From assembly GCF_018977255.1 (NCBI RefSeq), contig NW_024704745.1, forward strand, positions 12,152,001 to 12,216,000: 64,000 nucleotides of DNA. The letters run 5' to 3'. The notes below the pieces were generated by a model. The model ran no database searches, had not been told where the DNA came from, and was given only the letters and a program-made list of their open reading frames with translations. Below, one piece after another: positions 1 through 64,000 of the stretch (its first letter is position 1; each line of letters starts with the position of its first letter). A program made the position numbers and the translations under genes. The DNA comes from Callorhinchus milii. Taxonomy: Eukaryota.

Positions 1-3000
1 GCCTGTGTCTCAGGCTCTCCCCTCTCTAACCCCTTGTTTCCCTGGTGCAATCTTCATCTTCAAATTCTCAATCCCCAAGTGCAGCCTTAGTTTCTCTCCA
101 TCTCTTTCTCTCTTGAACCCTCCCCACATTGCTCTTTCTGTGTTTTCTTCGGTTTCCCAGTTTAGCTTAAATGCAACTCCCCCTTGAGGTTCAAGCGCCA
201 ACTCTGTGTCAAAGCTCATTTTCTGCGAGCTGGATTGAGTGGAGCCAGTGGCTATTAATGTTTTCACTGTTATAGTGTGCCAGTAATTAGAGTCATAGTG
301 TATTAGCACTAATACGCTGCCATCTCCGAACCATCCACCAGCATGGGAACGGAATCCACTAAAAGAAAAGCCTACAGCAAGATCCCTCCCACTAACTCTT
401 TGCACTTTTGAATGTTTTAATCATGGAGGCACTATGACAAACAGAATCTTGCAGTTTTGGTTTCACTGTGATGCACTTTTATTAATGTTACTGGAAGGTC
501 TTATTTGGCTTGGTAGCGTTCCATTTGAGATACCTTCTGGGCTCCAGAAATAATGCATGAGCCCAGCCGACCTGGTGCATTAGGAGCCAGGGAAAAAAAA
601 CACTATGAACTCGGGGGAGAACTTCCAACAGAATGTGTGAACTTTAGAAAATCATTATTTTCTGCTTTGGGGGAAACAATAGATTGCAAAGGAATCAAAG
701 GTAAAAATAATAATGTATGTTGGTAAAGAACTCGAGATCCTATTCTAACGACATGGAGGTATCTTCCACCAAGGATAACAGTATTCACATTTAACTGTTC
801 ACTGTCCCAGACTGAATAATTTAAGTCCCAGACTGAATATGGATCCTCGGGCATTGCTATATTATGCATTATTCCAGCCCAGGACTGTGAAGGGTTGTTG
901 ACAGTTTTTTTTAATGTTTGATGATATGCTGGAGAGAAAAGATTAGAAAATACCATAAACTGCCTCAGCCACTTTTCCAAGTGCAGGTGAAGAGGTACAA
1001 AGGATGAAATTGGCTAATTTTCAGATACAAATCTGTGAAATATCAGTGAAACTTAGTTAAAAAAAAACTGAAAATGAGTAACATATTCATGAGAATATTC
1101 CAAAAACCTTTTGTGTTTTCTCCATTGCATACAAATGCTACTTGCTGTAGTGTAGTATATCTGCTAATTCTGATAAGTCAAAATAGCTCCCCTAAAAAAA
1201 ATATTAAGAGAGTTGTTTTATTTTCCGAATGATTGGGAATATCTTGGGAAAATAGGAGAGAAAAGGAAAACGGACATATTGTAATTATGGAGAGGAGCTC
1301 AAGGTCTGCACATCTGGTGTGACATTCCAGGTGTTTTGGCTTTTACTTACACACCCAGAGGGACAGGGAATTGCAGGTCAAATCCCCTGAAGCCTCCCAA
1401 GCTGGCTCAGGCCTAATTATAGAGTCCTGTCAGGCATTTATTACTGAGGAAAAAGACATATTACCTAAAAGGCAGGAGGAATATAAAATTCATTTGTTAA
1501 GAAAAACACATGTACTATCATATACACTGCGACTTTCTATCATGCCTGCATTTTGTTTAGCTAAAGAGCACACCAAAGTCATTAATTTTAAAAGGATATT
1601 TTTTGTGACTCATTATGTATTAAATTAAAACGAAACATCTTGTAGAATCTCAATTCCATATTTAATTGGAAAGACTATTTTTCTAGTTTTTTTTTTTACA
1701 CACACGATTAGCCAGTTGCATTAAAAAAATCTATTGATCCCCATCTGCCCCACACACTGCAATCTACTTTCACTCCGTGGCTGTTTGTGGGACCGGGCAT
1801 TGCGCAAATCGGCTGTTGCGGTCGCCCACAACAGATGCACAGCTTTATAGTGTGTCCTGTGAAGCGCTTTAACGTGTCTCGACAATGTAATAAGGTAATA
1901 TATCAAATGAAATGATTATTATTAACCCATCTCGGAAAAATAGTGCGCACAATGCTTGCCAAAGTTCCAACCAATTTAACAGAATTGCCTTGTTCTCACA
2001 AGTCATTTGGTTTACTATCCTATTTATTTTACATTATCGCTATTAATAATCCTTGCATTTGATACAGCGCCTGTTATGTCGGAAAACACTTCACAGGATT
2101 TTCTATAAAATGTAGTGACTGTATTTTGTAGTTGAATAGTTTATTAGATCAAATCCAGTGGATAAAACACTATCTGATCTTATAATAATAATACTTGCAA
2201 TTGATATAGTGCCTTATCACGTCAGAACATTCTCTCCCTTGCTGTAGGACAATCTTATTTTGGCCTGTACTGTAATGGTCCTTGGCAGCTGTGTTGATTA
2301 TTGGCATTAATCCCCAAACCCCCTGAAGAGATGCACTTAAATTTAACATGGATGGAGCCTAAGACATAATAATAATAATAATTCTTGTATTTGATATAAC
2401 GCCTTATCACATTGTTGAGACGACTCAAAGTGCTTCACAGAATATACTGTAAAGTAGTTTGACTGTGAATTTTGTGGGTGAAATGATGTGACATGTGTGT
2501 AAAGAGGAAAATGTACTTTTTTCAATGTACGACTCCCGTGTGCTGAGCGATTTAATGTCCGCTTTGCAGAAAATATATTTTACGCATTATTATTCAATTC
2601 TATTCAAAGATAATTTGTTTTGTTTAGGAAAAGTAGGAAATTCTCCTTGATATTTTACACAAATCATTGTATTAAAATGGGACAGTTGGATAAGTAAACT
2701 ACCAGATACTGGAATTGAATTCAACCAGACTGACAGGAATGAAAGTCAGTGAGGCCACAATAATAGCTGGTGAGGAACTTAAGGCTTCTATCTATATGAA
2801 AAACTGTATAGTTTAAGATTCTGAGCACAAGTACTGATACAGGATGGGGTTCCTAAAATCTGCCGTCTTTACAGGCGTTTGTGCCAAACTCGCTGGATAA
2901 ATTATCAGAACTGTAGAAGCCAATGGTGGTAGGAAGCATTAGGTTCAAATTAGTGTAGCACTAGTAAATACTTCACCATACAGAGTGTGTAAAGAAAAAA

Positions 3001-3124
3001 GGTAACTTTTTAAGCCGCAGCAGTTGGTAAATCATGACTGCCAGGCAGCTATCTTGGCTAATTCATAATTGATGGGCAATAGCAGCAGGTAATTAAATAA
3101 TAATCATTGTATTTGATGTGTAAT

Positions 3125-3420
3125 ACAATACAAATTTACATTTTTATATATAGCATCTTTCATGTCGGAAAGACATCCCATGGTACATGACAGTCCTGTC
3201 TTGGCACCCGAGTTGAGGGTAGGATTACAAGGGGTCGGGGTTGCGGAGGGGAATGATGACTGAAGGCCAGTCAAAGAGGAAGGTCTTGAGATGGACCTTG
3301 AAAGAGGTGAGGGAGGGTTGAGTTGGAGAGACTCCAAGATGGCGTCACAGACAGGGGGTCCAGACAGTTGAAAGCCCAACTGCTGATAGTGGGAAGGGTG
3401 AGGCGGGGGACATGAAGCAG
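3125..3420 (-). mobile_element. L2 LINE 3' fragment
   Basis: Reverse tail tatatagcatctttcatgtcggaaagacatccca, then gaggaaggtcttgagatggaccttgaa. Confidence 0.65.
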
Positions 3421-4401
3421 ACTGGTGACTGTTGAACAAAAGGAGCAGCTGGGACGGTACAGTAAGCGTCTTTCACATCAGCCAGACGTCTCAAAGTGCT
3501 TCACAGTATTTACTGATAGTGTATTGACTGTGTAATTTGTCAGTCAACTCGGCAGCCAATTTATGCACAGCAATGTCTCACAAATAGACGGAAATTGAAG
3601 GATCAAATTTAACTGCTGATTGGTGAGCAGTGGGACAACATGAACCAGAAACTAAACTCTGATAATAAACAAGGAAGACAGAGGGGAGACCGGGAGAGAA
3701 AAATAACAGACGACCAGGTAAAGGTAGAGAGAGAGAGACAGGAGGCAGAAGGCAAGCAAAGCAAGGCTTGGATAAGCTGAAGAGAGTGAAAATAAAATAC
3801 ACAAAATACACAGTCAATACATGGACTGACAGTCCGCCATGAGGAAAGCAGATGCATACCTAATCCTCATTAGTTTTTATCACAACTCAGTGTGCAGGTA
3901 CAACCCAGGAAGGTTAATCCCGAAATGCTCTCTCAGCGTTGCAGGCATGAGATAGCTGAATAAAAGGGGTCGTGTTATGAAGGCAGGGGCTGAATTCACG
4001 GTTCACTTCAATTCTGCTTTGCGTTCTCCTACAAAATTTGTCACTGCGGTGTAAAGGTTGTGGAATGTTAACCCTTCTTCCATTAATTTTCCTATGTGGC
4101 TGCACTAGCTCTCAAGGTACAAACCAAGCTCATTGCAGTGCATAGTATGTTATAACCAGCACTGAGTCAATAAAACTCCCAGTGGTCTAATTTTACCTGT
4201 CACTGAGTCGCTATCTAGTATGGTTGGTTTGGTTTCCTACTCAACTGCCGGCACTGACTAATTGAAACGCACAGTATCTTTTAAACATTTTGAAACTTAA
4301 CAGAATTAACTTCAGTTCAGAGTAAATTAAGTTAGAAACCAAAACAGAAGTCGCTGGGAACACTCAGTAGGTCAGGCAGCATCTGTGGAGAAAGGAAAGT
4401 G

Positions 4402-4438
4402 AGTCAACGTTTCGGGTCCACGACCCTTCGTCAGAACT
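4402..4438 (-). ncRNA. Minimal type I hammerhead ribozyme motif (intact core)
   Basis: Minus strand AGUU-CUGACGA-A-GGGUC-GUG-GACCC-GAAAC-GUU-GACU: stem I AGUU/GACU, stem II GGGUC/GACCC, palindromic AACGUU in place of stem-loop III. Confidence 0.75.
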
Positions 4439-5057
4439 AGGCCATGTTGGGAGGTAGAGGCTTTTAAGGACTAACAGAGAGGCAGGGCAAGGAAGACAAA
4501 GGAGAAAATGGGGTAGAGGTCGAGATGATGGGTTAAAGAGGTATTAATGATGCAAAACAAAGTGGGGGAAATTGCTACAAAACAGGCAGCAGAGAGAAAG
4601 GGTGTGCCTGGGACGCAGATGATGTGGTCACAGAAGAGGGGGAGGGAGAAGGTGCGCTTTTATTGTCTGAAATTATTGAAGTCAATATTGAGGCCAGATT
4701 GAGGTCCCTAGCAGATAGATGAGGTGCTGTTCCTCGAGCTTGCGCTGTGGTTCATTGGAACAGTGTAGCAGACCGTGGATGGAGAGGTCAGAGAGGGGAG
4801 GGAGAGAAGTCTCATCTATCTGCTAGGGACCTTACAGTCCTCTGGCCTCTTTCTGCTTGCGTTCTCCACCTTTGTTTTGCATTATTAACACCTCTTTCCC
4901 CCTGTTTTGTTGCATTTCCCCCCCCTTTGTTTTGCATCATTAAGACCTCTTTAACCCATCATCTCCTGAACTCTACCCTATTTTCTCCTTTGTCTTCCTT
5001 GCCCTGCCTCCCCGCTCTTTGTTAGTTCTTAAAAGCCTCTCCCTCTCAACATGCCCC

Positions 5058-5094
5058 AGTTCTGATAATAGGTCGTGGAACCGAAACGTTGACT
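5058..5094 (+). ncRNA. Degenerate hammerhead motif (core CUGAUAA)
   Basis: AGTT-CTGATAA-TAGGTCGTGGAACC-GAAAC-GTT-GACT; G8>A core change and weakened stem II. Confidence 0.55.
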
Positions 5095-5460
5095 CACTTT
5101 CCTTTCTCCATAGATGCTGCCTGACGTGCTGAGTGTTCCCAGCGACTTCTGTTTTTGTTTCAGATTTCCAGCATCTGCAGTATTTTGCGTTATGCTTAAA
5201 CTAAGTTAGAGGCTGAGTAGAACAGGAAATTGCCATGACTTAAAGTCATCTCCGGAAACTGTTAGTCCTTTTAGGCCATTCACAGTGTGAACAGTTAAAC
5301 ATTCTGCTCTTGCAGAGACTGGTGATGTAATGTTTTGAGCTCTGGATATAATATCAATTCAGGGAGCGAGGGAGGAGACAGAGTGGACACAGGTGCCTTG
5401 GTTATACTGAATGCTGCCAGTGTAACAACTCTGCAGCATCAATCTAAATTAGGTGTCAGC

Positions 5461-5830
5461 CTGCCTGGTTCAGTTGTTAGCACTTTTGCCTTCCGTGTTG
5501 TGGCTTTGAAATCATAGTCTAGACTGACCCTCCAATTCAGTGTTGGGGTACGCTGCCTCAGCCAGAGGTGCCATCCTTCAGATGAGACATTAAACCGAGG
5601 TCTCGTCTGCCTGTTTAGGTAGACATCAAAGATAGACAATGCTATTCAAAAAGTAAAGCGAGTTTCTTCTGAAATCCTGGCCAACAATCCCCAAGATAAA
5701 ATTGGTCATGGTTATTGGGGGATATTGCTTTGCGCAAATTGCCTGCCGCGTACTTCCCCACAAAAATACACACAGTCACACAACAACAAATTACATATGT
5801 ATGAGGCGTCCTCCTGACATATAGAGTATT
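5461..5830 (+). mobile_element. Deu-domain SINE (SacSINE1-like)
   Basis: gaggtgccatccttcagatgagacattaaaccgagg...gcgcaaattgcctgccgcg motifs, recalled from the shark DeuSINE consensus. Confidence 0.65.
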
Positions 5831-8800
5831 ATAATTTATAATTAATTTGAATGCGTGTGTAAGTGTGTATCCACCGTTTGTGTGTGTGTGTCTGTGCTTA
5901 TGTACATATATCTGTATGGGGAAAGGGTCAATCAATTCAAACTAGCAAAACTAATTATAAAAAGACTGGAGTTGTAGCAGCAGCATTAGCTGAAGGAATG
6001 GAATAGATGTGGGCTGTGATAGAGCAGAGGATATGGTAATTGGAATTGAGGTGGGGGAGATTCTGCGGGCAGAATTATTTTGGGGTCCTCTTACAGAAGC
6101 AAAATTGGGACCAGTGCAATAGAACCCTTTAATTAGGTTGTGCTCTTGTTTTCTCGAGCACTGCTTTGGAATATAAAAATTGTTTCAGATTATGCTGTTT
6201 TAGTGGTTGCATTTCAGTTTAATCTAATCACTGAAATGTAGGGTAACCATGGGAGAAGTACAGTACCAGACCGACCTAGTTAATTTAAAGGCCACATTGT
6301 TTACTGATATTCAGCAAATGGGACTGCAAAGAATAAGGGGCTCTGCACTGCATTACAAAGTAATAAATCTCTCTCGGCTGTTGGGAGCACACTATGAAAC
6401 CAGAGTTCAATGCTGAAACAGTCCAATTACACAGAATGTGTTGAATTTCGTATTATAATACGAGTCCTCTTGGCACCCTCATTAGCACAACCGTGTGAAG
6501 CTATGGGGAACTGAACAATCGAACACACACGATGTTCACATCTACAACATTAAGAGAAGCAATTACTTCAGCAATTGAATGTTTCCATCAGTTGAAGGGA
6601 TTGATTGAGAATTCAGACATCAAAGCTGTGTAAATTGGAAGAACAGTTCTTAAAGCATGCATTCAGCTTCTTATAGAATAACTGTCTTTTACTGCACAAG
6701 ACAAGTCCTCACTCATTTGGATTGCTTTATTCAGTCAATGTATTGACTATTACATGTTGTGTTTGATGATTGCTCAGCTAGTAAAATGAAGTGTGAAATG
6801 ATACACCTGGCTTTATTTTATTCCTGAAGAGCAAATGCATTAATCTGCTGAACAAATTCTGTCAAAAGGACTATTTCTAATGCGTGTAACTCAACCTAGG
6901 ATGTCTTGCTGAACAAACAGATCAATCTTTAATTCTGTATTCAGGTGGTAAAGTAATTGTTATATTGCTACAATAGCCTAGTTCACAGTAACTTGGAACA
7001 TAGATTTTGAGCACATTCTCACAGCAATATGTATTCACCATTTTAGGCAGGGATAGGAAATTCACCTGACCTCTCCGGAGAGTACTGACTTCTGGTTGAT
7101 TTTAAGTAATTTCTCAAAGTTGGATTCATCTGTTAATGATATAATCATTTTGCTCAAATGCTTGCACCTTTCGGATTCACAAAATTTCACTACTTTTACA
7201 GTACTGTGCTGTAAAATCTTCAAAGTTCTTGATAAAAATACGTAAAAACGAGATTAATTAATTAGTTAATTAATTAAGATTAATGCCGTGAATGCACTTT
7301 GTTCAAAGCCTAGTCAAGATTTGTGCCACTGATGGTGTTAAGATTTGTTAAAGATGTGGAATATAAATAAACCGAGATTTGGAAGAGAGTAAGCAGTAAT
7401 GGGGCTAAAGAAATAAAGCTAAATTCAATTAAAAAGGTGTTGTGGAGGGGAAAGAGCATATAGTCGTACAAAAGTGATTAAAATTCTTAGTACATATTTC
7501 TCGCCATATCTTTTTAAAGCCTTTTTAAATAAAAATCTCCCTTGTGTATCACTGGTGTTTTCTCAATTGAAATGCCTTGTGCGTTTATAGAAATGCAGTG
7601 CTGGTATTTTATTCCTGATCTTTTCTTTGTTCCTTCCTCAATTTTTTCAAACCATTACCAGTAATTGCGATTCAGTTAGTCACCTCGTCCATTCACTGTG
7701 ACAGAACACAAGCCATTTTTTTTTNAAAGAAATGAGGCATAAAATTAATCGTTGCATGTACAGGGCCTGTGGCAAATTGGAGTGGCACCTAGGAAGGTTC
7801 CAGTTCATTCTAAATATCCAAAATGATAAGGCCTATAAATGGCAAGTGTATGTGTTGCAACAGGGCAATTAAAGGCATCGGGGTCTAACATGTAGAATAT
7901 CTTAACTGTTTCTTAATGAAGAAATTTTGAAGTCTGTGACACCACTCAGGCTCCTCCGACTCGATCTATTTTTGAAGCCAGGTTCCCTTGAGTCGGCGTA
8001 ACAAACTCCAGATACTAAAAGGAGTCCTTCATTGTATTTCTTAATTGAGAAACACATCCAGAAATACTAAAAATTCGACCCCATTGCCTTAAATATCGGA
8101 AATGTTTGATCCTCCTTGTATTCTTTGAAATGGTCTGCAAACCCTGCAACGAGTCCTGGGAGCGATGGCATTTAGCAGACGAACACCACTGACATTTATT
8201 AGAGAAGAATCAGTGTAGTATAGTAACATTGTGTCCATTAATGGATGTCTGATCTGCTCAGCCTCATTAATCAATATTTATAGTGGATTCACTGTGCTAC
8301 TGACTCGCAAGTCTTCGAGTACCGCACAAAGCTCCGCAAATCCATTTGTCTGGGAGCTGCCGTCTATTCTCTTTAAATCGCCAGCTCATGCAGTGTGCTG
8401 TAAGCATACAGGCAAAGTCGAGGTTCAGCCACATGCAGGTGGCTTCTTTCTCCAATGGTTTCTCCAAATAAAAGACAAATGGGAAATATTGGTATCTTCG
8501 CCCCCCCCCCCACCCCACCCCAAGAGAAAAGCAGTAATCTTTTGCATTTAACAAAAGCTTGTCCAGCTCAGTGTTTTAAATGTTTTTCACTTGCCAGATC
8601 AACAATACTCAGGAGCTCGACTGACTGCCTTCAAGGCAAACTATTTGCATGAAGTCAAATGGGCCTCCAGCCATCGTTTCTGCTGCACCACTTACAATGT
8701 AGAGCAAGTGGCACAAACAAGATGTAATCCTTCTTCTAAATGCATCCTTTATTCTAAAATTGTCAATTAGATGCAGTGTAGCATTGCCAAACAGCCAGGT

Positions 8801-8984
8801 CACGAAGGAGATTAGTCCTTTTACTTTTGTTTTATTAATGTTATGTCACAATCTGTAGAGTCAGCAACCTGCAGGTTATTTGTAAATTCCACCCCCAGGG
8901 GTGGGATTAGCATTGGATTGTTAAAAGTGTTGTTAATACTTACTTTCATTTGGTGTAGCTTCTTTCACATCAGGGCTTTACAAA

Positions 8985-9260
8985 ATGCTTCACAGGATAT
9001 ATTGCAAAATGGAGTGACTCTGCGTTTTGTGCGCAATCGCGGCAGCAGATTTGCAATGGCCCCCAACAACGATGAAGTGAACAACAAATTTTATTTGGGG
9101 GGTTGTTAACCAGGATACTGGGAAAAACTCCCTTTTCTTTTCAAATAGTGCCATGGAACCTTTAACATCCACCTAAACAGACAGGACCTCGGTTTAACGT
9201 CTCATCTGAAGAACAGCACTGTATTGGAGTGTCAATTTAGACTATATGATTTCAAATTCC
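8985..9260 (-). mobile_element. Deu-domain SINE (SacSINE1-like)
   Basis: caaatagtgccatggaacctttaacatccacc...ggacctcggtttaacgtctcatctgaag, the reverse complement of the same motifs. Confidence 0.65.
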
Positions 9261-10708
9261 AGATGTTGGGAAACGTAGAAGTCAAAATTGTGACATTTGA
9301 TGTGATAATCGCATCATCAATTATCATCAGTCATCATGTACGATTGAATCATTGAATGATAGACACGGGTTTAACCTCCTAACCCTCCCCAGGTCACAAA
9401 GCCTCAGTGGGCAGCATTTGAGCTCTGAGACTCTACCCCACTTGTATATAAATACAAGTTGTTGATGAGTGCTGCTACATGGATACTCGTCTAACTAACC
9501 ATCAGCAGTTAAAAGTCCAACTATTGTGCTAACGTGTGTGTATGGTGGGTTAGGGCTTATACCTTTGTGTCTTTAGTTATTGACACACTCTCTGCCTCAC
9601 CATTTGAGTTTTCAGGCAATCTATCTCTACTCTCTGGGACTCTCTCTGAAATGTCCTGCTAATTGCAACCTCCCTTTCCTCTTTCAAAACTTGTTAGAAA
9701 ACTATTTATTTGAATCAGTCAACTCCCTCTTCCTCTCCCAATCTTAGGTTTCCACTTCCTCTCCATAACCATTTTGAGGCATATACTGAACACGTGATAA
9801 GGCACTGTATCAAATGCAAAGATTACTATTATATAAGTGCGTGTTGATGGTGTGATTGCAATTTTCAATAATGTGAAAATTTCTCATCAGATGCTCACAT
9901 TTTCAACCCGCATTGCTGATGGTTAACAGGAGCAACTTCAGAGCTTGTAACCCTAGCAAACAGTGGAAAGGACAGGATCCACCACTTTTTGGCTCTTAGC
10001 TGATGTTTGTGGTTTGCCCAGTTACGAGGTAAAATAATTTCACACTGGAGAAGTGAGACAGCTGTTAAACCTCTCCAGACAAATTAACTGTGAAGATTAG
10101 TCACCCAGGAACATCACTGACCACACAAGTGAGCATTCAGTTCCTCACAATTAATTCATTCACTGGATAGACAATGCAGAACGTGTAGCTGTCCACGTAG
10201 CAGTGTGAATAAATCTACTTACTTAACGGGCCGCTGGCTTAGAATGTCTTTGTGGCTTGTGCCGCATTTTGGCCACAAAATATACAGTCAATTAGAATTC
10301 TGATCAGCTGGACATTTGACACATGCAGAAACCATTAATGGGCTTAAGAGTTACCAAACCAGACTGAGAGATCTGCTTATGTTTCGCCCGCAAAATATAC
10401 AGTCAATTCCCTTTACAGTATATTCTGTGAAGCGCTTTGACGCGTTGCAAAGATGTGATAAAGTGTCATATCAAATGCAAAGATTATTATTATAACATCA
10501 GTCAAACTGATCCAGCCAGAGTTCCACTGAGTTGTATTTAACTTTGCTCTACAATTTATATACCTTTTCATATTATATTTCTATATTTAACATTTCCCAG
10601 GCAAGGAAAAACCTGAAGCAAGTTTCCTTCCAAACCACGAGTATTTGTGAGACACTGCTGTGCGCAATTTCGCCCATAAAATATACAGGCAATTCACTTT
10701 ACAGTATA

Positions 10709-10946
10709 CAAAAGGCAAAGTACTGCAGATGTGGGAAATCTGGTATAAGCACAGAAGTCGCTGGGAACATGCAGCAGGTCAGGCAGCATCTATGGAGAAA
10801 GGAAAATGAGTTAACGTTTCAGGTCAATGACCTTTTGTCAGAATCTTTCAGCAATGACCTTTCGTATTGCTGAAAGGTTATTGACCTGAAGCAGTGATTC
10901 ATTTTTCTCTCTCCATGGATGTTTCCAGGGACTTCTGTGTTTGTAT
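10709..10946. mobile_element. Palindromic 238-bp non-autonomous derivative of the same Penelope-like family, inserted in a SINE
   Basis: Left arm shares cagaagtcgctgggaac...caggtcaggcagcatct...gttaacgtttcaggtc with the 4337 element; right arm is inverted; perfect 14-bp TSD cactttacagtata at 10695-10708 and 10947-10960. Confidence 0.8.
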
Positions 10947-11379
10947 CACTTTACAGTATATTCTGTGAAGAGCTTTGAGATACCTCTACGATGTGATAAG
11001 GCGATATATCAAATTCAAGGATTATTTTTATTACTAGCCTCACTGTAGCATTATTGTACCAGTGAGCGGCTAGAGGGCTCGAGAACCTGTGTAAGCTGTG
11101 TCACCTAACAGGTGTCTGCAGGGAATTTACTGAAAAATGGCTGCAGCATTTGCTTACAAAAACAGTTACTATATTTGGTAGTAATTACTGTGAAACGCTT
11201 TGGCATTTTAAGGCACTATAAAAATACAAGTTTTTTTCTTTCTTCAGATAGAGTTCGATTTAGCTTAAAGTTGTAGAGATGTCTTTAACCCAAGTAGAAG
11301 ACAGTGTGGATGTCAATAAGGGAACAAGATGAACTTTTTTGTGCATTTAAATGACCAGAGCCTTTTTTTCTCCCTACAG

Positions 11380-11790
11380 ATTGCAAGTTGAAAGTTGACA
11401 AAATGAGGAGGAACCTTGTAGTCACAGAAAAAAGTGATGTCCACTTAAACTGCAGCATCCGAAACCAAACCAGCCCGGACGCACAGTTCGCTGTACTCTG
11501 GTACATGCAAAAATCACCAGACAAAAGCAACAAACTTATCCTGAAATCCAGACGGGATTCCGTGGTGGAGCATGGGAACTGGTTAGGCAGAGGCGAGAAG
11601 TCGAAGGAGAGACTTCAGTTTGACAAGCCCTCAACTGGACTGTACACTTTGGTCTTACAAAATGCCAACGTTGATGACAGCGGCTGGTACTACTGCCAAG
11701 TGGAGGAGTGGCTGCTGAACCCCAACGATGTTTGGTACAAGTTAGGAGAGAAGACATCTGAATCGACTGTTGTAACTGTGCAGCATCCAG
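11380..11790 (+). CDS. IGSF3: IGSF3 coding exon, V-type Ig domain (corresponds to human IGSF3 domain 6)
   Basis: Acceptor tttttttctccctacag|AT, donor CCAG|gtattg; 411 nt, phase 1-1. Translation (D)CKLKVDKMRRNLVVTEKSDVHLNCSIRNQTSPDAQFAVLWY...DDSGWYYCQVEEWLLNP has the Ig Cys/Trp/D-x-G-x-Y-x-C pattern and resembles human IGSF3 QLNCSVKSQTSQNSHFAVLWY (recalled). Confidence 0.93.
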
Positions 11791-11899
11791 GTATTGGGTC
11801 TATTGGGTTTATTCCTTTTGGAAAAACTTTCAAGTGTTGCCCTCTTCCCTAGAATGTACTGTTGGATGGAAGCAATGAATCGGAAAACAAAACATGAGT

Positions 11900-12222
11900 G
11901 CGACAACCAATTTTCACTTAGCAATGTCCCATAAACAGCCATGAAGTTAGTGATCTATTTTACCAGAGGGATTGTTGACCTGGACACCAGGAGAAAGTTC
12001 CCTTCTCTTTCCAAATAGTGCTATTGGAACTTTAACATCCATCTGAAGAGGCAGACAGGACCTCGATTAAATATCTCACCTGAAAGAAGGCACCTCCGAC
12101 AATGCTGCTTCTCCCACAGCACTGCATTGGAGTGTCGGCCTTGATTGTATGAATTCAAAGCCCCGATGTGAGGCTTGAGGCCGCAAACTTCTGACTCAGT
12201 GTTACCAACTGAGCCAGGCTAA
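11900..12222 (-). mobile_element. Deu-domain SINE (SacSINE1-like) with tRNA-derived head
   Basis: ggcacctccgacaatgctgc...cttctgactcagtgttaccaactgagccagg. Confidence 0.7.
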
Positions 12223-12379
12223 CGCATAAAATCAATCTTAACTTTAAAGCCGGTTTTGTGTAGTTGTTAAAAGAACGTACAGAAAACCAGCTTGAAACTT
12301 ATGTGTTTATTTCAGAAATTGCCAAATTCTGGATGCCCCAAAATACTAAGGCAGTAAATCTGGACACAGATAGAATTGC

Positions 12380-12655
12380 TGCCCTGTGAGTCAGCATACT
12401 ATTCAGCCAGGATGGGTAGGTTGCAGTCCATCACAGTCACTCCCGATTCAAGCTACACTTGTCATCCTCAAAGGGGAATCTTCACCAGGGATTGCTAGAT
12501 CGATCTCAGGAGAAATAGTTTGGCTGATTTCCCACTTCCTAACCAACAGTGGGTGAGGTTTATTGTAGTGTCCCAACTGATGCCCTGCTGAAAAGCAACT
12601 AACTCTGCACAACCCACAGATCAAACCTTGGGATCTCCACTCAGTCATCGGGGGG
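12380..12655 (-). mobile_element. LF-SINE-like, diverged
   Basis: ggctgatttcccacttcc and tgtagtgtcccaactgatgccc...aactaactctgcac match the reverse complement of the recalled LF-SINE core. Confidence 0.5.
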
Positions 12656-13274
12656 TATAACTTAGTGCTTTTTCCTCTTCGGATTTGATGCCCAGGATCT
12701 TTATAGTGTAAACTCTTTGCATTTGCTCTTTCGCTTCAATTTCTGCTTTTGCCGCTGGTGCTCACTGGTATATCTGAGGTTGTAAGCTGGGAGGTACAAC
12801 AGATATAAATCAGTTGCACAGTTCTGGCTGCTGTTTTGGTGGATGTGTCAATGAACGGATCGATTGGAAAATTCAGATCCAAGTTAAGTGTGCCATCATC
12901 ATATATGATGGAAGAAAGAGCAATAATTGTGTATGTGCTTCTTTACTCCTGCCTCCATTAAACCAGCAATTATTTCCAACAACTCTTTTCAGTTGCTCTT
13001 CTCTATGTAACGTAACCACCACAAAGAAAAAGAGATCACTAACGAAGCAAGCCCAGCTTGTTCTTAATCCACACATCCTCTCTTGTGAAGCTCTTTAGAA
13101 CTGAGCCAGCGAGGAAAGAGAAATACTTGGGTAGCAGTCACTCTGTCTTCTCCCCTAAGTGCCACTCGTGGCTGAAGCCCAAATCCATTTGCTCCATTGT
13201 ACCAAGGTAGCATGCCCTGCCTGCTCCTTATTGACTGTTATAATCTAGAGCTGCTCTTCATTGCTGCCATTTAT

Positions 13275-13697
13275 ATATAATAATAATAATTCTTACATTT
13301 GATATAGCACATTAATAGGTCATCAAATCATCTCCAAGTGTCTCACAGCACATTTTGTATGTGTTTTGGGTATGAATGTGGCTGCCAATTTACACACAGC
13401 AATGTCCCACAAATAACCATTGTGAGAGTGAGTGACCAATTTTATTTGGAGTATTGTTGGTCAGGACACTGGGAGAAACTTCCATCTCTTTTCGAATATT
13501 GTAGTGGATCTTTACTGGTAGACCACACCTTGATTTAATGACTCATCCAAAGACGGCACCTCCGACAATGCTGCACACCCCCCAGTCCTGTATTACAGGG
13601 TCAGCATAGATTATACGCCGTATAAGCCCCCAAGTGGGGATCAAACCCACAATCTTCTGACTCAGAGGCAAGAGTACTACCACTGAGTCAGCCTGAC
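13275..13697 (-). mobile_element. Deu-domain SINE (SacSINE1-like), near full length
   Basis: Tail attcttacatttgatatagc, core gctgccaatttacacacagc, head cttctgactcagaggcaagagtactaccactgagtcagcc. Confidence 0.7.
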
Positions 13698-14270
13698 ACT
13701 GTTTATACAGAATGTGGCTTCGCACAGTTCTGTAACATAACCCAAAATCTTATCATTCCTGCCTGCAGGAAACACGTTTGCTGAGCCTTTCCACACACAG
13801 TGAAAACACAGCACACAGCTATTTTCCCACAGATATCGTACCAGCGGGATCCAGTTAATCATTAAATGGTTAGTGACACTGCAGTAGGACCACTTACGTA
13901 TCCAGAAAAAAAATCACTTGTACAGCAACAAATATACAGACATATGAAATTTACATATGCTGACCCTTTACCCCCACAGTCACTTAATAAGTAAGTGTTT
14001 CAATTGAGCTGTTTAACAGTTGACAGATAATCATTTACAAAGGTTGTGATGAAGAGTCATTAACATGTTCCTCAAATACAAATTTATCTGTTCGAACTGG
14101 AAGCCTTGAATGCAAATCATAATCGTTATTATAATACATTCAACAGAGCAGTATTTCATGGAAATGAACAGGGGATTGTTGATTGAGGTTTACGAAACTG
14201 CACACTTTATACAAAGAGACTAACTCATACTGGTGATAGCACCCTGCTTAGTCAGGTATTCACCAACACC

Positions 14271-14410
14271 AAACAAAAGGCAAAATACTGCAGAGGCTGA
14301 AAATCTGAAATAACAACAGAAGTCGCCGGGAACACTCAGCAGGTCAGGCAGCATCTATGGAGAGAGGAAAGTGAGTTAACATTTCAGATGGATTGCCGTT
14401 TGTCAAAACT
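14271..14410 (-). mobile_element. Single terminal arm of the Penelope-like family (hammerhead core decayed)
   Basis: aaaatactgcagaggctgaaaatctgaaataacaacagaagtcgccgggaacactcagcaggtcaggcagcatct..., homologous to the arms at 4337 and 10709. Confidence 0.75.
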
Positions 14411-14590
14411 AACACCCTGCTCAGTCAGTCAACCATTCATTAGCACACTGCTCAGTCAACCATTCACCAGCACACTGCTCAGTCAGTCAACCATTCACTA
14501 GCACACTGCTCAGTCAGTCAACCTTCACTAGCACATTGCTCAGTTATTCAAGCATTCACTAGCATACTGCTCAGCCAGTCATTCACTGCA
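14411..14590. repeat. Minisatellite, ~30-bp unit CACACTGCTCAGTCAGTCAACCATTCACTAG, about 6 copies
   Basis: Directly visible tandem units, degrading toward the 3' end. Confidence 0.85.
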
Positions 14591-14609
14591 CTTATTCTCA
14601 GCATCTGTG

Positions 14610-14915
14610 GTGTGGGGAGGATGGAAAAATATTACCAAGGGAGCTTCCTGCTCCTGATCGCTATGGTGTATCCACTGCTGGAAAGTACACATGTGGATGT
14701 CAAACCTAGATCAGCTTCAGCTGTGATGTTCGTCCGCCCTCTGCTCTCATTCAGCACTGCTGTTGCATAGCCCTCAATGTCTGATCTCACACATGGTGAT
14801 TGCTCAATGTCTAGTCTCACACAGGGTGCATACCCACTTGGATGGGAGGGTGGAGATATCAAGAGATACTATGCTGTGAGCCAGTGGCTTCAGAAGTAGA
14901 GGGGAGAAAATTGGA
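14610..14915 (+). mobile_element. LF-SINE-like (3' two-thirds)
   Basis: cttcctgctcctgatcgctat, ctgctggaaagt, gtctagtctcacaca and terminal agaggggagaaaattgg are recalled LF-SINE motifs. Confidence 0.7.
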
Positions 14916-15854
14916 AAAAGTAATAAACCCATTGCTTAAAAACATCTTGCTGCCATAGCCATTTAAATTATCAAACCAATATGAAAAGTGGGAAGCATGG
15001 AAATTGTTTGAACAAAAGGAAGCCATTGTACATTAGTTATGAAGTAATATCCTTTTGTTCCTCTTTGTGTGTTCCAGTTGATTTTATTTGAATATTTTGG
15101 ATTACATTATGTTGTGTGCTGCTGATATCATCAAGGGAATTGGCTGGGAGGAGTCACTGAGCCTTAGGATTCAATTAACATGTCTCCCGATAAATTGTTT
15201 AGTCCGAGATGCTCGAGCAATCCTGTTTATTCAGACCAACCTCAGCAACTCCTCTCAGCGGCTCAGAAATGGTCTCATATATGTTCCTGTTTGGCGGAAC
15301 TATTAAAACATAATTGTGGATTTGCATGAATACATGCAGTTTTTATTCTGCTGGTGGGAGGTGTGGGAGGAGAAAAGAGATGAAGGGAGCGAGAGCAATA
15401 GTAATACTTCATGGGAGAACAATATTAATATTCCCTGTGTAGTTTTAAATTACATACAAAAATCTTAAAATGAATAATTTGATGGTGTCAATCCACAACT
15501 GTTTGTGGGATACCGCTATGTGCAATTGGCTGCCGCGTTTCACCCACAAAATATACAGTCAATTCACTTTGCAGTATATTCTGGGAAGCGCTTTGAGACG
15601 TCTTGAACACATGATATCAAATGCAAGGATTATTATCAAACATTTTCACCATTATTTTAGTTTCAAAGGAAGTACAGAAATAAAGAAGCAACAACAGGCA
15701 TTTTTTTTAGCTCCCTCCATGCTGGATAGCTTCTAGGAGCGCTGCACAGGGGCGGGCTTGCCCACCGGAGAAGACAGGGGAGAGCAATGTGGTTTATGCT
15801 TTTATTTTAAAGCTGCCAATTCCTCCCCCTTGCAGATCAACTGCTAGGCTGTAC

Positions 15855-16025
15855 TGGGACAGCTGAACTCAGCTAGGGTAACATCGGGAGGAGCACTGCA
15901 GTTGGCCTAAATTCTCCAGATTAGTGAAAGGAAAATGAGCATTCTGTTCTGATCTATACCCAGTGACTGTGCCACTGCTGTGCGCGTGTGGATATCATGT
16001 GAGGACACGATCGATTAGGCTCAAA
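15855..16025 (+). mobile_element. LF-SINE-like fragment
   Basis: gctgaactcagctaggg...cagttggcct...cccagtgac...gcgcgtgtggatatcatgtgaggacacgatc. Confidence 0.55.
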
Positions 16026-16561
16026 TCCCAGACAAAATGTCGACAATCACTGTTAGGGCTTGCTTATGGGAAAAAAAGGTTCCTCTTCAATGAGGGAGAC
16101 CAGCATCTGTACAGAGCTATCCCCAGCATAAGGAAACAAGTTAAATGTCTTCAAGAGAATGAGTGGTGGGGAAAAAAAAGTCAAGAAAAAAAAATTGGCA
16201 ACAAGTTCTTTATATATCCTACATTGACCCACTTAAAGGAAGAAAGTCTGAATAGTTTCTCATGATATTCTGGTGCTTATCCAGCAGCACTAAATTGTTA
16301 AATGTTCAATTACAAAAAGAAATTGGAAAGCTCACTCAAGCTATCTTGTTTGCAACTGCTACAAATGATTTTGTTCGTTGATCAGTGCCTCCTTGCTAAT
16401 GGCTCATAGCGCTCAGGGATCCTATCCGCATGAAAGGTGCTAAGTAAATCCAAGTTGTTGTCAGAGACAGACTCTGCTTTGATAAGAAAATCCTTTTGCT
16501 GGTTGAGTTTGCTGTTAAATGAAATTGAAATCTCGCGTATATTTTTCCCTTGTGTCCACAG

Positions 16562-16972
16562 AAAACAATTTGCAAATCCTGAAAACTGAGCAGAACATAT
16601 CCATGCCGGAAGACAGCTGGATTCAGCTGGATTGTAACATCAGCAACCGCACCAGCTTGGACTCCCAGCTCTCTGTGACCTGGTATGTCTGGAGGATGCT
16701 GGAGCCTGAGAGGCAGCGCATTTTCAGACTGAATCGGAATTCTGTCTTCGAGTACGGAGGCTCAGCCGACAACGCTGTGAGACTGAAGGACAGGCTGCAG
16801 TTCGAAAGGTCCTCCACTGGTCTGTACAGTTTAGGGCTACAGAGAGCAACCACTGGCGACAGCGGAGGTTACTACTGCCATGTGGAGGAGTGGCTACTTG
16901 ACCCCCAAAACATCTGGTACAAAGTGGGAGAGGATCAGTCTGGAATGACTGCTGTCACTGTACAACAGCCAG
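16562..16972 (+). CDS. IGSF3: IGSF3 coding exon, V-type Ig domain (domain 7)
   Basis: Acceptor tttttcccttgtgtccacag|AA, donor CCAG|gtactg; 411 nt, phase 1-1. QLDCNISNRTSLDSQLSVTWYVW...GDSGGYYCHVEEWLLDP matches IGSF3 domain 7 NRTSITSQLMVEWFVW (recalled). Confidence 0.93.
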
Positions 16973-18339
16973 GTACTGTATGAGTCTTAATCCCCCCACT
17001 TTAGGATAAGATTTAATGAGTTGTTTTCGAAAGCTATCGCACTGACAGGCATCAGGAACACATTACCAGTAATGTGTAGTTCAGGGCTTGCCTTCATATC
17101 CCATGTGGCCCCTTACTAATGGCCAGTGGCTGAGTGCTTTGGTGGATTAAGAATGGTCGCTGTTTGATAAGGCGGAACCAGAATTCTAATGGATTTCTGA
17201 TCAGCACAATGCGATTCGCCTCCACACCGGAAACAAATTATAGCAGGTTTCAGATCATGCCGCTGTTTACGAATTTAGTGCTGCAATCACACCAGGGAAA
17301 TCACAAATACACAGGGTCAGATTACTGAATCTGAAATCGACAATCTTAAACTGCCCACTAAACTCCCAACAAAACAACACATCATATGCAGGAATGTAAC
17401 GATCCTCCCTCTAGGATGGAACCTGCTTTGTGCCCTGAAAAATTACAGTGGCACATCACATTGTCCAGGATTGCATTGTGGATGTCGCTTACTTTGCTTA
17501 CTAGCATGTGTGTGTTTTTGCCTTCCCCATCTTCTCCACTCCCTCCTCTCCTCCTTCCCCCAAGTGAGTTGGAGCAGGCTTGTCAGTAGGTAGGTTTATG
17601 AGTGGGCAGCTGGGTGAACTCGATTACACGCACCGAGTGCTCCATTTACTATCAAACTCTGAAAGACACCATGCTCAAAAATGCAGATACACATGATACC
17701 AATGCACAGCAGCAATCCACAGAGGAAACCAGAGCAGTATTGTTATGCACAATCCCAATGCTGACAATCCTACCTGACTGAAGCAAAGGTGTAAATTGGC
17801 ACTGGTTTGAGACCCACTATCCTGTAGGATGGTGGGTCTCAAAACAGTGTTAATTCAATGCATCCCACAGAAGTCAGATAGTGGTCTCGTCATTAAATTT
17901 CCCAAGTGCAGTCATCTCCCTCCACTGCCCTGGCCTTGTTTCTCCAACAACATTTGCACACTATTTCTTTGTTATCTGCTTTGTTTCATTTCAGTTGAAA
18001 CATGATTTTTTGGGGGTGTATTAATGAACAAGTGCACAAAATAAAGTTTAACTGATCCTCCAGCAAGATATTCGCAACGTGATACTCAAAGTTTCTGACT
18101 AAAACTGCAACAAGTTAATTGCGGTCTTGACACTGGCCCATTCAGTTGCCTACTCTACCTCTCCAGCCTCTGCACGCATGTTGTGCCTCACACAATGGGA
18201 TATGTTACAACTGTGGACATGCACTGCTATGAGCCAGCTGCCTTCAGCCCATTCGCATTACACCATTAGTGGATTATTTCCTCCTGTTTATTTAGAAGGG
18301 GGGAATTGGGAAGCGAGAAGAGAGATCAATGGTTAAGTG

Positions 18340-18525
18340 AGTGGATTCAGTGAGTAGTTGAGCCATGTAGAAGGTCTGAGATTTGATCCCCTTGTCTTTT
18401 GCTGGGTCAGTATAATTAACCTTGATGACCCTTGGATTAGGGAGGGGGAAAATCAACCAGAGTTCCTGATCGCTTTTCATCTCACCCATCCCGATCCCCC
18501 CCCAGTTCGCTTGCTGGAAACATGA
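18340..18525 (+). mobile_element. LF-SINE-like fragment
   Basis: gagccatgtagaaggtc...tagggagggggaaaatcaaccagagttcctgatcgct...tgctggaaa. Confidence 0.62.
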
Positions 18526-20234
18526 CTACATTTGGATGGCCAGTAAAGCTAGTTTTAACCTCAACTACACTGCCTCCCATAATAAAATAGCTTGAAGCTC
18601 TACACAAGGGTGGTTAGCAACCATAAAACTGTTAAGCAGTACCAGGGGAAAGAGAGAGAGTCAAACACATTCAGGAAAGGGAAGGGCAATCGTTGATGAA
18701 ACAATTATATTCTCATTCTTGGAATGTGGGCAATGCTGGCAGGATCAGCATTTATTATTATTATTGCTCATCCCTGGTTGCCCTGGTAAGGTGGTGGTGG
18801 GGCTTTCTCTTTAAAACCACTGCAGTCCTTGTGGTAATGTTGCTCCCATGTTGGTGTGAGGTAGTGAGTTCAGGATTTTGTCCCAGTGACAATGAAGGAT
18901 CAGCGACATAGTGTAATGTCCCAGTCATACGCTGTGTTTGGTGAAACAAAATACATAGAGGGAAGTTTCTGCTCCAAATCTCAGCATCAGGTTCAAGCAA
19001 GTTATGAGATCAGTGTTACAAATTTAATAATTTTGTAATCGACTGATGTGAAATGCTCGTAATTGGACAAAGATGAAAAAACGCTGAGGAAAACTAATGA
19101 TACGGTTGAAGTTAGCTGAAGGCAAATCTCTTCAAATCTCATTAGCACCATTGGTGTTAATGTTGACCTAATCAAAGTGTGAATTCTTAAAAAGGAAATT
19201 TTAATTGGAATACTGGCAGGCCCCCTTTTTACTGCTGATTAAAGTGGTGTCAATTATTGCCACCTGTGGGCTGGAGAGAAGTGAGATGTGGCCAAGTGCG
19301 GTGGTGATAGAAACCATCCCAGCTTCTTATGATTCAATCATGTGTATAGAGGAATTGGTCAGAAATGTCCTCCAAGAAATGTTCAGTGACTTTAGGGGAA
19401 TAATTACGACTTTGTTGATAAGACGTGGTCAATTGGCCAGTTGATACCTTAACATTGATTTCTGCGGGGGGAAGGGTGTTCCTCCTCTGTTCATAACTCC
19501 CCCCCCCCCCCCCACATACACAAACAAAACTCTCTGTGGAGTTTTTTTGCTGCAGTTTGGAGTGCTTGTTTGTGCAGGATATTAACTGGACTCGATTTGT
19601 TTTTAAGAGCAGATTGTCCACACAAACTGGCACTCCGATTGATGGACCAGCAAGTCCAATGGTGGGCATAGCCAGCTTTGGGCCAACAATTGTGAGGGGG
19701 TGGGATTCATGTCTTCCATTATCGACTGAGACCCATCGATCGCATGGTGATTATAAACATATCACAGCTCTCGGTTTTCACCCAAAACTGGCAAGGCTAT
19801 GATATAATGAGATCTGCTGTATTCTACAATGGCCGTACTATACGGAATCTGAGATGAGAAAGGGCAGGGGTCACCCCAGCGTGAAATTTCTGACGTAAAC
19901 TCCTTATCACAGACAGCATTGCAGTGGGATAAAATAGTCGGTTCCCCAGCTGTGCCTGTGATGACATTGGTTTAATGTAATCGTACACCTGGTGAGAGAA
20001 CCGCAATTTGTACTGCACGTCTCCAGGCAACTGGTATTGCTACTGTGGTGACTTGATGTCACCTCATTACAGCTCTTGGGTTGCTAGATTTAAATGGCTC
20101 AAACTCTTGGTAAAGTTTTTTAAGAAAAAATATCACCTTTGATCTGATTAACTCTCCTCATTTCCTGCAGATCTCCGCTCTTTGTTGGATGGGTAACAGC
20201 TCCGCAGGCACCAGGCACTCCTAACCTTAGTCAT

Positions 20235-20284
20235 GGCAAGCGAGAGGACCTGCGTTCAATTCCTGGGCAGGAAGTTAACCTGGG

Positions 20285-20319
<35 letters not shown>

Positions 20320-20595
20320 GGAAGCGAGATGACCCGGGTTAAACCTAGCAGTAAATAGGAACCCAGTTATTAGCCGATTGGCGGATCGCTTTCCGGGGGT
20401 AATAATCCCTCAAAACAAACATGGTCACTCAATCCATAACGGTTTGTGGGTCACTGCTGGACGCAATTTGACTGTCATGTTTCACCCATAAAATAGACGG
20501 TCAATCCATTTTACAGTATATTCTGTGAAGCACTTTGAGGCGTCTCAACGACACGATAAGGCGCAATATCAAATGCAAGAATTATTATTATTATT
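20235..20595 (+). mobile_element. tRNA-Ala-derived SINE with internal (CT)n insertion
   Basis: gcaagcgagaggacctgcgttcaattcc head remnant, Deu core, L2-like tail ending (tta)n. Confidence 0.75.
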
Positions 20596-20974
20596 CGCAA
20601 GTGTGCCCAGAGAGTGAAAGGTGATAGTTGGGAGAGGAAGGAACAACTGAGGGAACAACAATAGGTGCACTTCCCAGAAAGGTCACTGACTAGGGTTGAG
20701 GAGCGGGAGCCCTTGCTACCTAATCTCATGGGTATAATAAACAGTACCTCCAACCTCCGACCCAACCCTCATCGATTTTCCTTGCAGATAAAGAATAGCC
20801 ACTTGAGCAAGACAGCAAAGACATTCAGCTTTTACGAAACAGTACTCTGACCATGAGTTAGCACCTTCAGGAAAGGAGGAGACATTAAAAGAGGGGAAAG
20901 AACCTGCAGATTTATGAAATTTTGATTGTTAAAAACCTTTTCTCCCATTTTGTTTCCTGTCACCCTCACAAAAG

Positions 20975-21397
20975 AATTCAAGATGCAGGTGGATAAAACT
21001 GAATTGAATATCACAGTATCGAACAAGGGCAACTTTCAGCTCAACTGCAACGTGACATTCCGAACACGAGGGGATTCACGATTTGCTGTGTCCTGGCTGG
21101 CGTGGAAATCCAAAGGGGCCGTTGACAGGATGGTGAAGGAAACTATTTTAAAAATCGATCAAAATTCGGTCTTCGAGTACGGCAGCTCACGCAGTGGAGC
21201 TGAAGGGATGAAGGACAGACTGAAGCTAGAGAGACCCTCCAGTGGATTGTACAGCTTGACAGTGAGAAACGCCGACACCAGCGATAGTGGGAGCTACTAC
21301 TGTCATGTGGAGGAGTGGATTCAAAATGCCAACAATGCCTGGTATAAACTAGGGGAAGGGGAGTCTGGACTGCTTATCATCACCATACAAAACGCAG
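20975..21397 (+). CDS. IGSF3: IGSF3 coding exon, membrane-proximal V-type Ig domain (domain 8)
   Basis: Acceptor cctgtcaccctcacaaaag|AA, donor GCAG|gtaact; 423 nt, phase 1-1. FQLNCNVTFRTRGDSRFAVSW...SDSGSYYCHVEEWIQ. Confidence 0.9.
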
Positions 21398-22289
21398 GTA
21401 ACTTGTTCCCTTCATAATCATATAATGACCATAGTGTTATAAATTCTACGTGAGCAGTAGAAAGTAACTACCTGACAGGTGTATGTTTATTCCATAAATC
21501 AGAAGTGGTTTTGGAAAAGCTGTATTTATTGGTTAGTATTAATGCAAAAAAATATAAACGGTATAATCGTAGTGTCAAGTTTTGAGAGGAGTACAGCACC
21601 ACAGTGGACACTTCCTCTTAGAAACAGAAAGGAATCTGAGGGACGGTCACCCTTGACCGCCCCCATGTGTTTGTTTCAGAATAGCATTTTTGGTCGACTG
21701 CTTAATTTAAAGTGTAGCGTAATAACTGGGTTTCTGACACTAGGTTGGAATTTGTGCAATGAAATTTGTCTGTATGTCATTTAGAGAAAAAAGTATTTTT
21801 ATCCTATCTGTGAACTGAATTTCCCAGGCCTGGAGGGGATACCAATTGAGCTTTGGAATTTTGATGGGGAGCCCAATTAAATGCAAGGATTCTCAATAGT
21901 GGTTGCATTTGGTATAGTCCCTTATCGCATTGTTGAGATGACTCAAAGTGCTTCACATGATGTACTGTGAAGTGCAGTGACTACTCATTTTGTACCAGAC
22001 CACAGTAGCCAATTTGCACACAGCAATGTTCCACAACTTGCCATGAAGTGAAGAATTAGTTTTATGAGGGGATTATTGTCCAGGACACTGGCATGGACTA
22101 GTTGGACCAAATTAACTGTTTCCATGCTATAGAATCAATGTGAGTGGTACAAAGTACCTAAGGCCAGATGTATTATTATTATTGTTATGTATATTTATTC
22201 CATAAGTCAGAAATGGTTTTGGAAAAGATGTATTTATTGGTTAGTATTAATGCAGAAATAAAATAAACGATACAAACCCTGGAAAGGAG

Positions 22290-22500
22290 AGTAGCATCAA
22301 GACATCCCATGTGTAAAAGGCTTGAGCTATGAGGAAAGACTGGAAAAACTTGATCTCTACAGCTTAGAGAGAACAAGGGAAGATCTTATTAAAGTAAATA
22401 AATTAAAAAACACTAAACCCAGAATATGAAACCAAAAGAGCAGGAGAAGCGGACACATTTATAAGAGCAGAATAATGATTCAAAATATTAGGGAAGGAGG
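22290..22500 (+). mobile_element. CR1 LINE ORF2 C-terminal fragment
   Basis: agctatgaggaaagactggaaaaacttgatctctacagcttagagaga = YEERLEKLDLYSLER; gaagatcttattaaagta. Confidence 0.65.
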
Positions 22501-22574
22501 GGAAATCTCTTCCCCTCCTTCACGAATCCTGTCTTCGTACAGCATTCCAAGATATTACCCTATGTGAAGTGCAC

Positions 22575-23020
22575 TCTAGGCTCCGTGACCCTATCACCCC
22601 CAGCCTTGCCGATCTCCACTGGCTTCCCATCACACAGAGAATACAGTTCAAGATCCTCACCTTCAAAGCCCTCCACTGTTCTTGCTCCCCTCTACCTCTC
22701 CGACCTCCTAACTCCTTACCATCCTGTTCGCTTCATCTGCTCAGTGGGCTCCGCCTTACTCGCCCCACTAATGGTGGGCGGGCCTTCCACCACTCTGCAC
22801 CCACCCTCTGGAATTCCATCCCATAGTCCCTCCGTCTCGCCCCCTCCCTTGCCACCTTCAAGACCCATCTCAAGACCCTCCTCTTCGACCGTGCTTTTGC
22901 TCTCCCAGCTTCCCTCCCTGCCCTTCACCCTCCCCAACCCTCAGCTCGGGTCCGTAACTCTGTCTGTCCAGTTCCTTGGGATGTCCTCCCGACATGAAAG
23001 GCACTATACAAATATAATTT
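22575..23020 (+). mobile_element. L2 LINE 3' end (ORF2 C-terminus and tail)
   Basis: ITPSLADLHWLPITQRIQFKIL...GGRAFHHSAPTLWNSIP; tail gggatgtcctcccgacatgaaaggcactat...(ttg)n. Confidence 0.85.
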
Positions 23021-23306
23021 TGTTGTTGTATAATTCCATGTTTTTGTAGTTGACTTGTATCCCAATATTCAGTGATATTTAGCTTAGTGTGCAACTTTGA
23101 AGGAATTAGTGTCTCTTTACACCAACACTCCTCCACTGCCAGGTTATTTACTTCATTCAGGAAGCCAGAATGGTCTGGGCCCAATGGCTGTCACTCAATT
23201 TTCATTTTGATGAAAACATAAGCACCAACCAAAAGGATGAGGAGTTTAAAATAATAAATAAGCATTTCGAAATAAATTAACGACCCTTCGCTATTCTTCC
23301 TTCCAG

Positions 23307-23557
23307 GTTCTTCTTTGCAAGAGGCAATTTGTTCAAACGACGCCCTTTTCTACTTCATATTTTTCTACCCATTCCCGATTTTTGGAATTCTTCTCATCGC
23401 CATTTTGCTGACACGGTACAAAACCATGAATGCGCAGAAGAAATCTGATGGTAAAAACGGCGTCCCCTTGCTCTGGATAAAGGAGCCAGCAGTGACTTAC
23501 TCTCCAACCAGCCTCGAGCCACCGGATTTCAGAATAGGACCAGGAGGACTTGCTTAG
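23307..23557 (+). CDS. IGSF3: IGSF3 last coding exon: transmembrane helix and cytoplasmic tail, stop TAG
   Basis: Acceptor ctattcttccttccag|GT. GSSLQEAICSNDALFYFIFFYPFPIFGILLIAILLTRYK...SDGKNGVPLLWIKEP..YSPTSLEPP is nearly identical to the IGSF3 C-terminus (ICSNDALFYFVFFYPFPIFGILII...DGKNGVPLLWIKEP, recalled). Confidence 0.95.
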
Positions 23558-26500
23558 TGGAGAAAAAGGGATGGATTTTCTTTTTGAAAAACAAAATTGA
23601 AAGACAATTGGAGACCAACATTATATCGAATTATGGAATTTACAATGCCCCCAAATAATCCTAGACTGGAAAAATTATCATCCAACTCTTAAAACAAGGA
23701 CTCTTAAGAGTCTAGGCTTAAGAGGTATGGGGGAACGGAGGATACATTTTATTCCCAGATATTTAGCCTGTTTGCCTTCCTCTAGCCCCAACCCCACACA
23801 CAATTATGTGAGTCAAGTAGAAACTCAGTGTTTTAATTTTACACTAATGTAGGTCCAATCTCCCCACAGACTTTTCACTGCATGAGAATTCTGCTTACAT
23901 CACATTAGTTGGCTGTTTAACTGGTCTGCAAACACCTCAATCCCAAAACTGTTATTACTCCTGAAGAAAGCAGAATTGTAGCAAATGTCAATGCTTCGGG
24001 GAAGGGTGAAATATTGTGCGGGGTGGAGGGAAAAAAGAGGTCATTGAACCCTGATGAAGCAAAATTGAGGTAGCTCTTTGCAAGGATTCACAGCTGTCCC
24101 AGTGTTATCAATCAAAAAACAGTCAGCTTACTCTGAGGGAATGTTGCCTGAAGAGTGGAATGTGCACCTGTATTCTTCAGGTCAGTGGTAAAAATCTTGT
24201 ACAGATTTTGTGTTTTGGGATTTTTAGTAACACAGACTGATAAACTGAGAGTGGAAAGATCACAGAGACTGAGGAGAAGCGACTGCACTGAAGCCTTCTA
24301 TAAGCTTTGGGTCAAGCAAAGTCTGTGGTTGAAGAGCATCAAATGAACCATTATATTGCATTGAAAAGACTATATGAGGGCAGCTTGTCCAGACGCTAGT
24401 TTTTTTCAATGCCATGAAGCCACCATGACAGTGTTACATGAAGACAATGTTACTTTAAAACAGAATCCTTGGACACGGGACAGTGAAAGTCAATTTCTGT
24501 CTATTGAATACAAATAAGGAGCAAGTAGCAAGTCCATCCAGAGGTTATTCAACCAACGCTGGATTTGTTTTCCATTTCTGAATTCATGTTTTGATCTAGA
24601 AATCTGATTAAGCTGGTCGTACCTCCTATCTAGAATGAAATGTAATCTCTCAGCCAGATAGGTTTCCTTTTTATACATCGTTTTGCACTTTTTGAAATTA
24701 CTTTTTATTCTGTGCTTGAACAAGAAATATTACCGCCTGTTTTGTTTTGAACGTTGTACTTTAAACGTTTCAATATATCAAAAGAAAATGGCAACTAAGC
24801 CTGAACTAGCCCAACAGATCCAGTGCCCCCAACAAGTTGAATGTGCTGACACAATACACAGGCGTTTGCCAAAAACCTGATCAGTCGAAGTTATTGGTAA
24901 CAATTGCCTGAGCTGAAATATTCATTCATACTCTGTTATACAAACAAGAAGTCCATTTGCATTTACAAACCACCCTTCAAATCCCACATTATCTTCTGAC
25001 TTGTAAGGCAGTGCATTTGTGCTGTGAGTATAAAGCCACAGTATTAGAGCTGAGGCGGAGTGAGTTACCCGTGACTAATTTGCAGACCGAGAATGATTTT
25101 TGTACAGAAGTAAAAATGATGAGTACCGTAGTCCTTGGGAAGGCAGGGCTCTTAAAAATTAATGAAAACTCTGAAGAGCTTATTGATGAGCTTATTGAAC
25201 TGCGAAGGAGGAGGGGATGTGGAAACACTGGTATTTGTGTGTGTGTGTGTGTGAATAAAAGGTAAGGCAGAGGTGTTGTGGATGGACATATCAAGAGCAG
25301 CAAGCCAGACTCATTGGCAGGTCTTGGAGGGACAGACTAGTTATTGGTGCAGAGATTCGTCCCATTCAGTTATTGTTAACCCTGCAAGCCAAAATGCTAA
25401 TGGATAGGATGGCCCAGCTAGGTAAGCAGCGAGAAGCTTGCTCTCAATGCAAGCTATTTAGTTGGTTAAACTCCCAATAGTACCCCATCGCACACTCTGG
25501 GACCCTCACCAACATGTGCCTAATACTCATCTACATTGGGTAAGCAGGGTACGTCCTGTGGGGGAGAGAGTGCATTCCTTTCTGGACACAGGGAAATTTC
25601 CATATTAGTGGCATACATAAAAATAATAATAATCCTTGCATTTGATATAGTGTCTTATCAGGTCTTTGAGACGTCTCAAAGCGCTTCACAGAATATACTG
25701 TAAAGTGAATTGACTGTATATTTTGCGGGTGAAACACATGCAGATCTCTCAATCTTGTTTGGTAACTCTTAAGCTCATTAATTGTTTCCGCATTTGTCAA
25801 ATGCCTGGCTGATCAGAAAATAATGTCTAGTGTGGGAACAAGATTTGGAAGTTAGGAGACAAACAGGAGAACATTACAGTCAGAAACTGTTTATCCATAC
25901 ACCACTTTCTTAATTGCTTGGTTAATTAAAATGGCTAAATCTCCCTGTATGTAGAACGATTTAACTCCATTAAATCAGTTTCAATTTTGAATTAATGTCA
26001 TTTGATGGAATTAATGAACGATTAGTTAGCCTAATTATTCACTTTTTCTTCCTTGAGCATTTAAAATAAGTAGCATCTGACTCTGCAGTCGAGCCTAATT
26101 AGCATCAACTATTTTTCTGGTTTTAAAGTTGCTCAAAAATAAACTTCCAAATGTTGTTCGGGTATTATCACGCCTCAAGACCTTCCTATTCAACTGTGCC
26201 TATGGTCACCTCCCCCTCTCTCTCCCCCTGGCTCGGAGACGTGCTCCGCCACTGTCAAGTGCTCTGGGACGCTACCCTGCATGAGGGGTGCTATATAAAT
26301 GCAACTAACAGAAGTGGTGCAGCTCTAATTCCTTCACGAATGTCGCAGCTCAAGATAACGTTGCCACTGTGACCCCCAGGGTTTCCTCTTGTTTGGTGGT
26401 GCTTCATGTTGATGCAGATATGGGGCTTGTACTTGCAGCAGTCAGGTCTTTATTGTATTATATATCAGACTACCATAATGAAGCTTTGCACTGTGTTCTG

Positions 26501-28109
26501 TACTGATGCTATTTTTCCCCTTTGTAAGACACTCGATTATCTTCACAATTCATGCCACGCGATATAAGCCATCACTTAATACACTCTAGCTAGTGGGTAT
26601 AGTGAATCTCAATTCTTTTCAGTTTTCTACTGAAGCAATTTGTTCTGGTAAGGTTATGACTGCACTTTGTCTTCTATCAGTGGCTTTACATTCACAGAGC
26701 TGTAATGATGGCTTCAGGAAAAGCAGTGTTTCCCTGTTTGTTTGGGTTTCAGGCTTGCATTTCTGTCCTCTTGCAGGATTTTAAATACACATATGGGTTG
26801 CAATAATAACAGCTTCAGGTAAAGATGTGATCTAGAAATGCACATTAACCGAGAATCTCTGTTGAAATTGTGTAGACACTTTACAGGTCATTATACAACT
26901 CCAGGCCTGAATTCTGTCTCCTTGACACAGTCACAAGATTCGTTGCCGTCAAGTGTTTAGCCTATGGACCTTTAAGAGAGCTGTGTGACCAGGGGAGCCT
27001 AGTGTCCCCATTACCAAGGGCAGCAACGACCGACCATCAATAAGTGGGGGCGGTGGGGTGGATGGAGGGAGATATTAACCCATTCAGACGTATCGTAATC
27101 TTCCGAGTACAATACGCTTCACATTATTTGGTTGAGACATTAACTGATGTTTTGTCTGCCTGTAATGGTGGTTCAGTGGATTTTACATATTCCAAGGCAC
27201 TGAATTTGAAGATGATTACTTATTATATATCACTTATTACCCCACTCTTCCTGCCCTCCACCCCTCCGATCCTAATCCCCAGTTCGGGTACGCATCCTTG
27301 ACTGTCCAGTGCTTTGGGACATCATCCCGACATGAAAGGCGCTATACAAATGTAATTTGTTGTTATTAAGCAGTGTTTCTGGTGTCCCGGCCAATATTCC
27401 TCTACGAGTAATTACATCAAATGTGAGGAATATTATTAGCTTTCAATTTAGTCACAACTGGTTGTTGTGTTTCCTGAAGGTCTTTCCTTAGATTTGTGAG
27501 CACTGTTTTATAAGGCTTAATATCAGTGACTAAACCCAAGGCTACATCACTGCAAAACAGCAGTGAACAGATAAACAGTTTGAATTGTTCACTGATCTCT
27601 CAAGCTCTTAACCTTCAGCGGGGATGGGTGATGAGCTGCAGACTTTTGCTTGGTATTGGTGCCAACCAATTATTTGGAGCCTCTTTTGTAGGTTGCAATA
27701 ACTACATCTATGAGAGCTCAGTATCCCCCTACCTCCATATCCTTGCCAGAAGGACACAAGGGAAGCCCACCTGATGAAAGGAGGATGGAGTCTTGCCCAT
27801 CTGTCCCAGGTTGCTGGTTGTTTTCAGTAACTGGTTAAAGACTACCTGTAGAGGCAGCAGCAATGTCAGAGGGAACTCTGCCACATATTGGAATATTTGG
27901 GAGAGAAATGTTGTTGTGAGGGATTTTCGTCAGAATTGCATAATGAACTGGGGTTTATTCACCCAATTGTTTGGTCATCGAACCTCCAAGCATTGTTATT
28001 ATTAATGTCACCTCTGCATGCCTCTGGTGTCATAGTAACAGCCACATTTTGCAAAGGTCTACTTCTCCTCGCTTGCTAAACTTGGCAAACAGATTGGGAG
28101 GTTTGCACT

Positions 28110-29160
28110 ACAACAACAACAACTTGGATTTATATAGTGCCCTCCACGCCGGACGGCTTCTCAGAGCGCTTTACAGTTTAGGATTCCGGGGCTGAGACAG
28201 GGGGAAGGGTGGGAAGGTGACCAAAGGCCCGGTCAAAAAGAAAGGTCTTCAGCAGAGACCTGAAAATGGGAAGGGAGGGAACGAGACGATGGGAGTGAGG
28301 AAAGCAGTTCCGGAGCCTCAGGGCATAATGGCTGAAGGCATGGCCGCTGAGGGTAGAACCGAGGACTTGGGGAACAAGGAGGAGGCCAGACCCGGAGATC
28401 AAAGGCAACGGACACTGTGCTGAGGAGAGAGGAGGTCAGAGAGGTCGGGGGGTGCAGAGGAGTGCAGGGACTTGAATACGAGGGTGAGGATCTTGAAATC
28501 AATCCTCTCTGGGATAGGGAGCTAGTGCAGTCTGGCAAGGACTGGGGTGATCGGGGAGCGGAGCTTGGTGCGAGTGAGAATGCGAGAGCAGAGTTCTGAA
28601 TGATTTGGATTTTATAAATGGTAGTGGAGGGGAGACCGGCGAGGGGAGCATTTGAATAGTCCAGCCGGGAGGTGACAAAGGCATGGACCAGAGGTTCAGC
28701 GGCTTTTGGGGAAAGGTATTGGCGGAGACGGCAATTCGTTGGAGATGGAAGAAAGCGGCGCTGGTGAGGGACCAAATGTGGGGGAGGAAGGTTAATTGGG
28801 GGTCGAACCTGACGCCTAGGTTGCGTACAGGTTCGGAGAGTTTTAGGGGGAGGTTGGGTAGGTGGAGGAGGTGAGGACCATGAGATTTTAGACGTTGATG
28901 AGAGCCGAAGAATATGTCTTCCGTCTTGTCAACGTTCAGCTGAAGGAAGTTTGCGCTTATCCAGCCCCTGAGATCTGACAGGCAGACTGACAGAACATCA
29001 GGGGACTGGGGGTCCCAAAGAGAGGTGGAAAAGTAGAGTTGGGTGTCATCTGCGTGCATTTGGAAATGTACGCCATGTCTGCAGATGACGTCCCCAAGAG
29101 GGAGCATGTAGATCAGAAAGAGGAGGGGGCCAAGGATGGATCCTAGGGTACCCCACAGGT
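28110..29160 (-). mobile_element. 5'-truncated L2 LINE with reverse transcriptase remnant (frameshifted)
   Basis: GSILGPLLFLIYMLPLG...HADDTQLY...LQLNVDKTE...VRNLGVRFDPQLTF; AFVTSRLDYSNA; FSHYALRLRN spread over three frames; (caa)n tail at 28110. Confidence 0.92.
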
Positions 29161-31934
29161 GACCGACTAGATCTTGCACAGCTGGTCTGAATGAATCAGT
29201 TCATAGAGCTCACAGCCCTTGAACGTAATATTGGTGGGAGTGCATTTGAATGAGTTACGTTCTTACAGGAAAGGAACCCATCCTTAGTATGAGATGTGTA
29301 GGTGTATGATTTACAAAAGGTCGAAGGCTTGAAATTTGGGGAATGGAGGGGGTTGAACGGAGGTGAATTTTTTTGATGCCTTTTATAAAACAGGTTTTAC
29401 CAATAAAGCTTTAGAAATGTAACGTAACTTTTGTTATTAATTATTGTGAAATGTGGCTCTCTCTACATAATGAGAAAACTTTTAGAATAAACAAAGTGTG
29501 GCAAAGAGTTTGGGCTTGAGAATGTCAGTATATCGAGTAGTAGGTTGGGTCAAAAGCTGCTGATTGTCTTTAGGTGGGATTCATAAGGAACAGGAAAGGG
29601 CTTCGAGTGTTCCACATCAGAACAGTGCAATGGCCTGTATTAGTGAGTGCCTTAAAGATAATCCAAAACTGAATTCACTGATAGATAAATTGGTTTGGGA
29701 AAAGACCATCAAACTGCAACTGAAAAACAGCAAATTAGATGATCAAATGCTGAATTGCGTTGAAGCCTTTGGAGACTGGAGGGTTCAGGTTATAATCTCC
29801 GCATGTCATTCAGTGCATTCCTGTGGAATAATCCTGCACATCTCTTTCATTCTAGCCTGTAGTTGTTGTGGATTCAGCTCTGGAACATGATTGGTACCGA
29901 AAACACAGCGAGTTTGTGACGCCACACTGTTACTAGTATGGCTTGTTGAACTGGCACACTGCGCAAAGCAGTAGCATCAGTGAGTGTACTGGAACCGCAC
30001 TTCAAAGCCATTGATCAGTGAACTTGATTTAAAAATGCACAGGGGGATGGATGTTGATCTTCAAAACTGTCTAAGGTTTTGTGCCCACTGTAGAAGAATG
30101 TTGTGTTCAACACTGTTGAATGAATGTAAGTGTACCCCATTATTAACAGTGCCCTTTAATTAATATTTAACTGAAGATAAAGTTCTGCGGATAGTGCATT
30201 AAGAATGCTGTACACATATCCTGTGGGGAATCTGACACTGAAGCAAAGGTGCTGTTGCCACAATTTGCCGTCAGCAGAAATTGTAACAAAAGACATCTTT
30301 GTAACCCTAGATAAAAGGTTTTTAGCTACTTTATAATGCAGGTTGCATGCAAAGTAATGAATACGTAAGACAGACTTACAGCCATTGATAGAAATTATTT
30401 TGGGTGGGGGGGGGGGGGGGGGGTATGAAAATATGGTGTGTGTGTGTGTGTGCGTATGGTTGCAATCCAAAGGATATCTGCATGGAAGTCCTGCACAATA
30501 AACTCTTATCCATCTATATTCGCCTTGGGACATCCTCCTGACATGAAAGGCACTATACAAATCTAATTTTGTATTATAATTGTGTATTACATTCCAAAAA
30601 TTCAACCCCACATGAGACCAATTTCAGAGATTCTCACAATATTTAATTTGAAGACTCAGGGCTTGTTTCCCATGGAGTTTTGCTCAGCCAATTGATTGAT
30701 ACGTGCAGAAACAAGAAACCCATTATACTTAAGCATATCCAAACCAAACTGCTAAGAAACCCACAAGTTACTCGGAAATTTCCATTTGTTTCACAGTATT
30801 TTGGGAATTGCACAATGCTGAATTCCAATACAAATATCAGTGAATGCGTTAAATACAATGCTGAAGAGATTGATCCAAACATAAATACCCTGTAGCCCAT
30901 CACTCTTTAAATGTCATGTATTTTGGTACTGGAATAAATGTGTTTGTGTTGTGGGGGTGTAAGGGAGAGAATGTAGTTGATGAGTGAACCATGTCTTTTC
31001 AGATGCTTCCAGAAATCACCTTTATACTGGAAGTTCTCACTGCACCATTCAAACTGAAATTACCTTTTAACAGCAGCTCCATTATTTGGAATTTGTTCCA
31101 GGCAGAATTGAAGAACTGGTTGAATGACATTCCTATATATATAATAATAATCCTTGCATTTGATATAGAAATCACTGTAAAGTGGATTGATTGACTGTAT
31201 ATTTTGTGGGCTAAATATCTTTTAATCCACTTCATTAGGGAATGATCTCAGTCGTTGCTTCAAACTGCCAGCTCGTACCATCATTCTGCAGTTCAATCTG
31301 GGGATTAACCCAAATCTGCTCAACAAGAGTGAAATTGGGAACCTCAGTTCAATCCCTTCTCTGGCTGCACTTTGTAACTTGCAAATTTGAATTTCAAAGA
31401 GGAAATGGCTTGGATGTTTGAAGCTTCTGCTAACTAATAATTATTTGCATCCTTTTTAAAGTTTGCCAAGTTTGAACTGAACATCTTGACACATTCAGAG
31501 CAGATGCCTCATAAAAACATATATACCGTATGGTGATACCACCTGCAGTGGCAAACTTTGTTTTATATGCATTCAAATAACGCTGCATCTTTCCATCTAC
31601 TTATTGCTATGCCAACTGAGATACTAAGCAAGCTCATGTTTTAGACATGTAGAGCTTTGTTATTAACTCTACCGGTGACAATCTGGTCAGATTCAATCAG
31701 CTAAGTATGAACAAAGAATTGGTCAAAAGCCCGATCACTAAAACTACATCAGTTATTCCATTTGTTTCAGGTTTAGAGATATTGCAAGCAGAATCAATAG
31801 GGAAAAATCAAGTCTCCTGAAGAAAGTACTCTATGCACAAATGTATTTACTTAGTTACAACAAAAACAACAACATGTGTAGAATGAATAGGAATCCTTCA
31901 GACAGTTGGATACTGGCCCTTTACCTTATAATAA

Positions 31935-32266
31935 ATAATAAAATAATCCTTGCGTTTGATATAGCGCCTTATCATGTCTTAATTGTAAATGAATTGACTG
32001 CATATTTTGTGGGCAAAAGGCAGCAGCCAATTGCGCACAGCAGTGTCCCACAAACAGTCGTGGATTAAGTGAACAAATTACTAATTTTTTTGAAAGAATT
32101 ATTACCCCTGGAAAATCGACTAACAAGCGGATTCCTATTTAATGTTAGGTAAACAGACGCATGTGGAGTAAGGAAACTTGCCCAACATTTCGCCCTGCCC
32201 GGGAATCAAACCCAGGTCCTCTCGTTTGCGAGGCGAGTGCTCTAGCCACTAAACTACAAAACTCCA
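31935..32266 (-). mobile_element. tRNA-Ala(CGC)-derived SINE, full length
   Basis: Reverse complement begins ggagttttgtagtttagtggctagagcactcgcctcgcaaacgagaggacctggg; core and tail shared with the other copies. Confidence 0.85.
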
Positions 32267-32894
32267 CTGGGGTGATATAGGAAGAGATCTGCTCCTGAAC
32301 TGGGCTAGGAAAGAATATGCTTTATGGGAAAACTTGAAATATTTATTCACATTGTGAATTGTAGATCTGAAATATTTACTTTTCTGCAGGAACTTGTCAA
32401 AGCTTAAACCATGTTTTTCTTTGGCAATGTGATATTGAGCTGTTTTTCTATAAAAAAATAGCATTTCTTTCAGTGAAACCTGAAAGTCGCACTTTGAAAT
32501 TATGCCTAATGATTTAAAAACATCAGTGCTCCCTTGTAGTCAGGATCAGCATTCCACTTGGCAATACACTGCTGACAACTGGGAAATCTGTTGAAATCTG
32601 TGCTGCTGAGCAAAATGCACATAACTGACAAGTAGATTTTAATTGCGGTATCTTTATAATTAATGTATGTTACATTATACAATATTAAACTTGGATTAAA
32701 TAATAAAAATGCCATTCAACTAGCCTGATGCATGCACTTCGCATGGTCCATCATGGGAGCTTTTCCACCAGCGAGTAATTTTTAAGCGAGTTTGATTTCT
32801 TTAAAATTGTATGTCCAATTAATTTCTAAGTTTGTCCCAATAGTATATGTCACTGTTTCTGGCCCCTGGCCTCCTTATGCAGGAGTGCAGTTCT

Positions 32895-33130
32895 GCTGGT
32901 GCTGACTCCTCTACTCCCCCTTTCAAGTAACCGTTGTGTGAGCCTTGACAGTGAGTGTCAGCGTGATATCACAGCCGAGCCTGACCCTCTCCTTACCTGA
33001 CTGCCACACAAGTAAGGGGTGCTGAAGAGGGGCTAGCACCAGTAAACCAAGCTGAGTCTAACCTTCCTGGAGCAGCTGAGATAAGCAAACCAGCCAGGAG
33101 TCGTAACAGTGAACTCCTGGTCCATAAGGT
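32895..33130 (-). mobile_element. LF-SINE-like fragment
   Basis: gtgtgagccttgacagtgagtgtcagc...atcacagccgagcctgaccct is the reverse complement of LF-SINE ACTCACTGTCTAGGCTCACAC / GGGCTCGGCTGTGAT. Confidence 0.65.
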
Positions 33131-33419
33131 GCAGACGCAATCCCCCCTCCCCCATTGGAAGTTCTAACCAGAAATGGAATGGGTAGGTCTTATTTAAGCT
33201 GCTCCAAGCCTTCTCCACACCCAGTTCACTGCTGATGTCGCCAGTGATCCAACTTGCATCCCAGCGGGAATGCTGCAGAGCTGAAGTTTGCGAAGCAGCA
33301 GGACTGGATTCAAATTCCCACCCTCACAATGCCTTACGCTTAGATAGGTTACTGTGAGTTAAGTTTGGGCGATACCCTGTTGTGATTAGTCTGTCACAGT
33401 TTCCCTCTCAGCTACTTAT

Positions 33420-33690
33420 ATACGATATATAATAATAATCCTTGCATTTGATATCGAGCCTTATCACATCTTTGAGATGTCTCAAAGCGCTTACTTGTAC
33501 ACAACCGAGGGACTGGGTAACATGCTTCCGGGGAAGAACAATATGATGGAAGGGCGCAATATTGTCAGAGCGCCGAAGAAGGAGTGGGTCAAGGTGAGGG
33601 AAGCAGAGATGTGAGGCAGAAAAAGAGACAGAGAAACAGAATAGAGGGATTGAGGAAAAAGGGAGTGAGAGCAAGATAGATTGGAGTGGC
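33420..33690 (-). mobile_element. SINE tail plus L2 3' fragment
   Basis: aatccttgcatttgatatcgagccttatcacatc tail followed by purine-rich L2 3'UTR-like sequence. Confidence 0.5.
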
Positions 33691-35892
33691 AAAACTCAAA
33701 CTCTCCTCATTCAGCGCCAAGTGCCCTCCTTCCCTCAGCTATTCTCGCACCCCACCCTCAAATCACAGAAGGTGTTTACTGCTATTCGACATTTACATTT
33801 GTCACTTACACCCGCTCCATGGGAACATTCTGCTGCAAAGCTGATGTGATGTAAAGTTGGATAATTGTGAGGAGAGAACCTTAACAGCAAACCATGCTCC
33901 CTGCACTTACACTAGAATTCAGTACCTAACTCCGTAATCCACGACATTGCAATAAATAGGCACTTCCAGCTGAAGCACAAAGATACTTAAGGCACTGGGA
34001 TATTCTCAGTTTCTCTCTGTTTGGGCAGACAGCTTTTTTTTAGATATTTTCTATGTACCAGTAGTGCACGATACTGAAGAATTTGATTTGTGCTGTGAGT
34101 GTTTTAATGTGAACTTTCAATATGTGATGTGCTTTGTTTCAAATTGTCATTACGTTCTTAATAAAACGATGAGACTTGAAAAAGATCTTTGTGGGTCAAT
34201 ACATGGGCCACAAGGTGAAGGTGGTAATGAACCCTTTGCCTTATCAAAAGTAAGGTTCCAGCACTCTCCCAAAACAGCAGCAGTAACTGCACACCAAAAT
34301 AATACACAGCTAAACAAGAATTTTGTGTTTTTTCTTAGTCTCAATGAACAGCGAGAGAAAAAGCCTGAACGTGTGTGTATCTCCGGCTATATCCCACTGC
34401 TGGCAGAGACAAATGTTGTCTTATTCCGAGGAAGAGGATCGTAAATAGCTCTGGGGTGTATTGCAGTATTTATGAATAACATTGGCTGAGACAGCGGTGT
34501 CTGCACACTATTCAATCACGCCCAAGCCCATTCCCATCTTCAGATGTACAACACACCACAGACATTTATTTTGGTCAGTTTTCTGGCTTGTTTTCCCACA
34601 GGCTAGATTCCAAGGTAAGTTTTCATTCCATGGAGGCGATGCTCTGTGTGCTGCTAAGCTTAATGCTACTTGACTATGTGCCAGTTACACTGATCACTAC
34701 AACTGCTGATATTTCCACCATATCTTAACACTATGTCTTCCATTTGCCAAAGTCTGCTAGCTTTTCTTCTGTATAGCCATTATTCCTATTGGTTTTGTAG
34801 TCACGTCTTCAGTTTTACTATATTAGTCAATTTATCTATTAATCTGATTTGAGTGCTGTTACTCAGGCTATAACCTTTGTTTTTCAGTCTTGAACATTGA
34901 GTTAATGTAATTTAGCAAGAGGCTGCTGTTCCAGGCAATCATCTTCTGTTGAATATCACATAGAGTTCCATTTACAAATTTACATTTATATAGTGCCTTT
35001 CACATTGGGAGGATGGCTCAAGGTTCTGGACAGTCTTATTAATACATATATATGTATGTAAAAATATAGAACTTTGTTGCACAGAAGAAAGTAATTTGGT
35101 CCATCATGTCTGTGCCATGGTTACCTGGTTTACTGAATTACTTTTTTTAAAAAACTAATCCCACTTTCCAGTTCTTCCCCATATCCCTTTTTTTTTACTG
35201 CTGAGATGTTTATTGCAATTTCTATTGATCAGACCTCAAAAGTTGAGACTTGAATTACAAACCTTAAAAACCCATTGATTGGAGAAGCTCCTTGTAATCT
35301 CTCCTTTAATTTTTCTACAAACATAGAAGCCCATTTCTGCAGATGTCGTTGCATTTTTAGAGATTTGTGTATTTGTAAAGACAAAACCAGTCCTAAAAAA
35401 GTTAAAGTAAGCAATAACAGCAATAGCAACTGAGAAAATCTTGCCAAGTTAAAGAGTAGGTGGATGAAAGACTGAATTCCCAGGCTTCTAACTAAAGAGA
35501 GGTGTTATTTTATTCCTTATTTCCATTTCAGCTTTTTCAAACACCAATTATTCATGAGTGCAATGGAATAAAACAAATTTGAAGTCAACATTATCACTAA
35601 CATTAAATTTCCATGAGGTACTTAGGTTTTATCTCCTGGGATGTTTAAAGGATCAATGTTATTAGGAGTTGCTATTCATAAAGTTGCATTGGAACACAGG
35701 AATCCACACAGAGCACAAAAAAAGATTGTTGCGATTTTTCAGTTCATCCTCTCCCAGTTTGGGCTCCCAGTTGGTTATCTGAAAGTCTTTGAGATATCCT
35801 TCTAATGACACAGGACATTATTTTCGTTTTTGCAGACAATACCAATTTTTTTCTGAAAAACAAAAATCATACAGAGTAACATAGAACATTAC

Positions 35893-36212
35893 GGAGTCCT
35901 GTAGCTCAGTGGTTAGAGCACTCGCTTTGCAAGCGAGAGACCTGAGTTCAATTCCAGGCAGAGGGCGAAACCTTGGGCAAGTTTCCTTACTCCACACAGA
36001 GCCTAATAATAATCCCTCCAAAAACCAAAAACAATAATAAATTGGTCATTTTCAATCTACGACTGTTTGTAGGACATTGCTGTGCCAATTGGCCGCCGCG
36101 TTCGCCCACAAATATACAGTCAATTCACTTTACAGTGTGTTCTGTGAAGCGCTTTGGGACGTCCTCCCGACGTGAAAAGCGCTATATCAAATGCAAGGAT
36201 TATTATTATTAT
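35893..36212 (+). mobile_element. tRNA-Ala(TGC)-derived SINE, short subfamily
   Basis: ggagtcctgtagctcagtggttagagcactcgctttgcaagcgag (A box), gttcaattcc (B box), Deu core, tail gggacgtcctcccgacgtgaaaagcgct...(tta)n. Confidence 0.88.
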
Positions 36213-37519
36213 AATTATTACAGCACAGAAATAGGCCATTTTGCCCAACTAGTCCAAGCTAGTGTTTATACTACATATGAGGCTCCACCTTTCTTAACTA
36301 ATCCCCTCTCCATATACTCTCCCTCTCATACATTTTGAGATGTCTCGAAGATGCGATAAGGCGCTATATCAAATGCAAGGAATGTTATTACACCTACAGG
36401 GATCAGTGGCTACGCAAAGAACTGTAAACAGTGGTGGAGGAAAAATGCACATCTCTCCCAAGTGATTTATTTTTCAGACTCTATTTGAAATTAATTTCTC
36501 TTTCCTACTTTTAGTGATCCCTGAATCCATTCCATGAGAGATCAGGAACTACAAAGTGGCACCCAAGAACAACCCAGGAGGTTATCCTACCAAATGGGGG
36601 TGAACCCAGCCTCCACTCAAGACACTCCCTAGACACCCACAATCCAATTGAATGTCTCAGGAAATTCTGCCATTTCCTGGTACAATACATTAAAGTATAA
36701 ATAAGTCCCTATTAACAAGTGAAGAGCTACAGGATAGTTTGTAAACATTGCCAAAACAGCAGCAATCTGCATTTTTTTCAAGTGAATAGTTTTGCTCAGA
36801 TTTTCTTTTTCTCCCTTTGGCTGCTCATTTTACGCTGGCAGAAATGTTGGGTGGACCTTGAACGTGTGCCACTATAGCCCTCGAATTTAACTGCTGGATG
36901 ATTCATTCCTGATCTCTGACCCAAGGATAATTTATCTGGCAATCTCCCTTATTCCATTTAGTCCAGCTCCTGTTTTTGCTTTGGACCTCCCCAGTAAGCC
37001 AGGGTAATGTTCCTTATTAAATGCTCCCCGTCCTTTTAGTATGGATCCCATACTATCTTTGAATGCATATCCCACTGACACCTGTCTAGGTTTCACGTGT
37101 TAAGAAAGCTTCACAAGCTTGACTGAGCAGCTGGTGTCTTAAGCAAACATATTCCAGCAATCAGTTAGCACCTCCACACAAATAGGAGGGAAAAACTGGA
37201 GAGGTATTAAACACAAAGATTTTAAGAAGAAGTTACTTTGGTTGATCTATTTTGAAGTTGTAAGAGATGAAAACATTTTTTTTTTAAAAAAGTTTTATTT
37301 TCTATTTGTTGCAGTCTGTCACCCTGCAATGGTGTTGCAGCTGTCCTGTGAGATATTTCTCCTCCAGCTGTAGGGACTGGGCAGTTAAAAATCATAGACA
37401 ATACAGGTAAAGAATAGCAATTTGGGTGAGGTTTACCTACTTTTGTGGAACTCTACCCAGCAAGACTCACTGCTTAGAAAAACTTAGGAGAGTATTGTTG
37501 AAATGATTGCAAAACAGAG

Positions 37520-37810
37520 GTATGGATAAAAAAAGGCTCATTGGCCCATTTATCTCATCTTTCTAGAATATCAACTCTACCAGTCCCCCCCCCCCCCCCC
37601 CCCCCCCCACACCTTTCAGCATTAAGCTGTTTCATAAGTGAATCCATGTGCTGGTCTCAAACGCCCTTCCTGGTAATTCATTCCACTCATTAATTATCCT
37701 CTGGGTAAAGAAATACTTCCTCCTGAATGAATTGAAATTGTTCTTTGCGAACCCGAATCAGTGCCCTCTTGATAAGGCAGTGAACATGTCCTCTTTAAAG
37801 TATCCTTCTT
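37520..37810 (-). mobile_element. CR1 LINE 3' fragment
   Basis: cattccactcattaattatcctctgggtaaagaaatacttcctcctgaat is the reverse of the CR1 3' coding end. Confidence 0.55.
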
Positions 37811-40489
37811 TTGCACATGTGACCCATGTCCTGTTGCACTGTATTTGAAAGATGATTACTTTGGTGCTGGCAGATTTAAAAGCCTGTCAATGTAATTACT
37901 CGGTACGGATAAAAGAAAGTGACAAGAGAGGGAGAGGCTTTGATGAAAGTGTCAAACTGCAAATGTCAGAGGCTCGCTCCCTGACAGGAATCTGTGAGCA
38001 CCAGATCAAACACAAGACTACATCTGTGAAACTTCCAGGGAGTCTGACGTTTTTCCGATTGCCTCCACCCTCCAAAGACACTGCTAAACATCACATTCTG
38101 GGTAAGCACATGATAATAATGACTGCAGCCTGAGAGCCATCCACTGGTTTTACCAAACACCAAGGGATCTATCTGTTAACCATTTGTGATCCCAATTTTA
38201 AACCATTGTGGCAAATCATTTGTGAAACTCCACCCCCCCACCCCACCACCTCCCCCCATGGTGCAACAGGTTTCCGTCAACACTGAACCTTCCTTTCACA
38301 TTAAAGCTTTGTACTACTTACTGTATTAAAGTGAAACAAACTGTAGTATTTAAAAAACGCAGGTGTAGACATTTTCATTGACGCATTTTGTACTAAATGT
38401 CATTGTTTTCATCCATCTCATTCCATTTTTTTCTAATGTAAAATCTGCTTTTAATTTGGATCTGGTGCATGAGGGCATCTTTAAATCATTGCCGGCCAAA
38501 ACCAATGTATCCAGTTCACACTGTAATTGGAAACAGACACACATCTTATCCCCTTGAGCTGACATGATATTCTGAAACTGCACAAGTTCATTTCGGATAC
38601 CAATCTGGAGAATACTACAGGGATGGATTCCTGCAGTGTTCTAAAAGAAACATGGTCAGATTTCTATCGGGGCCGATTATCATTGAGCAACTCGAGATAG
38701 ATTGATTGGTTTGTACAGGACTCCAGCTTCCTTGCCTCCTGTCCAGGGTGTCTGCATTTTTAGGTGATTTGAGAACTGCTCAAGTGTGCCAATTTTGAGC
38801 CTTCTATCAGCATGTCCACCTCAAATGAAAATTTGGAGGGTGACACAATTGACCTTAAATGTCCCCAGAATAGGGAGGAGGAAGCTTACTTAGCCAGAGT
38901 TCATTTGAGATTCCTGATCGCTGTTGCAGAGAGCTCTTCAGTGTATAGACATCAGGAGAGAGAAATGGGCTATAATTCTCTTACACCCACCCCACCTAGT
39001 TGAATAGCCTTCTGCAAATAACATTCAGCTATTATGGACTAAGGAGTGAATTCTTCTTATTAACCCTTCCTTCTGACAAATTCCTGTCCACTCCAATGGC
39101 ATTGTGACCCCAGATGAAATTAGTCCATATTTCCTTAAAATATACAAACATTGTTCATTACAATTTGCACATCATTTCCAGGAACGGTGTTTTTAAGTTT
39201 TTTTTCCATCCATCACTTTAAAATCTGTTACATGGCACCATCTAGTGCATTAAACCTGCATTGTTCAGTACTGGATAAACATGATGCTGCTCAAAATATT
39301 GCACGAATACTGATCTGGACAGATTGGGTTCAGATATTATGTCTGCCACTGGGGCTTGTAACATCGCTGAGTGGTTTATTAACAGGAAATGGAGCACACA
39401 CTGTTTAGGTTTCCATGTGTGGGTGGCATATATATGTGGTACTCTGCCTGGGTTTCATACTGTCACACGTGGGTTTCCATGCAACAGGCATCCGACTGAT
39501 TAAATAAAATGTTCAGGCTGCTGCACTTTGCTTCGCCCACTCTTCCAGATTCCAGTTTCCAAGACCACATTTTATTTTATTTCTAAAGCACAAAACCTCA
39601 ATTCTTGCAGTTCTAATTAGGTAACCTTCTGCCTCAGGCCCAATGCTTAAGATCTTAATCTGGATCCAAGTATAGAAATCCTCCCAATTATTTAGTTTCT
39701 CCATAATTGCAGTCTGATATTTCTTCATTAAAATGGGCAACTGGTTCTCATTACAAACTAAACAGGCAAACTCAATAAATTCCTCCATATGTATGAGGCA
39801 TAATGATGCTCTTTGCAACTCTCGATTAATAACAATAATCCTTGCATTTGATATAGTGCCTTATCATCTCATTGAGACATCTCAAAGTCACAAGACATAC
39901 TGTAAAGTGGATTGATAGTGTATGTTGTGTGCAAGAATCTTATGATAATAATCTCATATGATATACTTTAAAATGAATTGACAGTATATTTTATCTGCAA
40001 GAAGCCTATAATAATCATCGTCATCATTACATTTAGTATAGTGCCTTTCACATTACGAAGATGTCCTAAAGTGCTTCATAGGATATACTGTAAAGTGCAG
40101 TGACTGTTTTGTGGGTGGATGCCAGGCAGCTATGTTAGCTGGAGGTGCACTGCATTGCTGAAGGTAATATTTACTTTCCTTCACATAAGGAGTTTTGCAA
40201 AGCTTTTATGAAATTATATTTCTGTTTGACACAGCAGCTAAACACATTGAAAATTCTCAAACAAACACGTGAAACAATGAGTTACATTAAAAGGTAGTAG
40301 AAGTTTGCAGGCAAATGCAGTAAATAATCTCTGGCAGCAACATTGCACACATAGCAATTCGATGAATGAACGTCTGGTTTTATGTGATGAATTTTGATGG
40401 TGGAGATTATTAGCCAAGAAACTGAGAATCTTCTAGCCTTCTTCAAAATACAACAGTGCAATGAGATCTTTTGTTAAAAAGATTGTTAG

Positions 40490-40810
40490 TTGATTGGTAG
40501 ATCGCTTTTCTGGGGTGATAATCCTCTCAAAAAATAAATAATAAATTGGTCACTCAATCCACGACTGTTTGTGGGACACTGCTGTGAGCAATTGGATGCC
40601 ACGGTTCGTCCACAAAATATACAGTCAATTCACTTCACAGTATATTCTGTAATTATCATTATGAAAATTATGAAGCGCTTTGAGACGTCTCGAAGAAGTG
40701 ATTAGGCGCTATATCAAATGCAAGGATTATTATTATATTCTGTGAAGCGCTTTGCGATGTCTCAAAGACATGATAAAGTGTTATCAAATGCAAGGATTAT
40801 TATTCTATTA
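40490..40810 (+). mobile_element. 5'-truncated tRNA-Ala SINE with tandemly duplicated tail
   Basis: gaagcgcttt...tatcaaatgcaaggattattatt occurs twice head-to-tail (~40672-40735 and ~40736-40805). Confidence 0.8.
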
Positions 40811-41128
40811 TCTTTATTACCAGAATAAAACATCAATGTCAAACTTGCGACAAACTGGCTCAATTAATAGCACTGCCACCTCTAAGTCAGAAGATTGTTG
40901 GTTCAAGCCCCACATCGGGACGTGGAACCCATACAGTGGTTCCATTTCACAGTAAATCCTGTGAAGCGCTTTGGGAAGTCTTGACAATGTAATAATAAGG
41001 TACTATGTCAAATGCAAGGAATTCTAAATCAAGTATTGCTTGAGTTTCAATTTAGACTCTAAATACAACTACCAGCAAGAGAGTTGAACTCACAATAATG
41101 TGACCCAGAGCCACAGTGTAACCACATT

Positions 41129-41516
41129 GGAGTCCTGTAGCTCCGTAGTTAGAGCACTCGCCTCGCAAGCGGGAGGACCTGGGTTCGATTCCCGGCAGGG
41201 CGAAATGTTGGGCAAGTTTCCTTAATCAACAAGCCTCAATTTGCCTAGCAGTAAGTAGGAATCCGGTTGTTAGTCGATTGGCTCATCGCTTTTCCAAGGG
41301 TAATAATTCCTTCAATATAGATAAAAATAATTTGGTCACTCAATCCACAACTGTTTGTGGGACACTGCTGTGCGCAATTGGCTGCCGCGTTTCACCCACA
41401 GAATATACAGTCAATTCAATTTACAGTATATTCTGTAAAGCACTTTGAAGACACCTTGCTATATTAAATGTAAGGATTATTATTATTGTTGTTGTTATTA
41501 TTATTGTTATTGTTGT
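41129..41516 (+). mobile_element. tRNA-Ala(CGC)-derived SINE, full length
   Basis: ggagtcctgtagctccgtagttagagcactcgcctcgcaagcgggaggacctgggttcgattcccggcagggcg, then core, tail and (tta/ttg)n. Confidence 0.88.
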
Positions 41517-41800
41517 CCGGGTCTGGCTTCCTCCTTGTCCCCCTGGACCTCCACTCCACCCTCGGCGGCTGTGCCTTCAGCCACTATGCTCCGAGGCTCT
41601 GGAACTCCATTCCTCATTCCCTTCGCCTCGTGCCCTCTCTTCCTATTTTCAGGTCTCGGCTGAAGACCTTTCTTTTTGACCGCGCCATTGGTCACCTTCC
41701 TCCCCCTCCCCCTGGCTCGGTCCCGGGATCCATTACTGTGAAGTGCATTGAGAAGCCGTCCGGCGTGGAGGGGCCTATGTAAATTCAAGTTGTTGTTCGT
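41517..41800 (+). mobile_element. L2 LINE 3' end whose (TTG)n tail runs into the G/T array
   Basis: LGGCAFSHYAPRLWNSIP..FRSRLKTFLFDRA; tail gagaagccgtccggcgtggaggggcctatgtaaattcaagttgttgtt. Confidence 0.85.
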
Positions 41801-42911
41801 ATTATTGTTGTTATTGTTATTATTTGTTGTTATTTATTGTTGTTGTTGTTGTTGCGGTTAATGTTGTTGTTGTTTATTGTTGTTATTATTGTTGTTTATT
41901 ATTGTTATTGTTTATTGTTGCAGTTGGTTATTGTTGTTTATTGTTGTTTATTGCTGTTATGGTTGTTTATTGTTGTTTATTGCTGTTATGGTTGTTTATT
42001 GTTGTTTATTGTTGTGGTTGTTTATTGTTGTGGGTGGTTGTTGTTGTTTATTGTGGTTGTTTTTTATTGTTATTGTGGTTGTTTATTGTTGTTCATTGTT
42101 GTTGTGGTTGTTGTTGTTTATTGTTGTTGTGGTGGTTGTTGTTTCTTGTTGTGGTGGTTGTTGTTGTTTGTTGTTGTTGTGGTGGTTGTTGTTTCTTGTT
42201 GTGGTGGTTGTTGTTTGTTGTTGTGGTGGTTGTTGTTGGTTGTGGTGGTTATTGTTGTGTTTTTGTTGTTGTGGTGGTGGTTGTTGTTGTTTGTTGTTGT
42301 GGTGGTTGTTTGTGTGGTTGTTGTTGTGGTTGTTGTTGTTTATTGTGGTGGTGGTGTTGTTGTTGTGGTGTTGTTGTTGTTGTTGTTGTGGTGGTGGTGT
42401 TGGTGTTGTGGTGTTGTTGTTGTTGTGGTGTTGTTGTTGTGGTGTTGTTGTGGTGGTGTTGGTGTTGTGGTGTTGTTGTTGTTTTGTTGTTGTGGTGTTG
42501 TGGTGTTATTGTTGTTGTGTTGTTGTTGTTTTGTTGTTGTGGTGTTGTGTGGTGTTGTTGTGGTGTTGTGTTGTTGGTGTTGTGGTGTTGTGTTGTTGTT
42601 GTTGTGGTGTTGGTGTTGTGGTGGTGGTGTTGTGGTGTTGTGTTGTTGTGGTGGTGGTGTTGTGGTGGTGGTGTTGTGGTGGTGGTGTTGTGGTGGTGTT
42701 GGTGTTGTTGTTGTGGTGGTGTTGGTGGTGTTGTTGTGGTGGTGTTGTTGTTTTGTTGTGTTGGTGTTGTTGGTGTTGTGGTGGTGTTGTGGTGGTGTTG
42801 TTGTGGTGGTGGTGTTGTTGGTGGTGGTGTTGTGGTGGTGTTGTTGTTGTGGTGGTGTTGTTGTTGTGGTGGTGGTGTTGTGGTGGTGGTGTTGTGGTGG
42901 TGTTGTTGTGG

Positions 42912-43141
42912 NNNNNNNNNNNNNNNNNNNNNNNNNNNNNNNNNNNNNNNNNNNNNNNNNNNNNNNNNNNNNNNNNNNNNNNNNNNNNNNNNNNNNNNNN
43001 NNNNNNNNNNNNNNNNNNNNNNNNNNNNNNNNNNNNNNNNNNNNNNNNNNNNNNNNNNNNNNNNNNNNNNNNNNNNNNNNNNNNNNNNNNNNNNNNNNNN
43101 NNNNNNNNNNNNNNNNNNNNNNNNNNNNNNNNNNNNNNNNN
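42912..43141. other. Assembly gap (230 N)
   Basis: Run of N inside the G/T array. Confidence 1.
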
Positions 43142-44214
43142 TGTTGTGGTGGTGTTGTGGTGTTGTTGTGGTGTTGTGGTGGTGCTGTGGCGTTGTTGTT
43201 GTTGTGGTGTTGTGGTGGTGTTGTGGTGTTGTTGTGGTGGTGTTGTGGTGGTGTTGTGGTGGTGCTGTGGCGTTGTTGTTGTTGTGGTGTTGTGGTGGTG
43301 TTGTGGTGGTGTTGTGGTGTTGGTGTTGGTGTTGTGGTGGTGTTGGTGGTGTTGTGGTGGTGTTGTGGTGATGGTGTTGTGGTGTGTTGTGGTGGTGTGT
43401 TGTGGTGTGGTGTTGGTGTGTTGTGGTGTGTTGTGGTGGTTGTGTTGTGGTGGTGTTGTTGTGGTGTGGTGTGGTGTGTTGTGTTGTGGTGTGGTGTGTT
43501 GTGGTGTGTTGTTGTGGTGGTGGTGTGTTGTGTTGTTGTGTGGTGTTGTGGTTGGTGTTGTTGTGTGGTTGTGTTGGTGTTGTGGTTGTGGTGGTGTTGT
43601 GGTGTGTGGTGTTGTGGTGTTGTGGTGTTGGTGTTGTGGTGTTGTGGTGGTGTTGTGGTGTTGTTGTGGTGTTGTGGTGGTGTTGTGGTGTTGTGGTGTT
43701 GTTGTTGTGGTGGTGTTGTTGTGGTGTTGTGGTGGTGTTGTTGTTGTGTGTTGTGGTGTTGTGGTGTTGGTGTTGTGGTGTTGTGTTGTGGTGTTGGTGT
43801 TGTGGTGGTGGTGTTGTGTTGGTGTTGTGTTGTGTTGGTGGTGTTGTTGTGGTGTTGTGTTGTGGTTGTTGTTGGTGTTGTGTTGGTGTTGTGTTGTTGT
43901 TGTGGTGTTGTGGTGTGTTGTTGTTGGGTGTGGTGTTGTTGTTGTGTTGTGGTGTTGTTGTTGTTGTGTGTTGTTGGTGTGTTGTTGTTGTGATGTTGTT
44001 GTTGTTGTTGTGATGTTGTTGTTGTGTTGTGTTGTGTTGTTGTTGTGATGTTGTTGTGTTGTTGTGATGGTGTTGTGGTGGTGTTGTTGTGTTGTTGTGG
44101 TGGTGTTGTTGTTGTTGTGGTGGGTGTTGTTGTTGTTGTTGTGGTGGTGTTGTTGTGGTGTTGTTGTTGTTGTTGTTGTGGTGTTGTTGTTGTTGTGGTG
44201 TTGTTGTTGTTGTT

Positions 44215-44381
44215 NNNNNNNNNNNNNNNNNNNNNNNNNNNNNNNNNNNNNNNNNNNNNNNNNNNNNNNNNNNNNNNNNNNNNNNNNNNNNNNNNNNNNN
44301 NNNNNNNNNNNNNNNNNNNNNNNNNNNNNNNNNNNNNNNNNNNNNNNNNNNNNNNNNNNNNNNNNNNNNNNNNNNNNNNNN
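44215..44381. other. Assembly gap (167 N)
   Basis: Run of N inside the G/T array. Confidence 1.
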
Positions 44382-45030
44382 TGTGGTGTTGTGGTGTTGT
44401 TGTTGTGTTGTTGTGGTGTTGTTGTTGTTGTGGTGGTGTTGTGGTGTTGTTGTGGTGTTGTTGTTGTTGTGGTGGTGTTGTGGTGTTGTTGTGGTGTTGT
44501 TGTTGTTGTGGTGGTGGTGTTGTGGTGTTGTTGTGGTGTTGTGTTGTTGTGGTGTTGCTGTGTTGTTGTTGTTGTGGTGGTGTTGTGTTGTTGTTGTGGT
44601 GTTGTTGTTGTGGTGTTGTTGTTGTTGTTGTGGTGTTGTTGTGGTGTTGTTGTTGTGGTGTTGTTGTGTTGTTGTGGTGTTGTTGTTGTGGTGTTGTTGT
44701 TGTTGTGGTGTTGTGTGTTGTTGTTGTTGTGGTGGTGGTGTTGTGGTTGTTGTGGTGTTGTTGTTGTTGTTGGTGGTGTTGTGGTGTTGTTGTGGTGTTG
44801 TTGTTGTGGTGGTGGTGTTGTGGTGTTGTTGTGGTGTTGTTGTTGTTGTGGTGTTGTTGTTGTTGTGGTGTTGTTGTGTTGTTGTTGTGTTGTTGTTGTT
44901 GTTGTTGTTGTGTTGTTGTTTGTTTGTTGTTGTGTTGTTGTTGTGTTGTTGTTGTGGTGTTGTTGTTGTGGTGTTGTTGTTGTTGTGGTGTTGTGGTGGT
45001 GTTGTGTTGTTGTTGTTGTTGTGGTGGTGG

Positions 45031-45155
45031 TGACGTGGCTCAGATCTCACTGACCATCACCAGGTCATTTGTGATTGGTTGAAAGCCCTGCTCCCTGATT
45101 GGCTGAGGAGAACGTGACGTTATTTGAATGCGCCGAAAAAGAAGAAGGGGGAGAA
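45031..45155 (+). promoter_or_regulatory. TTF2 core promoter / 5'UTR with cell-cycle-type elements
   Basis: TGACGTGG 45031-45038, ATTGG 45074-45078 and 45098-45102, TGACGTTA 45115-45122, TTTGAA 45123-45128, GCGCCGAAAA 45130-45139, directly upstream of the exon-1 ATG. Confidence 0.7.
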
Positions 45156-45183
45156 ATGGAGAGAGTTTTGTGTGAGGAACACG
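45156..45183 (+). CDS. TTF2: TTF2 coding exon 1 (MERVLCEEH-G)
   Basis: AAAATGG Kozak context, 28 coding nt then G|gtatgt donor. Resembles human MEEVRCPEHG and joins in phase to exon 2. Confidence 0.88.
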
Positions 45184-45193
45184 GTATGTGATA

Positions 45194-47150
45194 CACCGTA
45201 TACAGGGGGTCAGGGCACCGTGTACAGGGGGTCAGGGGCTCAGGGCACCGTGTACAGGGGGTCAGGGGGTCAGGGCACCGTGTACAGGGGGTCAGGGCAC
45301 CGTGTACAGGGGGTCAGGGCACCGTGTACAGGGGGTCAGGGGGTCAGGGCACCGTGTACAGGGGGTCAGGGGGTCAGGGCACCGTGTACAGGGGGTCAGG
45401 GCACCGTGTACAGGGGGACAGGGCACCGTGTACAGGGGGTCAGGGCACCGTGTACAGGGGGTCAGGGCACCGTGTACAGGGGGACAGGGCACCGTGTACA
45501 GGGGTCAGGGGGTCAGGGCACCGTGTACAGGGGGTCAGGGCACCGTGTACAGGGGGGTCAGGGCACCGTGTACAGGGGTCAGGCACCGTGTACAGGGGTC
45601 AGGGGGTCAGGGCACCGTGTACAGGGGGTCAGGGGGTCAGGGCACCGTGTACAGGGGGTCAGGGCACCGTGTACAGGGGGTCAGGGGGTCAGGGCACCGT
45701 GTACAGGGGGTCAGGGCACCGTGTACAGGGGGTCAGGGCACCGTGTACAGGGGGACAGGGCACCGTGTACAGGGGGCAGGGCACCGTGTACAGGGGACAG
45801 GGCACCGTGTACAGGGGTCAGGGGGTCAGGGCACCGTGTACAGGGGGTCAGGGGGCAGGGCACCGTGTACAGGACAGGGCACCGTGTACAGGGGGACAGG
45901 GCACCGTGTACAGGGGGTCAGGGCACCGTGTACGGGGGGACAGGGGGCACCGTGTACAGGGGGACAGGGCACCGTGTACAGGGGGACAGGGCACCGTGTA
46001 CAGGGGGACAGGGCACCGTGTACAGGGGACAGGGCACCGTGTACAGGGGTCAGGGCACCGTGTACAGGGGGACAGGGCACCGTGTACAGGGGGTCAGGGC
46101 ACCGTGTACAGGGGGTCAGGGGGACCGTGTACAGGGGGTCAGGGCACCGTGTACAGGGGAACAGGGGGACAGGGCACCGTGTACAGGGGGACAGGGCACC
46201 GTGTACAGGGGGACAGGGCACCGTGTACAGGGGGACAGGGCACCGTGTACAGGGGACAGGGCACCGTGTACAGGGGGACAGGGCACCGTGTACCGGGGGT
46301 CAGGGGGACCGTGTACAGGGGGACAGGGCACCGTGGACAGGGGGACAGGGCACCGTGTACAGGGAACAGGGGGACAGGGCACCGTGTACAGGGGGACAGG
46401 GCACCGTGTACAGGGGAACAGGGGGACAGGGCACCGTGTACAGGGGGACAGGGCCCCGTGTACAGGGGGACAGGGCACCGTGTACAGGGGGACACAGGGG
46501 GACAGGGCACCGTGTACAGGGGGTCAGGGGGACAGGGCACCGTGTACAGGGGGACAGGGCACCGTGTACAGGGGGACAGGGCACCGTGTACAGGGGCAGG
46601 GCACCGTGTACAGGGGGACAGGGCACCGTGTACAGGGGGACAGGGCACCGTGTACAGGGGGACAGGGCACCGTGTACCGGGGGTCAGGGGGTCAGGGCAC
46701 CGTGTACAGGGGGACAGGGCACCGTGTACAGGGGCTCAGGGGGTCAGGGCACCGTGTACAGGGGGATAGGGCACCGTGTACAGGGGGACAGGGCACCGTG
46801 TACAGGGGGTCAGGGCACCGTGTACAGGGGGACAGGGCACCGTGTACAGGGGGACAGGGCACCGTGTACAGGGGGACAGGGCACCGTGTACAGGGGGTCA
46901 GGGGGACAGGGCACCGTGTACAGGGGGAGAGGGGGACAGGGCACCGTGTACAGGGGGACAGGGGGACAGGGCACCGTGTACAGGGGGTCAGGGGGGGCAC
47001 CGTATACAGGAGGTCAGGGTGACAGGGCACCGTGTACAGGGGGTCAGGGGGGCACCGTTTACAGGGGGACAGGGCACCGTGTACAGGGGGACAGGGCACC
47101 GTGTACAGGGGGACAGGGGGCACGGGGACAGGGGGACCGTGTACAGGGGG
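45194..47150. repeat. G-rich minisatellite, ~22-bp unit CAGGGCACCGTGTACAGGGGG(T/A), roughly 80 units, with 8-bp CAGGGGG(T/A) spacer variants
   Basis: Directly visible; T-type units dominate the 5' part and A-type units the 3' part. Confidence 0.97.
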
Positions 47151-47470
47151 AGAGGGTCACACTGTGTACAGGGGGAGGGGATTACACTGTGTACAGAGGG
47201 AGAGGAGAGTTACACTGTACAGGGGGAGAGGGGAGGGGGTTACACTGTGTAGAGGGGGAGAGGGGAGGGGGTTACACTGTGTACAGGGGGAGAGGGGGGT
47301 TACACTGTGTACAGGGGGAGAGGGGGGGGGTTACACTGTGTACAGGGGGAGAGGGGAGGGGTTACACTGTGTACAGGGGGAGAGGGGGGGATTACACTGT
47401 GTACAGGAGGAGGGGGGGGTTACACTGGGTACAGGGGAGGGAGGGGTGTTAGATTGGGTACAAGGGGGAG
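47151..47470. repeat. Second minisatellite, ~27-30-bp unit GGGGAGAGGGGGGTTACACTGTGTACA
   Basis: About 10 degrading units sharing the GTGTACAGGGG core with the preceding array. Confidence 0.9.
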
Positions 47471-47611
47471 AGGAAGGGAGGGGTGCTACACTGGGTGCAG
47501 GGGAGAGGGAGAGAGGCGAGGGTGGGGGAGAGGGAAATTAGGTAAGGGAGGGGGTGGGGGAGACAGGAAAGTGGAGGGGGAGACAGAAAGGGGGGAAAGA
47601 GGAGGGGGGCA

Positions 47612-47950
47612 TATGATCTGCTGACTCCCTACCAGCCTGCCCGCTCCCTCCATTCAGCTCCATGTCTGCCGTCCGTCCCGCCCTACCATCGGTGGCCGGG
47701 CTTTCAGCCTCTCTACCCCCACACACTGGAACCCCATCCCACAGTCCCTTCACCTCTCTTCCTCCCTTGTCTCCTTCAAGGCCGGTCTCAAGAGCCTCCT
47801 CTTTGATCATGCCTTCGGTCGCCCTCCCACCTCTCCGCCGTCCCTCATCCCTACACCACCTCTTCTCCACGCTCAGGTCCTGACTCCTGCCTGTCCAGCG
47901 CCTTGGGACGTTCTCCCGACGTGAAAGGCGCTCTATAAATTTTGTTGTTG
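47612..47950 (+). mobile_element. L2 LINE 3' end (TTF2 intron 1)
   Basis: ggtggccgggctttcagcc...ggaaccccatccc; tail gggacgttctcccgacgtgaaaggcgctctataaatttgttgtt. Confidence 0.82.
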
Positions 47951-48665
47951 GGGGGAGAGAGGATGGGGGACGTGGGAGAGACAGGAAAGTGATGGGGGAA
48001 AGAGAGGATGAGGAAGAGTGAGGGGGATGGGGAGGAGGGTGGATGGGAGAGTGACTGGAGTCTCCATCTACCTACTCCCTCTCCCATGGTTAACTTTTAA
48101 TTTTTTTTAAAATCCCCTTCCCTCATATTTCTTGCAAAGGTGTTTGAATGCTTCGACTGAAATCAATACTATCTGTGCAGTCGCTGTTTGTAATTATATT
48201 ATCAATTATTTGGTATTACAAAGGATCCACAGTATTGGCTTTCTGCTTCTAGTGACCCTGGAAATATTCTCAAGGAGGATTTTCAGCTGAATGGCTGGGT
48301 TCTTGCGTGCAGTGCATGGGTGCAATGAGCTTCCACAATGTCAACCGCGCCCATAAATGAGCACGAGTGGCTGTGTCACAATGTGCCCCATTATACTCGT
48401 CTCACCTTTTTTTCAGGGACCCCTGACTACCATATTCTAACAAACTGGATTGCATTTCACTGAGGGGTTAAAGTAATCAGGTCAATTTCTTTTGCTCTCA
48501 GCAATGCGAGAGATTTTACTGTAGTACAGTGCTGGAAAATAAGATTTGGCATTAAGTAGTTTCAGGTATAATTTGCTTGTAGATTCAAAGGCGTCTTCAC
48601 AGTACACCGGTGTGAATTTTCTATTTTCTAAACCAGCTGCTGCTATGTGGTTTTTCATTCAATTT

Positions 48666-48985
48666 GGAGTCCTGTAGCTCAGTGGTTACAGCACTCGCTT
48701 TGCAAGTGAGAGACCCGAGTTCAATTCCATGCAGAGGGCGAAACCTTGGGCAAGTTTCCTTACTCCACACACCTAATAATAATCCCTCCAAAACCAAAAA
48801 CAATAATAAATTGGTCATTTTCAATCTACGACTGTTTGTGGGACATTGCTGTGCGCAATTGGCTGCCGCGTTCGCCCACAAATATACAGTCAATTCACTT
48901 TACAGTGTGTTCTGTGAAGCGCTTTGGGACGTCCTCTTGACGTGAAAAGCGCTATATCAAATGCAAGGATTATTATTATTATAAT
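48666..48985 (+). mobile_element. tRNA-Ala(TGC)-derived SINE, short subfamily (TTF2 intron 1)
   Basis: About 96% identical by eye to 35893-36212 (about 9 substitutions and 3 indels). Confidence 0.88.
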
Positions 48986-49123
48986 TTGTGGTGTCTATTT
49001 GAATCCCTGTTAGATTTCTGGTATAGTCAGCACATCATGGGTGATGTAGGTGATCATATGTTGCTGCTGTTGAATTTGTTTAATCAACAAATGACTGTTT
49101 ACAGTGTTGTACTTTTCCTGCAG

Positions 49124-49235
49124 GAACTGCTTGTTTCCTGAAGACAGGAGTACGAGATGGAGCCTCCAAAGGAAAGAGTTTCTATATCTGCGGAGCACGC
49201 CATGGATCTCCATGTTCATTCACACAGGTCGCTGA
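49124..49235 (+). CDS. TTF2: TTF2 exon 2 (N-terminal GRF-type zinc finger region)
   Basis: cttttcctgcag|GA...GCTGA|gtaagt; [38 protein letters not shown] versus human [19 protein letters not shown]. Confidence 0.93.
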
Positions 49236-49337
49236 GTAAGTGCTATTTCAGTCTGTGACACACAGTGGCAGAGATAGGCAATGAGAAAATATTGATTTTT
49301 CTGTCTTAACTTGTTGTTATTAGACTGTCTTAATAGT

Positions 49338-49575
49338 TCAGTTGGTAAACTGTGAAAGTGAGCCTGAAAGTCCCACATTTGTTTCTTTGTTAATGCTGAA
49401 TTAGCATTAATTCTACATATTCTCTCGTGGGATGACAGTGTTGTTGCAATCAGCCTCAGCAGCCTTGAGCAAGGGAGGGGAAAAATTGCTGCAGTTCTGT
49501 TTCTGAATTCTATGTGACCCCCGCTGAAAAGTATGCATGTGTGAAAGCAGACTGGACTGTGAAGTTACCTCTCAC
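49338..49575 (+). mobile_element. LF-SINE-like, diverged (TTF2 intron 2)
   Basis: ttcagttggtaaa head, gcaatcagcctcag...agggaggggaaaaatt...gtgacccccgctgaaaagt. Confidence 0.58.
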
Positions 49576-51164
49576 CACCCCTGTTCTATTTTGTCAACAT
49601 TTTGATGTCAGGCTCACAGTACTGGAGTTCTTGAACATAAGCCACTCAGGAAAAGAAGAAGAACAAGATGAAAATGTTGGAGCCAAGCAATAGGAAGCTT
49701 TCCAGGTCCCATTGAGTCTAGGAGCTGGTGCTGAATGAGATGCAACTCATTTAGTGAACATACACACACCTTACACACTTGGCATTTGTAGTTTATTTGA
49801 GGAGGGCTGGCAACTTTTTTTTTAAGGTGTTTTGAAAAATTCTGTCGGGATTGCTGTTTTGTCTGGGAAAGCCTGCTGTATAGTACTGGAAATAACAACA
49901 ACAAAATTACATTTGTGTGGTGCCTTTCACGTCGGGAGGATGTCGCAACGGAAGGGTATCTCGTCAATCGTGGTAACATCTTTTTGTTACTGCAACAAAT
50001 TAACCAAATTACATTTGTATAGCGCCTTTCACGTCAGGACGACGTCCCAAGGCACTACATGCTTTGTGGTGACATCAGCATTCAGCAACAACATTTCTGT
50101 GGTTGACGATCAATACCTTTCCAGTCATGATCAGTCTCTTGGGAGATTACAGGTTAACTACTTTGAGCACTACAGGAACATTTCTGCAAAAAGCTAACCA
50201 GGCTGGAATGTTTCAGTATTTCAAGAGCACAATTCATCCGTAAGGAGGAGCGCAGTACATCTCATATGGCTGCCATGGATGATATCCATTGTAGAGCCAC
50301 AGAACTATGGCACCCAACTTGTTCATGCTACATTTTTGTTGCAGGCTTCACTGTAATGTTCAAATACTTGGAACATTACTTTGCTCGAGAGAACTGTATT
50401 GTAAAATCGGATGATTAATTGTTTGGTTTATGCTTTTTCAGCCTTTTTGTAAAATTTACAGATTTTTAAGAATAATTGTTTGCCTCTGCAATGCAAATTA
50501 TTCCCTGACCTCTTCGAAGGTATTTGTGGGTGCTGCACTGTGACTTAAGAGATGTGCAGAGGTGGTTCTGGGTGACTTCTTGTTTAAACAGTTAAACAAA
50601 TCCTCAGACCTAACTGAAATTGAAGAATCCCCCAACAAGGAAATGTGCCTGAAGCTCTCAAATTCCTACTTTGGTCTAGGGCCAACTAGTTGCACTTTCA
50701 GACCATCTACACACTTGTCTAATTTAATTTGTAAATGCTATCACCAGTTATATATATGTACAGGAAATTGCTTTTGCTGTATAAAAATGAACCGGATTTT
50801 GAAAATGTCTTCCGATTAGACATTGCTGTTCATGAGCACTTTTGGAACAATCAATAACATCCACCCATCAGGAAATGATTTGTCCAGCATATTTACCAAA
50901 ATAATCTTTATTTTTTTACATCTTTTTTNAATCCTTTTTTTAAAATCCTAAAACCTCTCAACGTTTCAGATGAAGAATAGCCTTTTCTAGATTGAATTAT
51001 GGATTAGAAAGTTGTCAATTTCTTTGGCTGAGAATTTGGGCCATTATTTCTGACGCCACCTCATATCCTGGCAGATTTACTGCTAATTTACACTTCTGCA
51101 ATGCTGTTATAATAGTAAGTCTTCATTACCTACAGTAAGTGGTGTTGCTATCTTTCTTTCCCAG

Positions 51165-51251
51165 CGTTCCTGTGTCTCACTGCCTGCTCCATGAAGGTTC
51201 GATGGTGGAACTCCAAGCCCTCTTCAGAAAATTGAATACTGAACCATACCG
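51165..51251 (+). CDS. TTF2: TTF2 exon 3
   Basis: tctttctttcccag|C...TACCG|gtacag; VPVSHCLLHEGSMVELQALFRKLNTEPYR versus human IPVSHCLLHEDFVVELQ. Confidence 0.92.
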
Positions 51252-52096
51252 GTACAGTTTATTATTATATTATTACAAGCAATTTTCTGCCTAATGTATC
51301 GTAGAGCAGGCAATAAAACTTGCATAGCGCACTGGTGGTACCCCTCTGTATTTTATTTTGGAGTGGGGAAAATACTATGCAATTTACCCTTTGGAACAGC
51401 AGATTGTACTATTATTTTCTTGTGAGTTTTTTTTCTAATGTCTAGAGGAACAACGGCTTGCATTTATATAGCATTCTTCACGCAGGGTAAGTATCTCGGA
51501 GTGTTTAACAATGGAGAAGCTTTATACAAAGCCAGGGAGGGAGACCAGGTGACTAAAGGCAAGGTCAAAGAGGAAGCTCTTCAGGTGCGATCTGAAGACG
51601 GACAGGGAGGGGACAAGGCAGAGGGATTGAGACAAAGGTGGAGGGATTGAGCAGAATCAAATGCTAACTTATTTGCTTACACCAGATCTATAGATCTATG
51701 CGAAGTAATGAGCTGGTGTGAACTGAATAGTCTAATCGTCATGTTCCTAAATATATTGGTGTTTGACTGAAAGATTTAAAAAAAAGACATATCCCACTTA
51801 AATGATTGCAATTCACAAATCATTCCAACTCAACTTATGGCTTTTGCCTTGTGGTAACACAACAGAATTAATTCCTTGTTCACCAGATCACTGAACCTCT
51901 GCTTCGTTCCATACATAAACTGTGTAACAAAAATGTGAATCATGCCTTTTAGAAGCATTATGTCTGTATATATGAAACGACATTGGGCAGAGATGCTAAT
52001 GGAAGGAAACCGAATAATTTCCCCCAAATGGGCAATAATTGAAATAAGACTGTAATAGAAGCCATTTTTAATGCTTGTCTTGTCCTCCTCTGGAAG

Positions 52097-52163
52097 GTCA
52101 TACTATCGATGTGTTGAAGGGAAGGCAGATGGAATGAAGTGGTGTGGAAACATACCCTGGCAG
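52097..52163 (+). CDS. TTF2: TTF2 exon 4
   Basis: gtcctcctctggaag|G...TGGCAG|gtatgg; SYYRCVEGKADGMKWCGNIPWQ versus human RCIRSKAEGKRWCGSIPWQ. Confidence 0.9.
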
Positions 52164-53309
52164 GTATGGACTTTTAAATGAAATTAGTGGTCAGAGGCCA
52201 AGGGATGAATCCTAATGCTAATGTTAAGGAATTATAATGTGAGAACTATTGGATTTTTAATATTGTACTTGGAGTGCTGTTACATCAATAAATAAAAAAC
52301 AGGATATTGTGGAAGAATTTAGTAACACTGCCTGTATACTCTAGTGTAAATTTGAGAAGTTTTGAATTGGTAACCGTGTCAGTGTGAAGAATTGGTAATT
52401 GGTAAAGAATCTTAAAATAGATTTGTATTTTCAATAGATCTGTCGCCTAATTTATTTATTCCTTTATGTGAATTGAAAGCTCATGTGTGAACACAACTGC
52501 AAAATTACTTTTGTTTTCAGATTCTTTTTAGATTTTAGAATAAAAGTGTTAAACGTTTCTGGATTGCAGCAGGTCTTCCTCTGAGCCAGTGTGCTGTACA
52601 AGACCACAGTGTGTTTCAGGCATTCGGTACTTGATGCCCTCTAAAAACCACATCAGCAACATTCCACCACTTGCATTCAATAGTTTGCTTTCTTCACTGA
52701 TTTAAAATGTTGACAACAATGTTTGGTTTAAAGAATGGGAACGTTTTAATTTTAACTGCTCCATTCAAGTTTCGATCATTTGATGAGAGGGAAGTGAACA
52801 GCAGTAAGAGTATACAGCACCACCAAATTAAAACACAAGAACATTTGATTCATTTTAAATCTGTAGCATTTGGCCCTTGGTGCCCTTTTAAAAGGTGATT
52901 CATGTCTATAAGATGCAAGGTATCTGGTTGATTTCATGGATTAGAAAACTTTCTTTTCACCTCCAGGATTTTGGTTTACCTGCCCTACACTGATTAGATT
53001 TAAGTCTCCAAGTTATCACCTATATTAGCCATAAGTAAATTAGGTTTGATGCTGTTTCTGATTTGATGTTGATAACAGATACAAATATGGCAAAAAGCTC
53101 CATTGCCTGGCACTTTTAATTCTCACCTCCGTGAGAATGAGTACACGGTAGACATTTTATATCCTTTATAGTTTTTTTTAAGAAAACACTGCTGTTTTTC
53201 ATTCATACATTCATTGTTCCCTCAAAAGTATCATAATAAATGTTCTTTTTTGGATGTGATCAAGGTATGTTATTGCAGTCTTGCAAAGTTTTAATATTAT
53301 GTCTTTCAG

Positions 53310-54398
53310 GAATCCAAATCAAAACCGTCATCAGTTGAAAGAAGTAGCCAGCGTGTTCCAGAAGTGTCCCACCATTCCAAGAAGCAGGAACGCAATCCTT
53401 TCAAAACTAAAAGTGAGAATCACAAACCATTGGATTGGAAAGATGTCACTAAAAGCAGGCAGAAGAACGAGACTGAGTGTGAACAATCCCTGAAGCACAA
53501 CAAGAATGCAAATGAGATGCTGAAACCAAAGTATCTGTTGGAAGCTAGTGAGCAGGAAGCAAAAGAGTTTCTTGAAGCGGTGAAGACTGAGAAAAAGTCG
53601 TCTGACATTGAAAAGATTGACCGCCGTAAAGCAGCTGAAGCAAAAATAAATCCTGGTGTTAAATGTCAGGTAGGAACAGAGGAATCTGATTTTAAGGAAA
53701 AAAGGAGTGTTCAAGATAGAATGTCTTTAAAGCCATCCATACGTTTGGAAAATGAGAAAGGAACAAACTCAAGGTCATCTCAAGCCGGGGAGGAAGATAA
53801 AGTGCACTTATGTAGAAGAGAGAATGTCCGTAAAGAAGTAATGGTGAAGCAATCGTTGAAGTATAGGGATTTTACAACAATAGAGAATGTATCCTCGAAA
53901 GGACAACAGCCAAGTGACAGAGCAGTGTTAAATCATAAAAGTGAAGCCAGGTGTGAAGATGAAAAACTCAGCAGCACTGATGGATGTTGTGTGATCAGGT
54001 CATCCCAGCAGACAGAAGAGGAAGATGGTAAGGAAAGCAACTCAGTGCCGGTACAAAGAGCCAAAACTAGACCTGGTGATTCTGGGCATTGTTCAGTTCC
54101 TTCTCTAAATGCCACTGAATCAAGTAGAAAAACGAACAAGGCAAACAAATTGCCTGAGCTCATTCACACCGAAACGTGCGCTCAAAATGGAGAGAAAAGT
54201 GGCCCCATTGAATCAGGGCAAGCTATACCCAGGAGCGAGGTGGTGGGTGTCAAGCAGACGGCAGATATGAAGAAACCCCAGATAATTAATGGACAGAGAA
54301 CACTCCTATCATTTCCTGGGTTTGAACATGTACCTCAGCACACGCAAAACAAGAAAACTATGCGTGAGCAGCTGACCATTCAGCTTAAACAAAAGAAG
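53310..54398 (+). CDS. TTF2: TTF2 exon 5 (large, low-complexity K/E/S-rich linker)
   Basis: gtctttcag|GAA...AAGAAG|gtaagg; 1089 nt open, phase 0-0; contains RNPFK near the start and ends EQLTIQLKQKK (human YLTTQLKQKK). Confidence 0.92.
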
Positions 54399-55289
54399 GT
54401 AAGGAAGTCACTGGAAGACGGACAATGGCGAGAGACAAATTTCATTTCATTTAACCACCATGAGGGGAGAGGCATTAAAACACCTGGTGACCAATAAGGA
54501 GGGATGTGTTAGTGCGCTTCACAGGATTTCCTGTAAAGTGTAGTGACTATTTTTTAGGCTAATGCAGCTGCTAATTTTGTGCACAATCTTCTGAGAAAAC
54601 AGTCATGAAGTGAATGACCAATTTTATGGTCAATGAAAGAGCTGAAGTGCAGGGTCTGTAGGTACATTATATTACTGGGAATGTGAGGCAACCTATGTTA
54701 TATTTCTCTGCAAGTGCACAGCACGACACTAATAGAAATTACCTCTGAAGTGCTTTGAGACGTTTTACTGTTATAAGAGCTGTGTCAATGCAAGGATTAT
54801 TAATAAAGGAAGTGTTACCTTTGAGACCACAGGAACACTAAAGAGGTTTGGAAAAGGCCAAAGGGACACATTTGTAGCCTCCGCTGCTTTTCATGTTGAC
54901 TGCTCACAAAAGCTTGATGGTGTTTGAGGCAAATTGGAGCTCCACACAAGCGTGAACGTTGTCCTGTACGTTTTACAATGACGTCAGAAGTTGACGTGTA
55001 TGAAATATTACAAATGTATTTTTTGTATCTCTGTTACAAACAACAACTTTGGATGCCAGGAGACGTGCCTAAATAGCAGATAAATTTGTTCCAAACCTCG
55101 TTATTATCGGGTATCTCGAGTTCAGAATTTTTTTTTAATGATATTCATGCATGTGTTAAATATCGTTGGGTTCGGTCATTTCAGCACTTAGTCTAAAATG
55201 GGATGGGAGAACTGACATCTAAATTTAGTGGAGCTGTTTTTCATTAAAAGGCTACAAAGACATGCTTATGAAAACCCTTTGTTTTTCAG

Positions 55290-55419
55290 ACTACTCTGGC
55301 AACTGTGAACATTGCTGCACTTCCTGATAAAGGTCAGAGGTTAATTAATCAGGTCAAAGACCTGGAAGATGCACTCAGTTCACTCTGTCTGTCTGCTGCA
55401 GATGAAACAGAAGAGAAAG
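55290..55419 (+). CDS. TTF2: TTF2 exon 6
   Basis: tttgtttttcag|ACT...AAAG|gtactt; [32 protein letters not shown] versus human STLASVNIQALPDKGQKLIKQIQELE. Confidence 0.93.
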
Positions 55420-55439
55420 GTACTTTATTAAGCTTGCAG

Positions 55440-55556
55440 GGCTATAGGGAGAGCGCGGTGAGGTGGTAGATTGATTTTGGATAGCTCATTTAAAATAACC
55501 AGCACAGACACGATGGGCAGAATGGCCTCCTTCTTTGCTGTAAAATTCTATGATTA
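55440..55556 (+). mobile_element. CR1 LINE 3' tail
   Basis: agcacagacacgatgggcagaatggcctccttctttgctgtaaaattctatgatt. Confidence 0.7.
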
Positions 55557-55700
55557 AGCTTATTATCACAATTAAAATAGTGATTTCTCTGGGCATTGTG
55601 GAAATTAGGGTTGGAGCACAATTTACCCAATGTTAGACATGTAAGAGTATGTTGATAAATGAAGGTTCTGAAATATCTCCTAGTAACAGGCTCTTTATAG

Positions 55701-55862
55701 GAGAGAAGACAACGGATACTCAAACCAATCCCTTTGACAAAAGCCGTGCCTATTTAGATAAATCGGTGCCTTATCAGGATTCCAGATTGGGTGCAGAAGC
55801 TTCATGTTTTAATAATGGTTCCTACGCAGGATCAAGCCATTTTTATACTCCGGCATATGGAG
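55701..55862 (+). CDS. TTF2: TTF2 exon 7 (5' boundary uncertain: 55701 or 55665)
   Basis: Donor GGAG|gtaaga at 55862, phase 1-1. Two in-frame acceptors: ctctttatag|55701 (better pyrimidine tract) and aatgaag|55665. Confidence 0.7.
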
Positions 55863-56353
55863 GTAAGATGTTGCAAATAAACTATCCTTTGCCAGAAATG
55901 AAAAATAACCTTTTTTAAATCTGGAAATGTGCATTTTGTAATCAACAGCATGTTATTTCTCTGTAGAATTGAATCATTCAGATCAGCAAGGCCTTCGGTT
56001 TATTTCTTGGTCTGTGCTGAGTTCAGTGAATTAGATCCACATGGGTTAGTGCGTTTACCTTCAAGCCACTGTATTGAATATCAAATTGCATAACGTTCAG
56101 ATATGTTTGTGTCCCACACTGATAGACTGCAGCCTCTTGTTTGGATTGCACCTACACTGCATTCTGTATACATAGACAGCGCCTAGAACTCTGGTGAAGA
56201 ATGAGCTCAAAATTCTTGTATGTGTGGAAAGCGAAGAGCTTGAAGTTGTTTATTTTTGATATATTTGTATCTGCGGTGAAGAGTAACTCACTTACGAGAA
56301 AGAAAATATTTTTCTTTGAAAACAAACGGATTGATAATTTCTCCCAATCTCAG

Positions 56354-56511
56354 CCACTCCGCATCAGCAGAGCCTATATGGGGGTCGAATGACTGAAGAC
56401 AAGCATCTTGCTGTCAAGAATGTAACGAGCGAGGCTATTGAACATCTCCATAAATCATTGGAGTCCTGCCCGACTACATCAGATGAGGTTGAGATTCCAC
56501 GACATCTCAAG
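56354..56511 (+). CDS. TTF2: TTF2 exon 8, followed by a GC splice donor
   Basis: ctcccaatctcag|CC; ATPHQQSLYGGRMTEDKHLAVKNVTSEAIEHLHKSLESCP...IPRHLK; ends AAG|gcaagt. Confidence 0.9.
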
Positions 56512-56940
56512 GCAAGTGTAGCTGAGATGACAGAATTTTGGATTCCTTTCGGGGAGGGGGAGGTGGGGAGGGGCAGTGTTCTTCATGTCAGCTGCTTCCC
56601 ACCCAATTAGCTGTGATTCTGGCTCCTTTAAATTTTATGTTATCACATTTTGATACACTATAATTAACATACTAATGCCCACTCTGTAATCCACCTTTAT
56701 CATCCTTTCAGTCAATGCAAGAGATTTTTTTTAAAAAAGACTTTATTCCGAGCAACCGTGCAATAAAGAGACAGAATTTATTCAGTTTTCATAGTTATCA
56801 CAATTTTATTTTGCCGCAACTATGTATTTTAACATTTTTCACAATCAACAACGCTTTTAGTTTTTAATAGACTGAATGAAGTCAGTACCTAAAGAATTAG
56901 GGTGGCGGGAAAAAAATCTATTGTCTATTTATTGTTGCAG

Positions 56941-57022
56941 GTCCAGTTGCTGCCTCACCAGATACAGGCATTGGCATGGTTACTATGGCGAGAAACACAG
57001 CAACCGTCAGGTGGCATTCTAG
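56941..57022 (+). CDS. TTF2: TTF2 exon 9 (start of SNF2 ATPase lobe 1)
   Basis: attgttgcag|GTC...CTAG|gtgaga; [27 protein letters not shown]. Confidence 0.95.
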
Positions 57023-57279
57023 GTGAGAGAGTTTTCTGAGAAGGAACTGACTTGATTGTGTCGTGCAGAGCAGTGTGAGCCGATGAGCTCAGCAGTTTGT
57101 TCTTCCCTTTTGGTATGCTTCTAGATGGGGATCAGACAGGAATTAATAAAAAGCACAGTTGTCACAAAGTATGGAAGAAACCAGAAAGAGCTGATCTTTA
57201 TCGCTGTCTTATCTGCATCCTTCCCTCCCAGATGCTGATTCATGTTGGTGTATGATACCATAAGTGCCAGCAGATTTGT

Positions 57280-57525
57280 GACTGAGGAATATGCCAGCTG
57301 AGCTTAGTCCTTTTCCCTCCTCACATTGTAGCATGGGTTACTGTATGGTGATTAGGAACAGGAACTCTGACTGATTTAATCTTCCCAGGGAGCTGAGGCC
57401 AGTTGTAGCATTTATACTGCCACCCAGCCTGAGATCAGCTAACCCAACACAGAGAAGGAATCTTCCCTGTTTGTACGGTTCAGTTAATCACCAGGGAGCG
57501 TCTTTACCAACTGAGCCATTGGGGG
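57280..57525 (-). mobile_element. LF-SINE-like (TTF2 intron 9)
   Basis: ctgaggccagttgtagca...cccagcctgagatcagctaacccaacacag...tttaccaactgagcca. Confidence 0.68.
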
Positions 57526-58097
57526 AAATCTTGTAAAGGGAATATGTTTTAGTGAGAGATTCTATTGGCCAAGACTGCTATCCAGGAAAGGAGTAGTCTT
57601 TATACAAAATAGGAATCCACTCTTAATAGCAAGTGAATCAATTAGCTGTCCCCAACAGAAATTGTGTTCTTTTTCTCTCTTGATCCAATTCTGTATTTGG
57701 TTCAATGGCTACCCATCATTTAACATCCAATATGACTGGGTGTTCTGTCAGCCCTTGTGACATCCACCCGACTTGAATGGTGCTATACAAATGTAACTTG
57801 TTGCAGTTGTCAGTTAAATTGGCACAAGGACCATTCTATTCAAGGAAAATAGACAGATATGGATTTAATTAACTTGGTCCTTAATGAATAGGAAATTCTA
57901 TTATAAAGTCACAGCGAAAATCTGCTGTTTGCTAACAGTGCAGGTTAAACTATGGCTTACTGGATCTCCTGATAAAACAGCCTGCACTCTAGATCCAGGT
58001 CAAAGAGTCTGTATGTTTCCAGTAAGAATCTGTTCAGGAGGGAATCGGGAAAAGATTGAGATTTTAAACTATTTACCCTCTCTCTATTCTTCCACAG

Positions 58098-58220
58098 CGG
58101 ATGACATGGGTTTGGGGAAAACACTGACAATGATTGCAGTCATCCTAGCGCAACGGTATAAGGGGACGAAAGAAAACAAGAAAGAAGAGAAAAGGCTAAC
58201 TGAGTGGATCTCTAAATATG
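58098..58220 (+). CDS. TTF2: TTF2 exon 10 (Walker A)
   Basis: ctattcttccacag|CG...TATG|gtaaga; ADDMGLGKTLTMIAVIL. Confidence 0.96.
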
Positions 58221-58930
58221 GTAAGAAAATGGGGCTAACTGCAGGGAATTTAATGCGAACAACTGAGGCACTGTTAACCCAATCGAATTTCTTTGGGATC
58301 ATCGCAGAACGTGTTTATTCAGCAGGGTATCAATTATCTGTATCGTTTTGGTTGGTTGCTTTATGAATCATTCAGGATCATGGGCAAAGTGTAGATTCAG
58401 TGAGAGGGGGAAAAATGTTCAGAAATCTAGTGATTTAAATTACTCTTTGAACCAGAATAAAATGGTTCTAAAACTGAATTTTGCAAAGCTGTTCATATCT
58501 TAAATTGATATTTGTTTACCCATGGAAGTTGTTGGAGTTGCACTTTCCATAACTTTTAGTGCGAGGCAATATATTTTCCATCCAGAGTTTTTCTTTCTGT
58601 ATTTTCCGTATTTTGCACCCCAGAAAAGGTTACATGAACATAAACTTGTTTGCTGGATGTTCTTCTCTCATCTCTCGCCTCCATTTTTTTCTCCGTAACA
58701 ATATTCCCATTTATAGATAGTCATTTCTTAGCAACTTCTTGTAAAAGAAGGCAGCCAAAAAGCTCACGTGTGCAGGCTGTTCAAAAGAGATGAGTACTGT
58801 TAGCCAAGTGTTGTCCATTTCCAGTGGTAGTGAAATGGCTGACCAATGTAAGGTCTTACTGGGCATTGATATCTTATACTACTTACTGTCTGGCTTCATC
58901 TAATATATTCTGAAACCTTCTTTCCAACAG

Positions 58931-59081
58931 ATAATGCTCCTGTAACATCCAGTGGGACACTAGTGATCTGTCCAGCGTCTCTAATATACCACTGGAAAAA
59001 TGAAATTGAACGGCATGTTACTGGAAGGAAACTGAGTGTGTACCTGTACCATGGAGCAAAGCGAGAGAAACAAGCAAGAGT
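58931..59081 (+). CDS. TTF2: TTF2 exon 11 (motif Ia)
   Basis: tttccaacag|AT...AGAGT|gtgagt; GTLVICPASLIYHWKNEIERHV...VYLYHG. Confidence 0.95.
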
Positions 59082-60095
59082 GTGAGTATTTGAGGTGTTA
59101 CAGTATTCTAGCTCTCAATATACAGTGTGATATTCCCTACACTGAAATTGTGCACTATTATAGAGATGGCACATTTATTTTCCTTATGGTACTATAAATG
59201 TAGTTATTATGCATTTCTAGTGTGCTAGTTTGACAATCCGATGGATTGCTGACTCTGTAGTGGGTTTAATGTTAATGTGAGAATAAGGCCAGGTTGGTCA
59301 GAAAGAGTTTCAAGTGCACTCCATATCATATTAAAAAAGGAAAATGCCTTGTTCTCCCTTAGAATAATGCATAATATAATTAGATCTGATATCCTCTGTG
59401 AGAGCCTTGAAGTAGAGACAAGGCACTCCCCAGGGGGAGAGGAGAGGAAATCATCAAATGAGATAACCTCTGTTGCTAAAAGCCAGTTTAGCAGCAGCAA
59501 TGGAAACAATCTGAAATAAAGACCTTGTTTCTCTCAGTGTCAGTAAAAAGAGAAATATAGGGCAATCCTGCTAAGTGTCTGGTACATTGGGTGCCCAGGG
59601 GAATGATGTTGGTGGTGATCAGATGACTCGGAAATGGGTCATTTTTCAGCGCAGGCTTCCTGTGCTGAAAATGACCCATTTGACCTCCAGCAACATCATT
59701 TCCCTGGGCACCTGAGAAACGTGCAGGAAATTACATCACAAGCTGGTGATCATCCGTATTTGTGCTGTTTTAAAGCAGTTGTTGCCGTATTGGTCCCAGA
59801 GGACTGTTATAGCAGTTACCTTGTGGTGCGGAGAATTCCTGGATAAGGAGAAAAGCACTTGAAACTGATCATCAACCATTCCCACAATGCAGAATTAAAC
59901 CTTAAACTGAAAATAATAATAATAATTCGTGCATTTGATATAGCAACTTATGATTGTTGTTGAAATGTCTTGAAAGACGTTTACAGAATTTTGACTGCGA
60001 AGTGTAGTGATTGTGTATTTACAGATGAAAGCCTATGACTGGTCACTTCATTAATAGCAATCTTACGAAATTGAATGAGTTGTTTCCTTTTATAG

Positions 60096-60204
60096 GCTGT
60101 CAGAATTTGATGTAGTGGTGACAACCTACAGCCTTGTTGCAAAGGAGCTCCCGGTGAAGAAGGAAGGTGGAGAACGTGCAGGCAAAGATGATGTTAAGAA
60201 GGAT
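60096..60204 (+). CDS. TTF2: TTF2 exon 12
   Basis: ttccttttatag|G...GAT|gtaagt; LSEFDVVVTTYSLVAKELP. Confidence 0.94.
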
Positions 60205-60322
60205 GTAAGTTAGGAATTTGGGGAAGTGATATAAGTAATGGCGTTAACAACAACAACTTCCATTTATATAGTGCCCCTCACGCAGGGTAGCACACAAAAG
60301 CACTTCATAGTTTAAATGTGAT

Positions 60323-60760
60323 GCCAGGTTGGCTCAGTTGATAGCACTCTCACTTCTGGATCAGGAGACTGTGGATTCAAGTCTTATCTTGGGACTTGAG
60401 GTCATAGTCCAGGGTAGCCTTCAAGAGAAGTACTGAGGGAACCCTGTGTTGTCAGAGATGCTGTCTTTTCAGATCAGATATTAATTCCAAGATCATGTCT
60501 GCTGATTCAAGTGGACAATAAAGATGCCATGATACTGTTCAAAAAAAAAAGTTTCTCCCTGTGTCTTGGCCAACGGTACTCCAGATTAATTAGTCGTTCA
60601 CCTCAGAAAGTTTGTTCAGCTATTTTGGACAGTGCTGCAAATATAATTTTTGCACAAGCCACTTGTGGAACTTCTGCAAAATAGCTGCTGTGTTTGCCTA
60701 CAAAAGCATTACTACATTTGACAGTAAATACTGTAGAACACTCTTGAGATATTTCAATGC
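60323..60760 (+). mobile_element. Deu-domain SINE (SacSINE1-like), diverged
   Basis: gccaggttggctcagttgatagcactctcacttctggatcagg...gggacttgag...gatgctgtcttttcagatcagatattaa. Confidence 0.6.
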
Positions 60761-60917
60761 GGTGGGACACCACAAATCTAAGTTCTTACATTTTTGCCAT
60801 CTTACTGGCTGCACTGCAGTCTCAGAACGCTAGAGTTGCACATGCTGGTACAATTGCCATACTCTTACCAAATACCAAGCGATTTTGGTAGCATCATCAA
60901 CTTCTCAGAGGAGCTGT

Positions 60918-61143
60918 GCATTCAGCTACTACGCCCCGAAATTCTGGAACTCTCTCCCTCAATCCCTCTGCCTTTCCCCCTCCCTCTCCACCTTCAAATC
61001 CTGCCTAAAGACATTCCTTTTTGATCGTGCTTATGGTCACCTCCCCATCTACCCTTGATTTGTTGTCAAACTCCACCACTACGAAGCTCTCTGGGATGCT
61101 ACCCCACATGAAGGGCGCTATATAAATGCAAGTTGTGTTGTTG
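60918..61143 (+). mobile_element. L2 LINE 3' end (TTF2 intron 12)
   Basis: gcattcagctactacgccccgaaattctggaactctctcc...gggcgctatataaatgcaagttgtgttgttgc. Confidence 0.75.
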
Positions 61144-61236
61144 CAATAGCAGGCAATAGTAACAAGCAATGCATTCAGCTTAGCAGTGATTGTGTGAAAA
61201 TTGTGCTCGTAGCTCAGTTGATGTGCTGTTTTATAG

Positions 61237-61436
61237 GACTTGGCTGCTGGAAAGTCTTTTCATTCTCCTCTGCTGAAGGTGACCTGGGCCCGAATCATTT
61301 TGGACGAAGCTCACAACATTAAAAACCCCCATGTGCAGACATCATTGGCAGTGTGCAAACTCCAAGCTGCAGCACGTTGGGCTGTCACAGGGACACCCAT
61401 CCAAAACAACCTACTGGATATGTATTCGCTGCTCAA
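61237..61436 (+). CDS. TTF2: TTF2 exon 13 (DEAH Walker B and motif III)
   Basis: gctgttttatag|GAC...CTCAA|gtaaga; [14 protein letters not shown]...[20 protein letters not shown]. Confidence 0.96.
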
Positions 61437-61639
61437 GTAAGATATACTAATACAGTCTATCCTTCAGAAAAAGTGTGAGATTTTTGAGTGATGTGGACAT
61501 TTCAGACTATTGCAAAGATTTTTTCAATCCCAAATGATCCTTCAACTATGTACCTTGCGCCTTCCTGTTAATTAACAATTTGGTCGGTATTTCTAATCAC
61601 GGGCCACGGTTGTAAACTCTGACGGTCCTGTTGAACCAG

Positions 61640-61793
61640 GTTCCTTCGTTGTTCCCCGTTTGATGAGTTCAAGCTGTGGAAGAATCAAGTGGACAACGGT
61701 ACAAAGAGAGGTGGTGAACGCCTGAATATTATCACCAAAAGCCTTTTGTTGCGCCGATTGAAGAACCAACTTAACTCTAGCGGGGAACCACTG
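61640..61793 (+). CDS. TTF2: TTF2 exon 14
   Basis: ttgaaccag|G...CTG|gtatgt; [39 protein letters not shown]. Confidence 0.95.
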
Positions 61794-62306
61794 GTATGTA
61801 CATTTTTTAAAATGTAAATTGAACTTAATACGTTTTAGGGGGTTTTGAAGTAAAGCTTTATCAAGGCTGTTCTCTTGAGGTTAGCTCTTAAAAAAAAGCA
61901 CTGCCTTTCTAATGAAAAAGTATTCATCAAACACTTCGGTCTATAATTATGACACCTACAACTTTTCTGGCCTTGATGTGTTTATCTAAGAACCGTTAAC
62001 TGCAATGTTGATATTGATCCTGTCAATTCATACCTATGCTGCCTGTGTGGATAATAGTGATGAAACATCACTTCTAGAGCTGCAGTGCTTGATCTGTACG
62101 TAGCTTGTGCAACTTCACTGCTCTATTAAGCCTAATCAATTTCTTGATTATTACTTTGTTATTGGAAATGGTTGTGAGGAAATCCCGATACAAGTCACAC
62201 GATTAGTTTCTGTTCTGTCAGATGTGGAATGAATGTTTATTATAGCATAAATTTCAGACTTGTTAGTTTTATCAAAGTGTTCACGAGCACCTTCCTCTTT
62301 TTTCAG

Positions 62307-62398
62307 GTCTCCTTGCCTCAACGATTTAGCCAGTCTCATAAATTAAAACTGTCGGAAAACGAGCAAGCTGTTTACAATGTCCTGTTTGCTCGTTCCAG
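62307..62398 (+). CDS. TTF2: TTF2 exon 15
   Basis: ctcttttttcag|GTC...CCAG|gtaaaa; VSLPQRFSQSHKLKLSENEQAVYNVLFARS. Confidence 0.94.
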
Positions 62399-63285
62399 GT
62401 AAAAGATATTTGAGGATTTATGTGATTTTTTTGTTGGTGATATTTGTTCACTGCACTTGACAGTAAAATCCTGTGATATGCTTTATAACTTAACGTTTCC
62501 TTGACATGTTATAATCTGTATTAAATGTAAGTATTATTATTTTAAAGGCAGGATACCTTTCCTGCACTAACTCGAATGTGATTGTTTGGATAATCTCTTT
62601 CATTCGAAAGAAGCACTGTTTTAATTTTTAAATATGCTATCTTTTGATAGACAGTGTGTGCCTGTTTAAACAAAGATTGGATAACTCAAGTGGATCAGAT
62701 CTTTACTCGTGTCCAGACAACTCAATCCTAGGTTATCTTCTTGTCACGCTCTATTATCTGAAGAAATTTATATCAATCAGTCAGGGTACCATTTGCCAAT
62801 GAGCCAGTCAGACTCTGGAGAGGGGTAAAAAGGTCCTGGTTGGATCTGTTTGATCACATGTTGAATGATATCAATACATGGAGATTCTCAGAGCTAGAAT
62901 GTTTCATCCTATTGTTTGGTACAGAGCTCCAATAATAATAAACTAGCAGTAGCAGGATATGTTGTGCATTGATACAATCCAAAGCTACTATTGGGGGTAA
63001 GTTAGGTTATGCATTGACATGAAATGCATGTGCAGGAAGCTCACTGAGGGTCCACAGGATACCTGCCTTAGAAGCGAAACAGCCTGAGAATGAAGATTGT
63101 TTTAGTGGAACTGCTCTATCGTACAATTTGTGCAAAGTGAGCTTTCTGTTTCTGAAAAGACCTGTAGGTCCCAGGAAAAGAAGATGGCAGGCGTCTCAAA
63201 ACCTTTTTAGAAAGAAGATTTTTCTGAGATTTCTGTGGAATATTTAGTGGAAAATTTAATTTATTATCTTTCTTTTGGCCCTTAG

Positions 63286-63374
63286 ATCAACTTTGCAGTC
63301 CTATCTAAAGAGACACGAGGGCAAGAATTACAAAACGAGTTCCTCATCAGGTTCTGACAATCCCTTCCACAGAG
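63286..63374 (+). CDS. TTF2: TTF2 exon 16 (gene continues beyond the window)
   Basis: cttttggcccttag|A...AGAG|gtacag; STLQSYLKRHEG...DNPFHR. Confidence 0.93.
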
Positions 63375-64000
63375 GTACAGAAAAACTCTTAAGTTTTCAC
63401 CCTTTCACCGGATTGAGTTTATGGAAAAGTGTTCATTGCTTTTGTTGCGTTTTTTTTAAGATAGATGTTAGCTTTCACTTGTTTGGATTGGGAGGGAATT
63501 AAAAAAAAACTATTTACCCTATCCTATGCTTATATGACCTTCTATAAACCGCGATGATAGGAATGGTCTGAGACCTTGAGTAATTGTCATTTAATTAGAA
63601 ATCTTATTTATTTTTAAATTGAGTGAATTTCTTTTGGCCCAATTGAGGAGATCAGTGCCTCACTTCTAACCATCAATACCGTCGCCAAACATGCTCAGGT
63701 TGTATGTAGCACAGCATTGAGTCTAAATGTAGAGTTAAAACTCAGCCCTGACAGTTGTACCTCCACCACATTTTTTTAAAATTTCCTGCACAAGCCACCT
63801 GTTTGTTGTCGCTGTGACACTGACAATTGAAGTCAAATTAAATTAACTTTTTGCAGTGGCTGTGTGAGTGGTAGCCACTAGTTTGAAGTTGCCCACTCAA
63901 ATATCGTACAGGATCCTTACACTTGACCAAGGGAGATTGCATCCCGGGTATCTGGACTGAATTCAGACAAAGAAAGACAGAGATAGAGGGACAATCGATT

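Follow-up and report, generated by a model that had tools for sequence, protein, structure and literature searches.

Features of the locus

The window analysed here, a stretch of 64,000 nucleotides, carries on its plus strand three V-set immunoglobulin (Ig) exons (11355-11849, 16519-16980 and 20926-21414) and a transmembrane/tail exon (Table 1). When the Ig exons were joined and used in a protein search that left out full-length paralogues of more than 720 aa, the named top matches were all IGSF3 or IGSF3-like, with 42-47% identity at best full coverage and 32-47% across all named matches, and the three exons corresponded to the last three Ig domains of the IGSF3 matches. By these matches, the host gene is IGSF3-like and lies on the plus strand. 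A PDB sequence search with one Ig exon returned antibody V domains only and was uninformative on gene identity. In the 11 kb upstream of the Ig exons, an Ig-exon HMM found no exon, and Pfam found nothing in ten long stop-free stretches within 1-9100, consistent with intronic sequence.

The unit at 4323-5210 is a Penelope-like element (PLE), ordinary in kind and decayed, inside this IGSF3-like gene. Since IGSF3 orthologues have more Ig domains upstream, outside the window, the element most likely sits in the intron before the Ig6 exon. An earlier note on this DNA had placed it inside an IGSF3 intron; the host stands, as IGSF3-like by its best named matches, and the intronic position is to be read as most likely.

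Table 1. Coordinates, strand and supporting evidence of the features of the PLE unit, its relatives in the window and the host gene.
Feature	Position	Strand	Evidence and remarks
Left target-site duplication (TSD) TAAATTAAGTTAGA	4323-4336	.	Repeat scan; adjoins outer arm end, 2-nt ambiguity
Inverted 5'-truncated PLE copy, tail-less	4337-4810	-	Copy alignment, protein homology
Intact minimal hammerhead motif	4402-4438	-	Strict descriptor match; antisense to host gene
Endonuclease remnant piece 2 (SGLNIDFNNFRQ + stop 4660-4662)	4660-4698	-	tblastn, copy alignment
GIY-YIG C-terminal remnant piece 1 (..SDLSIHGLLHCSNEPQRKLEEQHLIYLLGT)	4703-4810	-	tblastn, HMM, alignment
Direct 5'-truncated PLE copy with tail	4811-5196	+	Copy alignment, blastn
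Degenerate hammerhead copy	5058-5094	+	Alignment; CTGATAA core, sense to host gene
35-nt 3' tail AGATTTCCAGCATCTGCAGTATTTTGCGTTATGCT	5162-5196	+	Right end only; without left-arm counterpart in copy alignment
Right TSD TAAACTAAGTTAGA	5197-5210	.	Repeat scan
Second, independent family insertion	10694-10960	-	blastn; perfect 15-bp TSD TCACTTTACAGTATA (15/15)
Third copy, family 3' end with tail	14271-14411	-	blastn; 5'-truncated inside hammerhead
Transmembrane/tail exon	23276-23554	+	Carries ..NDALFYF.FFYPFPIFG..GKNGVPLLWIKEP.., as in IGSF3 matches

Two head-to-head copies within one target-site duplication

The arm at 4335-4586 is the reverse complement of that at 4901-5161, with 91% identity. 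Global alignment gave 230/252 identical positions, 9 gapped nt and a K2P distance of 0.093, blastn gave 88% across 261 nt, and the repeat scan resolved the arms into blocks of 147, 65 and 43 nt with complementarity of 90-95%. Inverted arms of about 250 bp had been described before, with right-arm coordinates (4910-5170) that proved to be about 9 nt off.

Alignment of the reverse-complemented left half to the right half indicated that the two are copies of the same sequence, which meet head to head at 4810/4811 without filler. In the element's 3' end, the close of the GIY-YIG ORF is followed by about 220 nt of 3' UTR, then by a minimal hammerhead and by the conserved box ATAGATGCTGCCTGACCTGCTG. 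The left copy runs in this order, from the endonuclease C-terminus through about 220 nt of 3' UTR and the hammerhead (4438-4402) to the box CACAGATGCTGCCTGACCTACTGAGTGTTCCCAGCGACTTCTG, and ends in ..GTTTC, with the 35-nt tail absent. The right copy starts with LIYLLGTLQSSGL (4811-4849), 87 nt further 3' in the element than the left copy; this start is the second, plus-strand LIYLLGT segment that had been noticed previously, and its position was confirmed. The right copy retains the reading frame, has lost an internal segment and has 37 nt in duplicate (4866-4902 and 4921-4957); the left copy is frameshifted by a 5-nt deletion. The tail, a feature missing from the earlier reading, separates the right TSD from the inverted repeat.

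The flanking 14-mer TAAA(T/C)TAAGTTAGA matches at 13/14 positions between the two flanks. Arbitrary pairs of 14-mers within the window agreed at 13/14 with a frequency of 2.3e-6, and the chance of such a match is about 1e-4 once a slack of +-3 nt per boundary is allowed, in support of the 14-bp TSD reported for these flanks. The TSD encloses the composite exactly, its left copy adjoining the end of the inverted repeat and its right copy the 3' end that the family defines.

Endonuclease remnant and its protein family

On the minus strand, the peptide QIDETSLPPLSDLSIHGLLHCSNEPQRKLEEQHLIYLLGT is read in one frame at 4685-4822 and the peptide GPQSGLNIDFNNFRQ, with its stop at 4660-4662, in another. 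The letters, including the GLNIDFNNFRQ* part, are exactly those given in the earlier note, spread over two frames. Piece 1 of the remnant includes the conserved catalytic Glu region (LEEQ), and piece 2 is out of frame with it because of the 5-nt deletion relative to the right copy. Pfam gave no match to the two short pieces, the 46-aa piece included, because they are too short, and the GIY-YIG identity of the remnant was reached through homologues. Analysis by HMMER of the 46-aa piece against 1.84 billion representative proteins yielded two elasmobranch matches (E ~5e-4), both of which finish in ..GLLHC....RKLEE.HLIFRLGSL...G.N..F after a GIY-YIG-like ..IYIGETKRRLGDRF.. segment. The relatives were nearly all elasmobranch (Leucoraja, Hypanus, Mobula, Rhincodon, Stegostoma and Chiloscyllium). 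Pfam found GIY-YIG, at weak to threshold scores, in 9 of the 10 relatives tested, and the longer members P0085, P0082, P0039 and P0046 have RVT_1 upstream of a GIY-YIG domain at the C-terminus that scores at least the Pfam gathering score. EN+ PLEs are defined by an ORF in this order, with RT before a C-terminal GIY-YIG (PMC8557442).

A family HMM built from 22 members and searched against 3964 stop-delimited pieces of the window scored the 46-aa piece at E 1.3e-6 (HMM positions 478-510 of 523). By tblastn, residues 329-358 of P0005 from Hypanus sabinus matched 4792-4703, and its last ten residues (363-372) matched 4695-4666, each at 70% identity; the two pieces together run colinear with its C-terminal 44 residues (joint E 4.7e-9). 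Weak family-HMM matches at 30874-30984 (+) and 31225-31440 (-) were rejected (E>3, no inverted repeat, no tblastn support). The earlier reading of the unit as a PLE with a GIY-YIG remnant had been staked on a PLE/GIY-YIG match to the peptide, and such matches were found. The window copy lacks RT sequence because of its 5' truncation, and its PLE identity comes from about 44 residues together with the non-coding architecture.

The unit probably belongs to the Neptune clade, because its closest homologues carry CCHH and a CX4CxxC linker, motifs assigned to Neptune/Nematis. Craig et al. give the CCHH motif, located in EN, and the zinc-finger-like CX2-5CxxC linker that joins RT to EN for Neptune and Nematis and not for Penelope/Poseidon (PMC8557442). 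In the alignment, PCKRNKCYTC and C..C...H..H were seen in the closest homologues; the equivalent region, linker included, is absent from the window copy, so that the placement is taken from homologues of other species.

Hammerhead motifs in the two arms

The left-arm hammerhead reads AGTT CTGACGA A GGGTC-GTG-GACCC GAAAC GTT/GACT. It was the single match of a strict minimal-hammerhead descriptor over both window strands. In 300 dinucleotide shuffles the expectation was 0.007 matches per window, and a 4/4 helix I was obtained in 0/300; as the descriptor was drawn up on published criteria after the motif was seen, the statistic is indicative only. The right-arm counterpart, in which A replaces G8 of the core and helix II is mismatched at two positions, failed both the strict and the relaxed descriptors. 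Of the hammerheads previously claimed for each arm, therefore, the left one is an intact motif and the right one is dead in its core. No match to the Rfam hammerhead families (type I/II/III, HH9 and HH10) was obtained at E<=10 in 3800-5800, and no hammerhead was found in the whole window at the gathering score; in our reading, minimal hammerheads without an intramolecular helix III lie beyond the curated Rfam models. Below threshold, the Rfam matches were limited to a miRNA, the CPEB3 ribozyme and a snoRNA, each at chance level.

In a further hammerhead copy, at 10809-10845, A likewise stands in place of G8, and the first pair of helix II shows a compensated change, with A-U for G-C. Covariation over helices I and II in five sequences, an underpowered comparison, showed pairing in 91% of cells, with two compensatory pairs, and was not significant (121/500 shuffles). 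In the sense-strand arm at 10873-10945 the hammerhead core is deleted. Within the part of the IGSF3-like gene covered by the window, all sense hammerhead copies are dead and the sole intact motif is antisense. All five hammerhead differences between the arms (5/5) are derived in the sense arm, and those in the neighbouring sequence are split 2:2; polarised with outgroup copies as a measure of selection on the hammerhead, this anecdotal set was not significant (hand-estimated p ~0.17). A genome-wide orientation bias, with PLE minimal hammerheads cleaving host pre-mRNAs in vivo and being purged or inactivated in sense, seems improbable to us; if true genome-wide, the sense-strand bias would mean that these ribozymes cleave pre-mRNA in vivo. 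The unit at 4337-5196 is now without coding or predicted ribozyme capacity on the sense strand of the host gene.

Other copies of the family

The element of the second insertion (10709-10945) has inverted arms and a 32-nt tail (10709-10740) at one end only. The tail was thus found in two further window copies, at 10709-10740 and at about 14271-14305, and the tail-bearing copies (10709-10843 and 14271-14411) both lie on the minus strand. The third copy adjoins a 31-bp minisatellite. In Hypanus sabinus, the locus L001 encodes P0005 and continues after the stop for about 210 nt to AGTC CTGATGA A GGGTCTCGGCCC GAAAC GTC GAC and then ATAGATGCTGCCTGGCCTGCTG. This order of stop codon, about 210 nt, minimal hammerhead and GATGCTGCCTG box is that of the window copy, with the same spacing, and the arms are therefore PLE 3' UTR/pLTR sequence. 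Fragment L001_b has the tail (GATTTCCAGCAGCTGCAG), and L001_a, the copy after the ORF, is without it. The tail is an optional feature of the family, in line with the literature.

Long terminal inverted repeats with a TSD also resemble those of DNA transposons of the non-autonomous foldback or MITE-like kind, here with TIRs of about 250 bp, and the hammerhead motif is held in common with non-LTR retrozymes, which are proposed PLE derivatives (bioRxiv 10.64898/2026.07.22.740005). We regard either identity as scarcely credible. A foldback element would have symmetric TIRs and a TSD of fixed length, whereas here the ends are asymmetric, with a tail on one side, the TSDs measure 14 and 15 bp, and a single-arm copy exists at 14271-14411. 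Retrozymes consist of tandem non-coding hammerhead monomers; the repeat scan gave no tandem direct hammerhead repeats, the copies are inverted, and a coding remnant is present. Against both, the interior holds the C-terminus of a PLE endonuclease in each of the two orientations.

The unit matches PLEs on several counts. An inverted pLTR, or abutting inverted 5'-truncated copy, is present, and the direct pLTR is absent here; the right end has a one-ended tail of 35 nt, within the 30-40 bp of PLE tails; TSD length varies, with 14 bp here and 15 bp at the second copy; the left arm, by the strict descriptor, has the putative hammerhead of the pLTR/3' region; and descent from an ORF with RT and C-terminal GIY-YIG is seen through the homologues. 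The insertion structure, tail and minimal hammerhead of the unit are of a kind already fully described for PLEs.

Origin of the unit

The unit at 4337-5196 (given as 874 bp) is very probably one old insertion of an endonuclease-encoding PLE. The single TPRT insertion proposed in the earlier note is favoured in that one TSD brackets the composite and the second locus is built alike. A decidedly unlikely alternative is that two independent insertions took place, a second PLE copy having entered, oppositely oriented, where an older truncated copy has its 5' end. Such a history would account for arms that are 9% diverged and differ in indels, and insertion of element into element is conceivable because recognition of PLE sequence by PLE nucleases has been reported (PMC11167929, citing Pyatkov 2004). 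Against it stands the one 13/14 duplication placed exactly at the outer ends of the composite. The repeat scan reported no direct repeat bracketing either half alone, and no separate direct repeat between the internal junction (4797-4810) and 5197-5210. The second locus in the window is a like composite with a perfect 15-bp TSD, and the tail asymmetry is systematic, a signature of one event in the literature (PMC8557442). The evidence thus favours one event over two. The 9% arm divergence and the 1/14 TSD mismatch are consistent with each other as marks of an old event. Arm divergence of 9% with several indels is expected from age and would equally fit two template RNAs that differed.

Within a single event, the inverted repeat might instead have come from snap-back, that is, self-primed second-strand synthesis from one cDNA rather than priming on two strands. 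The centre at 4724-4810 is present in one arm only and resembles a hairpin loop, flanked by a perfect 22-nt inverted repeat between the plus-strand LIYLLGT copy (4811-4849 region) and 4702-4723. A snap-back copy, however, cannot hold sequence that is missing from its template arm, and neither arm can be a snap-back of the other because at the 5' end the left exceeds the right by 87 nt, and at the 3' end the right exceeds the left by 35 nt. The one-sided tail is moreover seen again at 10709-10740. The snap-back model was rejected on this reciprocal asymmetry, and we hold it to be very unlikely.

For the preferred reading, a single insertion, we infer two separate initiations, one per target strand, at two start sites. 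The element's nuclease would nick both target strands, with about 14 bp between the nicks, and each 3'-OH would prime reverse transcription of the element RNA. The cDNA begun at the outer start site would become the arm with the 35-nt tail, and that begun at the inner start site the tail-less arm. Both cDNAs would end early and then be joined, and filling of the staggered nicks would yield the 14-bp duplication. After insertion, the arms would have diverged by about 9%, the left copy acquiring the 5-nt frameshifting deletion and the right copy its deletion and 37-nt duplication and losing its hammerhead core.

Predicted RNA hairpin and significance

The plus-strand RNA of 4323-5210 was predicted to fold at -560 kcal/mol, where shuffles gave -282 +- 8.5 (z = -33), with nearly the entire arms paired in a hairpin of about 250 bp. 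The potential to form a long dsRNA hairpin, raised in the earlier note, was borne out in silico by this comparison with shuffles. On the folding model, the intronic hairpin of about 250 bp is the only predictable property of the unit, which may be considered a candidate intronic source of dsRNA and, if transcribed, would be a candidate for the ADAR editing or small-RNA processing suggested in the earlier note.

As a single locus the unit carries little weight, PLEs, their inverted and tailed structure and minimal hammerheads being already documented. The two composite insertions in the window are clean genomic examples in which each event left one tailed and one tail-less arm, and such composites fit the mechanism of two start sites and both strands proposed from in vitro work (PMC11167929). 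For annotation, inverted PLE units are open to misreading as DNA transposons. Public gene models also join PLE fragments to host genes.

Comparison with known systems

PLEs are present in all surveyed vertebrate lineages (PMC4350176), and their insertions typically include a 5'-truncated copy in inverted orientation and a tail of 30-40 bp, frequently at one end only (PMC8557442). With the EN+ vertebrate PLEs (Neptune/Poseidon; Arkhipova 2006; Craig et al. 2021, PMC8557442) the unit shares the C-terminal GIY-YIG end of the ORF, a 3'/pLTR hammerhead, heavy 5' truncation with an adjacent inverted copy, a one-ended tail of 30-40 bp and a TSD of variable length. Unlike fuller EN+ PLEs, the window copy has about 44 ORF codons and is without RT and without a direct pLTR.

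In a 2024 in vitro study, a purified PLE protein cut and extended the two DNA strands, and reverse transcription started from a pair of RNA sites marking the limits of the tail (PMC11167929). In PAc (Poseidon, Anolis carolinensis; PMC11167929), two start sites and cleavage of both strands would give a tailed and a tail-less arm, which is the arrangement at 4337-5196 and at 10709-10945. PAc belongs to another clade and species, and the in vitro data are those of PAc. The PAc hammerhead overlaps the ORF start, and that of the window lies about 220 nt past the stop codon of a truncated copy.

The minimal hammerheads of metazoan PLEs have no helix III, a helix I of 4-5 bp, G10.1-C11.1 and a palindromic 15.2-16.2 pair, and dual motifs on opposite strands 100-700 bp apart have been described (PMC4209133). 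The window motif has in common with them (Cervera and De la Pena 2014, PMC4209133) the CUGANGA and GAAA boxes, the lack of helix III, G10.1-C11.1, the palindromic 15.2-16.2 pair, a 4-bp helix I and the dual opposite-strand arrangement over a few hundred bp. Its helix II has 5 bp versus 7-8 bp in Schistosoma (PMC4209133), and the window pair differs from the dual motifs of metazoan PLEs in that one copy is mutated in its core.

In L1 twin priming, both target strands likewise prime in one event, and an inverted 5' segment lies within a single TSD. The two L1 segments derive from separate regions of the RNA, whereas both window copies begin at the 3' end, at two defined start sites, and therefore form a true inverted repeat, unlike L1. 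Like intronic inverted SINE pairs, such as inverted Alu, which act as dsRNA and ADAR substrates, the arms of the window unit are predicted to form a long imperfect duplex. The SINE duplexes pair two elements, whereas the predicted hairpin of the window would arise from a single element, in a cartilaginous-fish-like genome.

Further copies of the Penelope-like family

Two more copies of the Penelope-like element (PLE) family were found in the window, both in minus orientation (see table). The second insertion has short inverted arms, of which just one end bears a tail (32 nt), and is flanked by a perfect 15-bp target site duplication (TSD), TCACTTTACAGTATA. In its hammerhead, G8 is replaced by A and the first helix II pair is compensated. 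The third copy has its 5' truncation point inside the hammerhead and is adjoined by a minisatellite of 27–31 bp units (14405–14560), one diverged unit of which lies on the opposite side of the copy (14237–14269). The repeat units on both sides may represent either a long TSD or an insertion of the element into the minisatellite array.

Features in the window outside the main insertion
Feature	Position	Strand	Remarks
Second PLE insertion	10694–10960 (element 10709–10945)	-	
Third PLE copy	14271–14411 (within 14237–14560)	-	
RVT_1 reverse transcriptase, C-terminal part	28502–29200	-	233-aa stop-free stretch; residues ..LGPLLFLIYM..HADDTQLY..
Rfam tRNA model match	32199–32256	-	Above gathering score
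Rfam tRNA model match	35899–35961	+	Above gathering score
Rfam tRNA model match	41131–41203	+	Above gathering score
Rfam tRNA model match	48672–48734	+	Above gathering score
400-aa open frame	53295–54494	+	K/E/S-rich
Exon-like piece	57869–58363	+	SNF2 motif DDMGLGKTLTMIAVILAQ; follows the 400-aa open frame

Hammerheads of the main element

When the hammerheads of the main element's two arms (4402–4438 and 5058–5094) were compared, the derived state of all five differences lay in the arm that reads in the sense direction of the host gene; polarisable differences between the arms in the neighbouring 100 nt split 2:2. The excess of derived changes in the sense-arm hammerhead was not significant (p of about 0.17, estimated by hand).

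Other repeats and a downstream gene candidate

The four tRNA model matches scored 30–54 bits and are probably heads of tRNA-derived SINEs rather than tRNA genes, because three of them span only part of the model. The RVT_1 stretch, slightly under the Pfam cut-off (27.4 against 29.6 bits), looks like a LINE fragment downstream of the tail exon of the IGSF3-like gene. Low-complexity tandem arrays occupy about 6 kb (41700–47600), where frames on either strand run very far before a stop, and are broken by two N runs (42912–43141 and 44215–44381). No Pfam domain was matched in the 400-aa open frame, and the exon-like piece scored 23.1 bits for SNF2-rel_dom, under the 24.9 cut-off; together, the two suggest a downstream plus-strand gene for an SNF2-family helicase.

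PLE fragments in public gene models

Fragments of the PLE ORF were also observed within public elasmobranch gene models (the proteins with working handles P0036, P0040, P0057, P0003 and P0002), which are likely annotation chimeras derived from intronic PLE copies. Some PLE-fragment models are named after host genes ('divergent protein kinase domain 1C isoform X2', 'chitinase domain-containing protein 1 isoform X1' and 'mucin-2 isoform X2'); others join a piece of the PLE ORF with further domains (DUF4518+GIY-YIG).

Follow-up and report, generated by a model that had tools for sequence, protein, structure and literature searches.

Self-cleavage by a double hammerhead was reportedly described by Forster et al. 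in 1988 for newt satellite 2 and ASBVd RNAs, and Lunse, Weinberg and Breaker (RNA Biol 14:1499) are said to be a further source on metazoan minimal hammerheads (min-HHRs), the type found in Penelope-like elements (PLEs). PLE min-HHRs lack helix III and loop 3, carry a palindrome at positions 15.2–16.2, a G10.1–C11.1 pair and a conserved nucleotide between A9 and position 10.1, and have a helix I of 4–5 bp and a helix II of 6–8 bp; they frequently occur as motif pairs on opposite strands, 100–700 bp apart (Cervera and de la Pena 2014, PMC4209133). A single Schistosoma motif showed no cleavage in vitro, and dimer and trimer constructs cleaved weakly (PMC4209133).

The hammerhead of the Anolis PLE did not cleave unless the protein of the element was supplied; changing C3 or G8 abolished activity, and the double mutant regained part of it (Frangieh et al. 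2024, PMC11167929). The same study found that insertion in vitro had no need for cleavage, that RNA-seq ends at the cut site were absent, and that the Anolis enzyme cleaves and extends both DNA strands. Across the tandem junction, the consensus of this element, Poseidon_Ac, reads CCU CUGAGGA U GCCUGC CAUAGAU GUGGGC GAAACGUC AGG (Frangieh et al. 2024 supplement, PMC11167929).

PLE insertions are known for heavy 5′ truncation, for an adjacent inverted 5′-truncated copy and for a 30–40-bp "tail", often at one end only, and they are reported to occur preferentially at microsatellites (Craig et al. 2021). The tail has been traced to two internal reverse-transcription start sites, a signature termed unique to PLEs (Frangieh et al. 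2024, PMC11167929). Non-LTR retrozymes, a further group of hammerhead-bearing repeats, are present in Chondrichthyes (Li et al. 2026 preprint). Here we compare these systems with a hammerhead motif, called copy A, and the repeat that carries it in a 64-kb stretch of DNA from a cartilaginous fish, referred to below as the window.

Results

An intact minimal hammerhead core on the minus strand

Read on the minus strand, positions 4402–4438 give AGUU CUGACGA A GGGUC GUG GACCC GAAA CGUU GACU, letter for letter the sequence given in the preliminary description of this locus. Every position of the hammerhead core (C3 U4 G5 A6 N7 G8 A9, G12 A13 A14, A15.1–U16.1 and an H17 other than G) is intact, with C3–A9 (CUGACGA) at 4434–4428 and G12–A14 (GAA) at 4413–4411. 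An unpaired, bulged A at 4427 directly follows A9 and precedes a 5-bp helix II (GGGUC/GACCC, GUG loop, 4426–4414), in which the G10.1–C11.1 pair is present as G4426 with C4414. A15.1, C15.2, G16.2 and U16.1 (4410–4407) make up the self-complementary ACGU of a loopless helix III, and H17 is U at 4406, which gives the cleavage triplet GUU, C being more usual at this position. The 3′ strand of helix I (GACU, 4405–4402) pairs with AGUU (4438–4435) over 4 bp, three of them Watson–Crick and one G-U. Re-reading the locus confirmed the pairing of stems I and II that had been drawn earlier, and the core numbering placed the predicted cleavage correctly at the proposed site, between 4406 and 4405. The previous assignment as a minimal type I hammerhead with a palindromic stem III is borne out by the features shared with the published PLE min-HHRs.

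We scanned both strands of the 64-kb window with a min-HHR descriptor consisting of CUGANGA, 0–1 extra nucleotide, a helix II of at least 4 bp, GAAA, complementary 15.2/16.2, U, H and a helix I of at least 4 bp. Copy A was the single match. The descriptor had 0 matches in 300 dinucleotide-preserving shuffles, and its loosest version 1 in 300; for the bare pattern CTGANGA-N14-GAAA, chance alone predicts 0.14 occurrences per window. The Rfam Hammerhead_1 search that had been recommended as a check gave a negative answer at three settings: hammerhead families were absent from the matches at gathering score, and no hammerhead family appeared at E ≤ 10 over 3800–15200 (11.4 kb) or on the isolated 71 nt (4385–4455). 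The silence of Rfam is likely explained by its models expecting a helix III hairpin, which is absent from the copy A motif. For genome scans, this means that Rfam models miss loopless minimal hammerheads and that a descriptor search is needed.

The carrier repeat and its insertion anatomy

Copy A belongs to a dispersed repeat for which nhmmer, run with a profile built from the copies, found five copies in the window (Table 1). The positions and core mutations reported earlier for the other copies were reproduced, and the earlier total of four was wrong: a fifth copy, E, had been overlooked and is the inverted partner of copy C. The short 3′ end of the repeat is reached 68 nt beyond the copy A motif.

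Table 1. Positions of the hammerhead motif, its carrier repeat and neighbouring features in the window.
Feature	Position	Strand	Detail	Basis
Intact minimal type I hammerhead (copy A)	4402–4438	minus	sole descriptor match in window	read directly
Profile match, copy A	4332–4447	minus		nhmmer
Profile match, copy B	5049–5196	plus		nhmmer
Profile match, copy C	10708–10848	minus		nhmmer
Profile match, copy D	14272–14418	minus		nhmmer
Profile match, copy E	10861–10956	plus	E=2e-20	nhmmer
Arm A, insertion 1	4337–4724	minus	5′-truncated, ends at short 3′ end (...TTCTGTTTTGGTTTC), without tail	inverted repeats, alignments
Arm B, insertion 1	4811–5196	plus	internal deletions relative to A; relic at 5058–5094	inverted repeats, nhmmer, alignment
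Left target-site duplication, insertion 1	4323–4336		TAAATTAAGTTAGA	matches 5197–5210 at 13/14
Right target-site duplication, insertion 1	5197–5210		TAAACTAAGTTAGA	read directly
Arm C, insertion 2	10709–10855	minus	relic at 10809–10845; 33-nt tail 10709–10741	sequence, nhmmer
Arm E, insertion 2	10861–10946	plus	without tail	inverted repeat I6, sequence, nhmmer
Left target-site duplication, insertion 2	10695–10708		CACTTTACAGTATA	14/14 identical to 10947–10960
Right target-site duplication, insertion 2	10947–10960		CACTTTACAGTATA	read directly
Solo copy D	14272–14418	minus	with tail; 5′ end abuts 31-nt minisatellite; relic at 14374–14410	sequence, nhmmer
Copies of the repeat family in which insertion 2 is nested	10381–10460, 10667–10746, 10919–10998, 15537–15616
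ATG frame in four copies	4335–4382 (−), 5114–5206 (+), 10709–10789 (−), 14274–14354 (−)
Immunoglobulin V-set exon-sized ORFs	11388–11852, 16519–16983, 20926–21417	plus
tRNA-like matches	32199–32256 (−), 35899–35961 (+), 41131–41203 (+), 48672–48734 (+)		three partial and mutually similar

Arms A and B, 88% identical over 336 aligned nt, form one insertion (~4337–5196) in which their 5′ ends point towards one another (inverted repeats I1, I4, I7 and I9); arms C and E form a second, shorter one. The PLE hallmark of an adjacent inverted 5′-truncated copy, in a unit flanked by a 14-bp target-site duplication, is thus seen twice (A/B and C/E). An extra tail of 33–35 nt (AGATTTCCAGCATCTGCAGTATTTTGCC...) terminates copies B (35 nt, 5162–5196), C and D, like the optional 30–40-bp 3′ tail of PLEs that is often confined to one end, and is absent from A and E, so that each inverted insertion is extended at one end only. 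From these structural hallmarks and the literature we infer that the carrier is a PLE; the inverted arms, the 14-bp duplications and the one-ended tail sustain the PLE setting implied in the preliminary description.

Insertion 2 is nested in another repeat family, the copies of which have ...CACTTTACAGTATATTCTGTGAAG... in common (families D2, D4 and D7), and a 31-nt minisatellite of 5.8 units (14408–14581) lies immediately next to copy D on its 5′ side. The start of copies C and E, like the separate start of D, falls no more than ~20 nt upstream of the hammerhead (10850–10870; 14410–14420); this common start, seen in two independent events only, hints at a preferred 5′ end, set by a transcription start or a template switch.

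No PLE reverse transcriptase (RT) or GIY-YIG frame was found in the window. The stop-free pieces of 4440–5057, between and inside the arms, had no Pfam match at E ≤ 10, no homologue and no BLASTP match to the C-terminus of Poseidon_Ac, and a GIY-YIG remnant in the arms, having no support from any of these searches, was rejected. We take the minus-strand stretch 4685–4822, as a lead only, to resemble the C-terminus of PLE endonuclease frames from fish. Since neither an RT nor an endonuclease frame was found, PLE identity rests on insertion anatomy and ribozyme type; such frames are expected to be missing from short 5′-truncated copies, which leaves less proof of PLE membership and does not affect its plausibility. 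The only RT in the window, a minus-strand fragment at 28499–29179 that shares 88% identity with an RT-domain protein of Callorhinchus milii, was rejected as the PLE body because its ADD box, its NLGV...D motifs and its Callorhinchus matches mark it as a LINE. Its similarity to that protein suggests a chimaera-like source genome.

An ATG located 22 nt past the predicted cut starts a reading frame (MLPDLLSVPSDFC...) that runs free of stops and frameshifts in four copies; no other part of the repeat is as well conserved. As a candidate PLE protein start, on the pattern of Poseidon_Ac, this frame (MLPDLLSVPSDF...) was discarded: a profile search against 1.84 billion proteins yielded four short proteins and nothing else, two of them spurious small ORFs that overlie related repeats (one in GCA_003427355.1, the other in a 1.5-kb metagenome contig). 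The conserved frame is more likely an RNA or DNA recognition module than a coding sequence.

Decay of the other copies

The relic cores in the other copies are damaged in different ways. In copy B the core reads CUGAUAA and helix II contains two mismatches, and copy C has CUGACAA (G8 to A) with a helix II of AGGUC/GACCU. Copy D combines UUGACAA (U3, A8) with a collapsed helix II and GAAAU (C15.2 to U), and in copy E a deletion of ~14 nt takes out the 5′ box of the core and GAAAC has become GAAGC. The descriptor scan and the copy alignment agree that copy A is the only one in the window with an intact core, as the preliminary description had it.

Over a shared 104 nt, divergence from the copy consensus was 4.8% for A, 3.8% for B, 13.5% for C, 14.4% for D and 26% for E; A and B being the least diverged, their insertion is the youngest in the window. 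CpG steps occur in the family core at C7–G8, in the helix II loop, at C11.1–G12 and at C15.2–G16.2. Transitions at these steps changed G8 to A in B, C and D, C11.1 to U in C, D and E, and C15.2 to U in D, in a window whose observed/expected CpG ratio is 0.37. The core losses in the older copies thus came mainly through CpG transitions, including the C7–G8 step, which illustrates how quickly a CpG-rich hammerhead core decays in a methylated vertebrate genome. Copy A has kept its core because its insertion is the youngest in the window. By a rough estimate, an arm with ~30 constrained positions stays intact at ~4.5% divergence with a chance of ~1 in 4, so one intact core in two young arms is unremarkable. 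At position 10.1/11.1 the pair is G-C in A and A-U in C and E, a comparison that covers five copies only and in which U11.1 could also have arisen by CpG decay.

A related repeat copy with a similar 3′ module was present in JGI metagenome contig Ga0262470_13348 (195–335), which is probably host (cartilaginous fish) DNA. This copy keeps CUGAUGA, indicating that G8 is ancestral; it lacks GAAACGUU, apparently through a deletion of ~13 nt. An exact scan with the most conserved 23-mer of the repeat gave one chance bacterial match in metagenome contigs, none in viral contigs and no extra copies. The joint presence of U3 and A8 in copy D equals a core covariation described by Cervera and de la Pena for a variant of the PLE hammerhead in Schistosoma. 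In copy D it is probably a product of coincidental decay, helix II having collapsed and both changes being simple transitions (G8 to A at a CpG).

Neighbouring exons and other features of the window

Immunoglobulin V-set exon-sized ORFs follow downstream on the plus strand, in accordance with the earlier statement that copy A is antisense to the host gene; no exon was identified upstream of 4402. A VEEWLL stretch in the first of these ORFs is reminiscent of the EWI motif of the IGSF3/IGSF8 family. At the far end of the window, a plus-strand ORF (57884–58366) had a weak SNF2-related domain match (E=5e-5, below the Pfam cutoff), which would be consistent with a TTF2-like gene downstream. The four tRNA-like matches are probably the heads of tRNA-derived SINEs and not tRNA genes. 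Strongly G-skewed, stop-free plus-strand arrays, with GC skew of up to 0.98, extend over 42000–47500 and include N runs, masked or gap, at 42912–43141 and 44215–44381.

Predicted activity of copy A

Folding with ViennaRNA disfavoured the hammerhead in copy A both as a monomer (hammerhead fold −8.2 vs −10.8 for the MFE rod) and as a dimer (designed double hammerhead −14.5 kcal/mol vs a dimer MFE of −28.3). Poseidon_Ac behaved in the same way (monomer −7.5 vs −13.7; double hammerhead −15.5 kcal/mol vs −31.6). Because a motif that cleaves in experiments is also disfavoured, folding energy does not discriminate, and thermodynamic folding was dropped as a test of competence.

The context of the motif was more telling. 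With 10–60 nt of native flank, helix II is missing from the MFE structure of copy A, and when 941 nt covering the insertion are folded, arm B pairs with 34 of the 37 hammerhead nucleotides in an arm duplex of −236 kcal/mol, which would hold the motif in any read-through RNA. Copy A also lacks a tandem partner, the nearest copy on the same strand being 6.4 kb away and core-dead. That minimal motifs cleave poorly as monomers and better as dimers, as stated at the outset, agrees with the single motifs that did not cleave and the dimers that cleaved weakly (Cervera and de la Pena 2014). The description of copy A as the only copy likely to be active holds for its core, the only intact one; to call it likely to be active goes too far, given the lack of a partner, the duplex with arm B and the protein requirement in Anolis. 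Activity of copy A at its locus is doubtful: judged by its sequence the core appears competent, and in situ it is probably inert. Inverted-arm PLE insertions bury their ribozyme in a long hairpin, and function cannot be read from a core that has stayed intact in a dead transposon copy.

Discussion

Taken together, our analysis makes it very likely that copy A is a dimer-type minimal hammerhead inherited from a PLE and left as a neutral relic in a 5′-truncated inverted-arm insertion. The motif sits in the 3′-terminal module of the element; in hammerheads of its class a single copy is unable to close helix III. In a live PLE, two motifs, carried by a longer-than-unit transcript or by two transcripts, would pair via the ACGU palindrome, and each core (CUGANGA, helix II and GAA) would engage the other copy at its GUH site and helix I strand, producing two composite active sites. 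The reaction may in addition depend on the element's own protein, which cleavage required in the only vertebrate PLE tested (Anolis). Copy A most likely does nothing for the host gene.

Two other origins of the motif can be weighed against descent from a PLE. The bare pattern is frequent enough, at 0.14 expected occurrences per window, and the Rfam models are silent enough over 4402–4438 for a chance match to the consensus, devoid of ribozyme ancestry, to deserve mention; yet this reading is effectively refuted by the complete absence of full descriptor matches from 300 shuffles, by the degraded motif found at the equivalent position in four paralogous copies, by its partial presence in a related copy from another source and by a layout equal to that of the Poseidon_Ac ribozyme. 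The carrier could instead be a non-autonomous, retrozyme- or SINE-like derivative that is mobilised by PLE machinery and keeps only the 3′ module with the hammerhead. Such a derivative would account for copies C, D and E, which are only ~85–150 nt long and each start ≤~20 nt upstream of the hammerhead, as well as for the longer arms having yielded no PLE coding sequence, and non-LTR retrozymes, which occur in a chondrichthyan, have been proposed to be derivatives of PLE pLTRs (Li et al. 2026 preprint). We nevertheless consider it rather unlikely, as the tandem array that defines non-LTR retrozymes is absent, arms A and B reach ~290 nt further upstream, as they would under random 5′ truncation of a longer element, and the ribozyme is of the minimal PLE type and not the canonical loop-bearing type I of retrozymes.

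A different question is why the intact copy is the one antisense to the neighbouring exons. If sense-strand hammerheads were purged for cutting host pre-mRNA, copy A would be a working ribozyme kept or tolerated only in antisense; it does lie antisense to the V-set exons, its sense partner B is core-dead, and hammerhead retrozymes are depleted from Xenopus introns, in a study that included no orientation analysis (Li et al. 2026 preprint). Each inverted insertion, however, supplies one motif per strand, so for the only young insertion an intact copy in antisense is a 1-in-2 event, and arms A and B are similarly diverged, with the ~1 in 4 chance of intactness estimated above. The antisense copies C and D are dead as well, minimal motifs do not cleave as monomers, and the sense copy would be sequestered in the same long hairpin, which leaves little to select against. 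Selection on orientation is thus very improbable and unsupported here, and the purging of sense-strand cleavage put forward in the preliminary description is not needed, CpG decay and the 1-in-2 orientation being sufficient.

For the neutral PLE relic that we favour, one further role can be imagined. Because a double hammerhead has composite active sites, an intact copy could act in trans, as the enzyme strand on transcripts of core-dead copies in which ACGU, GUU and a compatible helix I strand survive, and the AGUU of copy A does pair perfectly with the AACU of copy C. We regard such trans activity as highly unlikely; if it did occur, decayed PLE ends would make up a network of substrates open to cleavage by a few intact cores together with the PLE protein. 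Otherwise the importance of copy A goes little beyond annotation.

Comparison with known hammerheads

Non-LTR retrozymes resemble the repeat described here in that their type I hammerheads are linked to PLE terminal regions (Cervera and de la Pena 2020, PMC7229834). They consist of tandem arrays of 170–400-nt units with canonical loop-bearing hammerheads and give circular RNAs, whereas the window copies are dispersed or inverted, never tandem, and carry the minimal motif. The head-to-tail repeats with a canonical type I hammerhead by which non-LTR retrozymes are recognised are therefore lacking from the window.

As in newt satellite 2 and ASBVd, helix III of copy A is too weak for a monomer, and a palindrome would permit an extended helix III with composite active sites. 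In those RNAs, helix III is short and looped, the repeats are in tandem and the partner lies on the same transcript; copy A, in contrast, has no helix III loop, and its nearest same-strand copy is the distant, core-dead one.

The resemblance to Poseidon_Ac of Anolis carolinensis is closer. The two share the order of parts, an identical GAAACGU, the bulged nucleotide after A9, a short helix I (3 bp in Poseidon_Ac and 4 bp in copy A), a similar distance of the motif upstream of the insertion 3′ end and an optional tail between two reverse-transcription start sites. They differ in that the start codon of Poseidon_Ac overlaps A9 to G10.1 and its H17 is C, whereas copy A has no overlapping start codon, and its stop-free frame 22 nt past the cut could be linked to no long protein. 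Cleavage of Poseidon_Ac has been measured and is protein-dependent, while that of copy A is predicted from the sequence.

The best agreement is with the PLE min-HHRs as a class. Copy A has their type I topology, CUGANGA and GAAA boxes, unpaired nucleotide after A9 and G10.1–C11.1 pair, no loop 3, a palindromic 15.2–16.2 and a 4-bp helix I without loop–loop contacts; it is likewise located in a terminal repeat, with opposite-strand motifs paired a few hundred bp apart. It departs from them in its 5-bp helix II with a 3-nt loop (6–8 bp being typical) and in the triplet GUU, and its host is a cartilaginous fish, a group unnamed in the 2014 main text (PMC4209133). Copy A is a new example, from a cartilaginous fish, of the already known class of PLE minimal hammerheads.
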